The notes under the pieces are model-generated. The model was not told where the DNA came from. It was given only the letters and a program-made list of their open reading frames with translations, and made no database searches. Positions 1 through 64,000 of a stretch of 64,000 nucleotides of DNA are shown here, in pieces; the first letter of the stretch is position 1; every line of letters starts with the position of its first letter. Origin of the DNA: a virus; the IMG/VR virus record IMGVR_UViG_3300024581_002302, positions 22,131-86,130 of that record; one strand, 5' to 3'. A program made the translations under genes and the position numbers.

Positions 1-1
1 G

Positions 2-1909
2 GTCACCGACCTGGGCGAGAAGGGTGGCGATCCTCACACCCGTCTGACTGGTGACCTCACGAACGCCTCGATGCGGATCGTCGTGGGCGACTCCCGCAAC
101 GGATGGGTCGACGCCTATCAATCCCTGATCGACCTGGCCATGGACCCTCAGGTGCGGCAGCGCCTGCTGAAGGCTGAGCGTGATGACCTGAAGGTGATCA
201 TCGACCTGTCTCAGGTTCGGCCTGCAGGCGAGAAGCTGAAGGGCTTCGGTGGCACCAGCAACCCCGTGAAGCTGGGCGAGATGTTCAAGAAGGTGGCCGC
301 CATCCTCAGCGGTGCACGTTCCCGTCGCTTGACTCCCGTCGAGTGCTGCTTGCTGATCGATGAAGCCGCGGCCTGCATCGTGGCCGGCAACATCCGCCGC
401 TCCGCAGGGATGCGCCAGTTCTCCTGGGACAACGAGGAAGCAGCCTCCGCGAAGGACAACCTGTACACGCAGGACAGCGAGGGCAACTGGAAGGTCGACA
501 CCGTCAAGGAGTCCCTGCGCATGGCCAACCACACCCGCTGTGCACACAAGCGCCCCAGCCTCGAAGAGGTGAAGGCTGCAGTCGTGAAGCAGTTCCACTC
601 AGGCGAGGGTGCGATCCAGTACGTGCCCGAAGCTGTGGCCCGCTCCTCCCGTGACCTCCTCACCACCGAGGACGACCACGAGGCATTCATCGACATGTAC
701 GAGCAGGGCTACGCCCGCGACTTCCTCTGCTCATTGATTGATGTCGATCGTCCTGACATGGACAAGGAGGAGAAGGAAGCGGAACTCGATCACCGCATGG
801 GTCGCTATGGCCTGAACCCCTGCGGCGAGATCCTGGGCGAGGACTTCCACTGCAACCTCGCCGAGGTGCACCTGTCCACCATCGACCCCCGCAACATCGA
901 CGCACAGATCGCTGCCTTCCAGGCCGCCGGTCTGCAGGTTGCAGCTCTGCTGCACCACGACTTCATCCATGACCGCTACGCCTACAGCCGGATGATGGAT
1001 CCCATCGTCGGCGTCTCCTTCACTGGCCTGTTCGACTTCTTCGTGCACGCCTTCGGTGAGGAGTGGCTCGCCTGGATGATGGCCGGACGTCCTGAGACCC
1101 AGGCCGGCTACGAGATGGCCGAGAAGGAGAAGGGCTACCTCTCCATCTGGCGCCGCACTGTCGAGGACGCAGTCAAGACCTACTGCGAACGCCACGACCT
1201 GAAGGTGCCCAACCGCACCACCACCGTGCAGCCTGCAGGTACCAAGTCCCTGCTCACTGGCGCCTCCTCTGGCTGGCATCCACCCAAGGCCCAGCGCTTC
1301 ATCCGTCGCATCACTGTGGGCGCATACGACCCCGTCGCCATGGCCGCCCTCGACTACGGCTACAGCGTCATCCCTGCACAGTCCGCACGTGATGACGAGG
1401 GCAACCTCCTGGACGACATCCACGACAAGCGCTCGACCGAGTGGTTGATCGAGATCCCCACCGAGGTCTCCTGGGCCAACATCCCCGGCATCGATCAGCA
1501 CGATCTCTCGAAGCTGTCAGCCGCTGCTCAGTTCGGCCTGTACATGCAGGTGCAGAACCACTACACCACCCACAACACCTCGGCCACGATCGAATTCCGC
1601 GAGGAAGAGATCGACGAGCTGTCCAGCCTCATCCATGACTCCATGGGCAAGGGCTACATCTCCGCCGCACTGCTCGCACGCTTCGATGCGAACGCCACCT
1701 TCCCTCGTCTGCCCTTCGAGCCCATCGACAAGGCCACCTACGACGAGATGATCGAGCGCGTCGCCATCCGTGGCGAAGACTGCCAGGACTTCCACCAGGC
1801 CCTGCGCAAGTACGACAGCGCCGACATCGAACTCGAATCCTCGAGCGCCTGCACCTCTGCAGCGTGCATCGCGAAGGCTGAGTCCGATGAACGCGAAGGC
1901 AAGGCCTGA
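2..1909 (+). CDS. nrdJ: Class II (adenosylcobalamin-dependent) ribonucleotide reductase, 5'-truncated
   Basis: Frame is open from base 2; motifs GNIRRSA, LNPCGEI..CNLAEV, TTVQPAGTKSLL and C-terminal ACTSAAC Cys pair. Confidence 0.95.
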   Translation, partial: VTDLGEKGGDPHTRLTGDLTNASMRIVVGDSRNGWVDAYQSLIDLAMDPQVRQRLLKAERDDLKVIIDLSQVRPAGEKLKGFGGTSNPVKLGEMFKKVAAILSGARSRRLTPVECCLLIDEAAACIVAGNIRRSAGMRQFSWDNEEAASAKDNLYTQDSEGNWKVDTVKESLRMANHTRCAHKRPSLEEVKAAVVKQFHSGEGAIQYVPEAVARSSRDLLTTEDDHEAFIDMYEQGYARDFLCSLIDVDRPDMDKEEKEAELDHRMGRYGLNPCGEILGEDFHCNLAEVHLSTIDPRNIDAQIAAFQAAGLQVAALLHHDFIHDRYAYSRMMDPIVGVSFTGLFDFFVHAFGEEWLAWMMAGRPETQAGYEMAEKEKGYLSIWRRTVEDAVKTYCERHDLKVPNRTTTVQPAGTKSLLTGASSGWHPPKAQRFIRRITVGAYDPVAMAALDYGYSVIPAQSARDDEGNLLDDIHDKRSTEWLIEIPTEVSWANIPGIDQHDLSKLSAAAQFGLYMQVQNHYTTHNTSATIEFREEEIDELSSLIHDSMGKGYISAALLARFDANATFPRLPFEPIDKATYDEMIERVAIRGEDCQDFHQALRKYDSADIELESSSACTSAACIAKAESDEREGKA

Positions 1910-1964
1910 GCCTGTGAGGGTTCGCACACGAACCCCGGTACACTTTGCTGCAGGTGAATGACTG

Positions 1965-1986
1965 AAGGGCCCTCGGGCCCTTTTTT
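1965..1986 (+). terminator. Intrinsic terminator
   Basis: AAGGGCCC-TC-GGGCCCTT hairpin followed by a T run. Confidence 0.8.
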
Positions 1987-2044
1987 CATAGGTGCCCGGT
2001 CCCTGCCTCGAACACAACCCCGGGATGCAATCAGCCTCACCTCC

Positions 2045-2701
2045 GTGCGACATCTTCGACTTCTGGCTGCTCTTGGCCTCGGTCTCGCGACTCCTTTCGC
2101 CATCGCGATCGAACCTCAGGCAGTCACCAGCCCAGCCCCTGATCCTCAGCCTGAACTCACCCCAGAGGAACAGCAGCTCGCCGCACTCACACCACTCTCT
2201 GATCTCATCGCCGAGGGCGAATCCGCCACCGTCGGCGACTACAACGCAGCCAACTCAGGCCGAGCCATGGACCTCGGCAAGAACGGCCTCCAGACCCTCT
2301 TCGGTCGTGACTGCTCTCAGGTCACCATCGGCGACATCATGGACGCTCAATACAGGGGCACCCTGCACGCTGCTGGGCGCTACCAGATCATCGGCCGCAC
2401 CATGTCATCTGCGGTCAAGTGGGCTCAACTGGGCCGCCATGACTACTTCACCCCAGAGAACCAGGACGCACTCTTCCTCGCTCTCCTGAAACACAAACGC
2501 CCTCTGGTCTGGGCGTACATCAACAGCTGGGGCTCAGCCACCACAGCAGCCGCAGCTGATGCCCTCTCGCGTGAGTGGTCCTCCATCCCCTACTGGGACA
2601 ACCGCTCGTACTACGGCCGGGGCGATCGCGCTCACGTGTCCCGCTCCCGCGTCCTGTCCACCCTTCGCGAGGTTCGCCATGCCTTCACCCTGTTCGCATA
2701 A
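2045..2701 (+). CDS. Lambda-R-like lysozyme/lytic transglycosylase with N-terminal signal peptide
   Basis: AEGES, AAGRYQI and FTPENQD motifs; GTG start at 2045 gives MRHLRLLAALGLGLATPFAIA (the track start at 1958 overlaps a terminator). Confidence 0.8.
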   Translation: MRHLRLLAALGLGLATPFAIAIEPQAVTSPAPDPQPELTPEEQQLAALTPLSDLIAEGESATVGDYNAANSGRAMDLGKNGLQTLFGRDCSQVTIGDIMDAQYRGTLHAAGRYQIIGRTMSSAVKWAQLGRHDYFTPENQDALFLALLKHKRPLVWAYINSWGSATTAAAADALSREWSSIPYWDNRSYYGRGDRAHVSRSRVLSTLREVRHAFTLFA

Positions 2702-2741
2702 GAACAAGGACTCGTACCTTGTGCCATCCCTCACTGCATCC

Positions 2742-2903
2742 ATGGACCCGATCCTCGATCGCACCCTCCAGAAGATCCAGCAGGGCCATCCCTTCTCCTC
2801 CCTCTCCCTGCGCGCTCTCTACATCCTCGAGCAGCACTACATGCAGGAACACCACCCCATGGAGAAGGCCGTCCACCGCGAGATCCTCTCGCGTCTCTCC
2901 TGA
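2742..2903 (+). CDS. Hypothetical protein (53 aa)
   Basis: ATG 21 nt after a CGTACCTT motif; phage-like codon usage. Confidence 0.6.
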   Translation: MDPILDRTLQKIQQGHPFSSLSLRALYILEQHYMQEHHPMEKAVHREILSRLS

Positions 2904-2908
2904 CTCCT

Positions 2909-3082
2909 ATGGAACTCGATGTCGAAGCGATGCCTCTCTGGGACATCCTCTGCATGACCAGAGACAAGATCGCCTTGTGCGGCGATTACGACCACCCAGC
3001 CGCTGCTGAGTGTGACCGACTCGAACTCCTGCTGCACCAGCTGGAGCACACCTACGAGGCCCCGTCCTACTCGCCGCAATGA
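2909..3082 (+). CDS. Hypothetical protein (57 aa)
   Basis: Hand-translated MELDVEAMPLWDILC...; fills the gap; below the ORF-track cutoff. Confidence 0.6.
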   Translation: MELDVEAMPLWDILCMTRDKIALCGDYDHPAAAECDRLELLLHQLEHTYEAPSYSPQ

Positions 3083-3127
3083 GTACCAACTGGGTCCGGA
3101 ACCATTCCCACGAATCACCTCTTCAAC

Positions 3128-3382
3128 ATGGCCGAATCTTTTGAACTCGATCGCGAGAAGCACATCGTCATCGATGGCAAGGTTTACCTGCGCGAGAAGC
3201 TCGAAGAAGAGCACATCCGCCTGATCTCCCTGGTCAATTACGCCGACCAGCAGATCGCCTCGAAGTCGACCGATCTCGACATCTACAAGGCAGGCCGCGA
3301 TGAACAGGTCAAGGCACTGATCGCTGCAGTGTCTGAACTGAAGCCTGTCGCTGAGGTCTCTGAAGAAGAGCCCGAAGCATGA
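3128..3382 (+). CDS. Small coiled-coil protein, DUF6447-like
   Basis: IVIDGKVY followed by an amphipathic helix; GGAACCAT 23 nt upstream. Confidence 0.55.
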   Translation: MAESFELDREKHIVIDGKVYLREKLEEEHIRLISLVNYADQQIASKSTDLDIYKAGRDEQVKALIAAVSELKPVAEVSEEEPEA

Positions 3383-3807
3383 ACGCATACCTCGTCGCAA
3401 CCTGGTGTCCTGATGCCTGGGCGCGTGAGTACACGAAGAAGTTCGAGTGCTTCGCGTTCTTCGCTATCGGGACCCTCGAGGAAGTGACGAGCATCGGCCA
3501 CGCGTTAGGTCTCAAGCCTCAGCCATGGATTCAGAACGGTCGCTGGTGCGTCTGTTTCGATCACGTGGCTGGCCAAGGCCTGGACGACGAGCGCGAGGTC
3601 AAGCAGTGGATCTACGAGATCGAGTACCACGGCATCGCCTGGACCTGGTCCCGTGATCTCATCCCCGGCGCACCGCCTGAGTCGATGGAAGAAGACAAGG
3701 CAGCGATGAACACGTTCGCCACGTACGACGAGTTCCTCCTGGCCCTCCACGAGCCGATCGACATGAAGGCCGGCTGGCGCCCTGACACTTTGCACCTCCC
3801 CGGATGA
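3379..3807 (+). CDS. Hypothetical protein
   Basis: ATGA overlap with the previous gene; codon bias. Confidence 0.75.
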   Translation: MNAYLVATWCPDAWAREYTKKFECFAFFAIGTLEEVTSIGHALGLKPQPWIQNGRWCVCFDHVAGQGLDDEREVKQWIYEIEYHGIAWTWSRDLIPGAPPESMEEDKAAMNTFATYDEFLLALHEPIDMKAGWRPDTLHLPG

Positions 3808-4046
3808 CTTCACCTGGCCTTCTCCTGTGCGGGTTCTTATTCGCACTCGTCCTCCTCTGGCCTGAGGAATCGAACGCAGTGGTCGAACGCTGTGTGCTCG
3901 AGATCCAGATCATGTGGCTCAACTTCCGCATGAAGCGGATGCAGAAGCGCCTGTACAAGCAGCTGTGCAAGGACGCCGAGACCCTTGGCCTCCCGCAGCC
4001 GCCCCCGTTCAAGTTCACCCCCATTCAAGAGCGAGGCAAGTTCTGA
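3804..4046 (+). CDS. Hypothetical membrane protein
   Basis: ATGA coupling; N-terminal hydrophobic helix. Confidence 0.65.
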   Translation: MTSPGLLLCGFLFALVLLWPEESNAVVERCVLEIQIMWLNFRMKRMQKRLYKQLCKDAETLGLPQPPPFKFTPIQERGKF

Positions 4047-4507
4047 TGTTTCTCCCCAACTTCAAGGAGATGGCATACGACCGCTGGCTGGAACGTTCAG
4101 TCGGTGGTCTGTGGGTCTCCGACCGTCGCTACCTGTACTACGGCAAGAACGGCGACAAGGTCGAGGCGAAGGCCATCAACCTGACCACGGAGTTCAGCGT
4201 CGAGCGCCACCAATACGGCACCTATGCGGTGACCTGGACTGGCCAGACCTCCGGGACGATGGTGTTGACCCTCGAGGACGACGTCCTGCATCGGGACATC
4301 GGGTACTTCTCGAAGGATCCCACCGATTCCCTGCTCGAGCGCATTGACCACGACACCGTGGTGTTCAGGACCACGTACGGCGGCCAGACCTTCCGCGAGG
4401 AGGTGCGCTACGTCGAGCCCGATCTGCGCCTACGTCAGACCGTGGGCTGGGATGAGACATCCGAGCGTCTGCTGCTGGCTGGCCAATACGTCGAGCGGAG
4501 GACCTGA
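4046..4507 (+). CDS. CpcS/CpeS-like (S/U/V-type) phycobiliprotein lyase
   Basis: W-x-S-x-R N-terminus, LHRDIGY and DTVVFRTTY..EEVRYVEPDLRLRQT resemble the CpcS beta-barrel pattern as recalled; TGATG coupling. Confidence 0.7.
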   Translation: MFLPNFKEMAYDRWLERSVGGLWVSDRRYLYYGKNGDKVEAKAINLTTEFSVERHQYGTYAVTWTGQTSGTMVLTLEDDVLHRDIGYFSKDPTDSLLERIDHDTVVFRTTYGGQTFREEVRYVEPDLRLRQTVGWDETSERLLLAGQYVERRT

Positions 4508-4893
4508 TGGGCATGTTCGACTCGGTCAACAGCTCGTACCCGATCTTCGGGAAGGGCGACCACGATCTGCAGACGAAGTCCCTGGACTGCGTGCTGGCTC
4601 AGTACTGGATCAGCCCCGACGGCCAGCTGTACCTGATCGACTACTCGTACACCCAGAACTGGGTCGAGGTGCCTGAGGGCGAGCGCAGGGGCTTCTTCGA
4701 TCGCTACCGCACCGAGCCGAATGGCAACAGGGGCCGCGTGTACGCGCTGCACTACTGGGGCCACATGCACCTGATCAACACGCACCACCAGGAGAAGACG
4801 GTGATCTTCGAGGACGGTGTTCTGGTTGACGTGGGCGATGACACCACGATCAGCCGCGGCCATTCGCCCCTGGTATCCTGGATCAGCAGATAA
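4507..4893 (+). CDS. Conserved cyanophage-type hypothetical protein
   Basis: MGMFD...LQTK.LD....YWISPDGQLY pattern; TGATG coupling. Confidence 0.75.
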   Translation: MGMFDSVNSSYPIFGKGDHDLQTKSLDCVLAQYWISPDGQLYLIDYSYTQNWVEVPEGERRGFFDRYRTEPNGNRGRVYALHYWGHMHLINTHHQEKTVIFEDGVLVDVGDDTTISRGHSPLVSWISR

Positions 4894-4970
4894 CAGAGGG
4901 GAGAGACCAGTCGGTCCAGGCCTGCCAACTGCGGGAGACCCCACCAGACACGGGGCAGTTGAAGAGAAGA

Positions 4971-4995
4971 GAGCGCCTTAAGGGGCGCTTTTTTC
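4971..4995 (+). terminator. Intrinsic terminator
   Basis: AGCGCC/GGCGCT stem followed by a T run. Confidence 0.75.
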
Positions 4996-5028
4996 ATGGG
5001 CTTCTCAGCGTGCACTCAGGTGATCGTG

Positions 5029-5057
5029 TTGACAACACGGCGAAATAGGGACATGCT
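5029..5057 (+). promoter_or_regulatory. Sigma70-type promoter
   Basis: TTGACA-17 nt-CATGCT. Confidence 0.6.
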
Positions 5058-5079
5058 GTTCGTATTCGCACAGAACGAC

Positions 5080-5277
5080 ATGGCCCGCACAAAAGCCCAC
5101 AAACAGATCGAAGCCATCGCTCAGGCCTACGGCTTCAAGCTGCACCGCCACACGCGGCACATGATCTTCCGCAACAACAAGGGCCAGCAGGTGGTCACCG
5201 CATCAACCACCAGCGACAACAAGCGCTGCCTGAAGAACTTCGAGGCACAGCTGCGCCGCTCGGCCGCATTGGCCTGA
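5080..5277 (+). CDS. HicA-like small basic protein
   Basis: 65 aa; AYGFKLHRHTRHMIFRN..GQQVVT fits the HicA/dsRBD-like pattern. Confidence 0.55.
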   Translation: MARTKAHKQIEAIAQAYGFKLHRHTRHMIFRNNKGQQVVTASTTSDNKRCLKNFEAQLRRSAALA

Positions 5278-5348
5278 ACCTGTCCGAATTAGAACCCATA
5301 CATCAACCTTTGGTAGCAGGGAACACTGAGGCCACACGGGAGAGAGCC

Positions 5349-5483
5349 ATGAAGCTCCACCTCTGGTCCAGCACACCCCACGGATCTGTGATCGGTGAGT
5401 ACAAGGGGCGCCAGATGCGCGCCCTGGCCTGCTACATCCACATGAAGCCCGTCTGGCCCTCAGTTGTTCATCCGCGCCAGTAA
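5349..5483 (+). CDS. Hypothetical peptide (44 aa)
   Basis: ATG 21 nt after GGAACACT. Confidence 0.45.
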   Translation: MKLHLWSSTPHGSVIGEYKGRQMRALACYIHMKPVWPSVVHPRQ

Positions 5484-6047
5484 GTCCATGGCGTTCATGT
5501 CCACGGCGTGGAGCATGAAGAAGGACTTCACGAGCGGCTCGTTCTCGATCTTGTTGGCTGACTTCTCGAAGAGCGGGTGATTCACCAGCTCGATCCGCTT
5601 CTCGACCGCCTCCTTCAGGATCTGCTCGTTGCTCGGGTACGGGGTGTCCTCGTAGTGGTGGTGGATGGCGACGGAGTTCAACATCGGGTAGGTGTCCTGG
5701 AACGCGACCCCCTTGTCCTCCATCTGCTCGACGAACTTCGTGTAGTGCGTGATGAACGCATCCTGTTCGACTGTCTCATCGACGTGCACGACCCGCGCTG
5801 TTCTCACTAGCGAATTTTGACAATGCCATCCCCAACCTTCGGTCAACGCGTACGCCCGGAGCGTGTCGGATTCGTATTCGTACAGGATGAAGTCACGAAC
5901 ATGATGTGCCGCTGGGTGCACGATCAACGGGGGCAGCATCTGGTGGATCAGGCACGCCTCGATCATGCGCTCTGACATGACGACGGCCAGAACCTCGAAC
6001 CCCTGCTCCTTCTCAAGCTCCAATTTTGCAAATGTGACACCCCGCAT
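5460..6047 (-). CDS. Hypothetical protein (start uncertain)
   Basis: Long ORF with coding-like composition; ATG 6047 chosen because the track start overlaps the portal gene. Confidence 0.65.
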   Translation of the reverse strand: MRGVTFAKLELEKEQGFEVLAVVMSERMIEACLIHQMLPPLIVHPAAHHVRDFILYEYESDTLRAYALTEGWGWHCQNSLVRTARVVHVDETVEQDAFITHYTKFVEQMEDKGVAFQDTYPMLNSVAIHHHYEDTPYPSNEQILKEAVEKRIELVNHPLFEKSANKIENEPLVKSFFMLHAVDMNAMDLLARMNN

Positions 6048-6165
6048 CGACAAAATAGACGCCCCAGATGGCCTATGCAACGTTTGACCGAATAGGCCCA
6101 CCTGAGGCTTGACAAGGGCACCGGAAGGCTGATACCGACGGGCGTGACGCCCCACACCATCAGCC

Positions 6166-7752
6166 GTGAGGGCTTCCATGTACGACGTACTCGTCAATCA
6201 TCCCACTGACGACCCGACCCTTGTGTCCTATGTGCGCCCCGAGCTGCGCGCGCTGTCCGAGGAGCTTGTCAGAGTCAACGACTGCTTCACGCTGATGCGT
6301 GGCGATGACTGCCGGGCCAAGTACTTGCACCAGGAACCAGGCGAGCCCGACGCCGCGTACATGAGCCGCATCAATAGGAGCACCTACACACCGGTGTTCA
6401 GGGATTCGATCCGCGCCTTCGCTGGCCTGCTGGGCAACTACCAGGAGAGCGAACTCCCCACCACCCTCGACGAGAACATCGAGAACGTCGACATGATGGG
6501 CTCGAGCCTGGCCAAGTTCCTGAACGATCTGGACCAGTTGGTCCTTCGTGATGGTGGTGCTGCTGTGTTGGTGGAGATGCCACCCGAACAGCTGGAGCTG
6601 GAGAGCGCACTCGAGGAGATGGAGGAGCAGCGTCGCCCCTACCTGGTCCACGTCGAGCGTCAGAACATCATCAACTGGAGGACCACCATGTCCGGTGGTC
6701 GTGAAGTGGTGCAGCAGTGCGTGATCCGCACCCTCGAGGAGCGTGAGAGCGAGGACGGCGTGTTCGGCACCCACCTGGAGCCTGTGTACGTCCACCTGTA
6801 TCCGGGCGGCTTCTGCAAGTACGAGCTGAAGCGTGGCGCAGGTGACTCGAAGTGGCAGATGATCAAGATCGCCGAGGGTGTGACCAGCCTCCCCATCGTT
6901 CCCCTGGTGTGGATGGGTGCCACTGGCTCGAAGTTCGGCGTCGGCTCTGTGCCCCTGGTGGGCCTGGCTGACCTGAGCATCCAGCACTACCAGCTACGGA
7001 GCGACCTGGCTGAACTGCTGCACAAGTGCGCCATGCCCGTGCCTGTGCGCAAGGGTGCACCAACAGATGCCCATGGCCGGCCTGCAGCGCTGACCATCGG
7101 ACCGAACACAGCCATCGACCTGCCAAACGAGGGGGACTTCTCCTTCGCTGAGCCCAGCGGCTCATCCCTGCAGCGTCACCAGGACGAGATCACGCACGTC
7201 GAGTCCCTGATGGACCGCAGCAGCCTGTCCTTCATGTATGGCCAAGGCGGCAACCGCACAGCCACAGAAGCAGCCCTGCAGGGTGCACAGATCCAGGCCC
7301 AGGTGAAGACCCTGATCGAGAACAAGGAGAGCGCGGTCGACATGATCGTCCGCCTGTGGGCGACGTACACGGCCGAGAAGATCAGCGGCGAGTCAGGCAT
7401 CGAGGTGTCCGATTCACTGATCCAGCGCCCACTGGAGGCCCAGGAGGTGCAGGCCCTGTTGAACCTGTACGCCGAGAACGCCATCAGCCACCAGACGCTG
7501 CTCGAAGAACTGCAGCGCGGCCATGCCCTCAGCTCTGAGATCGACATCGAGGAGGAGATCAAGCGGATCGACGAGGAGAAGAAGAAGGCCCAGGAGGCGC
7601 AGATGAAGATGATGGAGGAGATGGGTGGCCTCGCAGGTGGCCCTGAGGATGAGGCGCCAGCACCTGGCAAGTTCTCCGAGAGTGAGAAGGATCAGGACCC
7701 TGCCAAGGAGCAGGAAGCCAAGGCCAAGGGCACCGAAGCGGAGGCGAAGTGA
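6166..7752 (+). CDS. Portal protein (DUF4055-like)
   Basis: 528 aa; YLHQEPGE..AY..R..R..Y, PYLV......IINWR and RTATEA motifs; acidic tail. Confidence 0.85.
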   Translation: MRASMYDVLVNHPTDDPTLVSYVRPELRALSEELVRVNDCFTLMRGDDCRAKYLHQEPGEPDAAYMSRINRSTYTPVFRDSIRAFAGLLGNYQESELPTTLDENIENVDMMGSSLAKFLNDLDQLVLRDGGAAVLVEMPPEQLELESALEEMEEQRRPYLVHVERQNIINWRTTMSGGREVVQQCVIRTLEERESEDGVFGTHLEPVYVHLYPGGFCKYELKRGAGDSKWQMIKIAEGVTSLPIVPLVWMGATGSKFGVGSVPLVGLADLSIQHYQLRSDLAELLHKCAMPVPVRKGAPTDAHGRPAALTIGPNTAIDLPNEGDFSFAEPSGSSLQRHQDEITHVESLMDRSSLSFMYGQGGNRTATEAALQGAQIQAQVKTLIENKESAVDMIVRLWATYTAEKISGESGIEVSDSLIQRPLEAQEVQALLNLYAENAISHQTLLEELQRGHALSSEIDIEEEIKRIDEEKKKAQEAQMKMMEEMGGLAGGPEDEAPAPGKFSESEKDQDPAKEQEAKAKGTEAEAK

Positions 7753-7919
7753 TGGCTGCGCTTCACGAGGAGCGCTACGCCATGGAGATGATCGAGAACG
7801 CGGCGAAAATCCTGGACGGGAAGGTCGACGTGTTCTTGAACCTCGATGAGGACGGCTTCTGGGCCGAGGAGATCAAGATCACACTCAAGCGGCCGGGCCT
7901 GGAGCTGAAGAGCCTGTAA
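7752..7919 (+). CDS. Hypothetical protein (55 aa)
   Basis: TGATG coupling to the portal stop. Confidence 0.6.
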   Translation: MAALHEERYAMEMIENAAKILDGKVDVFLNLDEDGFWAEEIKITLKRPGLELKSL

Positions 7920-7965
7920 GGAGTCGAACAGGGCCTCGTACTTTGTGGCAGACGAGATTCTCTTC

Positions 7966-8256
7966 ATGTTCAAGGCCATCGCCGGCGTCGCAGCTGCCAC
8001 CACTTGCTGCTTGTTCAATCCTGCAGGCATCCAGGAGGCCAAGGCCGGCACCTGGTCCTACGACGGGCACATCCTCGGCTACCACGTCTCGAGCATTTAC
8101 GACAGCGGCTCCTATGGCGGCGTCGACGTGATCAACGTCTACGGCCCAGCAGGTCACGAGCGGATCTCCGTCCGCTGCAGCCCGTTCGACTGGGAGAGCT
8201 ATGGGGCCAACACTGCCGCCTTCTCCGCTGCCATCGCGAAGTCCTGGTGCTTCTGA
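7966..8256 (+). CDS. Small exported protein
   Basis: Signal-peptide-like N-terminus ending AKA; one Cys pair; CGTACTTT 21 nt upstream. Confidence 0.65.
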   Translation: MFKAIAGVAAATTCCLFNPAGIQEAKAGTWSYDGHILGYHVSSIYDSGSYGGVDVINVYGPAGHERISVRCSPFDWESYGANTAAFSAAIAKSWCF

Positions 8257-8283
8257 CCTGTTGTAGTTCTTACACGCACAAGA

Positions 8284-8309
8284 GAGGGGCCTCAGGGGCC
8301 CCTTTTTTT
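8284..8309. terminator. Intrinsic terminator, probably bidirectional
   Basis: GGGGCC/GGCCCC stem with a T run, between convergent genes. Confidence 0.75.
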
Positions 8310-8479
8310 CATGTGCAGGGCTGCATGATCCGCTCGATGCTGTGCACCAGAGGGAGGCTCAGATCGACGTGTTCGGTGACGTACCCATCGGACAGGATGT
8401 CGAGGGTGTACACGCCGGGACCCGTTTCAACCTTGCCGGCGATGCAGGCCAGGGCCAAGGGGATCGAGAAGAGCACCAT
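8309..8479 (-). CDS. Hypothetical protein (56 aa) coupled to hli
   Basis: TGATG overlap with the hli stop; MVLFSIPLALACIAGKVETGPG... Confidence 0.6.
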   Translation of the reverse strand: MVLFSIPLALACIAGKVETGPGVYTLDILSDGYVTEHVDLSLPLVHSIERIMQPCT

Positions 8480-8619
8480 CAGAAGATGCCCGGGATGATC
8501 TCGCCGGTGATGGCGTACGCGCCCAGGGCGGCGACGAGGCCGATCATGGCCAGGCGGCCGTTCAATTTTTCAGCGATTGCGGTGAAGCCATAGGTGGCTC
8601 CGTACTTGTGGTCGGACAT
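8479..8619 (-). CDS. hli: High-light-inducible protein
   Basis: AEKLNGRLAMIGLVAALGAYAITGEIIPGIF signature; 46 aa. Confidence 0.95.
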   Translation of the reverse strand: MSDHKYGATYGFTAIAEKLNGRLAMIGLVAALGAYAITGEIIPGIF

Positions 8620-8682
8620 GGGACTCAGGCAGGGACGGAGAAGCATTCCGGAACCCTGCGCGCGAACTTCGACTTCCATCCC

Positions 8683-8904
8683 ATGGAGACCCGTTCCTGC
8701 GGTAAGTGCGGCGCGACCTGGATCGACGGCCAGTTGTACTGGTCCACCGGCAAGGAGGCCGCAGAAGTGGATCTCGCTGGTCTGGTCTGCAACAAGTACG
8801 GCGACAGCCAGTGCATCAACCAGATGCGTGGTTCTGAGGCCGGCGTCACATGGGAGAAGCGCCTGAACGCAATCGACAAGCTCGACGACGAGCTGAAGGG
8901 GTGA
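8683..8904 (+). CDS. Small Cys-containing cyanophage-type protein
   Basis: CGKCGATWIDGQLYW...DLAGLVCN...CIN; ATG 25 nt after GGAACCCT. Confidence 0.7.
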   Translation: METRSCGKCGATWIDGQLYWSTGKEAAEVDLAGLVCNKYGDSQCINQMRGSEAGVTWEKRLNAIDKLDDELKG

Positions 8905-8936
8905 TCGGAAGCCTGCAGCCGTAGCGCGGGCAGACC

Positions 8937-11471
8937 ATGTCGACAGGGGCGAACCTCGAAAACACGTCTCTCAGTTGGCTCGACAAGGTCGACAGCCTGG
9001 GCAACGGCACGGTGAAGGCCCAGAACGCGATCCTGGCCACCAGCGTCGAGCAGATGCTGGGCGACCTGCGCGGCGTGTACCAGAAGATCGTCAAGAGCGA
9101 CGGCAAGTTCGGCAACTACGAAGCCAAGAACCTGCAGAACAGGGTCGAGAAGACGGTCGACCTGTTGCCACCTGCTGCTCGCAAGAAGCTGAGCGAGGTG
9201 TACGAGCGCGACCTGGCCGCGGCCCAGCAGATGGGCAGAGAGGCAGGGGTTGATCTCGACAAGTCACTGAACAACCGCAGCGAAGCGCAGAAGGCGAACG
9301 CTGCACCGAACGTCCCAGGGCAGAGAGCAGCAGGCCGTCGCCTGGCCCTGTTCTGGGACCAGGAGAACAGCAAGCTGACCGACCGGGTGCGTGCACTGAC
9401 GCAACAGGCAGCCCTGCAGGGCAAGTCCTGGCGATCCCTGTCCCTGCAGATCCGTGAGCTGCTGGTCCAGGAGCAGGCGCAGGGCACAGAGAGCGACCGC
9501 TCGAAGCGCGTCAACAAGCGCTACGGCATCAACGGCAGGGCCGAGCTGATCGCACGGACCGAGATGGCCAGCGCCTTCGTGCAGGGCAAGATCGACGAGA
9601 TGCGCCGTATGGGCTACACGTACGCGCGCTGGAGTGCTGCAGCTGAGCGCACCTGCGGGTACTGCATGTCCCGCGATGGCCTGGTGTATCCGATCGAGGA
9701 AGTGGAGGGGAGCATCCCTGCCCACCCACGCTGCCGCTGCTCGTTGATCCCTGTCGATGTCCCCAAGGACATGCAGAAGAAGGGGCCGAACGGTGAGAGC
9801 GCCGCAGCAGACCTCGACGACGCCTACTGGGCCAAGAGCCGCAACGACAAGCTGAACGAGTGGAAGCGCGAGCAGAACCTCGGCAAGAACGGCCAGCCGA
9901 AGCGGCCCGAGCTGTTGAAGAGCAACAGCGAACTCGACAAGGCGCTGCGGAACTACGCGCGCACACCAACGAACACGCAGAACTACCTGAGGCCGGGCCA
10001 ACCTGCTCCGCCGCCGTTCTGGGCGCCATCGGGGGAGATCATCCCGAACATGGGCGCCGCGGCCAAGAACGCCGAGGAGGCAGCCCGCAAGGACGAGGCC
10101 CTGGAGAAGGAGGCAGCCGATGCAATGAAGGCTGCAGAGAAGGAAGCCGAACGGGTCGCGCGTCAGAACAAGAAGGACGCGGAGATGGAGCAGAAGAGGG
10201 CGGACGAACTCGCCAAGAAGCAGCAGAAGAAGGCCGACGAGGCTCGCAAGCGCACAGAGAACGATCCCGACTTCAAGGCGGCGAAGCAGTGGGACCCGAA
10301 CATGACCCGGGAGCAGTTCGACGCACTGTCTCCAACGATGCGCGATGCCATCGTCAAGAAGGGCAGGGCACAGGACAAGGCTCCGAAGTGGGCCGTCGAT
10401 GGAGGTGTTGAGAACCTCTGGAAGCTGAGCACCCCAGCAGAGCGGGCTGTCCTGGAGCAGAGCGTCAAGCAGGCCGCAGCAGAGCGAGCTGAGCTGCAGA
10501 GGACGATCGCCAAGGCGAAGCAAGGTCAGGGGCTCACCACCAGCGACAAGTTCAAGATCCAGGAGCACTTCATCTCGAGCGGTGTCAGCCGGCTGAAGGC
10601 TCAGGACATGGCGGACGCGTTCGACATGCTCGGCAAGATCGGCGGCAAGGAGGCCGCGGCCAACTTCGCGAAGCTCGAGAAGTGGCTGAACAAGAACGGG
10701 ACGGTGATCCGTTTCGCGAACCCCGCCTACGACACCAAGGGCGTGCCCAGCAGGGCTACGCGCGAGAAGCTGATGAAGGAATGGGACGAGACCCGCAACG
10801 ACCCGAACTGGAAGCGGGCGATGGAGATGGGTCCGAACTCCTTCAACAAGTACGGCCAGGAACGCGACCGCAGATCAGCCGAGAAGGCGATCGAGGAGAC
10901 AGCGAAGGGCGACTACTTCGGCGCACGGTTCAACGGTGCGAACCGCAGGGCCCTGGGCTGGACGAAGCAGGGCTTCAACGCTGTGGTGATCTCAGACCAC
11001 AAGAACAGCAGGCCACTGAGCAGGCAGCGGGCCGAGGAGATGCTCGAGGTGCTCGAGCGCAACGCACGCTTCGCCATGGAGAACGGCCGGCCGAAGGAGT
11101 TCACCGGCATCTCGACTCACATCCACGAGTACAAGGGCAAGCACGGCAAGCAGGGCCAGACCGATGACACCTGGGTGTACACCGTGATGCACGAGCTGGG
11201 TCACAGCGTGCACTTCCACGGAGGCACCAGAGCCATCGATGGCACGAAGGCGGGAGCTGATGGCAGCAACGGAGGACGGCGTGTGCCGAACGATCAGAAG
11301 GGTGCAGGCAATCGCAGGGAGTTCGAGATCTCGCAATACGGGAACAGCGATCTGCAGGAGGCCTTCGCCGAGAACTTCGTTCTGTTCCTCACGAAGCCGC
11401 AGCTGTTGAAGCAGGCCAGCCCTGAGACGTACAAGTGGATCGACGACCACCTGAACCGCGGGCTCGAATAG
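8937..11471 (+). CDS. MuF (Mu gpF/SPP1 gp7-like) minor head protein with C-terminal zincin metallopeptidase
   Basis: RAELIARTE, RTCGYC, HPRCRC; C-terminal HELGH (11190) and SQYG..EAFAE. Confidence 0.85.
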   Translation: MSTGANLENTSLSWLDKVDSLGNGTVKAQNAILATSVEQMLGDLRGVYQKIVKSDGKFGNYEAKNLQNRVEKTVDLLPPAARKKLSEVYERDLAAAQQMGREAGVDLDKSLNNRSEAQKANAAPNVPGQRAAGRRLALFWDQENSKLTDRVRALTQQAALQGKSWRSLSLQIRELLVQEQAQGTESDRSKRVNKRYGINGRAELIARTEMASAFVQGKIDEMRRMGYTYARWSAAAERTCGYCMSRDGLVYPIEEVEGSIPAHPRCRCSLIPVDVPKDMQKKGPNGESAAADLDDAYWAKSRNDKLNEWKREQNLGKNGQPKRPELLKSNSELDKALRNYARTPTNTQNYLRPGQPAPPPFWAPSGEIIPNMGAAAKNAEEAARKDEALEKEAADAMKAAEKEAERVARQNKKDAEMEQKRADELAKKQQKKADEARKRTENDPDFKAAKQWDPNMTREQFDALSPTMRDAIVKKGRAQDKAPKWAVDGGVENLWKLSTPAERAVLEQSVKQAAAERAELQRTIAKAKQGQGLTTSDKFKIQEHFISSGVSRLKAQDMADAFDMLGKIGGKEAAANFAKLEKWLNKNGTVIRFANPAYDTKGVPSRATREKLMKEWDETRNDPNWKRAMEMGPNSFNKYGQERDRRSAEKAIEETAKGDYFGARFNGANRRALGWTKQGFNAVVISDHKNSRPLSRQRAEEMLEVLERNARFAMENGRPKEFTGISTHIHEYKGKHGKQGQTDDTWVYTVMHELGHSVHFHGGTRAIDGTKAGADGSNGGRRVPNDQKGAGNRREFEISQYGNSDLQEAFAENFVLFLTKPQLLKQASPETYKWIDDHLNRGLE

Positions 11472-11500
11472 GAAGCCTTGCGCAGCTCATACCCTGAAGC

Positions 11501-11671
11501 ATGAAGTCAACCGACCGCGCGCTGGAGATCATCGGCCTCGTCAGCGAGGGCCAGATGACTCCCGATGAGGCGTATGCGGAGCTGGACAAGCTGGTGGCCG
11601 CGGCCGAAGGGATGGAGAAGTTCGACATCTCGATGTCGTTCGAGGCTGTGCGCAAGTACGACGACCGCTGA
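11501..11671 (+). CDS. Small acidic protein (56 aa), candidate MuF immunity protein
   Basis: Directly downstream of MuF; GGAAGCCT 22 nt upstream. Confidence 0.6.
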   Translation: MKSTDRALEIIGLVSEGQMTPDEAYAELDKLVAAAEGMEKFDISMSFEAVRKYDDR

Positions 11672-11676
11672 GACAT

Positions 11677-11705
11677 AAAAAAGCGACCCCCGGATGAGAG
11701 TCGCC
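11677..11705 (-). terminator. Intrinsic terminator (minus strand)
   Basis: GGCGACTC..GGGGTCGC hairpin followed by TTTTTT on the minus strand. Confidence 0.75.
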
Positions 11706-11781
11706 TGAGTTTCCTTAAACCGTCACCTTCGGGTTGAACGTGTCCGAAGTGGACGGCAAAGGGTACGAGTCCCAGTGAGAC

Positions 11782-11964
11782 TCACTCGGAGAGATAAGCC
11801 TGGCCGCGGTAGGTCAGGACGACGGGATCCCGCTTAATGGGGAAGGACTTCGCGTACGCGTTCGCTACGCCGCGATAGGCCGTGGCCTGGAGATGGGCCA
11901 GCTGAGCAGCCTTGAGGGCTTGCTTGCGCTCGATGGAGCGCTTGATCAGAGCGAGAGGTGACAT
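11782..11964 (-). CDS. DUF4278-like small protein (GifB/IF17-related family)
   Basis: 60 aa with two motifs, TAYRGV..Y and LTYRGQAY. Confidence 0.8.
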   Translation of the reverse strand: MSPLALIKRSIERKQALKAAQLAHLQATAYRGVANAYAKSFPIKRDPVVLTYRGQAYLSE

Positions 11965-11982
11965 GGGGGTGTCTCCGCAGTG

Positions 11983-12040
11983 CCCGGGGCCCCGTTGCCT
12001 GCCCTGGGTCTGACTGCACCCGACAGTTGCCGGGTCAACG
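11983..12040 (-). ncRNA. Glutamine-II (Downstream-peptide) riboswitch
   Basis: CGUUG/CAACG P1, CCCGGC-AACU-GUCGGG P2, GUGCAG..ACCCAG..GGG..CCGGG pattern; ends 18 nt before the DUF4278 ATG. Confidence 0.75.
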
Positions 12041-12161
12041 TAACTCAGTGTACCGGGGCCTGTAGTGGTTGTTACAGGCTGAACAATATCCCTCGGGTGG
12101 GGGAGTTCGGAGTCGAACAGGTGCTCGTACCTTGTGCTGAAGTTGACACCACGACCACCTC

Positions 12162-12686
12162 ATGCGCATTCGATCCTTACTCGCTGCCGCCACCATCGCA
12201 GCTGCTTCTGTCCTCCCTGGTGCTGCCCTGGCCACCCCGAACAACAGCGCCTCCTCCGCAAGCCTTGGCCGAGCTGTGATCGATGCCGGCGTCACCTTCT
12301 ACACCTCGTGCCCTGAGAGCATCACCTTCGCCGGCGCCTACAGCGGACAGGAGCGAGCCTTCATCGTCTGCGCTGATGGTCGCCGCCCGTATCAGTACTC
12401 CCAGGAGGAGCAGGACACCCTGCGCCATGAAGCGATCCACCTGGCCCAGGACTGCATGGATGGCACTCTGGGCAATGGCCTGGAGACCACCCGCTACATC
12501 ACGACCGTGATGAAGCTGGTCGCCGAGTCTGGAATCAATGCCGCACAGATCGAGGAGCTGTACCGCCGCAATGGTGCAGACGATCACGTGATCCTGCTCG
12601 AGCTGGAGGCCTGGGCTGGTGCTGCGTTCTTCTCGAATGAGGAGGTCGAGGCCCTGCTCCGTAAGGCTTGCCGTCTGCCTGTATGA
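12162..12686 (+). CDS. Exported zincin-like (HExxH) protein
   Basis: Signal peptide; LRHEAIHLAQDC and a downstream ELEA. Confidence 0.7.
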   Translation: MRIRSLLAAATIAAASVLPGAALATPNNSASSASLGRAVIDAGVTFYTSCPESITFAGAYSGQERAFIVCADGRRPYQYSQEEQDTLRHEAIHLAQDCMDGTLGNGLETTRYITTVMKLVAESGINAAQIEELYRRNGADDHVILLELEAWAGAAFFSNEEVEALLRKACRLPV

Positions 12687-12706
12687 ATTAGAACAAGAAC
12701 AGCAGC

Positions 12707-12732
12707 AGGGGCCCTCCGGGGCCCTTTTTTTT
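12707..12732 (+). terminator. Intrinsic terminator
   Basis: GGGCCC-TCCG-GGGCCC followed by T8. Confidence 0.85.
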
Positions 12733-12770
12733 GTGCCCGCTGGAACCCTTGGGCGCACTACGGCAGACCG

Positions 12771-13025
12771 ATGACCAGAGAGAAAGCAGGACAGCTGGTC
12801 TCGTTATCTGATCACCTGGTGCTCAGAATTCGATTTAAGTCCGGAGCAGTCAGCGAGGAGCGTGGCTGCGACAAGCACATCGAGGAGCTGTTCGCACAGG
12901 ACGAGCAGGGCCTGATCGATTACGTGCTCGGCTACGACCCGGTGACCCAGGCCTTCGACATGTGGGTGGCCGATGGTGACCCGAACTGGACCGACGAGGA
13001 GATCGAGAGACTGTTCGGAGTGTGA
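12771..13025 (+). CDS. Hypothetical protein
   Basis: ATG 21 nt after GGAACCCT. Confidence 0.7.
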   Translation: MTREKAGQLVSLSDHLVLRIRFKSGAVSEERGCDKHIEELFAQDEQGLIDYVLGYDPVTQAFDMWVADGDPNWTDEEIERLFGV

Positions 13026-13061
13026 CAAGCACCGGTACCCTGTGCCACCTGCGATCGATCC

Positions 13062-13193
13062 ATGCTCGGTCTACTGCGCCTCCTGTTCACGAAGAAGGGC
13101 TTCACCTGCCGGGTGTTGACCCCGGGCTCCGTTTACGCCTCGAAGGTTGAGCGGCGCCAGGTCGTCGTGATCATCGACCTCGACGAGGCCTGA
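13062..13193 (+). CDS. Hypothetical peptide (43 aa)
   Basis: ATG 20 nt after GGTACCCT. Confidence 0.5.
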   Translation: MLGLLRLLFTKKGFTCRVLTPGSVYASKVERRQVVVIIDLDEA

Positions 13194-13197
13194 TCCG

Positions 13198-13539
13198 ATG
13201 CTCGAAAACGGACAGACCTTCCGCTCCCCCGGGGGCGGTTTCGTATATGAGGTGATCGGCCCGGTGTGCCGCCTGTACGACAGGGAGGAGCTGCCCTGGC
13301 CTTCGTGTTCTCTGGCATGGAAGGGCAAGCAGCCGAGCTGGAATCGCATCGGTCGCCGTTTCGTGGGCGACGTCTCCACCCTGCGCTGCCCTTCGTACAA
13401 CGTGATCGGCCGGGACCGCTACGGCGCCACCTGGGAGGCCGTGGTCACCGACTACCCGTACCGCCTCGACGCTGAGGAGCGTCGCTGGTGGAACTCGAAG
13501 ATCCCGCCCGCTGGCCACCCTTATCCGGAGCGCCCATGA
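13198..13539 (+). CDS. Hypothetical protein
   Basis: Track ORF with operon-like spacing. Confidence 0.7.
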   Translation: MLENGQTFRSPGGGFVYEVIGPVCRLYDREELPWPSCSLAWKGKQPSWNRIGRRFVGDVSTLRCPSYNVIGRDRYGATWEAVVTDYPYRLDAEERRWWNSKIPPAGHPYPERP

Positions 13540-13754
13540 TCACCTTCATGCGCAAGGCGTCCTTCTGGACGGCGATGGTCGGCTTCACGTTCTTCGTGTT
13601 CGGGGACACGTGCGCGGCCCTGGGCTTGCGGTTCATCACCGAAGCGTTGCGGCTGCCGTACTTCCACCAGGAGCGGATCAAGGACCAGGTGTACTTGTGC
13701 CTGTTCGTGATGGCTGGCTGCCTGTATGGCCTGTGGAGGTTCCGGGGGACTTGA
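13536..13754 (+). CDS. Small membrane protein
   Basis: ATGA overlap; two hydrophobic segments. Confidence 0.6.
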   Translation: MITFMRKASFWTAMVGFTFFVFGDTCAALGLRFITEALRLPYFHQERIKDQVYLCLFVMAGCLYGLWRFRGT

Positions 13755-13779
13755 CACCACGATCAGGAGGATGCACAAT
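13751..13779 (+). promoter_or_regulatory. Sigma70-type early promoter
   Basis: TTGACA-CCACGATCAGGAGGATG-CACAAT. Confidence 0.75.
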
Positions 13780-13800
13780 TAACTCAAGAGCAACAAGCAC

Positions 13801-14277
13801 ATGACCTTCACCCTCCCCGCCTCCATCCAGAACCACTTCGAGAACGCCATCCGCCAGGAGATGGTCATCACCGCCTTCAACACCTGCAACCACCTGAGCA
13901 AGACCTACGTCCGCCAGGACCTGCCCCGCCGCTTCCAGCTTCCCGTCTTCTGCTCCGGCACCTACAGCGCCGGCGCGAGCCCCGTGCTGGTGTCCATCAA
14001 CCTCCGCACCAACATCGTCGAGGAAGCCATCGAGGCCCAGCAGGCCAAGGCAGTCGCCACCCTGGAGAAGAAGATCAACCAGGGCCTCAAGGACGGAGAG
14101 ACCATCACCGACGTTGAGCTTCACGTTGACGACCAAAACATGATCGCTGGCACCGTTTCCGGCGAAGGCTTCACCCTCACGGTCAAGTCGATCTGGAACT
14201 ACCGCTACGGCGAGAACAGCGCCAACGGGATCCTCACCGTCTACGCCCAGACCCGTGTCAACCGTAAGGAGGCCTGA
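13801..14277 (+). CDS. Hypothetical early protein
   Basis: Strong C-ending codon bias; follows the promoter. Confidence 0.8.
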   Translation: MTFTLPASIQNHFENAIRQEMVITAFNTCNHLSKTYVRQDLPRRFQLPVFCSGTYSAGASPVLVSINLRTNIVEEAIEAQQAKAVATLEKKINQGLKDGETITDVELHVDDQNMIAGTVSGEGFTLTVKSIWNYRYGENSANGILTVYAQTRVNRKEA

Positions 14278-14280
14278 TCC

Positions 14281-14442
14281 ATGACCAAGCACCACCAGAC
14301 CCAGATGAAGCTCAACAGCGAGGAGGTGCTCTGCCTCCTCAATGCCCTCGAAGGGCTGCACACTGACCACCTGAGCGAGGACGAGCTGGCCACCCATGAC
14401 CGGCTGATCAAGCGCCTCGATCGTGCCTTCGGCCGCCTCTGA
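14281..14442 (+). CDS. Hypothetical protein (53 aa)
   Basis: AGGAGG-like upstream sequence (AAGGAGG); hand-translated. Confidence 0.65.
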   Translation: MTKHHQTQMKLNSEEVLCLLNALEGLHTDHLSEDELATHDRLIKRLDRAFGRL

Positions 14443-14456
14443 GCGGTCTTTTTTTT
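14431..14456 (+). terminator. Intrinsic terminator
   Basis: GGCCGC/GCGGTC stem followed by a T run. Confidence 0.65.
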
Positions 14457-14465
14457 GCCCAGGGG

Positions 14466-14494
14466 TTGACATCACGATCAGGAGGATGCACAAT
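14466..14494 (+). promoter_or_regulatory. Sigma70-type early promoter
   Basis: TTGACA-TCACGATCAGGAGGATG-CACAAT. Confidence 0.75.
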
Positions 14495-14518
14495 AGGTTC
14501 AAGACACAGGACAAGCAC

Positions 14519-14791
14519 ATGACCACCTCCTTCACCGGCATCGACTTCTTCGAGACCTTCTTCGCAGAGAAGAACCTCACCGAGGAGATCTACGAAGTCG
14601 AGAGCAAGAACGAGAGCATCTTCGGCACCACCCACCTGATCCCCACCAGCCGCGTGATCGAGCGGATCATGACCACCCGCGGCGACGAGGCCAAGCAGAT
14701 CGAAGGCATCCTTCGCCAGATCGACTTCCACAACGGAGACGTCCACCACTTCCTCCGCCACCTGGCCCAGGCGATGGCCGACCAGTTCTGA
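14519..14791 (+). CDS. Hypothetical early protein (90 aa)
   Basis: ATG after the promoter; codon bias. Confidence 0.75.
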   Translation: MTTSFTGIDFFETFFAEKNLTEEIYEVESKNESIFGTTHLIPTSRVIERIMTTRGDEAKQIEGILRQIDFHNGDVHHFLRHLAQAMADQF

Positions 14792-14797
14792 TTCACC

Positions 14798-14817
14798 GCC
14801 CCTCCGGGGGCTTTTTT
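14798..14817 (+). terminator. Intrinsic terminator
   Basis: GCCCC-TCCG-GGGGC followed by T6. Confidence 0.75.
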
Positions 14818-14821
14818 ATTG

Positions 14822-14911
14822 GCTACCCCTGCACTCTGAGAGTGCTACCCCTGCACTCTGGGAGTACGGGGGGTTGTACAGAGGGAGTGCTACCCCCCGG
14901 ACAGAGGGAGT
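14822..14911. repeat. Four 22-23 bp iteron-like units followed by an A-rich tract
   Basis: GCTACCCCTGCACTCTG at 14822 and 14844; ACAGAGGGAGT twice; all units end in GAGT. Confidence 0.7.
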
Positions 14912-15018
14912 CCATCAGTAAGAAGTTCTTTAAGAAGACTTTTAAGAAGAAGAAGAAGCCACACCATCTCTTCAAAACAACAACCGGAACAACAGAACGG
15001 CCTTCATCTGTTCTCCGC

Positions 15019-15360
15019 ATGTCCTCCGGTCTGACGGATCACCAGATCCGACTCCTGAAAGTCATCGACCACGTTCGCTGGGGTGAAGAAGAACATCTCG
15101 ACGCGTTCAAGTACCACCTGCTCCGCCGTGCGATCGGCCAGAAGGACGAGGTCCTCGAGTTCGAGCTGGAGCAAGCCGTCAACGCCTACACCGCCTACGC
15201 GACAGAGCGCGGGCTGAAGATCGGCGACCGTCTGGTGAATGCACCAGCGGAAGGCACCTCCGAGCGTTCGCCCTGGATGGGTAGCTGGGACATCACGCCC
15301 GAGCAGTACGACGCGGCAGGGACCATCGACGTGCCGATCATCGCGGGGATGAACGCATGA
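15019..15360 (+). CDS. Hypothetical protein (113 aa; frame is also open upstream through the repeats)
   Basis: Coding-like from ATG 15019. Confidence 0.65.
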   Translation: MSSGLTDHQIRLLKVIDHVRWGEEEHLDAFKYHLLRRAIGQKDEVLEFELEQAVNAYTAYATERGLKIGDRLVNAPAEGTSERSPWMGSWDITPEQYDAAGTIDVPIIAGMNA

Positions 15361-15521
15361 TCCTGTTCGCACTGATGCTGGCCGCGGCCGAACCTCAAGT
15401 TCGCACCGTCGACTGCCAGGAGATCCGCCAGGTGATGCTCGAGACCCGTGAGGTGGTCGGATTGCCGATGGACACCATCGACGCGATCTACGAACGATGC
15501 CTGCGTGATCGGCGCGGGTAG
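15357..15521 (+). CDS. Small exported protein (54 aa)
   Basis: ATGA overlap; hydrophobic N-terminus; Cys pair. Confidence 0.6.
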   Translation: MILFALMLAAAEPQVRTVDCQEIRQVMLETREVVGLPMDTIDAIYERCLRDRRG

Positions 15522-15547
15522 CCTGTAAGAGTTCGCACTGTTACACC

Positions 15548-15691
15548 ATGAACACCCGCACCGGACTCGATCGCTGCAAGCAGTTGAACAAGCAGCTCGA
15601 GATGTACCGAGCATTCAGGGATCTCGATGGCGCCCACGCAGTGCTCCGGGAGTTGCAGATCTGCTTCCCCAAGGGCTGCCCCACGACCTGA
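15548..15691 (+). CDS. Hypothetical peptide (47 aa)
   Basis: Hand-translated; ends before a terminator. Confidence 0.5.
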   Translation: MNTRTGLDRCKQLNKQLEMYRAFRDLDGAHAVLRELQICFPKGCPTT

Positions 15692-15710
15692 ACCAGATCC
15701 TCCCCTCCAC

Positions 15711-15734
15711 AAGGCCCCCAGCGGGGCCTTTTTT
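15711..15734 (+). terminator. Intrinsic terminator
   Basis: AAGGCCCC..GGGGCCTT followed by a T run. Confidence 0.75.
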
Positions 15735-15874
15735 CATGCTTGTGTGGATTCGTACTCGGACCAGGGGGAGAAGGCCTTGTAGGGGCACGCAGAGGCCTCT
15801 CCGTGGACGATAGGCCCCGATGTTCTGCTTCTGATCGCGATGGGTACCCTGTGCCATACCGTACAGGATGCGCC

Positions 15875-16009
15875 ATGCCTGAATTCAAGCCCGGCCCCTA
15901 CAAAGGCCCACAGCGCAAGCACGAAAAGCTGCGCCCTGCCTCAGAAATCAAGGCGGAGATCGAGAAGATGATCGCCGACTTCCGCAAGTCCTACAAGGGG
16001 GAGAAGTGA
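15875..16009 (+). CDS. Small basic protein (44 aa)
   Basis: ATG 24 nt after GGTACCCT. Confidence 0.6.
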   Translation: MPEFKPGPYKGPQRKHEKLRPASEIKAEIEKMIADFRKSYKGEK

Positions 16010-16146
16010 GTCGCTACGAGGCCCGGCTGCTTCAACTCCAGCTTGCAGCCGAGGAGTGCATGTCCGAGGAGGACCGCCACATGATCCTCGGAGAGGTGGC
16101 CGCCATGGAGGAAGCTCTCAGAGAACACTCAGACCGCGAGGGTTGA
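16006..16146 (+). CDS. Hypothetical peptide (46 aa)
   Basis: GTGA overlap. Confidence 0.5.
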   Translation: MSRYEARLLQLQLAAEECMSEEDRHMILGEVAAMEEALREHSDREG

Positions 16147-16171
16147 CATCACGCTCCCCTGAGGGCACACT
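16143..16171 (+). promoter_or_regulatory. Sigma70-type early promoter
   Basis: TTGACA-TCACGCTCCCCTGAGGG-CACACT. Confidence 0.65.
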
Positions 16172-16225
16172 GTGGAGAGATCGGTCGAGCGAACTGTACG
16201 GCTCCCGATCTCAAAGCTTTTCACC

Positions 16226-16549
16226 ATGACCCGCACCACTCACCCCATCGATCACGCCATCGTCGCCTTCCTGTTCCTCGTCGAGGGCGTCTGCTGGATC
16301 ATCAACGAACTCGCCGGCTTCCACGCCGAGCCTGAAGTCGAAGACCCGCGCGACACGATCGCCATCGAGGCACCTGTCCCCTTCGACGCCACCGACGACC
16401 TGCTCGACGTCACCTTCGACGGCCTGTCCCACGACTTCGAGGACTTCACCTCGTACACCGTCAAGGAGCTGCGCAAGGCCGCCAAGGGCCTCGCCAAGGG
16501 CGTGCACCTGATGCGCAAGGACGAACTGCTCACCCTGCTCGCCGTCTGA
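16226..16549 (+). CDS. Membrane-anchored protein with C-terminal Rho-N-like domain
   Basis: N-terminal hydrophobic helix; TVKELRKAAK...MRKDELL. Confidence 0.65.
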   Translation: MTRTTHPIDHAIVAFLFLVEGVCWIINELAGFHAEPEVEDPRDTIAIEAPVPFDATDDLLDVTFDGLSHDFEDFTSYTVKELRKAAKGLAKGVHLMRKDELLTLLAV

Positions 16550-16653
16550 TGGAACTCCTCCTCGTACCTGTCCTGCTCTTCGGTGGCGTGATGCTCGCCA
16601 TCGAGGGCTTCGGGAGCTGATCGGAACACTCGCGCAACCGACCTCCCCGTTCC

Positions 16654-16800
16654 ATGGAATTCGCAACCATCGCCGCCCTCGTGCTGCTCGTCGTCTCCGA
16701 GATCCTTCCCTACACACCGCTGAAGGGCAACGGCATCATCCAAGAGATCATCGAGGTGCTGCGCGGCGTCTTCCCCTACTCCTCCAAGCGCGAGGACTGA
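16654..16800 (+). CDS. Small membrane protein (48 aa)
   Basis: Hydrophobic; ATG 23 nt after GGAACACT. Confidence 0.65.
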   Translation: MEFATIAALVLLVVSEILPYTPLKGNGIIQEIIEVLRGVFPYSSKRED

Positions 16801-17189
16801 TGGATCTGGCGCCTGCCACCATCTGCAAGGCCCTGGTCGTGGAGCTGATTCGTCGGCTCTGGGATCGGGGTCTTCTCTCGAAGTTCAACAAGTGGGCCGT
16901 CGCCATTCACGACAACTGGCTGCCCGAGTGGATTGACTACAAGACCATGAAGACCATGGTCGACGTGGACCGTCAGGCCGAAGAGATCCGCGCGAACGCG
17001 GAGGCCGAGGACGCCAAGAAGTACGCCCCGGTGTACACGGAAACCCAGAAGGGAGAGACCGCGCTCGGAGGACCGATGCAGCTCTCACATCCGACCCTGG
17101 GACAATTCGATGCCATCACCGACCCCGATACCGCCGAAGCCGACACCGAAGCCAAGGACACCCGCGAAGCCGAAGGCCGCGGCCGTTAA
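16800..17189 (+). CDS. Hypothetical protein
   Basis: TGATG coupling. Confidence 0.7.
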   Translation: MDLAPATICKALVVELIRRLWDRGLLSKFNKWAVAIHDNWLPEWIDYKTMKTMVDVDRQAEEIRANAEAEDAKKYAPVYTETQKGETALGGPMQLSHPTLGQFDAITDPDTAEADTEAKDTREAEGRGR

Positions 17190-17406
17190 GGCGCCCGGCA
17201 AGTTCAACGGGCAGAAGTTGATGTACCGGACGCTCGCTGCGGTGTTCGCTGCTCAGATCGTCCTGTTCGGCGCTGCGACGGCGAACTGCCTGTCGAAGGA
17301 GAACAGCCTGGAGGCCTGCCCGGAGATCGGACGACGCTTCGAGACGACGTTCGCATCGATCACGGCGACGATCCTGGCCCTGCTGGCTCCTCAGCCGGAG
17401 ATGTGA
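17110..17406 (+). CDS. Two-TM membrane protein (start 17110 or 17221)
   Basis: Two hydrophobic helices around a C-x9-C loop. Confidence 0.6.
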   Translation: MPSPTPIPPKPTPKPRTPAKPKAAAVKAPGKFNGQKLMYRTLAAVFAAQIVLFGAATANCLSKENSLEACPEIGRRFETTFASITATILALLAPQPEM

Positions 17407-17437
17407 CTCGGAAGGCTGGCCCGGTTCAACGCACGCC

Positions 17438-17620
17438 ATGACACGCCTCGAAGCGCACCAGATCCTCTACAGGGGCCAGAGCAACGTCCAGCTGATGGCC
17501 CGGGAGCTGGGCTGCACCCTGGAGGACCTGCAGGCGTCGTTCCGCCAGTACGTGGCCGCCAACCCCCTCGACGAGAGCGTCTGGCAGGGGGACGTCGAGC
17601 TGGCCTGGCCCTGGGCCTGA
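17438..17620 (+). CDS. Small HTH-like protein
   Basis: NVQLMARELGCTLEDL helix-turn-helix-like segment; GGAAGGCT upstream. Confidence 0.55.
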   Translation: MTRLEAHQILYRGQSNVQLMARELGCTLEDLQASFRQYVAANPLDESVWQGDVELAWPWA

Positions 17621-17621
17621 T

Positions 17622-17786
17622 CTACGGGTAGACGATGCCGCTGGTGGGGCGATCTTCTCCGCCGCCGCCTCCGCCACGGAACGCTGGCGGGTTGATCACC
17701 ACCTGCCCGCCGACTTCAGTGAAGAGCAGCTTGTCGGCCAGCTTGACGATGTCAGCGTCGGTCAGTTCTTGCGTGGGTGCGGTCAT
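17622..17786 (-). CDS. Hypothetical protein (54 aa)
   Basis: ATGA coupling to the 275-aa gene. Confidence 0.55.
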   Translation of the reverse strand: MTAPTQELTDADIVKLADKLLFTEVGGQVVINPPAFRGGGGGGEDRPTSGIVYP

Positions 17787-18610
17787 GACAGCACGGGCTC
17801 CGTGGTGCCGGCCGGGAGCAGGAACTGGCCGGTGTTGAGGTAGTACTCCGAGTCGATCTTCACGACAGACACGGTGTCGAAGGCTTCGCGCACCTGCGCC
17901 TGCATCTTCCAGGTGCCGGTCAGGTCCTCCCAGACTATGTTCCCGGCACTGGTGGAGCTGCTAGTAACCGACAGGGCGCAGTAGTCGGTCCAGACGTTCG
18001 GCGTGCCGTTCACGCGCGGGATCATGCTGCTGTAGCCGCTTTCGTTGGTCTCATTCTCGAAAATCATCCCGTTTCCGTTGGTGGACGTGCCCATGGGCAA
18101 CACGCAGTAGTTCGGCCGGCTGCCTGATCCGAAGGCGCCGCCGCCGGAGTTCAGTCCGTCATTAACCCAGCCCCCGTCGGGGAACTGGATCCCCATCACT
18201 TTGTTCGTCTTCGTGAGGAACAGGCACGCGTCACTCGCGTCGTCGAACCAGACCGTCATCAGGCCGCCCTCTGTGCTGAAGAAAGGGGGGAACGAGGTGG
18301 ATCCGCTGAGCGGGTCAGGCACCCGTGCCTTCATATCGGCGATGGTCTCGGTCCCGTTCCATTGGTGCCAGACCCAATCGTTTGCGGTGTACTCAACCTC
18401 GAGCGTCAACTTGTACGGGTGGATCGTCCCGTCCTGGCAGGTGACGTTTCTCCGGATCTGAATCCAGATCTCGTTGTCTGCCTCGTAGTTCGTCGACGAG
18501 ATAGCGGTCCAGCCCCTCGCGATGAGCTTCCCGAGGAACCACTCAGCGAAGGCTTTCTGGCCGGCGGCGTCGGTGCCGTAGGCGTATGCCTCGTTCTTTA
18601 TGAAGGCCAT
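17783..18610 (-). CDS. Beta-rich hypothetical protein, possibly virion-associated
   Basis: 275 aa, rich in G/S/T/N/W; minus-strand GGAAGGCT at 18636-18643. Confidence 0.75.
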   Translation of the reverse strand: MAFIKNEAYAYGTDAAGQKAFAEWFLGKLIARGWTAISSTNYEADNEIWIQIRRNVTCQDGTIHPYKLTLEVEYTANDWVWHQWNGTETIADMKARVPDPLSGSTSFPPFFSTEGGLMTVWFDDASDACLFLTKTNKVMGIQFPDGGWVNDGLNSGGGAFGSGSRPNYCVLPMGTSTNGNGMIFENETNESGYSSMIPRVNGTPNVWTDYCALSVTSSSTSAGNIVWEDLTGTWKMQAQVREAFDTVSVVKIDSEYYLNTGQFLLPAGTTEPVLS

Positions 18611-18646
18611 CTCGAGGGGGATCTGCAGACGGCTCAGCCTTCCGAC

Positions 18647-18675
18647 TTGACACCACGATCATCTGCGTGCACAAT
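18647..18675 (+). promoter_or_regulatory. Sigma70-type early promoter
   Basis: TTGACA-CCACGATCATCTGCGTG-CACAAT. Confidence 0.75.
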
Positions 18676-18698
18676 TAACTCAAGCGACACACAAACCG

Positions 18699-18905
18699 AT
18701 GACCTACACCCTCCAGAACAACATCGACACCTGGGCCTTCCAGGCAGCAGGCACTTCGGTCTACGTGACCCAGACCCGCCGCAACTACACCACCCCGGGT
18801 GGTCGCACCATCCAGAACCAGGTGATGACGCAGTGCGACTACACGATCGAAGAAGCACGCCAGCTCTGGACTCTGCTCACCGGCGCAGGAGCTGTCGCCG
18901 CATGA
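18699..18905 (+). CDS. Hypothetical early protein
   Basis: Follows the promoter; codon bias. Confidence 0.75.
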   Translation: MTYTLQNNIDTWAFQAAGTSVYVTQTRRNYTTPGGRTIQNQVMTQCDYTIEEARQLWTLLTGAGAVAA

Positions 18906-19093
18906 AGTACCTCGGCTGGGCCATCGGCGGGCTGCTCACGCTCGCCTTGTGGCCGATTGTTGTCCCGATGCTTATCGCGACTTTTATCCTGCTCTGTATC
19001 AATCAACATCATGACTCTGCATCCACGCCCCGTTCATCAGTCCGCCCCTTCCGCCGTCAATCGTCCCGCCCCTCCTCGTCGGGTCGCCATTAA
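18902..19093 (+). CDS. Small membrane protein
   Basis: ATGA overlap; hydrophobic N-terminal half. Confidence 0.5.
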   Translation: MKYLGWAIGGLLTLALWPIVVPMLIATFILLCINQHHDSASTPRSSVRPFRRQSSRPSSSGRH

Positions 19094-19241
19094 GAGCTAC
19101 CGCGTGCACTACCGGTACAACGGGATGCGCGGCGCCTGGTCCCTCGGCGCCTGCGACAAGACCTCCGCCATCCTCTCGATGAAGGAGCTGCTGCCCGGCT
19201 GTGTTGTGACTGCTGTCCTCAACGACAACGACGACTGGTAA
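19011..19241 (+). CDS. Hypothetical protein (76 aa)
   Basis: ATG 19011 within the track ORF. Confidence 0.55.
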   Translation: MTLHPRPVHQSAPSAVNRPAPPRRVAIKSYRVHYRYNGMRGAWSLGACDKTSAILSMKELLPGCVVTAVLNDNDDW

Positions 19242-19356
19242 CCAGGGCCGAGATCACGATCACGATCCCAGCGAGCACGAACAGCTCGCCGTAACAGGGA
19301 ACAGGCCCGACGCACGGCGCCGGGCCGCACTCCACGACCTGCTTGGTGTTGCACAT
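19219..19356 (-). CDS. Cys/Pro-rich single-TM peptide (45 aa)
   Basis: MCNTKQVVECGPAPCVGPVPCYGELFVLAGIVIVISALVTSRRCR; minus-strand GGAATCCT 22 nt upstream. Confidence 0.55.
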   Translation of the reverse strand: MCNTKQVVECGPAPCVGPVPCYGELFVLAGIVIVISALVTSRRCR

Positions 19357-19407
19357 CTTCGGTTTGCGGGTTCGTCTGAGGATTCCCTGAGAGCGAACCC
19401 GGGCTAC

Positions 19408-19436
19408 TTGACATCACGATCATCTGGCTGCACACT
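19408..19436 (+). promoter_or_regulatory. Sigma70-type early promoter
   Basis: TTGACA-TCACGATCATCTGGCTG-CACACT. Confidence 0.75.
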
Positions 19437-19459
19437 GAAGGAAGTTCAGAAACAGACAG

Positions 19460-19690
19460 ATGATGCTCACCCCCCTCGCCTGCATCAACGCCGCAATCGC
19501 CAAGGGCCTCCCCACCGGCTGGGAGTACTCCGAGGCCGCCCACGGCCTGTTCAACGGCGACAAGTTCTGCCACGTCGAAGCAGAAGCCAAGGGCCGCGGC
19601 TGGGTCTGGACCGCCTACAACTCCGACCTCGACTGGAAGGAGTTCCCCAAGACCAAGCTCGGCCACGCCATGGCCTGGGCCGCCAGCTGA
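19460..19690 (+). CDS. Hypothetical early protein
   Basis: Strong codon bias; lies between promoter and terminator. Confidence 0.8.
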   Translation: MMLTPLACINAAIAKGLPTGWEYSEAAHGLFNGDKFCHVEAEAKGRGWVWTAYNSDLDWKEFPKTKLGHAMAWAAS

Positions 19691-19695
19691 ACACC

Positions 19696-19717
19696 AGGGC
19701 CTCCGGGCCCTTTTTTT
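19696..19717 (+). terminator. Intrinsic terminator
   Basis: AGGGCC-TCCG-GGCCCT followed by a T run. Confidence 0.8.
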
Positions 19718-19757
19718 ATGGCCACCGGTACCCTGCGCCATTGACACCGCGCCACCC

Positions 19758-19970
19758 GTGAGTCTCCCCTCCCTTGACGACGGACATCTCCTCCTCTGTT
19801 GCCTGGCTGTTGCTGTGAAGCGCAGGGACCCCGTCCTTGTGGGCCAGGTCGCACGCAAGGCAGACAAGACCCTCCTCGATTCTCAGATCAGCAGGGCCTT
19901 CGGTCGCCTGAAGGGCTACGGCATGACAGCCGAGGACATGGAGTGGCTCGCAGGGCTCGAGGGCAGCTGA
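19758..19970 (+). CDS. Hypothetical protein
   Basis: GTG 23 nt after GGTACCCT. Confidence 0.6.
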   Translation: MSLPSLDDGHLLLCCLAVAVKRRDPVLVGQVARKADKTLLDSQISRAFGRLKGYGMTAEDMEWLAGLEGS

Positions 19971-20005
19971 CGGAACCCTGACGAAGCGCACCACGTCGTC
20001 TCGTC

Positions 20006-20545
20006 ATGCCCGCACAACGCATCGGCCCCTTGTATGGCCCCTTACCTGATGTCGACCCGGCATGGGCCTACAGCGACGAGAACGGCCAGCAGCTGTACAG
20101 CGCCGACGACTTCCTCGAGCTGATCCTCGAGATGCAAGAGATCCGCACCGCCTACGACCAGATCTCGAAGGTGACGATCGCGATGAACTCGACAGCTGAT
20201 CTGTCGACCCGCGCAGTCAAGAGCATTCAGAAGGACGTCCTGAAGTGGGACGCCTTGAACGACGAGTACAACCTGAAGATCGAAGAAGCCCCAGCCCTGA
20301 GGCCTGGCGAGCTGCCGATCATCAAAGCCGACGTGATCGAGTACTCCGAGGAGCCGTTGAAGCATGGCAACAGCTACGCGGCGATCTACCTCCAGAACAT
20401 GTCCGAGCGGATCAATCGACTGGTGCTCGAGGTCTGCCGTCGTCTTGACCTCTGCAGCTTCGGCGTGGACGAGGCCATCTGCTGCAGCGGCCCTGGTGGC
20501 GTAGGGAACAACCTCGGCGGCGTCGTTCCTCTCTATCGGAGCTGA
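20006..20545 (+). CDS. Putative head-tail connector/adaptor
   Basis: First gene of the neck cluster; KADVIEY and C-terminal PLYRS as recalled for cyanosiphovirus neck proteins. Confidence 0.55.
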   Translation: MPAQRIGPLYGPLPDVDPAWAYSDENGQQLYSADDFLELILEMQEIRTAYDQISKVTIAMNSTADLSTRAVKSIQKDVLKWDALNDEYNLKIEEAPALRPGELPIIKADVIEYSEEPLKHGNSYAAIYLQNMSERINRLVLEVCRRLDLCSFGVDEAICCSGPGGVGNNLGGVVPLYRS

Positions 20546-20547
20546 AC

Positions 20548-21012
20548 ATGGCCACGCCCCTCCTGCAGTTCCAGAACGGACGCATCCTCTGGACGGCCCC
20601 AGGTGGCCGTGGTGGCCCTGAGACCGGCTACCAGGTGTTACCTGGCACGCAGTACGTGATCGGCACCTTCCTGAAGCAGGTCACCGAGAAGAAGCGCGCG
20701 AGATACCAGGACACCATCGACTTGAAAATCTCGACCGAGATCTTCGAGGGCTACATCGTCGACTGGGCTGAAGTCGAAGACGAGCAGGACTGGCGCACCA
20801 TCAACTACAAGGCGAACAGCGTGTACAGCCACACAGGCAAGCGCCCAGACGGCTTCGTCGGTGCTCCTGACATGCAGGTCTACATGTCCGGCCAGGAGTT
20901 CCCTGGGCGGCTCCTGGACTCCGCTGGCGTGTTCTTCGACGAGGGCATCGGCCAGATCGTGCGCGACGTGATCGGTGATCGGCTGATCGTGACCTTCGAG
21001 CGCTGGGGCTGA
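20548..21012 (+). CDS. Putative head closure/neck protein
   Basis: Size and synteny only. Confidence 0.45.
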   Translation: MATPLLQFQNGRILWTAPGGRGGPETGYQVLPGTQYVIGTFLKQVTEKKRARYQDTIDLKISTEIFEGYIVDWAEVEDEQDWRTINYKANSVYSHTGKRPDGFVGAPDMQVYMSGQEFPGRLLDSAGVFFDEGIGQIVRDVIGDRLIVTFERWG

Positions 21013-21542
21013 TGGCGAACGAATTCTTCAGGTTTGACATCGAGGTCGAACTCCCGAAGGGTGCAGCCCAGCAGCTGCGCAAGGCTGCAGAGCAGGCCCT
21101 GAAGCAGACAGCAGCAGAACTCGACGGACGACTGACCGACGCGATCAGTGGCAAGTACTGGACCTGGGACAACCGCTACGGCGGCCAATCGAAGCGAGGC
21201 CTCTCAGGCTCGACGGTGGGCGAACGCGCGAAGCAGTGGAAGTCCGCATCGTTCAACACTCCGAGACAGCGCTCGATCGTCGACAGCGGCGAGCTGAAGC
21301 AGTCCGGCACCTTCAGCGTCAACGGATTGAAGGCCAGCTGGAAGTGGACCGCCGACTACGCCGCGGCCGTGCATGACGGCGCAAGGATCCAGCCCTGGGG
21401 CAATCGCTCAGCCGGTGCTGTCACCCTCCCAGGTCGTCCCTGGACTGATGCAGTCCTGATCGGCGGCGTGGGCAACTACAGCGGGGACACCTACGACCTG
21501 CCGGAAGAACTGAAGAAGAGAATCACCAAGCTCCTGAACTGA
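21012..21542 (+). CDS. Putative tail completion protein (HK97 gp10-like)
   Basis: IVDSGELKQS, YAAAVHDG and RPW motifs. Confidence 0.65.
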   Translation: MANEFFRFDIEVELPKGAAQQLRKAAEQALKQTAAELDGRLTDAISGKYWTWDNRYGGQSKRGLSGSTVGERAKQWKSASFNTPRQRSIVDSGELKQSGTFSVNGLKASWKWTADYAAAVHDGARIQPWGNRSAGAVTLPGRPWTDAVLIGGVGNYSGDTYDLPEELKKRITKLLN

Positions 21543-21628
21543 TGGCACTCCCTCTAATCGTGGCCAAGGGCTACGGCGGCAAGAAAGGCGGCAAGAAGTC
21601 CCCGAAGAAGGGAACCGGCAAGCGCTAA
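21542..21628 (+). CDS. Lys/Gly-rich basic peptide (28 aa)
   Basis: TGATG coupling; MALPLIVAKGYGGKKGGKKSPKKGTGKR. Confidence 0.5.
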   Translation: MALPLIVAKGYGGKKGGKKSPKKGTGKR

Positions 21629-21668
21629 TTCGGACCAGTCGGAACACTCGCGCAGCTCCTGACATTTC

Positions 21669-22391
21669 ATGGCTGCCGATACTGCCGCGCACACCGCTCT
21701 CCCGTTCCTGACGACCCCCAAGGTCGACAAGATCATCGTCGGCGACGAGAGCACCGGGACGCTCGAGTTCCCCGTGTACAACGACCTGACGGTGGCCGAG
21801 TCGGCCTGGATGGCAGCCAATCAGGCGAAGGAGACCGCATTCGCGCACACCTCGAAGTGCGCACTGAAAATCGCAAGGGCGGAGAACGTGAAGCCGATCG
21901 AGGCGCATGGCTTCGTGGCGAAGGTATTGGCCGCGGCCATGGGTGCCTCCGAGCTGGAGTTCACCCCGATCGAGCTGGAGTGGCAGGTCAAGTATCTGAA
22001 GGACCTCGAGAGAACCGCCTTCGAGGTGCTCGAGATCTCCGTGGCGCAGCAGCAGATGCTCGTCACCTGCGTGATCCGTCACCGCCTGGAAGGCATGAGC
22101 GAGTGGTCCGCACACGACACCGCCAACATGCCCACACATCTCTGTGAGGCGATCTATGAGTTCGCCCTGAAGGAGCAGAGCCGAGGCAAGTCCGAAGACC
22201 CCTCCGCTGACACCGTGGAGGAGATCGAAGAGCTGCTGGGAAAGTCGAGGACGGAAAGTACGACGGCCCCGTCGAAGTCGACTGGGCGGAGGTCTTCCAC
22301 CAAGTCCGGGAACTCCACCCGGGCTCGCAAGAATTCACGGCCGAAAGCTTCGGAGGACTCAGATCCGGATACGTCCTCGAATGCCTCGTAG
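21669..22391 (+). CDS. Tail assembly chaperone (gpG-like)
   Basis: Contains in-frame G GGA AAG slippery site at 22238-22244. Confidence 0.75.
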   Translation: MAADTAAHTALPFLTTPKVDKIIVGDESTGTLEFPVYNDLTVAESAWMAANQAKETAFAHTSKCALKIARAENVKPIEAHGFVAKVLAAAMGASELEFTPIELEWQVKYLKDLERTAFEVLEISVAQQQMLVTCVIRHRLEGMSEWSAHDTANMPTHLCEAIYEFALKEQSRGKSEDPSADTVEEIEELLGKSRTESTTAPSKSTGRRSSTKSGNSTRARKNSRPKASEDSDPDTSSNAS

Positions 22392-22894
22392 AAGGCGTCC
22401 GACTGAGGCGTGAGCACTATCACGCCCTCGAGGTCCCTGTCGCCTCTCTGTCGGCCCTGCAGGCCAACATGAACCGCGACCCGAAGAAGCAGCGCAAGCC
22501 CTACACCACCGAGGACTTCTGCTTCTTCATCGACCACGAAGCGAACAGACCCGAAGCCAAGGCGGCCCAGGCCTACATGGCCCTCGTCAAGGCGAACAAG
22601 CTTCCAGCCTTCGCGCTGGGATTCTTCGGCGACTTCAAACATGGCGAGCCCACGAAGCGCGACTGGGATCAGCTCGCGATGGTGGGGAAGGACGTCGTCC
22701 TGCTCGCTCCTTCATCGATCGAGGGCGGCTTCGAGTGCACGATGCTGGCCGAGCATTCAGCCTCCGGTGAACGCCGGACCGTGTTCCACATGGGCCAGGA
22801 CTGGGTGATTGAAGTCCCCGTCTTCGAGGACTTCGTCTACGCGAAAAACCAGGTCGAGGTCGACGTGGTGATCAGGCCGCAGTCGCCAGGATGA
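22238..22894 (+). CDS. Tail assembly chaperone gpT part (-1 frameshift extension)
   Basis: The -1 frame is open from the slippery site through the track ORF 22469-22894. Confidence 0.75.
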   Translation, partial: GKVEDGKYDGPVEVDWAEVFHQVRELHPGSQEFTAESFGGLRSGYVLECLVEGVRLRREHYHALEVPVASLSALQANMNRDPKKQRKPYTTEDFCFFIDHEANRPEAKAAQAYMALVKANKLPAFALGFFGDFKHGEPTKRDWDQLAMVGKDVVLLAPSSIEGGFECTMLAEHSASGERRTVFHMGQDWVIEVPVFEDFVYAKNQVEVDVVIRPQSPG

Positions 22895-23333
22895 TGTCGG
22901 AGAAGGTGGCGGGCTGGGCCATCTCCTGCTCCCAGGGTTCGTCCTCGTAGCGGAACCCCTGGGCCATCCAGGCCTCGATCTCCTTCTCGCGCATCTCGTC
23001 GTAGAAGGACTGCGCTCTGAACCACTCCTTCCAGTTCTGCGACCCCTTGTCGGAGTTGCAGCTCTGGCAAGCGGGCACCAGGTTGGAGGTCAGGTCCTCA
23101 CCACCTGCTGAGCGTGGCTTGACGTGGTCAAGGGTGAGGGATTCGTCGACGATCGGGACGCCGTTACAGAACGCGCACTGGTGGTTCCAGCACGCCTTGA
23201 TCCCTTCGCGCCAGAGGCGTCGGGCTTCTTTGCGTGACATTGTTTCCAGTGAGTAGATGTAGTGCTTGTGAGTCGGGCGGGGAAGGAGTTCGGGAAAGAC
23301 CTTCCAGGCCGGAGAAGTACTGACACCAGTCAC
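22872..23333 (-). CDS. HNH endonuclease (start uncertain)
   Basis: CAFC..LTLDHVKPRSAGG..NLVPACQSCNSDK. Confidence 0.9.
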   Translation of the reverse strand: MTGVSTSPAWKVFPELLPRPTHKHYIYSLETMSRKEARRLWREGIKACWNHQCAFCNGVPIVDESLTLDHVKPRSAGGEDLTSNLVPACQSCNSDKGSQNWKEWFRAQSFYDEMREKEIEAWMAQGFRYEDEPWEQEMAQPATFSDIILATAA

Positions 23334-23511
23334 AGGGATTTTTGAGTGACGCCGGCAGAGGAGGAGAAAACGAGGAGCGCTTGCATGGGTCCGTTTCCTG
23401 GCTGCTTGGCCGGGTCGATCTGCAAAAGGTTTCCCGAGACACCAGACTGCGACTGGTTTCCCCACCCCTCAGATCTCCGGAACCCTGATCGACGACGTCA
23501 GGTACGGCCCA

Positions 23512-23943
23512 GTGATCGACAGCGCGAACGACATCCTGGCCAAGCTGAAAGCCGACCCGCAGTTCATGTCCTACGTCGGGCTGTACGACTTCGGATCAGG
23601 AATCACACAGGACGCACTGGTGGTCCTCTCCTCGAACCAGCAGGTGCCAGGCGTCAAGGAAGTCGTCGGCCTGGAGGTTGTGATCAACCGCATCCCCGAC
23701 ACATCAACGAAGGCCGTGATCTCCGGCTGCTTGATCCGCCAGAAGATCTGGACGATCTATCTGGTGCAGTACGAGAACAGCGAGCCCGACATCGCAGTGC
23801 AGGCAGCCGATCGGCTCACTGAACTCGCACCTGGCGCCAAGTACTCACAACTCGGGAACGGCTTCTCCGACATGTCGGGGATCGACCAGGTCGTCGTGAG
23901 AATTCCAGCATTCGCACAACTACTGGATCCGGCGGAACTCTAA
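23512..23943 (+). CDS. Putative tail terminator protein
   Basis: Size and synteny; motif 25 nt upstream. Confidence 0.5.
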   Translation: MIDSANDILAKLKADPQFMSYVGLYDFGSGITQDALVVLSSNQQVPGVKEVVGLEVVINRIPDTSTKAVISGCLIRQKIWTIYLVQYENSEPDIAVQAADRLTELAPGAKYSQLGNGFSDMSGIDQVVVRIPAFAQLLDPAEL

Positions 23944-23964
23944 AAAGTCCCACGCGCCACCACC

Positions 23965-24306
23965 ATGTCGAAGCCGGTGATGGTAGCGAGCGTCGGTCCG
24001 TACCACTACGTGTGGAAACCAGGCACAGACAAGGATGTCGACGGATTTCTGATCCACGACGTCTCCTTGAAGGCCTTCATGGACGCTGGCTATCTGGTGA
24101 ACGATCCAGCCGACGACTACGGCGAGATCGAGAACTCCAATCCCACGAAGTACTTCGTCGACATTTACGGCAACGTCCCTCCCGTTCCTGCCGACCTTCC
24201 GTCGTTCTTCGCAAGAAGAGCGGGCACCACGAACGACGACATGCCCGTCGAAGACCCTCGGGTCGAACCCTTCGCCGATGCAGGCGGACTCGGCCCCCTC
24301 GGCTGA
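23965..24306 (+). CDS. Hypothetical structural protein
   Basis: Motif upstream; tail context. Confidence 0.6.
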   Translation: MSKPVMVASVGPYHYVWKPGTDKDVDGFLIHDVSLKAFMDAGYLVNDPADDYGEIENSNPTKYFVDIYGNVPPVPADLPSFFARRAGTTNDDMPVEDPRVEPFADAGGLGPLG

Positions 24307-24335
24307 TTTTTCAAACCCACACCCTCTTCTTGATC

Positions 24336-26609
24336 ATGGCAAAGCAAGTTCAGTACAGAGGCGGCACTCAGTCCGCGTCTGAAATCTTCATCGGCGCTCC
24401 TCGCGAGATCACCGTCGACACCGACCTCAACACCCTGCGCGTTCACGACGGCTCGACCCCTGGTGGTCACCTGCTCGGGAAGTGGGACTTCGGGCCCCAG
24501 TACAAGGGCACCTGGAACGCAGACACCAACACCCCAGACCTGACCCAGCCCGGCGCTGTCGCTGGTGACTTCTACGTCGTCGCCGAACCTGGCCAGACAG
24601 AGATCAACGGATACGACAACTGGAACAACGGCGACCGGATCATCTGGTCGGGCAGCGCATGGGAGCAGATCCGCCCCCAGACCCTGGCCGACAGCACCAC
24701 GAACACCGTCGTCCTGAACACGAACACCGCAGTCTTCGCTGATGGTGACCCTGCCCAGTTCGCTCCCAGCGGGAAGTCCGGCTGGTTCTACGAGAACGAA
24801 CAAGGCAGGAAGATCAACTGGTACTTCTACGCGCTGAACCCGAACTTCAACTACACGATCGACGACTTCGAGGGGTTCTACTTCGTGTGGGAGAAGCTGA
24901 ACGACACCAGCTACTGCTTCATCAACATGTACACGATGCCCAAGCTCGGAGGCGGTAACGCTGCGAGCTGGTATCGCTCCCGTATCACCTTCGACAAGCG
25001 TGACGAGATGGAAGCGCTGCCCCCGGGCCGCTACCTCGTGCACATGGAAGGCGCCAACGTGGACGCCATCGAGCCCACCCTGACCCGCTTCGCTCTGCCG
25101 GTGAGTGCCTTCACCACCGTCGGTCCGCAGGATAGTGACGAGACCATCCAGACCATCTCGATCCAGACCTCCACCAACCACGACGCAGGCCACAACCGGT
25201 TCATCGTCAACAAGCTCGGCTACACCATCCGCGGCCAGCGTCAGGACTTCGATCTCGTCGCCCTGCCCCAGGCTCCGCCGAACTACTTCAACTACTACCG
25301 GGGCGCCTACGCCACCGCCGAGGACTATCCGGCATCTGCCGAGCTGGGTCAGTGGCTGATCAACAGCACAGACAACACCACGGTCGTCTGGGACGCTGAT
25401 GGTGGTCAGTGGGTGGCAACTGGTGCCGGCGCTTCTGCTGGTGCTCCTGCAGCGGCTTCTGTCGACTATCCCTTCCAGTACACGTACAGCAGCCTCGATG
25501 GCAGCGGCTACGGATACGCGAACGCCTACCCGACCGTCGAGTGGTCGAACTCCCCCGACGGCAAGATCCAGGCCAACACAGGCACCAACGGATCCGGAAG
25601 CGTGGCGAGCGACATCCTCGGCCGTCGCGTCAAGTTCGCAACCTTGAAGAACCCCGGCGACCAGGTGACCTTCCAGGCCACCGACAACGGCGGCGTCTAC
25701 AACCGCTACTGCATCATCGGCCTCGAGCCTGGCACTGATGCCAACGCCCTTTCCTGGAAGGTTGCAGGCCAGCCCGGCAGCGGCACCTCCTGGATGCTCA
25801 GCAACAGCGACGACTACTCGAAGGTGGTCCTCTACCACTCCTACATGGAGCCCTACTGGGGCGGCACCACCTACGGCCACAACCTGACATCCGCCAGGAA
25901 CTCCACTGGTCTGGCTGGCATCTCTGGCAATCAGGGCGAGCTTCCTATCACTTATCGCGTCGGCGACGACTATCGGATCGAGGTCTACATCGACGGGAAC
26001 TACTTCGTGAAGACGAACTCCGTCCCCTCCTCTGGTGTCGAGCTGTATCTGACGACCTACAGCAACACCGGCCGGACCTTCTATCAGCCCACAGGCAATG
26101 GTGCGAACTACATCAGCAACGGCTCAGCCGCTGCGACTGGCGCTCGCTTCTTCATGTCGAAGGTCGGCTTCCCTGCTGGCTCTCAGGAGATCTCCTCCGG
26201 CGGTGGCAGCTTCCTGTACAGCGCACAGAACCCAGGCGACGCAGCCGACGTCGAACTGGACTCTCAGGAGGCAAACGCTGCTCGCTTCTCCCGTGTGTTC
26301 GTCAACTACGGCGGAATGAGCGTGGCCGAGCGTGCCGAGTCCACTCTCCCCGTCGTCGAGTGTGACGAGAAGGTTCTGTCCCATGTCGAGTACCTGGCCC
26401 GGGGCTACTTCCACAGCCTCGACCTGACCGTCCCTGAGATCCAGGCCAAGATGGCCGAGTTCGCTGATGCTCTGGCCGCAGCTGTGGCCGGCTCAGTCGA
26501 GGTCACCCTGGCGATCCTTCAGGGAATGCTCGGCACCACCACCGAGCCCGACCTCTGCCAGGAGCTGATCGATGTGCTCACCGTTCACTTGTTGAAGTTC
26601 CCCCGCTGA
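24336..26609 (+). CDS. Tail fibre/receptor-binding protein with Mtd_N-like N-terminus
   Basis: QYRGGT..FIGAPREITVDTDLNTLRVHDGSTPGG; 757 aa from ATG 24336. Confidence 0.8.
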   Translation: MAKQVQYRGGTQSASEIFIGAPREITVDTDLNTLRVHDGSTPGGHLLGKWDFGPQYKGTWNADTNTPDLTQPGAVAGDFYVVAEPGQTEINGYDNWNNGDRIIWSGSAWEQIRPQTLADSTTNTVVLNTNTAVFADGDPAQFAPSGKSGWFYENEQGRKINWYFYALNPNFNYTIDDFEGFYFVWEKLNDTSYCFINMYTMPKLGGGNAASWYRSRITFDKRDEMEALPPGRYLVHMEGANVDAIEPTLTRFALPVSAFTTVGPQDSDETIQTISIQTSTNHDAGHNRFIVNKLGYTIRGQRQDFDLVALPQAPPNYFNYYRGAYATAEDYPASAELGQWLINSTDNTTVVWDADGGQWVATGAGASAGAPAAASVDYPFQYTYSSLDGSGYGYANAYPTVEWSNSPDGKIQANTGTNGSGSVASDILGRRVKFATLKNPGDQVTFQATDNGGVYNRYCIIGLEPGTDANALSWKVAGQPGSGTSWMLSNSDDYSKVVLYHSYMEPYWGGTTYGHNLTSARNSTGLAGISGNQGELPITYRVGDDYRIEVYIDGNYFVKTNSVPSSGVELYLTTYSNTGRTFYQPTGNGANYISNGSAAATGARFFMSKVGFPAGSQEISSGGGSFLYSAQNPGDAADVELDSQEANAARFSRVFVNYGGMSVAERAESTLPVVECDEKVLSHVEYLARGYFHSLDLTVPEIQAKMAEFADALAAAVAGSVEVTLAILQGMLGTTTEPDLCQELIDVLTVHLLKFPR

Positions 26610-26627
26610 TCACATCCACAAGACCAG

Positions 26628-26654
26628 GCCGCTCCTCCGGGGGCGGCTTTTTTT
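26628..26654 (+). terminator. Intrinsic terminator
   Basis: GCCGCTCC-TCCG-GGGGCGGC followed by T7. Confidence 0.8.
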
Positions 26655-26690
26655 GTGAATGGAAGCCTGTTCTGTCGCGAGTCTGGCCCG

Positions 26691-27950
26691 ATGAACCTGG
26701 AGCAGATCAAAAACCAGATCCAGGCGAATGCAATCCTCGGCGCACTTCTCAGCGACGGCTCGATCACCGTCGTGTACAAGCAACCGACAACAGACGAGGC
26801 CCTCCTGTTCCGCACCTGGGAAGTCGAGGTCCTGATCGTCGACGACGTGTACACCGACCAGGTCCGTCGCTCTCTTGATTCGCTCGGGTATCAGCTGGTG
26901 CAGCTGGGGAGCCGGATCAAGGCATCGAAGGACGTGGCGATCACGACAGAAGAACGTGCTCGCATCCAGGCAGCAGAAGACGCAGCGAAGGAAGCACAAC
27001 AGCAGGCCAAGGCCGCGGCCAAGGAGCAAGCAACAGCAGGAACGCTCGCCGAGCTACAGGCGCAGATCAACGAACTGCAGGAAGACGTCGACCTGATGGG
27101 TCTGATCCGTCCAGCCAGCGGATCACAAGGAGCCAGGGGCCCGCAGGGCGTGGCAGGGCGTGATGGTCGAGACCTCGACGCGACACGGGTCAGCCTGAGC
27201 GACCTGGCCGATGTCACTGATCAGGTCCCCGAGCAGGGGCAGATCATCATGTGGCAGGAGGGCACGCAGCAATGGGAGCTGCGCTACCCGCCTCAGTCCG
27301 CACAGATGATCGGCGGCGGGGGTGGTGGCAATAGTGGCGGCGGAGACACTGGTGGCGGTGGTGCTGGCATGGAGCACTGGCACGAATCAGAAAGCGGTGA
27401 CCTCATCCCGAACGATCACAACCAGAACCTCGGCACGCTCGAGCAACCTGTCGGTGAGTTGTACATCACCGGCCAGACGGTCTACGTCGACGGGATTCCC
27501 CTCAGCCTGAACGCGAACAGCAGGCTGCAATTCGACGGGAACCAGCTCGGCTATGGAGACGGCGAAGTCGAAGAGGCTCCGCTCGATGGCAAGTACTACG
27601 TGCGCTACATGGGCTCGTGGGTTGAAAGCACCAGCGGCGGGCCGGCGGATTTCGATCCGAACTCAACCATCGACGGCGGCAACCTCGACGACGGAACCGC
27701 ACAGAACGGCCCGGACGCATTCGATGGCGGTGACTTCGAGACAGGAATCTCGATCGGCTCTGGCAACAGCAGGGTCGACGGTGGCGACTTCACAGCCGAC
27801 CCGATGGTGGTCATGGCCCTGCAGCTGGAGGCCAAGGACGCACAGATCGCAGACCTGCAGCAGCAGATGGCAGATGTGCTCGCCAGGCTCACCGCACTCG
27901 AGAGCAGCGACAGCTCGGACGGCGGCAGCTGGGACGCCGGCGGCTTCTGA
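26691..27950 (+). CDS. Structural protein with coiled coil, short collagen stretch and DGGxF repeats
   Basis: GSQGARGPQGVAGRDG; IDGGNL, FDGGDF, VDGGDF, WDAGGF. Confidence 0.75.
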   Translation: MNLEQIKNQIQANAILGALLSDGSITVVYKQPTTDEALLFRTWEVEVLIVDDVYTDQVRRSLDSLGYQLVQLGSRIKASKDVAITTEERARIQAAEDAAKEAQQQAKAAAKEQATAGTLAELQAQINELQEDVDLMGLIRPASGSQGARGPQGVAGRDGRDLDATRVSLSDLADVTDQVPEQGQIIMWQEGTQQWELRYPPQSAQMIGGGGGGNSGGGDTGGGGAGMEHWHESESGDLIPNDHNQNLGTLEQPVGELYITGQTVYVDGIPLSLNANSRLQFDGNQLGYGDGEVEEAPLDGKYYVRYMGSWVESTSGGPADFDPNSTIDGGNLDDGTAQNGPDAFDGGDFETGISIGSGNSRVDGGDFTADPMVVMALQLEAKDAQIADLQQQMADVLARLTALESSDSSDGGSWDAGGF

Positions 27951-27985
27951 CTTCTGGAAGCCTGACCTGAAGCAAAGGTCGCGCC

Positions 27986-28864
27986 ATGACTGTCCCCTCG
28001 CCACGGAACAAACTTCTGCCAGCGCGCGGTGAGTACGCGACGCTCGAAGCAGCGAAGCAGAGCCTGTTCGAGGGTGAGTTCGTCTGGGCGAAGGACACGA
28101 ACAAGTACTACCAAGTCGTCGACGGTGAACTGGCACCCGTCACCGTCAACCCGAACGAACTGGCGCTCGTCAGCGGATCGATCGCCACCGTCGAGGCCAA
28201 GGCTGACCAGAACACATCAGACATCGCGCTGAACAGCCAGAGCATCGTCGACGAAGCGGGGCTGCGCTCGTTCAACGACATAGCACTGCAGACCCAGATC
28301 AACGCGAAGGCCGACCTGATCGACGGCAAGATCCCGACGTCTCAGGTCCCAGGGATCGCGATCTCCGAGTTCCTGGGCGAGGTGGCTGATGAGGCCGCGA
28401 TGCTCGCCCTCGTAGGAGAGAAGGGCGACTGGTGCATCCGCACCGACGTGAGTGACACCTACGTGATCACCGGAGACGATCCATCCGTTCTCTCGAGCTG
28501 GACAGAACTGGCCAGCCCTGGCGGTGCTGTCGCCAGCGTGAACAATCAGACCGGAGCCGTCGTTCTTGGCGCTGCTGATGTGGGCGCTGCAACAGCCGCC
28601 CAGGGCGCCATTGCCGATTCCGCCATTCAGCCAGGCGATGCGATCAGCCAGCTGATCAACGACAGCGGATACATCACCGCAGCAGATGTCCCGGCCGCTC
28701 CTGATGTTCCGACCAAGACCTCCGACCTGACAAACGACTCGGGATTCATCACAGCAGCAGAAGCACCGGTGCAGCCCGGCGACCTGTTCTCCGGCTCATA
28801 CAACGACTTGACCGACAAGCCGGACAACGCCCTGAACCTCGCCGCTCTGCCTGAACTGCCATGA
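27986..28864 (+). CDS. Tail fibre-like protein
   Basis: NDSG(Y/F)IT repeats, SVNNQTGAV, SGSYNDLTDKP. Confidence 0.75.
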   Translation: MTVPSPRNKLLPARGEYATLEAAKQSLFEGEFVWAKDTNKYYQVVDGELAPVTVNPNELALVSGSIATVEAKADQNTSDIALNSQSIVDEAGLRSFNDIALQTQINAKADLIDGKIPTSQVPGIAISEFLGEVADEAAMLALVGEKGDWCIRTDVSDTYVITGDDPSVLSSWTELASPGGAVASVNNQTGAVVLGAADVGAATAAQGAIADSAIQPGDAISQLINDSGYITAADVPAAPDVPTKTSDLTNDSGFITAAEAPVQPGDLFSGSYNDLTDKPDNALNLAALPELP

Positions 28865-30714
28865 GCACCCTGAACGACGCCGACCTCCTCCTGGTCGAAC
28901 GCAACGGCATCCAGTACCACGTCACATCCGCCGACATGAGCAACCTCAACGACACCGACCTCCTGCTCGTCGAGCGCGATGGGGTTCAGTACAAGATCGA
29001 AGCCCAGTATGTGAAGTCGCTGGCCAACAACCTGAACCCAGCGATCCCTCCCTTCGTCAGTCAGTCCGGCCCTGAGACTGTTGTCGGCAACAGCGACGGC
29101 AAGGTCCAGTTCTCGCTGGATGGCACCAACTGGCAAAGCTCGCTCACCATTCCGCCCGAGACCCTTTATTACAGCGACTGGACGAGCGACATCCTCTCGG
29201 CTGCCCACGGGAGCCAGTACACGACCTCGATCAACGTGGGCTACCCGAACGTGGGGGCCGCTCAGGACATCGAGCTGGGTCTGAGCATCGACAAGCTGCC
29301 TGATCCCTTCGCCCTTGACAACCTGACGGACGTCGTCGGCCTGCTGCAGTACACGTCGAACACCATCTCCCCGCTGAGCACTATCAACGCCCCGACTTCC
29401 ATCTGGGGCAGCAGTGACGCAACCGACCCCGAGATCGCAATCGCTGACGGCGACTGGGAGCCACTGCCCACGACACCCGACACTCGCTACGTGAACATGA
29501 ACGCGCGCGTCCGCGTTCGTCACACAGCAGGGGCCGCGGAGGACTATCCGTTCACCACAACACTGAACATCGGATACGGAACCGCCGCTGGCGAATACGA
29601 GACCAGCGACTTCGTGACCAGGACGGCAAACGTTGTTTACCTCACGCCGACCATCACGCCGGTCGACGGGGTCTTGATCAACAAGGACTCCGCAGTGTTC
29701 ACGATGTCCGATCCTGTCGGGGCGAACATCAACCACGTGGCCACCGACTGGGAGTTCGCTTCAGACTCGGGCTACACCAACATCTTCGCCTCATCGCTCA
29801 ACGATTCGAGCAACCTGTTGAGCTACACACTCACCGGGCTGAGTGAAGGCCAGACGGTCTACGCCCGGGCCAGGTTCATCGACGCTTCGACGGTGGTCTC
29901 GCCTTACGCTACGAGCCCAGCCCTTACGGCCCGAGAGTACTTCTTCTGGCGCTTCCAGATCCGCATTCAGGGCGGCCAAGGCGGTGGCGATGCCTTTGGC
30001 AAGCAGGCAGGTGGCTCCGGTGGCAGCGGCTACGTCGTACTCGAATCGACCGAAGCTTCGGTGGCGCCTACGGGCTCCATCGAGCGCTACGACGGCACCA
30101 ACGGCTACCACTACGACAACCAGGGCGGCACTGCAGACGGAGCCTTCGGCTTCGACGGCGGTTCGTACAGCCACAAATACGGCGGCGGTGGCGGCGGTGC
30201 AGGTGCATTCAAGCTGAACGGCACTCTGATCGCTGGTGTTGGCGGTGGCGGCGGTGCAGCTGCCGGCGGTAGCGCTGACCACGAGCGCAACAACAACCGT
30301 GGTGGCAATGGCGCAGGCCTGCCCTCTGCAGCTGGTGAGCGCGGCTACACGGTCGGCTGGAAGACCTACTTCGAGAACGGTGGCACGTCTAGCAGCACGG
30401 GCTCCTCAGGTGAGAACGGCGGAGGCAGCAGCGGAAGCGCATCTGGCGCGGGTGGCGGCGGCTTCGGCGGTGGCGGCGGCGGCCAGGTCCACGACGACCG
30501 CAACAGCCAAGGCGGCGGTGGTGGTGGTTCCTGGAACCAGTCCATCGGCTACTTGCAAGACGGTTATCAGATAACCCAAGCCCAGGACACCAGCTTCACA
30601 GGCAGCACCAACCAGGTCGCCAAGTACAAGGCGCCAATCAGCAGCCCCACGAGTTGGACCCTCGTCGGACAAAACGACAGCAGCGGCGTCATTGATCTGA
30701 ACAGCGGAGTTTGA
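28861..30714 (+). CDS. Tail fibre-like protein with Gly-rich C-terminal domain
   Basis: Duplicated LND.DLLLVER.G.QY N-terminus; GGGG-rich C-terminus. Confidence 0.75.
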   Translation: MSTLNDADLLLVERNGIQYHVTSADMSNLNDTDLLLVERDGVQYKIEAQYVKSLANNLNPAIPPFVSQSGPETVVGNSDGKVQFSLDGTNWQSSLTIPPETLYYSDWTSDILSAAHGSQYTTSINVGYPNVGAAQDIELGLSIDKLPDPFALDNLTDVVGLLQYTSNTISPLSTINAPTSIWGSSDATDPEIAIADGDWEPLPTTPDTRYVNMNARVRVRHTAGAAEDYPFTTTLNIGYGTAAGEYETSDFVTRTANVVYLTPTITPVDGVLINKDSAVFTMSDPVGANINHVATDWEFASDSGYTNIFASSLNDSSNLLSYTLTGLSEGQTVYARARFIDASTVVSPYATSPALTAREYFFWRFQIRIQGGQGGGDAFGKQAGGSGGSGYVVLESTEASVAPTGSIERYDGTNGYHYDNQGGTADGAFGFDGGSYSHKYGGGGGGAGAFKLNGTLIAGVGGGGGAAAGGSADHERNNNRGGNGAGLPSAAGERGYTVGWKTYFENGGTSSSTGSSGENGGGSSGSASGAGGGGFGGGGGGQVHDDRNSQGGGGGGSWNQSIGYLQDGYQITQAQDTSFTGSTNQVAKYKAPISSPTSWTLVGQNDSSGVIDLNSGV

Positions 30715-30800
30715 GATAAACCGGCTCCGGAAGCCTTGGAACAGAAGGGGCAGGTCCATCCGTCGCCCCGACCTGTCCACCTACACGGAGACCCCCTTCC

Positions 30801-31430
30801 ATGGCTTCCTGTTCCCAGTACTCTGCAGCCTTCGGCTATCAGGTCTACATCGTGCCCGTCGATGGCTGCGGTGTTGACCTGACTTCCGTCACCGGCGGCG
30901 TGAAGGCTGGCGGATTCATCGATCCGACCACCATCGCCGACCAGACCGCCAAGGTCGAAGAAGGCGCAACCCCTAACCAGATCCTTCTCGAAGACGCGAA
31001 CATCGTCTACGACAACGACGTGATCACCACCCAGACCGTCTTGCGTCTGTATGGCCTCACCAACGCCGCGCTCGAGACCGACACCTCCAGCGAGACCGTC
31101 CAGACCTACGACACCGAGTCCAAAGGTTTCGACCAGTCCATCGCTACCTCCAAGAGCTGGAGCATCTCCCTCGAGGGCGTGTCCCAGTTCGGCGACGCCG
31201 GCTACAAGACCCTGCGTCTGCTCGAGCAGAACGCCGTGGCTGGTGCACTGAAGTGCAAGATCGGCCGCGTCGGCCCTACCGGCACCACTGAGGCTGTCTA
31301 CGGCTACGTGACCCTGACCGGCTTCTCTGAGTCCATCGAGGCTGGCTCCATCGTGTCCTGGAGCGTTACGGCTACCGGATACGGCGGTTATGCCCTGGAT
31401 CTCGACAACGGCACCGACGCCCCTGAGTAG
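30801..31430 (+). CDS. Major tail (tube) protein
   Basis: 209 aa; very strong codon bias; SKSWSISLEG and FSESIEAGSIVSWS; position before the tape measure gene. Confidence 0.8.
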   Translation: MASCSQYSAAFGYQVYIVPVDGCGVDLTSVTGGVKAGGFIDPTTIADQTAKVEEGATPNQILLEDANIVYDNDVITTQTVLRLYGLTNAALETDTSSETVQTYDTESKGFDQSIATSKSWSISLEGVSQFGDAGYKTLRLLEQNAVAGALKCKIGRVGPTGTTEAVYGYVTLTGFSESIEAGSIVSWSVTATGYGGYALDLDNGTDAPE

Positions 31431-32006
31431 CTGACAGGAGGGGTCGCCTCCTTGACAGTTACTGATGCCGGAACCGGCATCGTCGACGACACCTACGCCG
31501 CTCAAGGTCTCACCACCACGAGCGGCTCTGGGGCTAACGCCACCGCAGACATCGAAGTCTCTGGTGGCTCAGTCGTCTCCATCAGCCCAGTGGCCGCAGG
31601 TACCGGGTACAAGGTCGGAGACACCATCTCCGCATCTCTCCCCAGCGAGCCTGTCGTCACTCCTGGAACCGGTGAAGCTCTCACCGCCTCCTTCGCTGGA
31701 GGAACAGGCCTCGACGCTTCTGATGGAACCGTCAGCATCACCGCCTCCGAAGGTGTCTTATCTGCAGGCATCGGAGCCGACGCTGAGTTCGACGTCACCA
31801 TCACAAGCGGAGAAGTCACAGCCGTCGCCATCACAGCAGGCGGCACCGGTTACGAGGCAGGCGACGAGATCACCTTCGATCCCACCGTCGTCCTCGGATC
31901 TACAACCGGAACCGACTTGGTCGTCACCATCGACACCGTCGACGAAGACACCACATCCGCTGGTCCCAGCGTCACCATCACCGCAGAAATCGCAACCATC
32001 AGCTGA
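31431..32006 (+). CDS. In-frame extension of the major tail protein (read-through) or a separate TTG-started decoration protein
   Basis: Same frame, open directly after TAG 31428-31430; two GA.A...V.GG.V......GTGY..GD repeats. Confidence 0.7.
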   Translation: MTGGVASLTVTDAGTGIVDDTYAAQGLTTTSGSGANATADIEVSGGSVVSISPVAAGTGYKVGDTISASLPSEPVVTPGTGEALTASFAGGTGLDASDGTVSITASEGVLSAGIGADAEFDVTITSGEVTAVAITAGGTGYEAGDEITFDPTVVLGSTTGTDLVVTIDTVDEDTTSAGPSVTITAEIATIS

Positions 32007-32064
32007 TCGTTTCCCCACCTACCTCTCCGCGACCCAGAGGCAAGGACAAGAACGATCGGAAGAC

Positions 32065-32087
32065 AAGGGCCTTCGGGCCCTTTTTTT
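32065..32087 (+). terminator. Intrinsic terminator
   Basis: AAGGGCC-TTCG-GGCCCTT followed by a T run. Confidence 0.9.
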
Positions 32088-32264
32088 ATGCACGTTCCCC
32101 AGCCCATCTACGAGCAGCGCATGGCGGTGTGCGGAGACTGCACACGCTTCGAGCGAACACGCGGGCAGTGCCAGGCCTGCGGCTGCTTTATGACCGTGAA
32201 AGCACGAGGAGCCCATACCACTTGCCCCATGGGGCTCTGGGAACCATGGAGGCCGGAAGCCTGA
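32088..32264 (+). CDS. Small Cys-cluster protein, DUF6171-like (58 aa)
   Basis: RMAVCGDC...CQACGCF..KA.....CP..LW; missing from the ORF track. Confidence 0.7.
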   Translation: MHVPQPIYEQRMAVCGDCTRFERTRGQCQACGCFMTVKARGAHTTCPMGLWEPWRPEA

Positions 32265-32287
32265 TCTGAATGTTCGGACAGTGAGCT

Positions 32288-35200
32288 GTGGCAGGCCTCG
32301 GTGAAGTCAAAATTGACGTAGGCCTAAATACAGCGCCTGCCGAGGCGCAGCTGACGTCGTTCTTCGGGAAGATCGGCAACCAGCAGGTGAAGGACCCTCT
32401 GAAGGGTCTGGACAAGTCATTCGGCAAGACAGCAGAGCAAGCGAAGAAGCTCGGCTTCGAGTGGGATTCCACCACCAAGAAATTCAAGAGCGACCAGGGG
32501 TTCACCCAGACGGTCGACCAGATGAACAAGACCCTCAAGAACCTTGGGGGCACAACAAAGAAGAGCGCGCAGGACTTCGACAACCTGGCGAAACGGGTCA
32601 AGGGATCCGCCGACCAGTGGAAGTTCCTCACCGGAGGAGCACAGCAGCTTCAGCAACAGCTCAGCGGTGTCTCCAGCAGCGCACAGAAGACCTCGAAGGA
32701 TCTCCAGGGTCTGGGCAAGGGTGACAGCCTGAAGACGGTCAGCGGCTCCTCGAAGACTGCAGCGACGAACATCAAGCTGCTCGGGACGTCTGTCCAGACA
32801 ACGAACAACCAGCTGAAGGGACTCGGCGGCGGCGCGAAGCAGGGCCTCGATGGAATCGGTGCGTCAGCCAAGACCGCAGGGACCAGCATCAACGGCCTGT
32901 CGAAGGGTGCACAGACCCTCGGCTCTGCCTTCGTCAGCCTGGGCAAGCAGAAGCCCCTCGTCCCGATTGCGACCAGCCTGAAGACCCTCTCGACGCAGGT
33001 CCCAGGTGTTGCTCAGAAATTCACCACCCTCGGACAGTCCGTCGCGAAGGCAGGCCAGGGAACCCAGTTCCGCACACTCGGCCAGCAGCTGAACTCCCTC
33101 GTCGCTCCGGCGCAGAACGCAGCCAAGGGTGTCGACGGACTCGAGAAGGAATTCAAGGAAGCCGGCCAGCAGGGCCAGACCTTCTCCGGTCAGATCCAGC
33201 AGGGCTTCCAGCAGATCCTCCAGGGCATCCCGACAGGCATCGGAATCGCCATCGGTCAGCAGCTGCTCGCACCACTGCAGCAGGTGACGCAGATCATCCC
33301 GGCAGCTGTCGCTGAATTCAGGGCGCTCGAGGAATCGATCTCCCTGACGGTGGCCATCATCAACGGATCAGCGGCTGAGTTCAGCGCACTCTCTGAGTCG
33401 ATCCTGAAGGTCTCCTCGAACTCCGCAGCAACGGCCCAGGAGGTCGGCGGTGTGGCTCAGTCCCTTGCACGTGCGGGCTTCTCCCTCCAGGAGATCGACG
33501 CGGCTCTGGCTGGCGTGGTCAACGGCGCAGAAGCAACCGGCACCAGCTACGAGGCGATGGGTCAGATCGTGGTGAACGCTCTGGGCGCCTATGGCCTGGC
33601 AGCAGAAGAAGCGGGCACGGTCTCCGACTCCCTGACCGTTGCGGCCAACAACTCGAACCAGTCCGTCACCGACCTGGGCGAGGCCCTGAAGTACGTCGGC
33701 CCGATCGCCGCGGCAACTGGCCAGGACTTGAACGACACAGCCCTCGCGCTGCAGCTGCTCGCAGACTCAGGCATCAGAGGCTCACAGGCTGGAACCAGCT
33801 TCCGGACAATCCTCACGAACCTGCAGATCGCCGCCTCCGGTGCGGGTGAGGAATTCATGGGTCTGTCCCGTGGATCAGCTCGTCTCGAGAAGGCTCTGAA
33901 GCTGATCGGCGCCAACATGACCGACGCGAACGGTGAGCTGCTCACCGGTGCGGATCTGATCAAGGAGCTGCAGCGCTCGATGGAAGGCCTCTCTAACGGC
34001 GAGAAGGCTCTGGTCTCGAAGGCCCTGGCCGGCTCTGAAGGTCTGCCTGCACTGAACACCCTGATCTCCGCCAGTGGCGAAAAGGTCGACGAACTGGCAG
34101 ACAAGCTGGAGAACAGCGCAGGCGCTGCAGCTGATGCAACCGCCAAGGCCCTGTCCGGACTGTCTGGTTCGTTCAAGCTGCTGCAGTCGAACATCTCCGC
34201 GTTCCTGGTTCAGATCGGCGGTGTGATCGCGACCGTCCTGAAGCCCCTGGTGGACCTCGTCACCGCGGTGATCTCAGGGTTCAACAACCTGCCCGGACCG
34301 ATCAAGAACGTGATCACCGTCCTCGCACTGCTAGCGGCAGGCATTGCCGCCGTGAACGTGGCGATGGTGGCCCTGCAGGCTGCAACCACGAGCGCATTCG
34401 GTCAGAAGGTGACCGCAGCGGTGGCGCAGTTCGCGACCACGATCACCCAGGCCAACATCTCCGGAGCGATCTCTGGCTGGATCGGATCGATCGGGACGCT
34501 GGCCAGCACCTTGAACAAGAACATGATCAAGGGCCTCGGCCTTGCAACTGAGGCGATCCTGAAGTTCAGGAAGCAGCTGGTCGATGTCGCCTCGAAGGGC
34601 TTCTCGACATTCATGTCCGCGATCCAAGGAATCTCCTTCAAGGACTTCACCTCCGGGGTGAAGCAGGCCGCGATCGCAATCAAGACGAAGATGGTCGCCG
34701 CCATGGCCACAGGCAAGGGTGCAGCCGCTGGTCTTGCTGCTGCGTTCGGCCCGCTCGTCGCTTCGATCGGCGCGTTCCTTGTTGCCGCCGCACCATTCAT
34801 CGCGATCGCTGGAGCTATCGCCGGAGCGATCATCCTGATCAAGCGGAACGTCGACTCCTACAACGCCGTCGCGAAACCTCTGAAGAAGTCGACCGAAACG
34901 CTCACGAAGTCCATGAAGGACACCGCCGAAGGTGCCAAGGACGCCGGCGAAGGCTTTAAGAGCTGGGGCGATCGGATCTTCGGGATTCTTGGCCCCTTCG
35001 ACAAGTTCTTCTCGATGCTGATCCCCGGCTACAAGCTGGTGAAGGACTTCCTGAACATCCTCGGCAACGTCGAGAACTGGGCCAGGAACCAGAGCGCGAT
35101 CCTGGCTGCCAACAACGCCCAGGCCGAGTTCCAGCGCGAACTCGACAAGTCGAACGCGAAGATCGAGGCGAACCGTCAGGCCTTGGCCAGCGGGACGCTG

Positions 35201-38182
35201 TCACAGGCAGAAGCGAACCGAGCCCTCGCAGAGAACGGGAAGTTGATCCGCGCCCAGCAGGAAGCGATGGATCAGCGCATCGGTGCCCTCGACCAGCAGA
35301 TCAAGAAGCTGAAAGAAGACGAGGCCGCCAACAAGGACACCATCCAGACCCTCGAGCGACTGAAGGGCGAGTACATCGCACAGAAGGCTGTCATCGATGC
35401 GAACGCTGCTGCTCTGAAGGAGGAGCGCATCGCGTACGACGAACAGAACCAAACGATCTCGGACTACATCGGCCGCCTGAATGACGCCAAGGAAGCCCGG
35501 GGTCAGATCGAAGCACAGAACGTCGCGAACTCATACCAGAACGAACTGGACGCCCTGAAGGCTGTCACCGATGGATTGATCACAAAGGAGGAAGCCCAGG
35601 CACGGGTCGCCACCGTCACGAAGGAGAGCATCGACAAGCAGATCGAAGCCGAGCAGGACTTGATGGAGGCGAACGAGGCCGCCTACTCCCGGATGCTGAT
35701 CACCCAGGAGGAGTACGACAAGGTGAAGGCCCAGAGCACCGAGAAGATCAAGGAGCTGCTGCGCGAGCAGGCTGTCGCCGAGAACGAGCTGAGCGAAGCA
35801 ACCACCGCTGCGATCAACCGTCGACTCTCCGACATGGAGAAGGAGATCACCCAGATCGAAGCGAACGCCGGCAGAGCCTCGTCTGCTCTCCAGGGGATCT
35901 TCACCATTCAGGGTTCAGCCATCGGTGCGTTCAAGAACCTCGCCCAGCAGGTCACCACCCTCGAGATCACCCGGGCCGACAACGTGCAGCAGAAGCGCCT
36001 CGAAAACATCGACAAGGAGGAGAAGGCACGCCTGAAGATGATCGAGAAGTCATCCCTCTCAGACGAGCAGAAGGACCGAGCCAAGGAACGAGCCCAGCAG
36101 GACTTCCAGAAGCAGCGGGACTCGGCCGAGCGTGAGTTCGAGGCGAAGCGGAAGGCCGCACTGTCTGAACAGATCGCCCTCGAGGCGCAGATGAACGCGG
36201 CGAACTACGTCGCCAAGAACGCGGAGCTGCAGCTCTGGTACACCCAGCAACAGATCCAGCTGCAGATCCAGGCCACCCAGGCCGAGATCAACAAGCAGAG
36301 AGCCATCGCCGAGGGTGACGACAAGGCTGTCGCCGCATACAACAAGCAGCTCGAGCTGATCAACCTCCAGCAGCAACAGCTGCCCAAGGTGCTGCAGATG
36401 AAGCAAGAGATCCTGCGAGCAGAAGAGGATGCAGAAGGCGCTGCTCTGGCGAACAAGGCCGCGGCGGAAGGACTGAGCGAATCTCTGGCCCGCTACGCCG
36501 TCCCGACGCTGGACGAGGTGAAGAGCCGCTTCGCGTCCATCTCAGCAATCGGCGACGACCTGGCCGGTGCGTGGGATGGATTCCAGACATCGGCCGAGGA
36601 GATCCCGAGCGATGTCGAGGGTGTCGTCCAGAAGGTGAAGACCAACATCGACAGCATCAACGACGCCAGCTTCGATCGCTTGCGCCAGGCCTTCATCGAC
36701 CGCGGTTTGAATCCGGGAGTGGCCGAAGAAATGGCCCGCGGTGTTGTGGCCACCTACGAGGCAGCAGGCGCCGAAGCAGGGGACAAGGCAGCGAAGAACA
36801 TCTACGACCGGTTCGGTGAATCGGTTCCGAAGCAGCTGATCAAGGACCAACTGCTCGAGGCATTCCAGCAGGGCTCGCAGCTCTCGGCTGAGGCGGCGAA
36901 GAAGAAGTTCAACGAACTGCCTGACCTGGTGCCGAAGGAGCAAGTCGCCAAGGCAATCGGCGCAGGCTTCGGAGAAGGTGCGCAGAAGGGGATCGATGTC
37001 CTGAAGAACACACCACTGCCCGATGGAATGCTGGCCGCAATCCAGGCCGAAGAGGAATGGGAGCAAGTCGCCGAGGCCTACGTCGACTACCTGGGCGAGC
37101 CGAGCCTGCTCGACAAGGCAGGACAGGCGATCGCTGACTGGTGGAACGGAGCCGAGAAGAGTGGCGACATCCAGAAGGCGGGCGAGAGCGGCGCCAAGGA
37201 GTACGCCAGCGGAATCGAGGACAACACCGACGTGAAGGAAAGCGTCGGAACTCAGTTCGAGGAAGGCACGAAGGAGGGCGTCAGCGCAGCCCGGACCATC
37301 GTCAAGCAAGAAGCCCCGGAGATCGGGAAGGACTTCGCCGACGGCGTCTCTGGAGCCCTCAGGGACAACGCCGAAGCGATGGCCGCTGCCATCACCACCG
37401 AGGTCGAGAAGGCGAAGGGCGCGTTCCAGGAACTTGCCAACGCAGTCGACACCTCGAAGCTCGAGACAGCCATGAACAAGGCCGTCGTCGAGCCCGTCAA
37501 CAAAGCGAAGCAAGCTCTCGAGGGTCTCTCTGGTGGCGAGCAAGCGTCCCAGAGCTTCAGGGACATGGCCAGCGCAGCGCAGACCATCGCGCAGCAGAAC
37601 CTGAACCAGATCTACAGCTCCGTGTCTCGTGACTCCCGCAGTGCATCCACTGCCAGCCGGTCTCTGGCGTCTGCAATGCGCAGCGCTTCGTCTTCTGCTC
37701 GTTCGTACGCCTCCTCGATGGAGAGGGCAGCCAGAGCTGCAGCAGCTGCCGCCCGGTCGAAGTGGACAGGTGGCCCGGTCCAGAGCGGCCAGACCTACAC
37801 GGTCAACGAGCTGGGCAAAGAGATGTTCATGTCCAGCAGCGGCAAGCTCTCCGAGATCAATGCTCCGGCGTTCGGCTCCTGGCGCGCACCATCCAGCGGA
37901 ACCGTCATCCCTGCAGGCATGGCCCAACAGATCCGCAACCAGCGCGACGCGATCGCTGCCTCGACCTCTGCGGCTTCGATGGCTGGCGGTGGTTCTGCGA
38001 TGGCTGCGATGTCCGAGGGCCCGAGCCTGAGCGGTGCAATCGCCCGCGGTTTCAAGGGAATCGGCCCGATGGGCAACAACCAGGTCGTGAACAACGTCAA
38101 CGTCTCCAGCGATCGCCCGGTCAACGATGCCTCCCGCATCCTCACCGATCTCGCCCGGATCCGTGCCCAGCGCAGGCGCTGA
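32288..38182 (+). CDS. Tape measure protein
   Basis: 1964 aa, helical and Ala/Gly-rich; TP901-like core (AQSLARAGFS, AANNSN..V.DLGEALKYVGP). Confidence 0.95.
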   Translation: MAGLGEVKIDVGLNTAPAEAQLTSFFGKIGNQQVKDPLKGLDKSFGKTAEQAKKLGFEWDSTTKKFKSDQGFTQTVDQMNKTLKNLGGTTKKSAQDFDNLAKRVKGSADQWKFLTGGAQQLQQQLSGVSSSAQKTSKDLQGLGKGDSLKTVSGSSKTAATNIKLLGTSVQTTNNQLKGLGGGAKQGLDGIGASAKTAGTSINGLSKGAQTLGSAFVSLGKQKPLVPIATSLKTLSTQVPGVAQKFTTLGQSVAKAGQGTQFRTLGQQLNSLVAPAQNAAKGVDGLEKEFKEAGQQGQTFSGQIQQGFQQILQGIPTGIGIAIGQQLLAPLQQVTQIIPAAVAEFRALEESISLTVAIINGSAAEFSALSESILKVSSNSAATAQEVGGVAQSLARAGFSLQEIDAALAGVVNGAEATGTSYEAMGQIVVNALGAYGLAAEEAGTVSDSLTVAANNSNQSVTDLGEALKYVGPIAAATGQDLNDTALALQLLADSGIRGSQAGTSFRTILTNLQIAASGAGEEFMGLSRGSARLEKALKLIGANMTDANGELLTGADLIKELQRSMEGLSNGEKALVSKALAGSEGLPALNTLISASGEKVDELADKLENSAGAAADATAKALSGLSGSFKLLQSNISAFLVQIGGVIATVLKPLVDLVTAVISGFNNLPGPIKNVITVLALLAAGIAAVNVAMVALQAATTSAFGQKVTAAVAQFATTITQANISGAISGWIGSIGTLASTLNKNMIKGLGLATEAILKFRKQLVDVASKGFSTFMSAIQGISFKDFTSGVKQAAIAIKTKMVAAMATGKGAAAGLAAAFGPLVASIGAFLVAAAPFIAIAGAIAGAIILIKRNVDSYNAVAKPLKKSTETLTKSMKDTAEGAKDAGEGFKSWGDRIFGILGPFDKFFSMLIPGYKLVKDFLNILGNVENWARNQSAILAANNAQAEFQRELDKSNAKIEANRQALASGTLSQAEANRALAENGKLIRAQQEAMDQRIGALDQQIKKLKEDEAANKDTIQTLERLKGEYIAQKAVIDANAAALKEERIAYDEQNQTISDYIGRLNDAKEARGQIEAQNVANSYQNELDALKAVTDGLITKEEAQARVATVTKESIDKQIEAEQDLMEANEAAYSRMLITQEEYDKVKAQSTEKIKELLREQAVAENELSEATTAAINRRLSDMEKEITQIEANAGRASSALQGIFTIQGSAIGAFKNLAQQVTTLEITRADNVQQKRLENIDKEEKARLKMIEKSSLSDEQKDRAKERAQQDFQKQRDSAEREFEAKRKAALSEQIALEAQMNAANYVAKNAELQLWYTQQQIQLQIQATQAEINKQRAIAEGDDKAVAAYNKQLELINLQQQQLPKVLQMKQEILRAEEDAEGAALANKAAAEGLSESLARYAVPTLDEVKSRFASISAIGDDLAGAWDGFQTSAEEIPSDVEGVVQKVKTNIDSINDASFDRLRQAFIDRGLNPGVAEEMARGVVATYEAAGAEAGDKAAKNIYDRFGESVPKQLIKDQLLEAFQQGSQLSAEAAKKKFNELPDLVPKEQVAKAIGAGFGEGAQKGIDVLKNTPLPDGMLAAIQAEEEWEQVAEAYVDYLGEPSLLDKAGQAIADWWNGAEKSGDIQKAGESGAKEYASGIEDNTDVKESVGTQFEEGTKEGVSAARTIVKQEAPEIGKDFADGVSGALRDNAEAMAAAITTEVEKAKGAFQELANAVDTSKLETAMNKAVVEPVNKAKQALEGLSGGEQASQSFRDMASAAQTIAQQNLNQIYSSVSRDSRSASTASRSLASAMRSASSSARSYASSMERAARAAAAAARSKWTGGPVQSGQTYTVNELGKEMFMSSSGKLSEINAPAFGSWRAPSSGTVIPAGMAQQIRNQRDAIAASTSAASMAGGGSAMAAMSEGPSLSGAIARGFKGIGPMGNNQVVNNVNVSSDRPVNDASRILTDLARIRAQRRR

Positions 38183-38216
38183 TCCGGAACCCTGACTCGA
38201 CGCTATCGAGAAGGGT

Positions 38217-38636
38217 GTGGCCAGTTGCACGACAAATTCGGCGATCCGGATCACCTTCACGGATGGCTCGGACTACTTCGAGGCGACGTTCGACCAGTTC
38301 ACGAGCCCCCCTCGCTCCTATATCGAAGCCGGGTCCCTGACCTTCTCCACCGCTGGTTCAAGCATTCAGTCGGGGAACAGTAGGGCGGCTCGTCAGACGT
38401 GGGCGATCGCCACGTATGGAACGCGCGAGGAAGCGTTCACGATCAACGAGATGTACAGGGCCTGGGATACAGCAAGAGCAGACGGCAAGGTCGCGATCCT
38501 CGGAGTGGTCGATCAGACCTTCGTCAGAGATCCAGCCAGTCCGGTCACAGCGAACGCCGTCTTCACAGCGGCCCCGAACTTTGAGCAACGCGCCGGGAAC
38601 CTGTGGGTGATCTCCTTCGGAATGACGGAGGTCTGA
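38217..38636 (+). CDS. Putative distal tail (Dit-like) protein
   Basis: Directly after the tape measure gene; size. Confidence 0.55.
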   Translation: MASCTTNSAIRITFTDGSDYFEATFDQFTSPPRSYIEAGSLTFSTAGSSIQSGNSRAARQTWAIATYGTREEAFTINEMYRAWDTARADGKVAILGVVDQTFVRDPASPVTANAVFTAAPNFEQRAGNLWVISFGMTEV

Positions 38637-38637
38637 C

Positions 38638-40686
38638 ATGTCCTGGCTGAACAACACCCAGGCGAATCTGATCGTCACCGCCATCGACAAGGACGGCAAC
38701 GAGACGGACTACACGAACGAGTTCGTCGACGGACAGATCACCGATGGCTCAGCAATCAACACCGGCGCCGTCCTGACTGGCGGCACGCTGCAGTTCGGCG
38801 AGCTGCCCGGCCAGCAGCGGATCGAGGACTACGAGAAGACGAAGTTCGGTCGCGGGACGATCATCTTGATCGACGTCGAGATCGCCGGCGAGGTGAAGCG
38901 TCACCCGCGCGGGTACCTGTACGTGATCGACTCCACGTACAACATGGAGAACCGTTCCCTCCAGCTCGAGGTCGGCTGCATCCTGACGATGCACAACATC
39001 ACCGACGACATCGGTGACCTCGGCGTGTGGACGATCTTCCCCCTGCCTGGCGACGAGGAAGACGATCCAGAGACTGCGACCTTCAGCGACCTGCTGCAGG
39101 CCATCGCATCCGAGGGGAAGTTCATCTGGCAGACGAACGACGGCACGATCGAGAAGCACGGCTTCTTCGAGGGCGACGGCCTGGGATCCAACAAGGCCGA
39201 GGCGAAGTGGGTCAGCGTTCGCGACTACACCGCCCTGGCTGCTCAGCCCCTCTCGAACGGTTCCCCCGTACCCGACACGATCAAGGTCTCCTATAGCTGG
39301 GAGGTCAAGAGCGGCGACGGTGACGGCGAGACGGATCCGATCACAGGCAAGCCCCAGGAGACCGACTACACGGAATCGTCCTACTTCCTCGAGCACCCGG
39401 CCAACATCAAGAAGCTGCAGAAGATCTGCACCACTGACCCCCAGGGCAACAGGACCTGCAAGGAGGTGGCACTGAACGCCGCGAAGAAGCAGTTCAGCGT
39501 CAACAAGCTGCAGGAATCGCTTCGGATCTATGCGGGCCCAGGCGGCTCTGTGAGTACCGAGAAGAACCTCACGAAGGGGCCAGCAGTCGAGATGGCTGGC
39601 GGCTATTACAGCGAGCTGTACGCGTACGAGCTGGCCCGTGCAGATGGCGATGGCTCGAAGGTCACCCTCAAGGGATTGAACGAGATCCTGCAGACAAGCT
39701 CCGAGCGCACGTACGAGTACGGCACCGGCGGCGAAGTCCTGAAGATGGTCGAGCGCCAGTACAAGAACATCATCGGGGTGATGAGCCCGAACGACTGGAG
39801 AGCCGGCAGCAAGGAGGGAACAGTCTTCGAGCCAGAGGCACCACCGACAGATGCGACCCGTGGATTCCTGACGACTCCACCGATGGATCAGATGTACCTG
39901 GACGTGCAGACGACCACGACGTACGAGTACTTCGACGACCGCACGATCGAGTACACCGAGACCCTCACCTGCTCGGCTGCTTGTAACGGTGTCGGGATCT
40001 ATCCGCCAACAGGCGAGCGAATCCTGCAAAACATCAACGCCGATCAGAACGGTGTGAAGACCACCGTCAAGCGGACCTCGATGGGTGGCCTGCTGAACCC
40101 TGACCAGCCAGGGCGGAACCCAGGCGGTGCTGTCGTCTCGACGAAGTCGAACGTGTACATCGACGAGTCCGCCAAGTACCTCCCCACCTCCGCCGGATCG
40201 ATCACCCTCACGACGACCGTCCCGTACGTCGTGCCCGCGATGAGTGAGCAGGACAGCCGCACACTGGCCGCCGACTACGCCAAGATCCTCCGCGCTCAGC
40301 TGGAGGGAGACGCCTCTGGTGTTCGGATCGCTGAGTCGATGCGCCCGGAGATCTTCGACTACGTGCCCGGGATGCCCTTCACGTATTACGACCGCACCTA
40401 TGAGACCGTCCTGAAGCTGCGGATGAACAGCACCGGCTGGGCCATGGCGCCAGGTCAGTCTGTGTTCTCGACCGAGGGGTGCTTCATCGGTCGCTCGAAC
40501 GGCAAGGTGAACATCCCCGAGAACGCGGACGCCGTACAGCTGGGCGAGATCTTCAAGGAGGTCGACGAGCAGCAGAAGGTGGTGAACGATCTCACCGTCG
40601 AACTGGATGCGATCTCCCAGGACTGCAACGCGAAGCAGGACCTGATGGATGCCATCAATGCGGAGCTGGCTGGGCGGAACCCTTAA
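38638..40686 (+). CDS. Putative baseplate hub/tail tip protein
   Basis: Synteny TMP-Dit-hub; 682 aa, beta-rich. Confidence 0.55.
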   Translation: MSWLNNTQANLIVTAIDKDGNETDYTNEFVDGQITDGSAINTGAVLTGGTLQFGELPGQQRIEDYEKTKFGRGTIILIDVEIAGEVKRHPRGYLYVIDSTYNMENRSLQLEVGCILTMHNITDDIGDLGVWTIFPLPGDEEDDPETATFSDLLQAIASEGKFIWQTNDGTIEKHGFFEGDGLGSNKAEAKWVSVRDYTALAAQPLSNGSPVPDTIKVSYSWEVKSGDGDGETDPITGKPQETDYTESSYFLEHPANIKKLQKICTTDPQGNRTCKEVALNAAKKQFSVNKLQESLRIYAGPGGSVSTEKNLTKGPAVEMAGGYYSELYAYELARADGDGSKVTLKGLNEILQTSSERTYEYGTGGEVLKMVERQYKNIIGVMSPNDWRAGSKEGTVFEPEAPPTDATRGFLTTPPMDQMYLDVQTTTTYEYFDDRTIEYTETLTCSAACNGVGIYPPTGERILQNINADQNGVKTTVKRTSMGGLLNPDQPGRNPGGAVVSTKSNVYIDESAKYLPTSAGSITLTTTVPYVVPAMSEQDSRTLAADYAKILRAQLEGDASGVRIAESMRPEIFDYVPGMPFTYYDRTYETVLKLRMNSTGWAMAPGQSVFSTEGCFIGRSNGKVNIPENADAVQLGEIFKEVDEQQKVVNDLTVELDAISQDCNAKQDLMDAINAELAGRNP

Positions 40687-40705
40687 AGCGATCTGATCCC
40701 ACGAG

Positions 40706-43222
40706 ATGGCAGCACCCGACGCGAATCAGATCTATGCAGTGACAGTCGGAGCGGATACTCCCGACCGGATCTACGTGGTCGAGACACGCGTCGCAGGCAT
40801 CAACCTGAACGACCTCACCGACGAAGAACTCAACGAACTCAAGGGTGACGTCCAGGATCTGATCAACACCTGCACGATTGAAGTCACCGACAAGACGGAC
40901 GAACTCGCAGACGAACAGCAAGACCTCGACGACAAGAAGGACGCATACGACAACGCAGCGACAGCAGGCGAGAAGCCCCCGAAAGTAGAAGACGAGACCC
41001 TGGTCGATGCAGGTGGAGATGGCCCAGACGTGGTCGAGTTCATCAGCGTCGAGATCAGCCTGAACTTCGTGGGCCGTACTGGTAACGGTGACGACGGCAT
41101 CGGCGTGATCCAGGACTGGTCGGTCCCGATCGAGACACGCTTCAACCAGAACACGCTGGTGTACGTGTCAGGCGAGAAGGTCGCCGGCGCTGCACCGCTG
41201 CTCGAGACCGACTTCATCGGATCGATCCCGTCCTTCGGTGACAGCCTGCTGGTGAACGACCAGGGCGTGATCATCCCGGACCTGTTCGACCCATCACTCG
41301 GACGCAACCCCGACCAGACCTTCTACGTGGGCGTGGCTGCACCAGAGGCTGGGACGCTCTGGCGCGTGGTGGTTGGCCCTGAAGTACCGACCCAGATCTT
41401 CGAGGTGACCAGCAGCGCACGTCCTGCGGATCAGACCTTCGAGGTGACTGCGATCAAGACGTACGACGTCCAGGCCGCGAACCTGCCCTTCGTTGTGGAG
41501 GTTGGCCCCGAGCCACCGTTCCAGATCTTCAATGTCCGGACGATGGCCGTCCCTGCGGACAAGACCTTCGTCGTCACCCGTGGACCGAGCAACCCCAGCC
41601 AGACCTTCGAGGTCCTGGCCGGAACGACCTTCCAGGTCAGCACCTCCTGGGGCATCCCCAGCAAGATCTTCTATGTGGGCACCGGCCCAGCACCTGCACC
41701 GATCCCCGACGTCATCTATGGCGTCTCCGTGGGCGGCAACGATGCGCCACCGATTCCCATCCCCGACTTCATCTTCGAGGTCGAGACGTCCTTCGCCGTC
41801 CCGAACCGGATCTTCTCCGTCCAAGCGATCGACACCTTCGCCGTCGATGTGGCCACACCCTTCGTGGTGGAAGTGGGCCCAGAAGTACCCGACCAGATCT
41901 TCAACGTCACCAGCTCCGCGCTGCCATACGACACACAGTTCTCCGTGGCTGTCGGCCCAGAGGTCCCCGATCAGGTCTTCGAGACGCTCATCATCAACGA
42001 ACTCGAGGTCGACGCATACGATCCGCCGAAGCAGTACACCATCCAGGAAGCGCAGCCGAGCCCTGGCACCTACACGTACATCGTCACCGGTGAAGGCCTG
42101 ACCTTCGCAGTTCAGCCCACCATCAACGGCACCGTCGGCCAGCAGTTCCGCTTCAGCCTGGACGTCCCAGCGAACACGATCTGGATCAAGAAGGACCAGG
42201 AAGACGGTCCCGGCGAGCTGGACCCCTACTGGGCAACCCTCAGCGGCCAAGGCACACGGCAAGGCCAGCTGCTGTTCCGCCCCTGGGAGGCTGGCCGCTA
42301 TTACTACCAGTCCGAGTTCAACGCGGACACCTACGGGATCATCGACATCGCCGGCACCTCTGCACCGGCACCCGATCAGATCTTCGAGGTCAGCGTGGGC
42401 GCTTCCAGCAACTACGACGAGATCTTCGAGGTCGTGGTCGGTCCTGAGTTCCCCGACGAGACCTTCGCCGTCACCGTTGAAGGTGGCGCACCTCCGGCTT
42501 CGCAGATCTTCGAGATCGAAGTCGGCCCTGAATCATTCACTCAGGTGTTCGAGGCTCGCGTGGCTGAGTTCCCGATGTCCTACGCCGTGATCAACTCCGG
42601 CGCCAGCTCCTATCGCTTCACCGGCGAGGGCCTGTCGGGCATCAACAACCCAGACCTGACGATCCAGGTCGGTCAGATGCTCGAGTTCAACTTGAACGCT
42701 GCAGGTCATCCCTTGTACATCAGCAACGCCGCAGAAACCGGCACCGCTCCCGACCTGTTCACCTTCACCGATCTCCTGGTCGGCCAGGGCCGGCAGGTGG
42801 GCATCGTTCGGGCGATCTTCAATACCCCGGGCACCTATTACTACAACTGCGAATTCCACGACGCGATGCGTGGGCAGATCACCGTCGTCGGTGATGCAGA
42901 CGCCCCGACCGGCTACTCCGTCGTCGCCTCTGGTGGCGAGTACGTGGTCAGCGGCAACGGCCTGGTGAACGAGACCGACGCCACGATCAACGCCACGGTC
43001 GGCGAGACCATCGACTTCAACCTGGCAGCATCCGGCCATCCCTTCTGGATCTCGAAGGACGCATCGATCGGCATCCCCTCGGGCGACACGCTCTGGGCGA
43101 ATGAGCTGATCAACAACGGCGCAGAGAGCGGTCTGGTGCGCGTCCGCTTCAACACGCCGGGCGAGTACTTCTTCAACTGCCAGTACCACGACTCGATGAG
43201 GGGTCGGATCATCGTCAGCTGA
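40706..43222 (+). CDS. Tail-associated protein with PDQxFxV repeats and three C-terminal cupredoxin-like domains
   Basis: GHP..NCEFHDAM and GHP..NCQYHDSM. Confidence 0.8.
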   Translation: MAAPDANQIYAVTVGADTPDRIYVVETRVAGINLNDLTDEELNELKGDVQDLINTCTIEVTDKTDELADEQQDLDDKKDAYDNAATAGEKPPKVEDETLVDAGGDGPDVVEFISVEISLNFVGRTGNGDDGIGVIQDWSVPIETRFNQNTLVYVSGEKVAGAAPLLETDFIGSIPSFGDSLLVNDQGVIIPDLFDPSLGRNPDQTFYVGVAAPEAGTLWRVVVGPEVPTQIFEVTSSARPADQTFEVTAIKTYDVQAANLPFVVEVGPEPPFQIFNVRTMAVPADKTFVVTRGPSNPSQTFEVLAGTTFQVSTSWGIPSKIFYVGTGPAPAPIPDVIYGVSVGGNDAPPIPIPDFIFEVETSFAVPNRIFSVQAIDTFAVDVATPFVVEVGPEVPDQIFNVTSSALPYDTQFSVAVGPEVPDQVFETLIINELEVDAYDPPKQYTIQEAQPSPGTYTYIVTGEGLTFAVQPTINGTVGQQFRFSLDVPANTIWIKKDQEDGPGELDPYWATLSGQGTRQGQLLFRPWEAGRYYYQSEFNADTYGIIDIAGTSAPAPDQIFEVSVGASSNYDEIFEVVVGPEFPDETFAVTVEGGAPPASQIFEIEVGPESFTQVFEARVAEFPMSYAVINSGASSYRFTGEGLSGINNPDLTIQVGQMLEFNLNAAGHPLYISNAAETGTAPDLFTFTDLLVGQGRQVGIVRAIFNTPGTYYYNCEFHDAMRGQITVVGDADAPTGYSVVASGGEYVVSGNGLVNETDATINATVGETIDFNLAASGHPFWISKDASIGIPSGDTLWANELINNGAESGLVRVRFNTPGEYFFNCQYHDSMRGRIIVS

Positions 43223-43265
43223 TCGATCGGAACCCTACCGGCGACACGACGATCCCCTGCCTCTC

Positions 43266-43604
43266 ATGGCTGTTTTTTACATCGACTCGGTCGCCCAGGA
43301 CACCCTGACGATGGTCAAGGGACAGATCTATCGGTTCGACCAGAACAACGGCTCCAACGCCGCTGCGCCCCTCTCCCTCTCTGAGACTGACGACGGCGAG
43401 AACAACGCCGGCAGCCCCTACACCGTGGGCGTCAGCTACTGGTTGAACAACCTGGAAGTGAACCGGGCCACCTACCTGTCCGGCTTCTCTGCAGCCACCA
43501 GCCGCTTCATCCAGATTCAGGTGGATGCTGGAGCCCCTGCGACTCTCTATTACTACGCCGTCGGCACGGCGGGAATGGGTGGCGCGATCACAGTCACCGC
43601 GTAA
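43266..43604 (+). CDS. Single cupredoxin-like domain lacking Cu ligands
   Basis: G.IYRFDQ..SN.AAPL...APATLYYYAVGTAGMGG. Confidence 0.65.
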   Translation: MAVFYIDSVAQDTLTMVKGQIYRFDQNNGSNAAAPLSLSETDDGENNAGSPYTVGVSYWLNNLEVNRATYLSGFSAATSRFIQIQVDAGAPATLYYYAVGTAGMGGAITVTA

Positions 43605-43614
43605 GGAGTAACAG

Positions 43615-44052
43615 ATGCCAGTTCCCTCCCAGGTATCAGCCGTCGAGCTGGCCCGGATCGCGAACAGCAGCTACGTGAACCAGGCGTTCCGCGTAGCTCT
43701 GGTCGATGCTCCCGGCTCAGACTTCGAGGCCGACGACGACATGTCGACCATCCTCGCCAACGAGGTGACAGCGGGACTCGGCGGCTATGCGCGCCAGCAG
43801 ATCGGCTTCTTGACGGCCGACATCGGTTCGTACCAAGACGGGAAGACAGAACTCGCACGTAAGGCGGCCACCTTCACCCATAACGGCAACGTGAACGAGA
43901 CCATCAGGTTCTCTCACGTGGTGGTCATCAACCCATCAGAGACCGGCCTGGTGTCGACGACAAAGCTCGCAGCGCGGGCTTCACTGTCTGACAGTCAGAG
44001 CGCGGTCTTCTACTTCGACTTCACCCTCTACGGCGTGTTCGTGGTGGAGTGA
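43615..44052 (+). CDS. Hypothetical tail protein
   Basis: Context; codon bias. Confidence 0.65.
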   Translation: MPVPSQVSAVELARIANSSYVNQAFRVALVDAPGSDFEADDDMSTILANEVTAGLGGYARQQIGFLTADIGSYQDGKTELARKAATFTHNGNVNETIRFSHVVVINPSETGLVSTTKLAARASLSDSQSAVFYFDFTLYGVFVVE

Positions 44053-44330
44053 TGGCGAGCTTCGAGGGTCCGATCGAGGAGGCGCTGATGCAGTTTCAGT
44101 CGCTTGTACGGACTGAACAGATCGAGAACGCACGAGAGGCACAGAGAGCAAGGGAGAAGCGGGTCGACGTCACTGGCGTCTGGCTCGGCTTCTCAGTGAA
44201 GGGACTCGGCCTTGTGGAGTACGACGGCAAGGTCTACGAGTGCGAGGTCCTGGGCTCCACCTGCAAGCAGAAGTACGCGAAGGTCAACCTGCGCCGTACC
44301 GACACGAAAAACTTCGCGAGCTGGAATTGA
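44052..44330 (+). CDS. Hypothetical tail protein
   Basis: TGATG coupling. Confidence 0.65.
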   Translation: MASFEGPIEEALMQFQSLVRTEQIENAREAQRAREKRVDVTGVWLGFSVKGLGLVEYDGKVYECEVLGSTCKQKYAKVNLRRTDTKNFASWN

Positions 44331-44369
44331 TCCCGGAACACTGGCCCGAGACATCAGTCAGGGCAGCCA

Positions 44370-44588
44370 GTGGCAGTCAATCGGCCAGACATCAAGAACA
44401 CCGTCGGCCATCGGTTCGCTACTGATACCGCTATCGAATTCCAGGGCAAGGATCCGCGCCTCGCTACTCCACCGAACAACGTCCCGACGTTTCCTGGCCA
44501 GCTGATCGCAGTCCGCACGAGCGCTGGTGAGTGCCAGCTGTTTGTCGGTTCTGACGACCTCACCCGCTGGTTGAAGGTGGTGAGCTGA
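44370..44588 (+). CDS. Small hypothetical tail protein
   Basis: GTG 27 nt after GGAACACT. Confidence 0.65.
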   Translation: MAVNRPDIKNTVGHRFATDTAIEFQGKDPRLATPPNNVPTFPGQLIAVRTSAGECQLFVGSDDLTRWLKVVS

Positions 44589-44589
44589 G

Positions 44590-47500
44590 ATGGCTGACCG
44601 GAGCGAACGCGACATTCTCTCGGCGCTGCTCAGGGTGCAGGCGGAGATCCGCGAGATCGAGAAGGACGAACTCGCCTATGAGTTCGAGCAGCAGAACAGA
44701 ACACAACACGCGAAGATCACGACGTCGACCTACAGGGACACCGAGTCCGACGCCGTCACCCCGACCTCTGGTGCATCCGTTGCGCCTGGCACTGACCTGG
44801 TCCTGACCCCGACAAACAACGCGCAGGACGTCGCGTGGGCTGACTTCTTCAAGAACGCAGAGACGCCTGAGTTCGACGAGCCGACCTGCGTCAATGGCAC
44901 GAACTGCCTCGGCGACAACACCTGCTTCTCCTGGTGGGATTGCGATCCCTGTGACTGGTGCGAGAACGGACAGTGCGTCGAGCGTGATCCGAACCGCACC
45001 TGCCAGGACAGCTCCGAGTGCCCCTGCCCACCGAACGACGACCAGTACTACATCTGCGAGGAGGGCCGCTGCGCCCTGACCTGCAGGCTGAACGAGGACT
45101 GCCCCGAGACCGAGGTCTGCAACCCCGAGACCTTCACCTGCCAGCCAGGCTGCGAGAGCGACGAGGAGTGCGTCCCTGGCCACCCGAACGAGGCACCAGA
45201 CGCACAGCCCGGCACCTTCTGCGTCAACTACACCTGCATCACGCCCTGCGTCCCTCCGACGTACTGCAAGGGCCCAGACGACAAGACCACCTGCGGCGAG
45301 GGTGAGTACTGCGCAGAGAAGGTCGTTCGCGCGACCACTGAGTCCTCCTACGAGGACACGCCGATCATCTACGAATGCGTCAGCGGCTGCGCCTTCACTG
45401 AACAGTGCGAGGTCGAAGTCACCGAGATCGAGAACGGCGACGGGACGATCACCAAGTACGAGCGCCAGCCCGTCTGCATCGAGAACAACTGCACGAACGC
45501 CTGCCGCAACGATGGCGACTGCATCGGTGACCTGAACGAGGTCTGCGTCTCCGGCGCGTGCCAGAGGCAGGGCGACCCATGTGTCAGCAGCGCCGACTGC
45601 GGCGATGGTGAGTACTGCACGAACGGACGCTGCGAGAGCGGCTGCGAGACGACCAGCGACTGCCTGAGGGACTGCGACAAGGTCAAGGCGTGCGTCGACC
45701 TCTGTCCTCCCGAGCCGACCTGCAGCTGCACCGACTTCTTCACCCAGGAGGAGTGCGGAACCAGTCTGACCGAACAGTGGCAGGAGTTCTGCAACCCAGA
45801 CCCCGCCTGTGTTGCTGCCTGTCCTGACGACCCGGAATGCGTCGCAGAGAACGCCCGGGGAGAGACCTGTGTGGACAACACCTGCAAGCTGCTGTGCCCC
45901 TGCCCGAACGACAACTACGCCTGCATCGATGGCGAGTGCGTCGCCAAGACGAGCGACCCCGACACGATCTGCACCACTGAGGAGATCTGCGAGGAGCTGG
46001 ACAACGGGGACATCGAGTGCGTCATCAAGGAGACCTGCGTCGATGTTCCTCCGAGCGATGACCGCTTCCAGGGCTGCGACTGCTCCCTGACCTGCAGCGG
46101 CGCTGGGCAGTGTGTCCCGTCTGTGTGCCGCTTCGACAGCGACTGCGAGGCCTGCTCCTACTGCGCCGACGGGATCTGCGTTCCTGGCTGTGACGACGAG
46201 AACCCCTGCGGCCCTGGTCAGTGCTGCCAGACCGACGGACAGTGCCATGACACCTGCAAGGTCGACGACGACTGCCCCGAGCTGGAGACCTGCCTCGAGG
46301 GCTGCTGTGGTTCACCCTGCGATCCGATCATCGACTGCGTCTCGAGCCAGAGCTGCCCCGACGGGTACTTCTGCGGCGTCGAGAACATCTGCGAGGAGGG
46401 CTGCGCCCGCGATGAGGACTGCAGCGGCTACGACAAGATCTGCGTCGACGACGGCGACGAGGTCAAGACCTGCGTCCAGCGTTGCGACACGACCGAAGAC
46501 TGCGACGACGGGTTCTACTGCTGGGAGAGCACCTTCTGCCGCCTGGATGTCCTGGCGTGCGACAGCGACAACGACTGCCCGCCGCTGATCACCGACTACG
46601 GCGACGTGTTCCAGCAGATCTGCACGAACGGATCCTGCGAGACCGGCTGCCGCAAGGACAGCGACTGCGGCACCTCGATGATCTGCTACGAGAACAGCTG
46701 CGAGTACGTCTGCTCGAACGATCTGGAGTGCGACTCCCTCGGATACGGGGACCGCTGCCAGAGCAACCCACGGGCCAAGGAGGCCGCGGCGGAGTACTGG
46801 AACCGCATTCAGTTCGTGAGCGGTGGCACTGCTGCAGAGTTCGACCGCTGGGAGTTCCTCAGCCGCAGTCAGGACACCGGCTTCTGCGTTGACGTCGATC
46901 TCGACGAGAACGGGAACGTCGTCAGAGAGCAGCGCGCCTGTGAGGGATACGAGCAGTGCGCCCTGAACGGTGAGTGCGAGCGCCTCCCCTGCATCAACGA
47001 CATCGACTGCCCGACCGGTAACTGCCTCTCCGATGGATTGTGCGGCCTGTGCACCCAGGACTCGGACTGCCTCGACGGGATGGTCTGCGACTTCGACGTG
47101 GAGTGCGACAAGAACGGCAACAACTGCGTGACCCAGAAGGAGGGCACCTGCGCCTACCCCTGCATCCCCGACGAGGACTGCGTCGTCGACAGCGACTGCC
47201 CGAAGGGTTCTTACTGCGCCGAGGACAACTATGGAGACCGCGGCAAAGCACCCCGCAAGTTCTGCGCCCAGGGCTGCCGCGAGATCGTGTACTGCGACAG
47301 CGACAACGACTGCCCCCGGGTTGAAGGACTGAACGGTGGCGAAGCCAGTGGCCGCGCCTGTGGACCATCCCTCTGCCCTGAGGGTGAGGTCTGCATCGAT
47401 GGCACCTGCCAGTTCCCGATCAACGAATGCCAGAACGGCCGCTGCTTGTACAACGGCGGCGAGTGCCTGCCTGGTACTGACTGCCGCGACGGCGCCTGCC

Positions 47501-50500
47501 TGAAGACCTGCGAGTCTTCGTCTGACTGCCCCCTCGAATCAGAGGAGTGCATGGGCGGCGTGTGCGTCCAGGTGGGCCTGGCTTGCAGCTCCGACTCTGA
47601 CTGCCCCGAGGAAGTGGGCGAGTGCTATCGCGGCCGCTGCATCGAGGACTTGCGCTGCAGCAAGAACGCCGACTGCGGTGACGATGGTCTGTGCAAGGAC
47701 GGCGTCTGCCAGGAGGGTGACTTCTGCCTGTCGAACGCTGACTGCCAGGCCAAGTGCGAGACAGCTGACGACTGCGACCGGAGGGATTCAACCGAGGACC
47801 CCTGCGTCTCGAGTGCCGACTGCAGCCAGAGCGGCGAGTTCTGCGAGGACGGCAAGTGCATGGCCGCGTACCCGACCTGCCAGGGCGGCTTCTGCTTCGG
47901 CGACAGGGACCCAGTCCGATGCAAGAGCAACCAGTGCGTCGAGGGTGAGCCCTGCAACAGCCAGGCCGACTGCGAGTTCCCGAACATCTGCTACGACGGC
48001 GCCTGCCAGTTCCTCGAGACCTGCGGACCCGGTAACGACTGCACCGACCCGCTGTACTACTGCAACAACGGCGCCTGCGTTCCTGATCTGCGCTGCTCCA
48101 CGAACGGCGACTGCCTCGAGGGCTTCTTCTGCAATCGCTCCGGCACCTGCCAAGAGAACAGCGACCAGCCACGGACCCCGAGCGCTCTCGGCTGCCCTGA
48201 TGACTGCATCCAGTCCTGCAGCTCTGAGACCTTCCGCTGCGAGCCCATCGTCTGCATCGTCGACGACGACTGCCCCTGCGGACCTTGCGGTGGCGACGGT
48301 CTCTGCACCGTTGGCTGTGAGGACGACACCGACTGCCCAGCCGGTCAGGTTTGCGGTGCCGACGGCCGCTGCGAACAGTGCAAGGCCTGCGAAGCCGACA
48401 GCGACTGCGCAGCTGATGTCCCTTGTGTTGAGGGCTGCTGTGATGGCCTGCCTTCCTGCCGCAACGACAGCGACTGCGACATCGGTGTCTGCGTGAAGGG
48501 CAAGTGCCAGGAGTGCCGCCAGGACCGCGACTGCGAGGCCAACTACGGCACCGACGACCTGGTCTGCATCGAGAACAGATGCGAGACCCCCTGCTACACC
48601 GGCCTGTCCGACGGCAGCTGCTTCGACGGCCTGAAGGCTGGCGACCTCTGCGAGAACTGCCCGGAGCAGTGCCCCGAGGGCTACGTCTGCGGAGAGAACG
48701 GCTACGTCTGCGGCACCTATGAAGTCCTGAACACGGTCACGAACCAGGCCGAGACCCGCTCGATTCCTTGCCAGGCCTGCATCCGCCCCTGCAGCTCCGA
48801 CAACATGTGCCGCCAGCGTTGCGACATTGCCGCGGACTGCATCCAGCAGGAAGCCAGCGGCAACAGCTGCACCCCCGGAGAAGAGGACAGCCCCTGCGAA
48901 GTGGGCGAGATCTGCGTCCTCGAAGGCACGAAGGGCACCTGCCAGTGGCCTGCAGCCACCTGCCCCGATGGTGTCTGCCTCGGCCCTCGCCTCGTTCAGG
49001 AGGCTCTCTGCGGACCCGTTGTTCCAGGCACCACGAACCGCTTCTGCGAGTACTTCGACGGCCGCTGCGATAGCGACATCGACTGCGATCGGGTCAGTTC
49101 TCTCGATGGTGTGCCCCGCACCTGTAAGGACAGCCAGTGCATCGAGTCGAACTACTGCGTCGGCAACAGTGACTGCGACCCCGGTCAGGTCTGCGTCGAC
49201 GGCAAGTGCCGCGAGGGCGACTGCACCAGCGACATCGACTGCGGTGTCGGTTACGTGTGCAGCGACCAGAACGCCTGCGTGTACGAGTGCGGCCCGACTG
49301 CTGAGGCCTACACCTGCGCAGCGCCCGATGGCCCCTTCGATGCCGGCAAGCCCTGCCCGCCCGGGTACAACTGCAACACCTCGACGAACCTCTGCCAGCG
49401 TCCCGGCTACGAAGGCGTCGGTCAGTTCATGCCCCGCTGCGGTCAGGGTGAGACCTGCATCGATGGCGGCTGCGCTGCCTGCTCAGGTAACGCGACCCCA
49501 GACGGTGAGGAGTTCGACGACAAGTACGACTTCGAGTGCCGCTCCGACGTCTGCTGCGCTGACAAGGACCCCTGCGACCCGCGTGGTGTGACCACGTTCA
49601 CCTGCAGCAAGGGCAAGTGCGTGGAGATCTTCCGGGCTGGCTACGCCGAGCGCTACCCCGGCGAAGTCCCCAAGCGTTGCGACGAGAAGGACCCAAGCGA
49701 TCAGACACCTGCAGATCAGCCGAGCGAGGAAGTCCAGGACATGTGCGAGAAGAAGGGCGAGTGCTGCGGCCCGACCGGCTTCTGCGTTCCTTGTGCTTGT
49801 GACGAGGAGAACCCCTGCCCAGACAAGGAAGTGATCCTGGCCAACGGCACGAGGGGCACGGTGCCCCAGTGCTGCGACCCGACCACGGGTCAGTGCATGA
49901 CCATCGACCAGCATCCGATGACGAAGTACGGCGCACCGAACAAGTGCTCCTTCGGTCCGGTCTTCTGCGAGGTCCTGGGCCCCGAGGGTGATGACGGCGA
50001 GCGCTCAGTCATCGACGTGACCTCGTACCAGAACGAGCTGTACACCGGCTGCGAGAGCTACCAGGACGCCGACGGCAACATGCAGCGCCGCTGCTACCCC
50101 GGCGGCCCGATCTCACCGAGCCAGATCGCCACGATCCTCGGCCAAGAATGCAACCCACCCGAGGAGAAGGACTGCGAGTGCTCCGTCGAGATCCCTGACT
50201 CCGACGAGTGCTTCCAGGACCTGGACTGCGAAGGCGAGCAGCGTTGCAAGTCGAAGACCTTCAAGGGCGACGCCTGCTGCCCGATCGCTGACGAGAACGG
50301 GAACGACTTCATCGTCCGCAACGTCTGCGAAGGCCAGCGCTCCGACGGAACCTGCCAGAGCGATGACGACTGCACCGACTGCGAGTACTGCGACGGATAC
50401 ATCCCCGGCACTCCGAACCGCGAAGGTCGCCCCGGCACCTGCAAGCAGGACTGCTTGAACCGCTGCCCCGACGGTGGCGAGCTGTCCCAGGCTGGCCAGC

Positions 50501-53500
50501 GCTGCAAGACCTGCGAGGAGTACTACGGCCCGTGTGTTGAGGGAATCACCCTCGAGGAGACCCCGGCCTTCATCGATCCAGAGACCGGCGAGGTGGTGGA
50601 CGCTGTCACCTCAACGACCTGTCGCATCAAGACCGAGACGAACTGCTGCGAAGGCATCACCACGCTCGAGCAAGCACGGAGACAGCGTGACGGCTGCCTG
50701 TTCAAGCGGATCGAGGTCAACAGCCAGATCGTGATCGACCAGGTCGACTACTGCGTCGACTTCGAGAAGGACATCTGCGCCGAGTGCACCGAGGACAGCC
50801 ACTGCCTGGGATCGAACTCGAAGTGCAAGAAGAACATCTGCATCACCGAGTGCGGCGACGAAGACTCCGAGGGCTACGACTACGTCGGCGACTGCACCTG
50901 CTGCACCGGCGAGGGTGAGTGCAAGGAAGCATTCGAGAGCTGGTCCGAGACCCGTGAAGGCAAGCCCGGCCCCGATGGGGTTCAGAGCTACCAGACCCGC
51001 CCCTGCGCCTGCACGAAGACCGGCATCGATTGCGGCCCATGGACTGAGCAGAACAGCTGCTACAAGTGGTTCAAGGTCTCCGACGGCTCTGGCGACGAGG
51101 CCAAGGCCGAGCGGAACCGGATCGAGGAGGAGTACAACAAGGCGCTCGACGCACAGGAGGACCTCGACGAAGCGGCCTCCGAGGGGAACCTCGAGCTGTC
51201 GACTGCTGCTGCAACCCTCACCCAGGCGAAGAAAGACCAGGAGATCATCTGCGGCACCACCGACGCCTGCGATGCGATGGTCGAGGAGTACAACCTCTCG
51301 GACCAGACGCTGAGCGACTGGGCGCTGCGCAAGCAGAACCTGAACGCCGAGCTGGTGGACATGCAGAACCGCCTCGCTGTGGCGAAGAACGCCGTGGCCC
51401 TGACCTCTGCGAAGGTCGACACCTACTGTCCAGACAGTGACCTCTGCCCGTCACTGACCCAGCAGCTGGCCAACGAGCAGGAAGTGGTTCGCCTCCTGGA
51501 AGAAGAGGAGATTCCGGCCAAGGAGGGCGAAATCGAGCAGGCCCAGATCGAGTACGACATGGCCTACGACGAGCGCGAGTACTGGGCCGACCAGGTCGAG
51601 GAGCAGTGCGGCTACAGGCCGTCCTATGGCCAGATCGAAGAAGGCATCGAATCAGAGAACCCCCTCTGCACGCAGGCCGTCGCATACGTCGAGGAGATGC
51701 AGGCCGCATACGACGCCGCATTCCAGAACGCGCAGAAGGCAGCGCTCGAAGCTGACAAGAATCTCGAACTGGTGCTCGAGCTGGAGCGTCAGCTGAACCA
51801 GACCATCTACAAGAAGCCGGAGTGGATTCAACAGCGCACCTGTGACTGCTGCGTCGACGGTGAGTGCCGCGACGACGCCGAGTGCGCTTACGGCACCTGC
51901 TACCTCTGCCAGACCGATCCCGATCCCGAGCGGGAGAAGATCTACCACGTGAAGCTGTACACGAAGGTGCAGCCCGAGCCTGTGTGCACAGGTTGCACAG
52001 ACCTGCAGGGCAACGCAGCCGACAACGCTCCGTACTGCCCCGACGACGCAACAGGCCCGAACCGGGTGAAGTTCGTCGAGGCGAATGAGTGCGTGAAGTA
52101 TCGCTGCGAGGACGGCATCGCCACGATGCAGGAACCTTGCGACGTGTACCAGAACCGCTGGTGGGATAGCTGCAAGGGCTCGATCGTCGGCTGCGTCATC
52201 CAGGGCGGCGGCGGAGTTGGAGGTGGCAACGAGCAGGTGCAGGGCAACGTCGAGACCGCCAAGTACTGGAACGGATACGCGTTCGAGTTCGACTGCCCGA
52301 ACGGCGGCGTCTGGGCGTACAACAACAGCAGCGACTCAGACGAAGCTGGTCGCGGTGGTGACTGGGTGCAGCTGACGAAGGCCGAGGAGGAGTTGACCTT
52401 CAGCAAGTGCGCCTACCCCAACCCCCTCGGACCTCTGGGCGGGAACTGGATCCCGACCTTCGTCGACCTGGTGAAGATCCACCCCTGCTGTGCCAAGGCC
52501 GAGGCGATCTATGAGTGCGACCCCGAGACCCCGAACTGCCAGACCACCTTCGAGGTCTTCTACGAGAGGGGCGACAGCAGCGACCTCCTGGATCGCCTGA
52601 AGCTGCAGGTCAAGGCCCTCGAGAACTTCCTCGAGCAGATCGTGGCAGTGCTGGAAGAACTCGAGCGCATCCGACTGTTGAAGCGTGGAGAGATCTCGGA
52701 CTACGAGGAAGCTCTGACGGAACTCCTGGACGACAGGACCCCCGAAGAGATTCAGGAAGTGATCGACCAGTACGAGGTGCTGATCGAACAGGCCGAGGCT
52801 GATGTCGTCAGGCTCGAGGGTGAGATCGAAGAAGCACAGGAGGACCTCGACGAAGCACAGGAACGCCTCGACGAGATTCTCGACGAGCAGCAGGAGCTGA
52901 TCGACGAGCGCGACGCAATCGTGGAAGAGCGCGACGCGATGCAGTTCGAGTACGACACCCTGATCATCAACGGCGACAACGCGAAGGCCGCATACGAACA
53001 GAAGAGCGGAGAGCTGACCAGGAAGGAGAAAGCCATCACCAATCAGGAGAACCTGATGGTCGAGCAGGGCTGCTCCTGCCCCTGGGTGGACGGCAGAGAC
53101 GAGGAGACGGGCAAGCTGACCGGCCAGCGCGAGCAGGACTGCCCACTGGACGGCGAAGGCAACGAGATTCCGCCCGAGTTCGGCGACACCGTGTACTGCT
53201 TCGACCAGTACACCATCCTCGAGACACTCACCAACGAGAAGGAGATTCTCAAGGGCGAGGCCGAAGAGCTGGAGCAGACCTACCAGGACTACTACAAGCA
53301 GGCCGACGACCTGAAGGGCGGCTACAGGGACGAGGAGGGGAACTACGTCGACGGCATCGATGACCTGAACGAGGACATCGATCGGATCCAGGGCAACATC
53401 AACGGCAAGAACAACACGATCTCGGTCCGCCGCAAGGCTGTGGACGACGCTCAGGCCGAGGTGGATGATCTGCGCCAGCAGCAGGTCACCGCCCAGAACG

Positions 53501-53859
53501 ACATCATCCGGTACACCGAAGAGATCAAGCGCCTCGAAGAGAAGCTCGAACTCGCCGACGAAGACAAGACCGAGCAGATCGAAGCCCTGGAGGATGCGAT
53601 CGAGAAGGCCGACGACGTTGTGGCTCAGATCGACGAACTGATCGGCCTGGTTGAAGAAGACCAGGACGCTGTCGAGCAGGCGATCCTCGAGAAGGAACTC
53701 AAGATCGAGGAACTGGAGCGCGACCTGGGAGTCCCCTCGAAGCCCGAAGCATCGAGCCGTCCTGCCGATGGCAAGACCATCGAACAGATCCAGGAGGAGA
53801 TGGCCGAGGTGGTGAAGGAAGACGAGAAGCGCGCAGGGGACACCTGGTTCCCCGAGTGA
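44590..53859 (+). CDS. Giant cysteine-rich repeat / coiled-coil protein (3089 aa)
   Basis: Dozens of C-x2-D-x-D-C-x3-5-C-x2-G-x-C units; two long heptad regions. Confidence 0.9.
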   Translation: MADRSERDILSALLRVQAEIREIEKDELAYEFEQQNRTQHAKITTSTYRDTESDAVTPTSGASVAPGTDLVLTPTNNAQDVAWADFFKNAETPEFDEPTCVNGTNCLGDNTCFSWWDCDPCDWCENGQCVERDPNRTCQDSSECPCPPNDDQYYICEEGRCALTCRLNEDCPETEVCNPETFTCQPGCESDEECVPGHPNEAPDAQPGTFCVNYTCITPCVPPTYCKGPDDKTTCGEGEYCAEKVVRATTESSYEDTPIIYECVSGCAFTEQCEVEVTEIENGDGTITKYERQPVCIENNCTNACRNDGDCIGDLNEVCVSGACQRQGDPCVSSADCGDGEYCTNGRCESGCETTSDCLRDCDKVKACVDLCPPEPTCSCTDFFTQEECGTSLTEQWQEFCNPDPACVAACPDDPECVAENARGETCVDNTCKLLCPCPNDNYACIDGECVAKTSDPDTICTTEEICEELDNGDIECVIKETCVDVPPSDDRFQGCDCSLTCSGAGQCVPSVCRFDSDCEACSYCADGICVPGCDDENPCGPGQCCQTDGQCHDTCKVDDDCPELETCLEGCCGSPCDPIIDCVSSQSCPDGYFCGVENICEEGCARDEDCSGYDKICVDDGDEVKTCVQRCDTTEDCDDGFYCWESTFCRLDVLACDSDNDCPPLITDYGDVFQQICTNGSCETGCRKDSDCGTSMICYENSCEYVCSNDLECDSLGYGDRCQSNPRAKEAAAEYWNRIQFVSGGTAAEFDRWEFLSRSQDTGFCVDVDLDENGNVVREQRACEGYEQCALNGECERLPCINDIDCPTGNCLSDGLCGLCTQDSDCLDGMVCDFDVECDKNGNNCVTQKEGTCAYPCIPDEDCVVDSDCPKGSYCAEDNYGDRGKAPRKFCAQGCREIVYCDSDNDCPRVEGLNGGEASGRACGPSLCPEGEVCIDGTCQFPINECQNGRCLYNGGECLPGTDCRDGACLKTCESSSDCPLESEECMGGVCVQVGLACSSDSDCPEEVGECYRGRCIEDLRCSKNADCGDDGLCKDGVCQEGDFCLSNADCQAKCETADDCDRRDSTEDPCVSSADCSQSGEFCEDGKCMAAYPTCQGGFCFGDRDPVRCKSNQCVEGEPCNSQADCEFPNICYDGACQFLETCGPGNDCTDPLYYCNNGACVPDLRCSTNGDCLEGFFCNRSGTCQENSDQPRTPSALGCPDDCIQSCSSETFRCEPIVCIVDDDCPCGPCGGDGLCTVGCEDDTDCPAGQVCGADGRCEQCKACEADSDCAADVPCVEGCCDGLPSCRNDSDCDIGVCVKGKCQECRQDRDCEANYGTDDLVCIENRCETPCYTGLSDGSCFDGLKAGDLCENCPEQCPEGYVCGENGYVCGTYEVLNTVTNQAETRSIPCQACIRPCSSDNMCRQRCDIAADCIQQEASGNSCTPGEEDSPCEVGEICVLEGTKGTCQWPAATCPDGVCLGPRLVQEALCGPVVPGTTNRFCEYFDGRCDSDIDCDRVSSLDGVPRTCKDSQCIESNYCVGNSDCDPGQVCVDGKCREGDCTSDIDCGVGYVCSDQNACVYECGPTAEAYTCAAPDGPFDAGKPCPPGYNCNTSTNLCQRPGYEGVGQFMPRCGQGETCIDGGCAACSGNATPDGEEFDDKYDFECRSDVCCADKDPCDPRGVTTFTCSKGKCVEIFRAGYAERYPGEVPKRCDEKDPSDQTPADQPSEEVQDMCEKKGECCGPTGFCVPCACDEENPCPDKEVILANGTRGTVPQCCDPTTGQCMTIDQHPMTKYGAPNKCSFGPVFCEVLGPEGDDGERSVIDVTSYQNELYTGCESYQDADGNMQRRCYPGGPISPSQIATILGQECNPPEEKDCECSVEIPDSDECFQDLDCEGEQRCKSKTFKGDACCPIADENGNDFIVRNVCEGQRSDGTCQSDDDCTDCEYCDGYIPGTPNREGRPGTCKQDCLNRCPDGGELSQAGQRCKTCEEYYGPCVEGITLEETPAFIDPETGEVVDAVTSTTCRIKTETNCCEGITTLEQARRQRDGCLFKRIEVNSQIVIDQVDYCVDFEKDICAECTEDSHCLGSNSKCKKNICITECGDEDSEGYDYVGDCTCCTGEGECKEAFESWSETREGKPGPDGVQSYQTRPCACTKTGIDCGPWTEQNSCYKWFKVSDGSGDEAKAERNRIEEEYNKALDAQEDLDEAASEGNLELSTAAATLTQAKKDQEIICGTTDACDAMVEEYNLSDQTLSDWALRKQNLNAELVDMQNRLAVAKNAVALTSAKVDTYCPDSDLCPSLTQQLANEQEVVRLLEEEEIPAKEGEIEQAQIEYDMAYDEREYWADQVEEQCGYRPSYGQIEEGIESENPLCTQAVAYVEEMQAAYDAAFQNAQKAALEADKNLELVLELERQLNQTIYKKPEWIQQRTCDCCVDGECRDDAECAYGTCYLCQTDPDPEREKIYHVKLYTKVQPEPVCTGCTDLQGNAADNAPYCPDDATGPNRVKFVEANECVKYRCEDGIATMQEPCDVYQNRWWDSCKGSIVGCVIQGGGGVGGGNEQVQGNVETAKYWNGYAFEFDCPNGGVWAYNNSSDSDEAGRGGDWVQLTKAEEELTFSKCAYPNPLGPLGGNWIPTFVDLVKIHPCCAKAEAIYECDPETPNCQTTFEVFYERGDSSDLLDRLKLQVKALENFLEQIVAVLEELERIRLLKRGEISDYEEALTELLDDRTPEEIQEVIDQYEVLIEQAEADVVRLEGEIEEAQEDLDEAQERLDEILDEQQELIDERDAIVEERDAMQFEYDTLIINGDNAKAAYEQKSGELTRKEKAITNQENLMVEQGCSCPWVDGRDEETGKLTGQREQDCPLDGEGNEIPPEFGDTVYCFDQYTILETLTNEKEILKGEAEELEQTYQDYYKQADDLKGGYRDEEGNYVDGIDDLNEDIDRIQGNINGKNNTISVRRKAVDDAQAEVDDLRQQQVTAQNDIIRYTEEIKRLEEKLELADEDKTEQIEALEDAIEKADDVVAQIDELIGLVEEDQDAVEQAILEKELKIEELERDLGVPSKPEASSRPADGKTIEQIQEEMAEVVKEDEKRAGDTWFPE

Positions 53860-53908
53860 TGACCTATTGGGACCAGTCGGAACACTCAGGCGCCTCTGCC
53901 CCGTTTCG

Positions 53909-54463
53909 ATGCAGACCCCTGACTGGACACACTTCCGCTCTGATGGCACAGACCCCAGCGGTCCCTGTTGCCTTCTCCCGAGCGCGTTCCCTGTGGACGA
54001 GCTTCCCCGGAACTACATCTGGACGATCGGCTACATCGGCACCTGGAAGGGCAAAGAGGACGCCGAGATCTCCGCTCAGGTTCGTTCCTACTCGAGGGAC
54101 TTCCTCGTCGAGCGTGCTCACACGTTGAAAGCGAAGAAGGAAGAAGAAAGAAAGCGGATCCAGCAGCTGGAAGTGCTGCAGGCACGCCGCAAGGAACAGA
54201 TGGACCGCCTCACCGCTGACACCATGAAGGATCAGGAAGCAATCAAACGCAAGATCGAAGCGAGCCCGCTGGCGATGGCGAAGAACCTCGTCAAGTCAGC
54301 GGCAGACCTGGCCACCGGCGGCGTCACGGACCCGAAGGAGCGGATGGACATCTGCAACTCCTGCCCGTTCAAAGGCGACGACAATCGCTGCGGCAAGTGC
54401 GGCTGCTTCTTGCCTGCGAAGACAAGGGTCAAGAAGTCGAGCTGCCCGATCAGCCGCTGGTAG
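53909..54463 (+). CDS. Protein with coiled coil and C-terminal DUF6171-like Cys cluster
   Basis: RMDICNSC...CGKCGCF..KT.....CP..RW; ATG 22 nt after GGAACACT. Confidence 0.75.
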   Translation: MQTPDWTHFRSDGTDPSGPCCLLPSAFPVDELPRNYIWTIGYIGTWKGKEDAEISAQVRSYSRDFLVERAHTLKAKKEEERKRIQQLEVLQARRKEQMDRLTADTMKDQEAIKRKIEASPLAMAKNLVKSAADLATGGVTDPKERMDICNSCPFKGDDNRCGKCGCFLPAKTRVKKSSCPISRW

Positions 54464-54499
54464 TCGCCGGAAGGCTAGTCCGACCTAAAGGGCCGGCAA

Positions 54500-57400
54500 G
54501 TGGCGAAGCTCGACGCGATCATCCTGAAGACGAGCGACTACTCGCAGACGGATCTGATCGCTTCGATGAAGGGACTCAAGACCACCGGCGGTGGTTTCGA
54601 GCGAGCTGAGCAGGGCGAGATCTATCTCCGCTACACCGGCCAAGGGAAACAAGACACCGAGACTGGGGAACTCATCGACGAGTCCCCGAACCAGGTCGAG
54701 CTGTGGACACTGAACGAAGACGGGACGCCCGTCCAGGTGTCGTTCGACCTATCGGCCGTTGTGCCGCCATACGACCTCGACGCGAACCTGTCGAGCCGGT
54801 CGATCAATCAGCTGGCTGACGTTGAGATCAGCGACCCCGCAGCATCCCAGGTCCTGACATGGGACGGATTGAAGTGGGTCAACCGTGACCTCCCAGAGTT
54901 CGGCGGAGAGGGATCAATCATCCCGACGCTGAACGAAGTCGGCGACGTGAACTACGGGTTCTACGCGGTCGACAACAAGTTCGGACCCGAGCAGGGCGAT
55001 GTCCTGTTCTACAACTACAACTACCAGGAGCAGAAGTACCAGTGGTCGCCCTCGAGGCTTGACATCGATCTGATCGCCGGCATCGAGAGCAGGGGCCGGT
55101 CGTTCGTTGTTGACAACGTCGACTTCGACAACATCGTGATCGGGAACACGGTCGTGTTCTCGAAGGGGCAGGTCGAGTTCGGCAAGTCAGCCGGCGCGGT
55201 CTACATCGCCGCGTATGTGGACGACGACTCGGAGAACGGCAACGGGTGGCTGAGGAATACCCTCTCGATCGGAGACAACGCCCGGTTCAATCTGACCGGG
55301 GACATCATTCTCCAGAACAACAGCAGCAACCCAGACCGAAGGATTAACGGCGTCAAGTACTCGGACGAGTCACAGATTCCTGCAACGCTTCCCGACGAGA
55401 CCTATCTCACCGCAGCTCGTCACGTTCGCCAGCTAATCGAAGCGACTCCCATCGGGAACCTGGCCAACGTCAACGACACCAACATCCTGCAGGGCCAGGT
55501 GCTCGGCTGGGACGCCCTGGCCGGCGAGTACCGCCCGGTGTCTGGTGTGACACCCGACCTGAACTTCTCCTCGATCGAGGACCTCTCAGACGTCTCTGGC
55601 GTGGACAAGGGCCGCGGCAAGCCCCTGGCCTGGGACGACGCAGCCGGCGAGTACAGATCGGCGCGGATCAAGTCCTACGACATCGACTGGAGCTACGCGG
55701 AGATGGGCTTCCGTGGTGCCAACAATCCAGAGACCGGACTCCCGAACGAGTTCGACGAGGAGTACTGCCCCGCATGTGACGAGGACAACCTCGGACGGAT
55801 CGCTGTCGTCAAGAACCTGCCCTACGTGTGCCTGAGGGTTAGGGGTGCTCTGTCGGACTCGAACGCAACCGGAACCGGCAACACGACCTACGGATACACC
55901 CGCCTGCTGATGGACGGGTTCAACAAGGACGCGGGCGGCAACTACGGACCAGACCAGAACCGCCAGGAGTACGAGTTCTTGGGCCGCAAGGACCCGCTGC
56001 AGGTCGTGGCCTACGAGGGCAGCCTGGGCGCACTGACAAATGTCAGCACCGCGGACGTGTTCCCCGGTTCGTCGCTGATCTTCGACCCATCGATCCAAAG
56101 CTTCCGCCAGGGCTATCCGGCCCTGTTCCTTCCCGACTATTCGATCGGCGAGCTGGGAGATGTCGACACCTCAGGCGCTGGCCGCGGCTATGGCCTCCTG
56201 TGGAACGGCAGCCAGTGGGAAGCCAGCACTCTCGACCAGAAGATCAGGCTCGACGATCTGCAGGACGTGCAGTTCGGCTCCCTTGGCGTCACGAACACGA
56301 AGCTCGTCGGCGCGTGGATGCTGACCGCCTCGAACGTCCTCGGTCCGACCTACACGTACAACCAGGACGTCTCGACCACCCTGGCCGTCTCCACTCCGAA
56401 GGCTGACTTCGGCCCAGGTACAACCCTGTCGGGCACCTGGAACGAGGGCCAGTTCGCAGACGGCGCACCCACGCAGGGCGGCACAGCCTTCTTCAACTGG
56501 CGGCAGAGCCCGCCGATGTCGGTCGCTGAGATCCTCGACCTGTACCTGCGCTGGGCTCCTGATGAGTCCTGGCAGACGATCGAGGGCGACGGCTGCATCG
56601 AGCTGTACTTCTACCCGACACAGCTCCTCGATGAGCGGACGATCTTCCGCAAGACCAACAACACACCATCGGGTGGTACCTACATCCTGCAGCTGACCCA
56701 GGCAGGCGGCCTTCGCTTCGCTGTGACTGGTGCGCAGGGCGGCTCCGGTTTCAGTATCACGACACCGATCAACACCGTCTCGCTGAACAACTGGCACCAC
56801 GTCGCCTGTACCAAGGAGCGGAACATGAACCGCTTGTACCTGGACGGCTTCCTGGTCGGTGAGTTCGAGACCGACGCAACCTGGACAGGCGACGGTCAGT
56901 TCGTCCTGGGACGCAACGACCTGAACGACAACAACACGCTGAGCATCCATCCGTTCCGCGGATACATGTCAGATCTGCGTGTGACTCGTGGCCGCGCGAA
57001 ATACACCGGCGCGACCTACACGCCACCAGCATCGATCGAGCAGGAGATCGTCGACACCACCCCAGAGCCGGGCGACTTCCTCAGCTACGACGGCACGAAG
57101 TGGACGAACGTCAGCGGAGTTGAGGGCGACATCAGCAACAAGTCGATCAACGAACTGAACGACGTCGACACCGCATCGGAGAACCCGGAGACCGGCGACG
57201 CCCTGGTCTGGACCGGCAACCAGTGGGAGCCAGGCATCCCTGGCATCGGTGCGACCTGGTCCCTCGACGACATGACCGACGTCGAGACCTTCTACCAGGC
57301 GCAGACTCCCGCGATCAAGTGGAGCCAGGCGGAGCAGTTGATCTGGTCGGACGCCTTCTACGCGAACACAGACGACGGTGGCGCCTTCTATATGAGCCGC

Positions 57401-60160
57401 CCCTTCGGCGGTCAGTACGCCGACGGGCAGGTCCTGAGCTGGTTCGACTGTTCCTACACCTGCGACCCGGAGAGCCCCTGCGGTTCCGATGGCCCGTACT
57501 CCGGAGGCCGGTCGAGCTACATCAAGGTGAGCGACAAGGGCCAGATGACCCTCGGCGCTCAGAAAATCACGATCCCGAACGGTTACGTCGACTGCTCGAT
57601 CGTCGGGTACAAGTACAACGAGGACGTCCTGTACTACACGGCGTGCCCTGACCGATACGAGCCAGGCGAGCAGCCAAACCCCACCGGGGACATCCCGGGC
57701 GATGTGCCTGACACCTACGTCCCGTGCTGGGGTGTGATCGAGGACCACATCGACGAGGCCCTCGCGTACGGAAACCTCGGCGACCTCAAGAACGTTTCAG
57801 GCACCACCCCGACACTGGGCCAGGCCCTCTCCTGGAATGGCACGCAGTGGGCCCCCTCGAGCGAGGTGGCGGCAGACATCAGCCAGAACTCGATCAACGA
57901 CCTCGCCGACGTAAACGTCAGCGGTGTGTATGAGAACGCGACCCTGACCTGGAACGGAGCGGAGTGGGTTCCTGGTGATCAGATGGCATCGATCACCGAC
58001 ATCGGTGACATCACGACCAAGGAGATTAACGACGGCTTCCCGGTCCCCGTTGGCGCGCTGTACGACGCACCCGACAGCAACACCGATACCGGGCGGAATG
58101 AGCTTCTCGATCTCGGCACCGACTCCGGCTTCCGTGGCATCGCTGTGGCTGGCGTCAACCTGTACTCGACCCCAGAGTCCGAGCTGAGCAATGGCCATAA
58201 CGGGATCACCGTCCTGACTTCGCCGACCTCTAATACTGCCGGGTCAGAGAGCTGGCTCGAACTGTCACGGACGCACGCCAGACTCGCGACAAGCAACCAG
58301 AGCAGCAACAACGCCTTCTACGGGCTGAGGCTCGGGAAGCGGATGAAGGTCCTCTATGAGGACGAGACGCTCACCTTCGAGAACTTCGGCGAGTGGGAGA
58401 TCGCACCGAAGGGTCTGCTGAAGACCTACATCGACACCGGCCTGGCGAACCTTGACCTGTCTCCGAACATCCTGGAGAACCTGGGCAACGTTGACACCAC
58501 CGGCAAGGGCAACGGGTACGCCCTGGTGTGGAACGCAGACGCGGGGCAGTGGCAGGCCGAGTCCTCCATCGCTGCAGACATCAGCCTCTCCTCGATCGGC
58601 GAGCTGGTGGACGTCACCAAGGTCGACAACACAGACCTGAACACGAACGACGGGTCTCTGTCCTTTGATGTCGGCAAGTTCCTGACCACTCGGCCGACCC
58701 ATACGAACGGCGGCATCGAGCTGATCAACTCAGACGGGAACGCCCGCATCGGCTGGAGTGCGACACAAGGCGGCGGCATCGTCCTGGAGAACGTGGCCGC
58801 GACCTTCTCCGGTGGCATTGCATCACGGATCGAGGTCGACCCGCAGACGGTGTTCGTGCAAGCGGTCAACGGCCTGCGCTATTCGTCAGCACCTCCGCTG
58901 GTGGATGACGTGATCCCCACCTTCGGCCAGGTCAGGCAGCAGATCGTCAGAGAGCAGACGGACTTCACCGCCCTGTTCTTCCTTGACGGCAACACCCTGT
59001 ACGAGCGGAACTACGGCTGGCCGATCGAGGTCCAGATCACCACGACCCCGAACCCGGTCTACTTCTCACAGTTCGGCGACCAGTCCTCGCTTCACTTCAA
59101 CAAGACGAACCAGGACAAGATCGTCTGGCGTACGAATGAAGGCTGCCCGCAGTTCTGGAGCAGCGAGACGCTGTACGCGTTCGAGATGTGGTTCTACGTC
59201 GACAGCAGCAGCGCTGGCGACAACGACGCCGAGATCCTCTTCGCACCTGCAGGCCTTAACAGCAGCCAACCGTCAGGCCTCTCGATGGGTCTGTGCGGTG
59301 ACAAGCGGAACGAGTTGTGGTTCAGCTACAGCGGGATCACCTTCGGCTCTGGCGCTGACCAGCGTCCGAACGCCAGCACCTCGATCTTCCACGAGTTCCA
59401 GTACGACCAGTGGGTCCACACCGTCATGCAGATGGAGGGCCAGGGCCGCTTCCGTCTTTACGTCGACGGCCTGTTCGTGGGCGAAGTTCAGACCAACCAA
59501 GCACGAGAACTGGAGGGAGGCCTCTCCATTGGTGGTCGTCAGCGCCCGAGCGCAACCGACGAGACGAGCTACCTGACCGCATTCATCGACGACTTCCGCA
59601 TCACCCGCGGCTGGCTGCCCTATCCGGTCGGCCAGAACTCGATCGGTCGTCCTGTCGAACCCTTGCCGCCTGGCGACTACAGGTCCACCTACGGGACCCT
59701 GAACTCCCTGGAGGACGTGCGCTCGATCAGTCCGACGAACGGTCAGGTGTTGATGTACAACGCCGTCGAGGAGATCTGGGAGCCAGGTCCGGCTGACGCG
59801 ATCGCGTACGACATCAGCGGGAACCTGATCAGCGACCTGGGGAACGTCAACGATCAGAACCAGAGCGCAGCAGAGGACGATGTCCTCAGGTGGAACTCTG
59901 TCACCGATACCTGGGAGCGCTCCCGCGTCGATGGGAACGGTGGAGTGCGTCCGATCAACGCGCGCTCGGCCACCCCCGGAGCTGTACCTCAAGCGGGGAC
60001 GCTATTCGCTGGGGAGATCTTCATCAACATGGCGGACAAGCGCGCCTACAGCCTCGACAGCAACGGCCAGCCGTTCACCTTCGCGCTGGCAGCAGACATC
60101 GACGGAATCATTGACCAGATCGACACAACCTTCGACCGCGTAGTCGCGGGGACCTTCTGA
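54500..60160 (+). CDS. Large tail fibre with two LamG/ConA-like domains
   Basis: Repeated L.DV......G..L.W.G..W; WHHVAC..LYLDG..GYMSDLRVT and WVHTV..LYVDG..AFIDDFRIT. Confidence 0.85.
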   Translation: MAKLDAIILKTSDYSQTDLIASMKGLKTTGGGFERAEQGEIYLRYTGQGKQDTETGELIDESPNQVELWTLNEDGTPVQVSFDLSAVVPPYDLDANLSSRSINQLADVEISDPAASQVLTWDGLKWVNRDLPEFGGEGSIIPTLNEVGDVNYGFYAVDNKFGPEQGDVLFYNYNYQEQKYQWSPSRLDIDLIAGIESRGRSFVVDNVDFDNIVIGNTVVFSKGQVEFGKSAGAVYIAAYVDDDSENGNGWLRNTLSIGDNARFNLTGDIILQNNSSNPDRRINGVKYSDESQIPATLPDETYLTAARHVRQLIEATPIGNLANVNDTNILQGQVLGWDALAGEYRPVSGVTPDLNFSSIEDLSDVSGVDKGRGKPLAWDDAAGEYRSARIKSYDIDWSYAEMGFRGANNPETGLPNEFDEEYCPACDEDNLGRIAVVKNLPYVCLRVRGALSDSNATGTGNTTYGYTRLLMDGFNKDAGGNYGPDQNRQEYEFLGRKDPLQVVAYEGSLGALTNVSTADVFPGSSLIFDPSIQSFRQGYPALFLPDYSIGELGDVDTSGAGRGYGLLWNGSQWEASTLDQKIRLDDLQDVQFGSLGVTNTKLVGAWMLTASNVLGPTYTYNQDVSTTLAVSTPKADFGPGTTLSGTWNEGQFADGAPTQGGTAFFNWRQSPPMSVAEILDLYLRWAPDESWQTIEGDGCIELYFYPTQLLDERTIFRKTNNTPSGGTYILQLTQAGGLRFAVTGAQGGSGFSITTPINTVSLNNWHHVACTKERNMNRLYLDGFLVGEFETDATWTGDGQFVLGRNDLNDNNTLSIHPFRGYMSDLRVTRGRAKYTGATYTPPASIEQEIVDTTPEPGDFLSYDGTKWTNVSGVEGDISNKSINELNDVDTASENPETGDALVWTGNQWEPGIPGIGATWSLDDMTDVETFYQAQTPAIKWSQAEQLIWSDAFYANTDDGGAFYMSRPFGGQYADGQVLSWFDCSYTCDPESPCGSDGPYSGGRSSYIKVSDKGQMTLGAQKITIPNGYVDCSIVGYKYNEDVLYYTACPDRYEPGEQPNPTGDIPGDVPDTYVPCWGVIEDHIDEALAYGNLGDLKNVSGTTPTLGQALSWNGTQWAPSSEVAADISQNSINDLADVNVSGVYENATLTWNGAEWVPGDQMASITDIGDITTKEINDGFPVPVGALYDAPDSNTDTGRNELLDLGTDSGFRGIAVAGVNLYSTPESELSNGHNGITVLTSPTSNTAGSESWLELSRTHARLATSNQSSNNAFYGLRLGKRMKVLYEDETLTFENFGEWEIAPKGLLKTYIDTGLANLDLSPNILENLGNVDTTGKGNGYALVWNADAGQWQAESSIAADISLSSIGELVDVTKVDNTDLNTNDGSLSFDVGKFLTTRPTHTNGGIELINSDGNARIGWSATQGGGIVLENVAATFSGGIASRIEVDPQTVFVQAVNGLRYSSAPPLVDDVIPTFGQVRQQIVREQTDFTALFFLDGNTLYERNYGWPIEVQITTTPNPVYFSQFGDQSSLHFNKTNQDKIVWRTNEGCPQFWSSETLYAFEMWFYVDSSSAGDNDAEILFAPAGLNSSQPSGLSMGLCGDKRNELWFSYSGITFGSGADQRPNASTSIFHEFQYDQWVHTVMQMEGQGRFRLYVDGLFVGEVQTNQARELEGGLSIGGRQRPSATDETSYLTAFIDDFRITRGWLPYPVGQNSIGRPVEPLPPGDYRSTYGTLNSLEDVRSISPTNGQVLMYNAVEEIWEPGPADAIAYDISGNLISDLGNVNDQNQSAAEDDVLRWNSVTDTWERSRVDGNGGVRPINARSATPGAVPQAGTLFAGEIFINMADKRAYSLDSNGQPFTFALAADIDGIIDQIDTTFDRVVAGTF

Positions 60161-62046
60161 TGAGTGACCTAAACGCCAAGATCATCCCCCTTCATTCGGA
60201 GGTTGAGGGCCGGGTCCCCACAGACGTGCAGCTCGACGTGGGCGAGCTGGCCTACAACATCACAGACCGCAAGATCTATACGAAGAACGCCGCGGGCGAA
60301 GTGGTCATCCTTGGCCGTGGTGCTGACGAGCAGGGCGACGTGGACGGCCTCCCTGGTGGTGGCTTCAAGCCAATTCAGACACCAGAAATCGGGGCCACCT
60401 ACAGCCACCTCGATGACGCAAGCGGCGCCAGCGATGAAGGCTATGCGCGCTACGCGACGAACTTCAGCACCCCGAAGCCGTTCCTGATCAACGAGGTCGA
60501 CTCGAACGGGAACAGCCTTCGCACCCAGCTCCAGGGACTGCAGGCTGGTGACTCCTTCTGGTGGTCCTTCGATGGTGGCTTCACGACCACCGAGTTCGTG
60601 ATCGACACGATCGACGAAGGATCGAACGGACGCTGGGACCTGACACCAGTCGACACTCCGCCGAACCCTCCGATCGAAGGCGGCGACACCTGGAGCAGCA
60701 GCTACGACACCCCGCAGGAATTCGGCGTCGACTGGCAGTTGTTCCTGAGTGAACCAGGCGGCCCCGTTGATGTTCCCCTGGCTGATGGGGACATGCTCCG
60801 CTACGACGGCGAGTTCTGGCGGCCGCAGCAGAACACCCTCGAGAACCTGGACAACGTCGAAGGCACCGCAGCAGGTGGCAACGTCCTGCAGTACGACGGC
60901 GTCGACTGGCAGATCCGGTCGCTGGACTTCAGCATCGAGGACGCGAACGACTTCGACCTGCGCATTGACACAGGCAGCGGGAACCCGATCGCCAAGGCTA
61001 CAGGCGACGCCCTGGTCTGGGATGGATCGAACTGGGTCCCGGCCAACGTGGCGCAGTTCCTGTCGATCTCAGATCTCACTGACGTGAACACCGTCACCGT
61101 CCCTCCGACTGACGGGCAGGTGCTGGCATGGGATCAGACGCAGGGCTACTGGAAGCCAGCAAACGGCGGAACAGGCGGCGGTGGCAGTGACCTACAAGGC
61201 ACGACCGAGAGCGGCAACACCACCGACCAGGGGATCTTCATCACCAAGGCCGACAGCAGCGCAGCGATCGACCTGACGAACACCGGGGCCTCCACCTTCC
61301 GGGGCCTGATGTCACTCAACACCACGAGCAGAGGAGAGAAGCTCCGCCTGTTCCAGGGTGCAGGTGGCACGGTGAACATCGCCGTCGAGGGAAGCTCCAG
61401 TTCTGACGTCCTGGAGTACAACGTCGAGGACAGCAACGGCAAGCACTCGTTCAAGGTTGACGGCGCCGAGCTGCTGGCACTGAAGGCGCTCACCCTCGAG
61501 GCGAAGCAGAAGGTGACCTCCCCGGTGACCGTGGCTGAGGACCCGGGCAACACGCTGACGACGAAGCGATACGTCGAGGACCTGATCGAGACAGCCACCG
61601 GCGGCGGCCTCTCTGGTGCTGGTGCATTGACCGAGCGCGCAGATGTGACCGTCTCGAACTCGTACCTCGTGGGGCAGACCCGGGACGAGGTCTTCATCGG
61701 ACTCGGCGAGGCTGGCACCTTCGTGCAGGTCACCGTGTCTCGCCCTGCCTGGGTTCGGTTCTACGCCACAGCAGCAGACCGCACCAGCGACTCCGGTCGA
61801 GACTTCGATGTCGATCCACAGCCCGGCTCTGGCGTTCTGCTGGAAGTGAAGACCACCCAGAACGACCAGGTCGTCAAGATCACCCCGGCGGCGATTTACT
61901 ACAACAACGACACGCTCCCGGATCAGGCGCTGTACGCCAAGATCACAAACGACGGGGACGCAGACACGACGATCGCGGTCTCGGTTCGCGCCTACACCCA
62001 GACAAACACGGACACCATCGACGGCGGCTCGTTCGGTTCAGGCTGA
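60160..62046 (+). CDS. Tail fibre protein
   Basis: N-terminal VP....GELAYNITDRKIY; fibre repeats; ends IDGGSFGSG. Confidence 0.8.
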   Translation: MSDLNAKIIPLHSEVEGRVPTDVQLDVGELAYNITDRKIYTKNAAGEVVILGRGADEQGDVDGLPGGGFKPIQTPEIGATYSHLDDASGASDEGYARYATNFSTPKPFLINEVDSNGNSLRTQLQGLQAGDSFWWSFDGGFTTTEFVIDTIDEGSNGRWDLTPVDTPPNPPIEGGDTWSSSYDTPQEFGVDWQLFLSEPGGPVDVPLADGDMLRYDGEFWRPQQNTLENLDNVEGTAAGGNVLQYDGVDWQIRSLDFSIEDANDFDLRIDTGSGNPIAKATGDALVWDGSNWVPANVAQFLSISDLTDVNTVTVPPTDGQVLAWDQTQGYWKPANGGTGGGGSDLQGTTESGNTTDQGIFITKADSSAAIDLTNTGASTFRGLMSLNTTSRGEKLRLFQGAGGTVNIAVEGSSSSDVLEYNVEDSNGKHSFKVDGAELLALKALTLEAKQKVTSPVTVAEDPGNTLTTKRYVEDLIETATGGGLSGAGALTERADVTVSNSYLVGQTRDEVFIGLGEAGTFVQVTVSRPAWVRFYATAADRTSDSGRDFDVDPQPGSGVLLEVKTTQNDQVVKITPAAIYYNNDTLPDQALYAKITNDGDADTTIAVSVRAYTQTNTDTIDGGSFGSG

Positions 62047-62079
62047 TCGGAAACCTGGGCCGTCTTAAAGCTGGGCCCC

Positions 62080-64000
62080 GTGGCGGATTTCAACGCACGA
62101 ATCAAACCGAAGCGCTCGACAGTCTCTGGTGAAGTACCAACTGGAGCAGACCTCGAGGTCGGCGAGATCGCGCTGTCGACCGCTGACGCGAAGCTGTTCA
62201 CCAAGCACATCGACGGAACGATCAAGGAGATCTCCGGCACCGGTGGTGGAGGTGGTGGGTCAGTTGATGAGATCGAAGACATCGGCAACGTCGACGGACG
62301 CCAGCAGGTCCGCTCCGACATCCTGAGCTGGGACACCCGAGGAGCGGTAGATCCGACAGCGCAGGGTGGCTGGTACTACGACGCAACGAACCAAGTCATC
62401 AACCTGTACAAGGCGGCAGGCGACGGGACCGACATCAAGTCCTTCGTCGAATCAATGCCGACCACCGGGGTCCTGTACTTCTCCTCGGACAATGCCGCAT
62501 ACAGCGACATCGCATACACGAGCCGAGTGATCAACGGGGACGTGATCCGCTTCGGGCTGGTCCTCCCTGGTGGTGAGCCTGATGTTTCAGTCACTCAGGT
62601 CTGGATCACCTTCACTAATCCGTACGAGGCGGCAGAGAGCCTCGACGGGGACATCCTTCTGTATGACGCCGCAGAGGGCGCCTGGAAGCCGACAGAGAAC
62701 ACCCTGGACAAGTTGACCGACGTCGAGCCAGGGACGCCCACAGACGGGCAGGTGCTCACCTACGAGACCGACAAGTGGGTGGCGAAGAACCAGTCCTCCC
62801 GGATTCAGGACGCGCCCGACTTCAAGCTGAACAACAGCAGCTTCCAAGGCGTGATCCTGGACACGCGGCGGACAAGTGGCTTCTGCGCTGCGGACGGCGA
62901 GTTCTCAGCCATTGAAAGCAACAACCCCGCCGTCGGGGACTACTTCACCTACTACGGCGGCGGCAGCGACTGGACGCAGTTCCAGAAGCTCGAAGCCGGC
63001 GACCCGCTGATCTTCAGGTTTGACGACAACTCGACCCATGCCACGACATTCGTCAACACAGCTCTGAACGGTGGCACCGAGTGGTACATGTCGGTCGCTG
63101 ACGACTGGCCGGCTATCGCTGCAACCACGACGACGCTCACGGTCAGCAGCAACAAGTTCGACACCGTCGAAAGCGAGACGAATGACATTCCTCTGGCCGA
63201 GGGCGACATCCTGCAGTGGGACGTGAGCGAGCAGGCGTTCCGCCCGCTTGCGAGTGACGAGATCCCCCACTCGATCCAGACCTCGAGCGACTTCGCGCTG
63301 GCGGTAGACGGAGAGGCCCTGCCAGGACTGGGGACGGTGGAAGCCACCGGGACGTGGTCGACGTTCATGGACGCCCATAGCGACACGCCGGGCTACGAGT
63401 TCCCGAGCGTGGCCGGGCACTGGCGCCTGTACTACGACCCGAACGACGACGAGATCAGCGGCCAGTTCGCCACGACTGACGACACCGGGACGGTCAACGT
63501 GTCGGACTGGGAGAACTTCAGCGTCGTCGGCCTGAGGGTCCTGTTCAAGGCAGGGGGAAACACCTTCGGACCATTCGATGTCAAGGCTCCCGACGGGTTC
63601 ACGACCCGGGGCTACGGAACCAGTTTCGCGATCGACGGCGATGACTGGCCCGAGTTCCTGACCGAGTTCCCCCTGGCCTACAGCCTGGGCAACCCGCAGA
63701 GAGCGCCTGACGACGTTCCCTACGAGCTGGAGATCTACATCGGCTACGGCAGCGGCGACGGCGGGAACGACGAGGCCGGAGTCCCACTGGCCGATGGTGA
63801 CATCCTGCAGTGGAACAACCTTCGCCAGAAGTTCGTCCCTGCTCAGCTCTCCAACCAGGGCGGCGGCGGCGCTGTGGACAGCGTGAACGAACAGACCGGG
63901 GCCGTGTCTCTGGGCATCCCGGACATGAACGACGTCGACGCCGCGTTCGTGGAAGACGAGCAGGTCCTGGCATGGAACGAGGCCACGCAGACCTGGGTCC
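62080..64000 (+). CDS. Tail fibre protein, 3'-truncated (not in the ORF track)
   Basis: GTG 23 nt after GGAAACCT; MADFNARIKPKRSTVSGEVPTGADLEVGEIALSTAD; frame appears open to the window end. Confidence 0.85.
   Translation, partial: MADFNARIKPKRSTVSGEVPTGADLEVGEIALSTADAKLFTKHIDGTIKEISGTGGGGGGSVDEIEDIGNVDGRQQVRSDILSWDTRGAVDPTAQGGWYYDATNQVINLYKAAGDGTDIKSFVESMPTTGVLYFSSDNAAYSDIAYTSRVINGDVIRFGLVLPGGEPDVSVTQVWITFTNPYEAAESLDGDILLYDAAEGAWKPTENTLDKLTDVEPGTPTDGQVLTYETDKWVAKNQSSRIQDAPDFKLNNSSFQGVILDTRRTSGFCAADGEFSAIESNNPAVGDYFTYYGGGSDWTQFQKLEAGDPLIFRFDDNSTHATTFVNTALNGGTEWYMSVADDWPAIAATTTTLTVSSNKFDTVESETNDIPLAEGDILQWDVSEQAFRPLASDEIPHSIQTSSDFALAVDGEALPGLGTVEATGTWSTFMDAHSDTPGYEFPSVAGHWRLYYDPNDDEISGQFATTDDTGTVNVSDWENFSVVGLRVLFKAGGNTFGPFDVKAPDGFTTRGYGTSFAIDGDDWPEFLTEFPLAYSLGNPQRAPDDVPYELEIYIGYGSGDGGNDEAGVPLADGDILQWNNLRQKFVPAQLSNQGGGGAVDSVNEQTGAVSLGIPDMNDVDAAFVEDEQVLAWNEATQTWV

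Follow-up and report, generated by a model that had tools for sequence, protein, structure and literature searches.

The locus analyzed here raises the question of what use a phage may have for a protein of more than three thousand residues in which roughly one in ten is a Cys, and of how such a chain could mature when it is made in the host cytoplasm. The window, that is, the whole stretch of DNA that was analyzed, comprises 64,000 nt of the viral record IMGVR_UViG_3300024581_002302 (positions 22,131 to 86,130). We consider it most likely, with a confidence only a little better than even (roughly 0.55), that this protein of a marine cyanophage is a long, extended, disulfide-knotted fibre or tether of the tail tip whose oxidation takes place late in infection or follows lysis. 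Such a bead-chain design would be one that is not described for phages.

The gene lies at 44590-53859 on the plus strand, as do all features located below, and was delimited from the ORF list, translation, composition and collinear homology as a single ORF encoding 3089 aa (338 kDa, pI 4.05). Its 328 Cys represent 10.6% of the residues, against 0.58% when the window's 21 other main ORFs are pooled; D and E make up 21.2% of the chain, for a net charge of -417, and there are only seven His. Kyte-Doolittle averages over 19 residues gave no signal peptide or hydrophobic segment in the giant protein, the top value being 0.92 across the chain and 0.01 at the N-terminus. The chain opens with a Cys-free region common to all relatives (residues 1-99; 44590-44886), in which LLRVQxEIR forms a conserved, helix-like segment and a DVAWAD motif is also seen; it resembles no other protein of the window and has no anchor domain in common with any of them, and we regard it as the candidate virion-attachment end. 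There follows an array of Cys-dense modules (residues 100-2196; 44887-51177), recognized by Cys spacing, a module HMM, AlphaFold2 and DUF7107-type matches, which holds 297 Cys (14.2%). A first coiled-coil-like region, low in Cys and with heptad periodicity (residues 2197-2417; 51178-51840), is broken at 2221/2227, 2280/2286 and 2340/2360, each of them a pair of Cys, and leads into a family-specific, Cys-bearing beta domain of 243 aa with 21 Cys (residues 2418-2660; 51841-52569), delineated by alignment, AlphaFold2 and a profile search. The remainder is a long acidic coiled coil (residues 2661-3089; 52570-53856) with 29.6% D and E, heptad periodicity of up to 9 times background and four Cys in a small cluster (2828, 2830, 2851 and 2870); AlphaFold2 models residues 2663-2714 as an unbroken helix, and the conserved C-terminal peptide, ending in W-[YF]-P-E, is kept in relatives. 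An earlier note, made from the sequence alone, had described an acidic, extremely Cys-rich protein of 3089 aa with several hundred Cys and no signal peptide, in which a Cys chain, a coiled coil, a second Cys region and a longer coiled coil succeed one another; the counts, hydropathy values and region boundaries given here agree with that description.

A point of reference is provided by the Prochlorococcus phage P-SS2 (50% G+C), whose gp084 (ORF084, YP_003084228) is a collinear orthologue at 29-31% identity (BLASTP E 3e-96 and 6e-66; tblastn E 1e-88 with 77% coverage). From the Cys-free N-terminus and the Cys array to the pair of coiled coils and the beta domain, its architecture is the same, with 282 Cys (10.8%), although it is 477 aa shorter and lacks several Cys pairs and modules. 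The family is rare: among 5.8 billion proteins, 14 full-length relatives were found, and for six of these the best local alignment covers 100% of the query. Both conserved ends are common to the relatives. As judged from full-length collinear homology and gene position, the giant protein is a member of the P-SS2 gp084 family. This membership bears directly on its presence in the virion, since gp084 was detected in purified P-SS2 particles with 43 peptides on average in three biological replicates (Sullivan et al., 2009, PMC2784084). In that study gp084 is listed simply as an "unknown structural protein"; the words "cysteine" and "disulfide" occur 0 times, so that its Cys content, its modules and the redox problem that they pose go undiscussed, and the proteomics sample, having been reduced and alkylated before detection, is silent on redox state (PMC2784084). 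By orthology, the window protein would likewise be expected in virions, and the refuting outcome named in the earlier note, absence from virions, is not borne out, given the detection of its orthologue.

Gene order suggests that this P-SS2-like cyanosiphovirus encodes the protein in its tail-tip module, and the gene product is presumably a virion structural protein. A tape measure protein, which marks the tail module, is encoded upstream (32288-38182; PHROG tape-measure families to E 2.7e-62, PF10145 E 1.7e-36) and fibre-like genes lie downstream, in keeping with the tail-tip placement proposed beforehand from the sequence. Across the window, P-SS2 and three metagenomic relatives (L004-L006), the tape measure is followed in conserved order by proteins of ~138, 700 and 880 aa, then of 112, 145, 93 and 72 aa, the giant protein, and proteins of ~186 and ~1900 aa. 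The four small genes immediately upstream of the giant gene (43266-44588), whose products have no Pfam matches, recur with the same sizes and order in L004-L006, and P-SS2 virions contained the products of all four equivalents, ORFs 080-083 (PMC2784084); they are candidate adaptors. Downstream, at 53867-54463, lies a gene for a protein of ~186-198 aa (probable start Met at 53909), identified from its translation and conserved position as the orthologue of P-SS2 gp085, which yielded 0 peptides in virions (PMC2784084). The window protein, which gave weak matches to DUF6171 and phrog_13558, has a C-terminal C-x2-C...C-x2-C-x-C cluster, and we consider it a candidate assembly factor.

Known phage fibre designs comprise trimeric beta-helices, coiled coils, collagen-like rods and strings of Ig/FN3 domains. 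The fibres and tip proteins of T4 (gp34-37), lambda (Stf and gpJ) and T5 (pb1 and pb4), as well as collagen-like and Ig-/FN3-string fibres, resemble the giant protein in being large, modular, encoded after the tape measure and equipped with coiled coils. The principle proposed here, however, is one of disulfide-knotted mini-modules, unlike the trimeric beta-helices, collagen and Ig strings of the classical fibres. Membership in a characterised tail-fibre or tail-tip family was rejected: the giant protein has no PHROG match at E up to 1 and no match in a PDB sequence search, neither of its AlphaFold2 models (residues 95-420 and 2405-2715) has a significant PDB fold match, and BFVD fold matches are limited to P-SS2's own protein and giant-virus EGF-like proteins. 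The initial impression that it resembles no recognised phage fibre thus withstands these searches.

The protein could also be structural without forming an external fibre, either as a compact mass of the tail tip or baseplate, or as a component carried in the tail or head, released at infection and unfolded by reduction in the host envelope or cytoplasm. Its placement at the tail tip is suggested by gene order alone, separate fibre-like and lectin-like genes are found nearby, the published description of P-SS2 makes no mention of a long tip fibre (PMC2784084), and conservation is fairly even along the chain, with neither end hypervariable, unlike many receptor-binding proteins. Nevertheless, a protein with a net charge of -417 would not readily pack beside DNA, and the bead-like modules described below (pTM 0.35), like the ~650 aa of coiled coil, are characteristic of an elongated protein. 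Moreover, a thin chain ~2 nm wide could easily be missed in negative stain. We hold a non-fibre role to be unlikely, even if it is the alternative that fares best.

Central to the extended fibre that we favor is the Cys-dense array. Its canonical module is a 21-aa unit, C-x5-C-x5-C-x4-C, present in ~28 copies; these take up roughly one quarter of the array, and what remains is Cys-rich and irregular; C-x5-C accounts for 105 of the 327 gaps between Cys. An HMM of this module, trained on the same protein that was then scanned, found 28 copies at a score of at least 8 bits, against 0 in 20 shuffles. The region had originally been read as a chain of C-x2-D-x-D-C-x3-5-C-x2-G-x-C units. That pattern holds as the consensus of the ~28 canonical modules, for which the family-wide form is C-x2-D-x-D-C-[PG]-x-G-x2-C-x-[DN]-G-x-C, but the strict motif is matched just 4 times and a relaxed one 30 times. 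At the DNA level the module copies are merely 60-80% alike, and hence no recent duplication is apparent in the array. AlphaFold2 models residues 95-420 as short beta-hairpins with a pLDDT of 77 and a pTM of 0.35; a locally confident model of this kind fits beads on a string whose mutual orientation is not fixed. The same pTM could also reflect packing that was simply not predicted.

In type, the modules resemble DUF7107, Dickkopf-N, EB and DPY, although the similarity is marginal and falls short of establishing homology. Pfam DUF7107 (PF23416) is matched in five stretches of residues 990-1210 at 30.7 bits, against a cut-off of 24.6, with six other fragments below the cut-off; fragments also gave weak matches to DPY, Dickkopf_N and WAP, and a Pfam scan of the whole protein returned nothing significant, DUF7107 included. 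The nearest Atlas clusters to the array are Myxococcota proteins with DUF7107/Dickkopf_N (score 0.90), and matches in AlphaFold DB are to TNFR-Cys, EB and Dickkopf_N proteins, those to multi-module secreted Cys-rich proteins reaching E 1e-10, which bears out the likeness to myxobacterial and eukaryotic extracellular repeats that the earlier note had remarked upon. Compared with PDB folds, the array gave nothing significant; Dkk4 and a squash knottin came nearest, as local hints. When fragments were searched against 5.8 billion proteins to recover short ones built of these modules, one weak match was returned. An identity as EGF or calcium-binding EGF repeats was rejected: no EGF-family Pfam match was found in the whole protein or in ten fragments at E up to 5, so that the six-Cys signature is missing, and the canonical module has four Cys in ~21 aa. 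Proteins with DUF7107, Dickkopf_N, EB or DPY likewise string short, Cys-rich beta-hairpin modules into long tandem arrays, but they are secreted into oxidising compartments, whereas the giant protein has no signal peptide. In Drosophila Dumpy, such modules build a very long, load-bearing extracellular fibre.

The beta domain near the C-terminus appears to be peculiar to this family. Many of its Cys, Gly and aromatic columns are invariant in the family alignment, the AlphaFold2 model is beta-rich (pLDDT 78, pTM 0.61), and a profile of the domain retrieved just 15 clusters among 1.84 billion representatives. Its fold found no match in PDB (Foldseek, VIA wide), in AlphaFold DB clusters or in the Atlas (by shape and by features), where searches returned either matches to the trailing helix or TM values of at most 0.25.

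Whether the Cys are joined in disulfides can be approached through their evolution. Mean column identity in the family alignment is 0.90 for Cys against 0.15-0.6 for other residues, and 258 of the 328 Cys are at least 80% conserved; these figures, like those on pairing, derive from MAFFT alignments, which favor the alignment of Cys to Cys. Conserved Cys are replaced in pairs in the same sets of sequences, as in 121/146, 498/522, 545/572, 1545/1557, 2340/2360 (substituted together in P-SS2) and 2466/2633, the last 167 residues apart. Three canonical modules show co-substitution of their first and third Cys (436/445, 801/812 and 1545/1557), and the lost pairs often become hydrophobic pairs (V/L, V/Y or A/L). 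Several of these sets, when placed on the tree, take in lineages that are not sisters of one another and whose own sisters retain both Cys, and it is on this tree-aware comparison that the paired-loss reading rests rather than on a permutation control, which ignores relatedness and sets exact twins in the observed data against groups of two or more in the permuted data. Over the whole chain, 11 of the first 15 members of the family have an even number of Cys and four an odd one, which is a weak indication. In a count of Cys parity within indels, indel borders were seen to cut through modules.

A different way of stabilizing such a chain would be to coordinate Zn, Cu or Fe through its Cys while still in the cytoplasm, in the manner of Giardia VSPs or metallothioneins, yielding a virion with a large metal load. 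The Cys content of 10.6% and the production of a leaderless chain in a reducing cytoplasm would suit such an appendage, as would the zinc-ribbon-like Cys cluster of the downstream 198-aa protein, the cupredoxin domains of a neighbouring tail protein in the window, and the loss as a unit, in two relatives, of the four-Cys block 1005, 1012, 1017 and 1023. The features expected of Cys4 zinc sites or metallothioneins are, however, hardly seen: CxxC makes up just 19 of the 327 spacings, there are 7 His in 3089 aa, and Cys are lost mainly in twos rather than fours, including the pair 167 residues apart. Furthermore, the nearest module families are disulfide-rich and secreted, and the cupredoxin domains give way to Laminin_G_3 in relative L006, with none detected in the P-SS2 counterpart; an obligate copper/thiol partnership with that tail protein was rejected because relatives do not conserve these domains. 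Because Cys are lost in pairs and their spacing is unlike that of zinc sites, disulfides are favored over Cys4 metal sites on this comparative evidence, and we find metal stapling improbable. Among the three options put forward in the earlier note, then, the one in which the fibre oxidises and stiffens gains from these observations, the metal-stapled one loses ground, and a copper link, as far as it involves the cupredoxin protein, is not conserved.

It is very hard to believe that the protein is no functional part of the virion at all, but a co-purifying aggregate or a polyanionic product released at lysis (for instance a decoy, or a scavenger of cations or metals) that was carried over into the P-SS2 preparations: although the virion evidence comes from one proteomic study of one relative and acidic proteins of great size can sediment together with particles, the peptides averaged 43 over the three biological replicates, the gene is embedded among virion genes in strictly conserved order, and the lack of peptides from the adjoining ORF085 in the same samples indicates that carry-over was not general.

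Returning to the disulfide-knotted fibre, its disulfide chemistry, extended shape, site on the virion, time of oxidation and role in host contact are what we infer from the above. The Cys-free N-terminal end would bind the tail tip, perhaps via the four small proteins encoded upstream, and ~2100 residues would fold into a chain of ~20-25-aa beta-hairpin modules, held together one by one through local disulfides that in canonical modules would join C1 to C3 and C2 to C4. The two acidic coiled coils flanking the beta domain would supply oligomerisation and the distal end, and the D-x-D motifs may hold Ca2+. With no signal peptide, the chain would be synthesised in the cytoplasm. Its disulfides, up to ~164 of them, would be made late in infection or once it is released into oxic seawater, and the product would be a fibre or tether that is thin, stiff, polyanionic and resistant to proteases.

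A precedent for redox-dependent tail structures exists in cyanophage Pam3, a virion assembled in the cytoplasm with functional disulfides: disulfides link its fibres to the baseplate, and treatment with DTT frees the fibres and triggers contraction (PMC9942802). In Pam3, ordinary fibre and wedge proteins are connected across subunits by a handful of such bonds (PMC9942802), whereas in the giant protein up to ~164 mostly intramodule disulfides would form the fibre itself, and Pam3 fibres have no sequence or fold relationship to it. By analogy, we tentatively entertain the possibility that a ~160-disulfide fibre, built from a chain made in the reducing cytoplasm of a cyanobacterium, goes through an oxidative "curing" late in infection or after lysis, and that reduction at the host envelope then loosens or releases it and licenses DNA ejection, as DTT does for Pam3. 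Were this to be real, phage fibres would have a new building principle, and infection by marine phages a step gated by redox state. The fibre reading would, if true, already add to phage design a 338-kDa disulfide-knotted fibre of mini-modules, akin to matrix proteins such as Dumpy, and control of its stiffness or release by redox state or Ca2+ would matter for how phages decay and adsorb in the ocean. P-SS2, growing on Prochlorococcus MIT9313, is a cultured member of the family and makes experiments feasible.

The proposal also raises the question of how and when ~160 disulfides form in a protein confined to the cytoplasm until lysis. No sulfhydryl oxidase was recognised in the genome by an Erv1/ALR search, in which the controls were silent too, and no glutaredoxin was found there. 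One ORF with a weak thioredoxin fold and a CGWC motif adjoins the ribonucleotide reductase and is most simply explained as the reductant of that enzyme.

The window contains, at 44590-53859 (+), one uninterrupted ORF of 3089 codons, whose 338 kDa product (pI 4.05; net charge -417; 335 Glu, 320 Asp) has 328 Cys, or 10.6% of its residues, versus 0.58% in the other 21 main ORFs of the window pooled. The earlier note had read hundreds of Cys in this giant ORF by eye, which the count bears out, and its region boundaries agree with the computed layout. A Cys-free N-terminal region (residues 1-99) is followed by a Cys-dense region (residues 100-2196; 297 Cys, 14.2%), a Cys-poor region of heptad periodicity into which three Cys pairs break (residues 2197-2417), a Cys-bearing beta domain (residues 2418-2660; 21 Cys) and an acidic region of strong heptad periodicity (residues 2661-3089; 29.6% D+E), where AlphaFold2 models residues 2663-2714 as a single helix. 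Since a Kyte-Doolittle scan (19-residue mean) detects no hydrophobic segment anywhere in the protein (maximum 0.92 overall, 0.01 at the N-terminus), it has no membrane anchor and, as the note had held, no signal peptide.

We suggest, as the best-supported reading, that the protein is a structural component of the virion, in the tail-tip region, and forms an extended, disulfide-knotted, polyanionic bead-chain. The note had described a chain of C-x2-D-x-D-C-x3-5-C-x2-G-x-C units. This motif matches four times literally and 30 times in relaxed form, and a 21-aa unit HMM, trained on the protein itself, recognises 28 copies with scores of at least 8 bits versus none in 20 composition-preserving shuffles; the chain is real, but it accounts for roughly one quarter of the Cys-dense region, the remainder being Cys-rich and irregular. 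Across the family, the module consensus is C-x2-D-x-D-C-[PG]-x-G-x2-C-x-[DN]-G-x-C. Because copies are only 60-80% alike at the DNA level and no tandem DNA array was detected, the modules are old and not a recent amplification.

The AlphaFold2 model of residues 95-420, built on the family alignment, shows many short beta-hairpins (pLDDT 77, pTM 0.35) and fits locally defined beads whose mutual orientation would not be fixed. It has no significant match in the PDB; in AlphaFold DB, clusters of secreted Cys-rich proteins with several modules (TNFR-Cys, EB, Dickkopf_N, squash-type inhibitors) match it with E values as low as 1e-10, at low TM. In BFVD it matches C7F4D0_1 (E 1.6e-23, 36% identity), which from score, identity and length we take to be a fragment of the P-SS2 orthologue; BFVD otherwise returns EGF-like or transmembrane proteins of giant viruses. 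Pfam searches with fragments give recurrent DUF7107 matches, above cut-off in residues 990-1210, and weak DPY, Dickkopf_N and WAP ones, and in the Atlas the closest clusters consist of Myxococcota DUF7107/Dickkopf_N proteins, so the likeness to eukaryotic or myxobacterial extracellular repeats that the note remarked upon is supported. With a 361-aa fragment as query, a word-based search returns one weak DUF7107 protein only, which argues against a close donor among hosts or other bacteria. The beta domain, modelled over residues 2405-2715 (pLDDT 78, pTM 0.61), matches nothing in the PDB, AlphaFold DB or Atlas and is, on this prediction, an orphan. That the protein is instead compact or internal in the virion we consider unlikely, with its beads modelled in no fixed mutual orientation.

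The case for disulfides in the bead-chain comes from Cys conservation. In a 15-sequence alignment, Cys columns average 90% identity to the query (somewhat inflated, as MAFFT favours aligning Cys) versus 15-60% for other residues, and 258 of the 328 Cys reach 80% conservation or more. A stronger indication is that conserved Cys change two at a time: 121/146, 498/522 and 2466/2633 are each replaced in exactly the same sequence sets, the sets for 545/572 differ by one sequence, and pairwise replacement is also seen at 1545/1557, 436/445, 801/812 and 2340/2360. Several of these sets do not form clades in a FastTree phylogeny of 18 members. Cys 121/146 are lost in family members P0006, P0008/9 and P0011 and kept in P0007; 498/522 are lost in P0012, P0014/16 and P-SS2 but retained by the sister sequences P0018 and P0013; 545/572 are lost in P0007, P0010 and P0012/18; and 2466/2633, separated by 167 residues, are absent from P0008/9 and P0013. 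Hydrophobic pairs often take their place, and in canonical modules the co-substituted pair is C1-C3. Recurrent losses of exactly two Cys together are expected of disulfide partners, not of four-ligand metal sites. Weaker tests add nothing to this: the shuffling control for paired loss ignores relatedness and scores observed and permuted counts by different rules, Cys parity in indels does not discriminate, and total Cys is even in 11 of the first 15 family members. Among the chemistries the note entertained, the paired losses favour disulfides, and zinc-type sites fare poorly: 105 of the 327 gaps between Cys are C-x5-C, far more than of any other spacing, and the scarcity of CxxC (19 of 327) and the presence of only 7 His argue, at the sequence level, against them. 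Metal stapling through these Cys seems improbable.

The giant gene adds a member to the P-SS2 gp084 family. A search of 50,697 phage records returns cyanophage P-SS2 alone, via gp084 (2612 aa, E 1e-88; 282 Cys, 10.8%), which has the same regional layout and aligns collinearly from the N-terminus onward. The family is small, with 14 full-length members (2666-3506 aa, 9-11% Cys each) among 5.8 billion proteins, three further IMG/VR loci, and no more than 15 clusters recovered by a C-terminal beta-domain profile from 1.84 billion representatives, all of these clusters gp084 family or its fragments. Sullivan et al. found gp084 (ORF084) in purified P-SS2 virions, with 43 peptides on average (PMC2784084), and through this orthologue the protein is probably to be placed in virions, a point on which the note had let its proposal stand or fall; a co-purifying non-structural product is very improbable. 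The family was already on record, as an unknown structural protein only; the P-SS2 paper mentions neither cysteine nor disulfides, and its virion samples were reduced and alkylated, making the proteomics blind to Cys redox state (PMC2784084). We found no description of a phage fibre of some 160 disulfide-locked mini-modules in the searchable literature, and no match for such a fibre in the phage family and viral fold libraries searched (PHROG, BFVD), where no characterised phage fibre matched, in keeping with the note's impression of a protein unlike any phage fibre it recognised.

The source IMG/VR record (99.5 kb, estimated completeness 93%) carries ribonucleotide reductase, portal, MuF-like head protein, major tail protein and a 1964-aa tape measure. 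The tape measure is followed by genes of 682 and 838 aa, four small genes and the giant gene, and then by a 198-aa gene, the gene of an 1886-aa protein and genes for fibre-like products. Three metagenomic relatives share the order in the giant gene's neighbourhood. The small genes (43266-44588 (+); 112, 145, 93 and 72 aa) are constant in size and order in every relative examined and have no Pfam family; their P-SS2 counterparts, ORFs 080-083, were all detected in virions (PMC2784084). Conservation is even along the chain and separate lectin- and fibre-like genes lie nearby, which suggests that the protein serves as a structural tether or scaffold and not as a host-specific receptor-binding tip. 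Its coiled coils may mediate oligomerisation, and oxidation might occur late in infection or after lysis. The cytoplasm-assembled tail of cyanophage Pam3, which carries functional, DTT-responsive disulfides, is a precedent for such bonds in cyanophage tails made in the cytoplasm (PMC9942802).

The 1886-aa protein (54500-60160 (+)) is the orthologue of P-SS2 ORF086, which gave 45 virion peptides (PMC2784084). Its relatives in metagenomic loci L004 and L006 contain Laminin_G_3 domains, and the receptor-binding component is more likely to be this protein than the giant one. The conserved gene adjoining the giant gene on its 3' side (53867-54463 (+), probable start 53909, ~186-198 aa) encodes a C-terminal C-x2-C...C-x2-C-x-C cluster and has weak DUF6171 and phrog_13558 matches; its P-SS2 orthologue, ORF085, is mis-annotated as 'DNA-directed RNAP' and gave 0 virion peptides (PMC2784084). 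Its product may serve as assembly factor or chaperone for either the giant protein or the 1886-aa one. No glutaredoxin was found in the phage genome, and the sole redox protein found is a 97-aa ORF of thioredoxin fold (PF00085, 17.4 bits, below cut-off) and unusual active-site motif, CGWC, just upstream of the window (G000:C1:21077-21370; L003 1471-1764). It immediately precedes the ribonucleotide reductase gene, as in P-SS2 (ORF010 and ORF011), and is probably that enzyme's electron donor.

Upstream of the giant gene, the 838-aa tail protein (40706-43222 (+)) combines a long stalk of PDQIF-type repeats with cupredoxin domains at the C-terminus (PF00127, E 7.7e-9; PF13473). At its position, L004 has a sub-threshold cupredoxin, L006 Laminin_G_3 and P-SS2 gp079 nothing recognisable; given this variation, copper sites are ruled out as an obligate partner of the giant protein, and the cupredoxins look like a swappable distal (tip) binding module. 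An 865-aa tail or fibre protein (24012-26609 (+)) has Mtd_N, the major tropism determinant N-terminal domain (PF18454, E 3.7e-8). At 11983-12043 (-) lies a full-length Glutamine-II riboswitch aptamer (RF01704, 43.6 bits versus a gathering score of 33). This RNA class is known from marine picocyanobacteria and their phages, and its presence supports a picocyanobacterial host.
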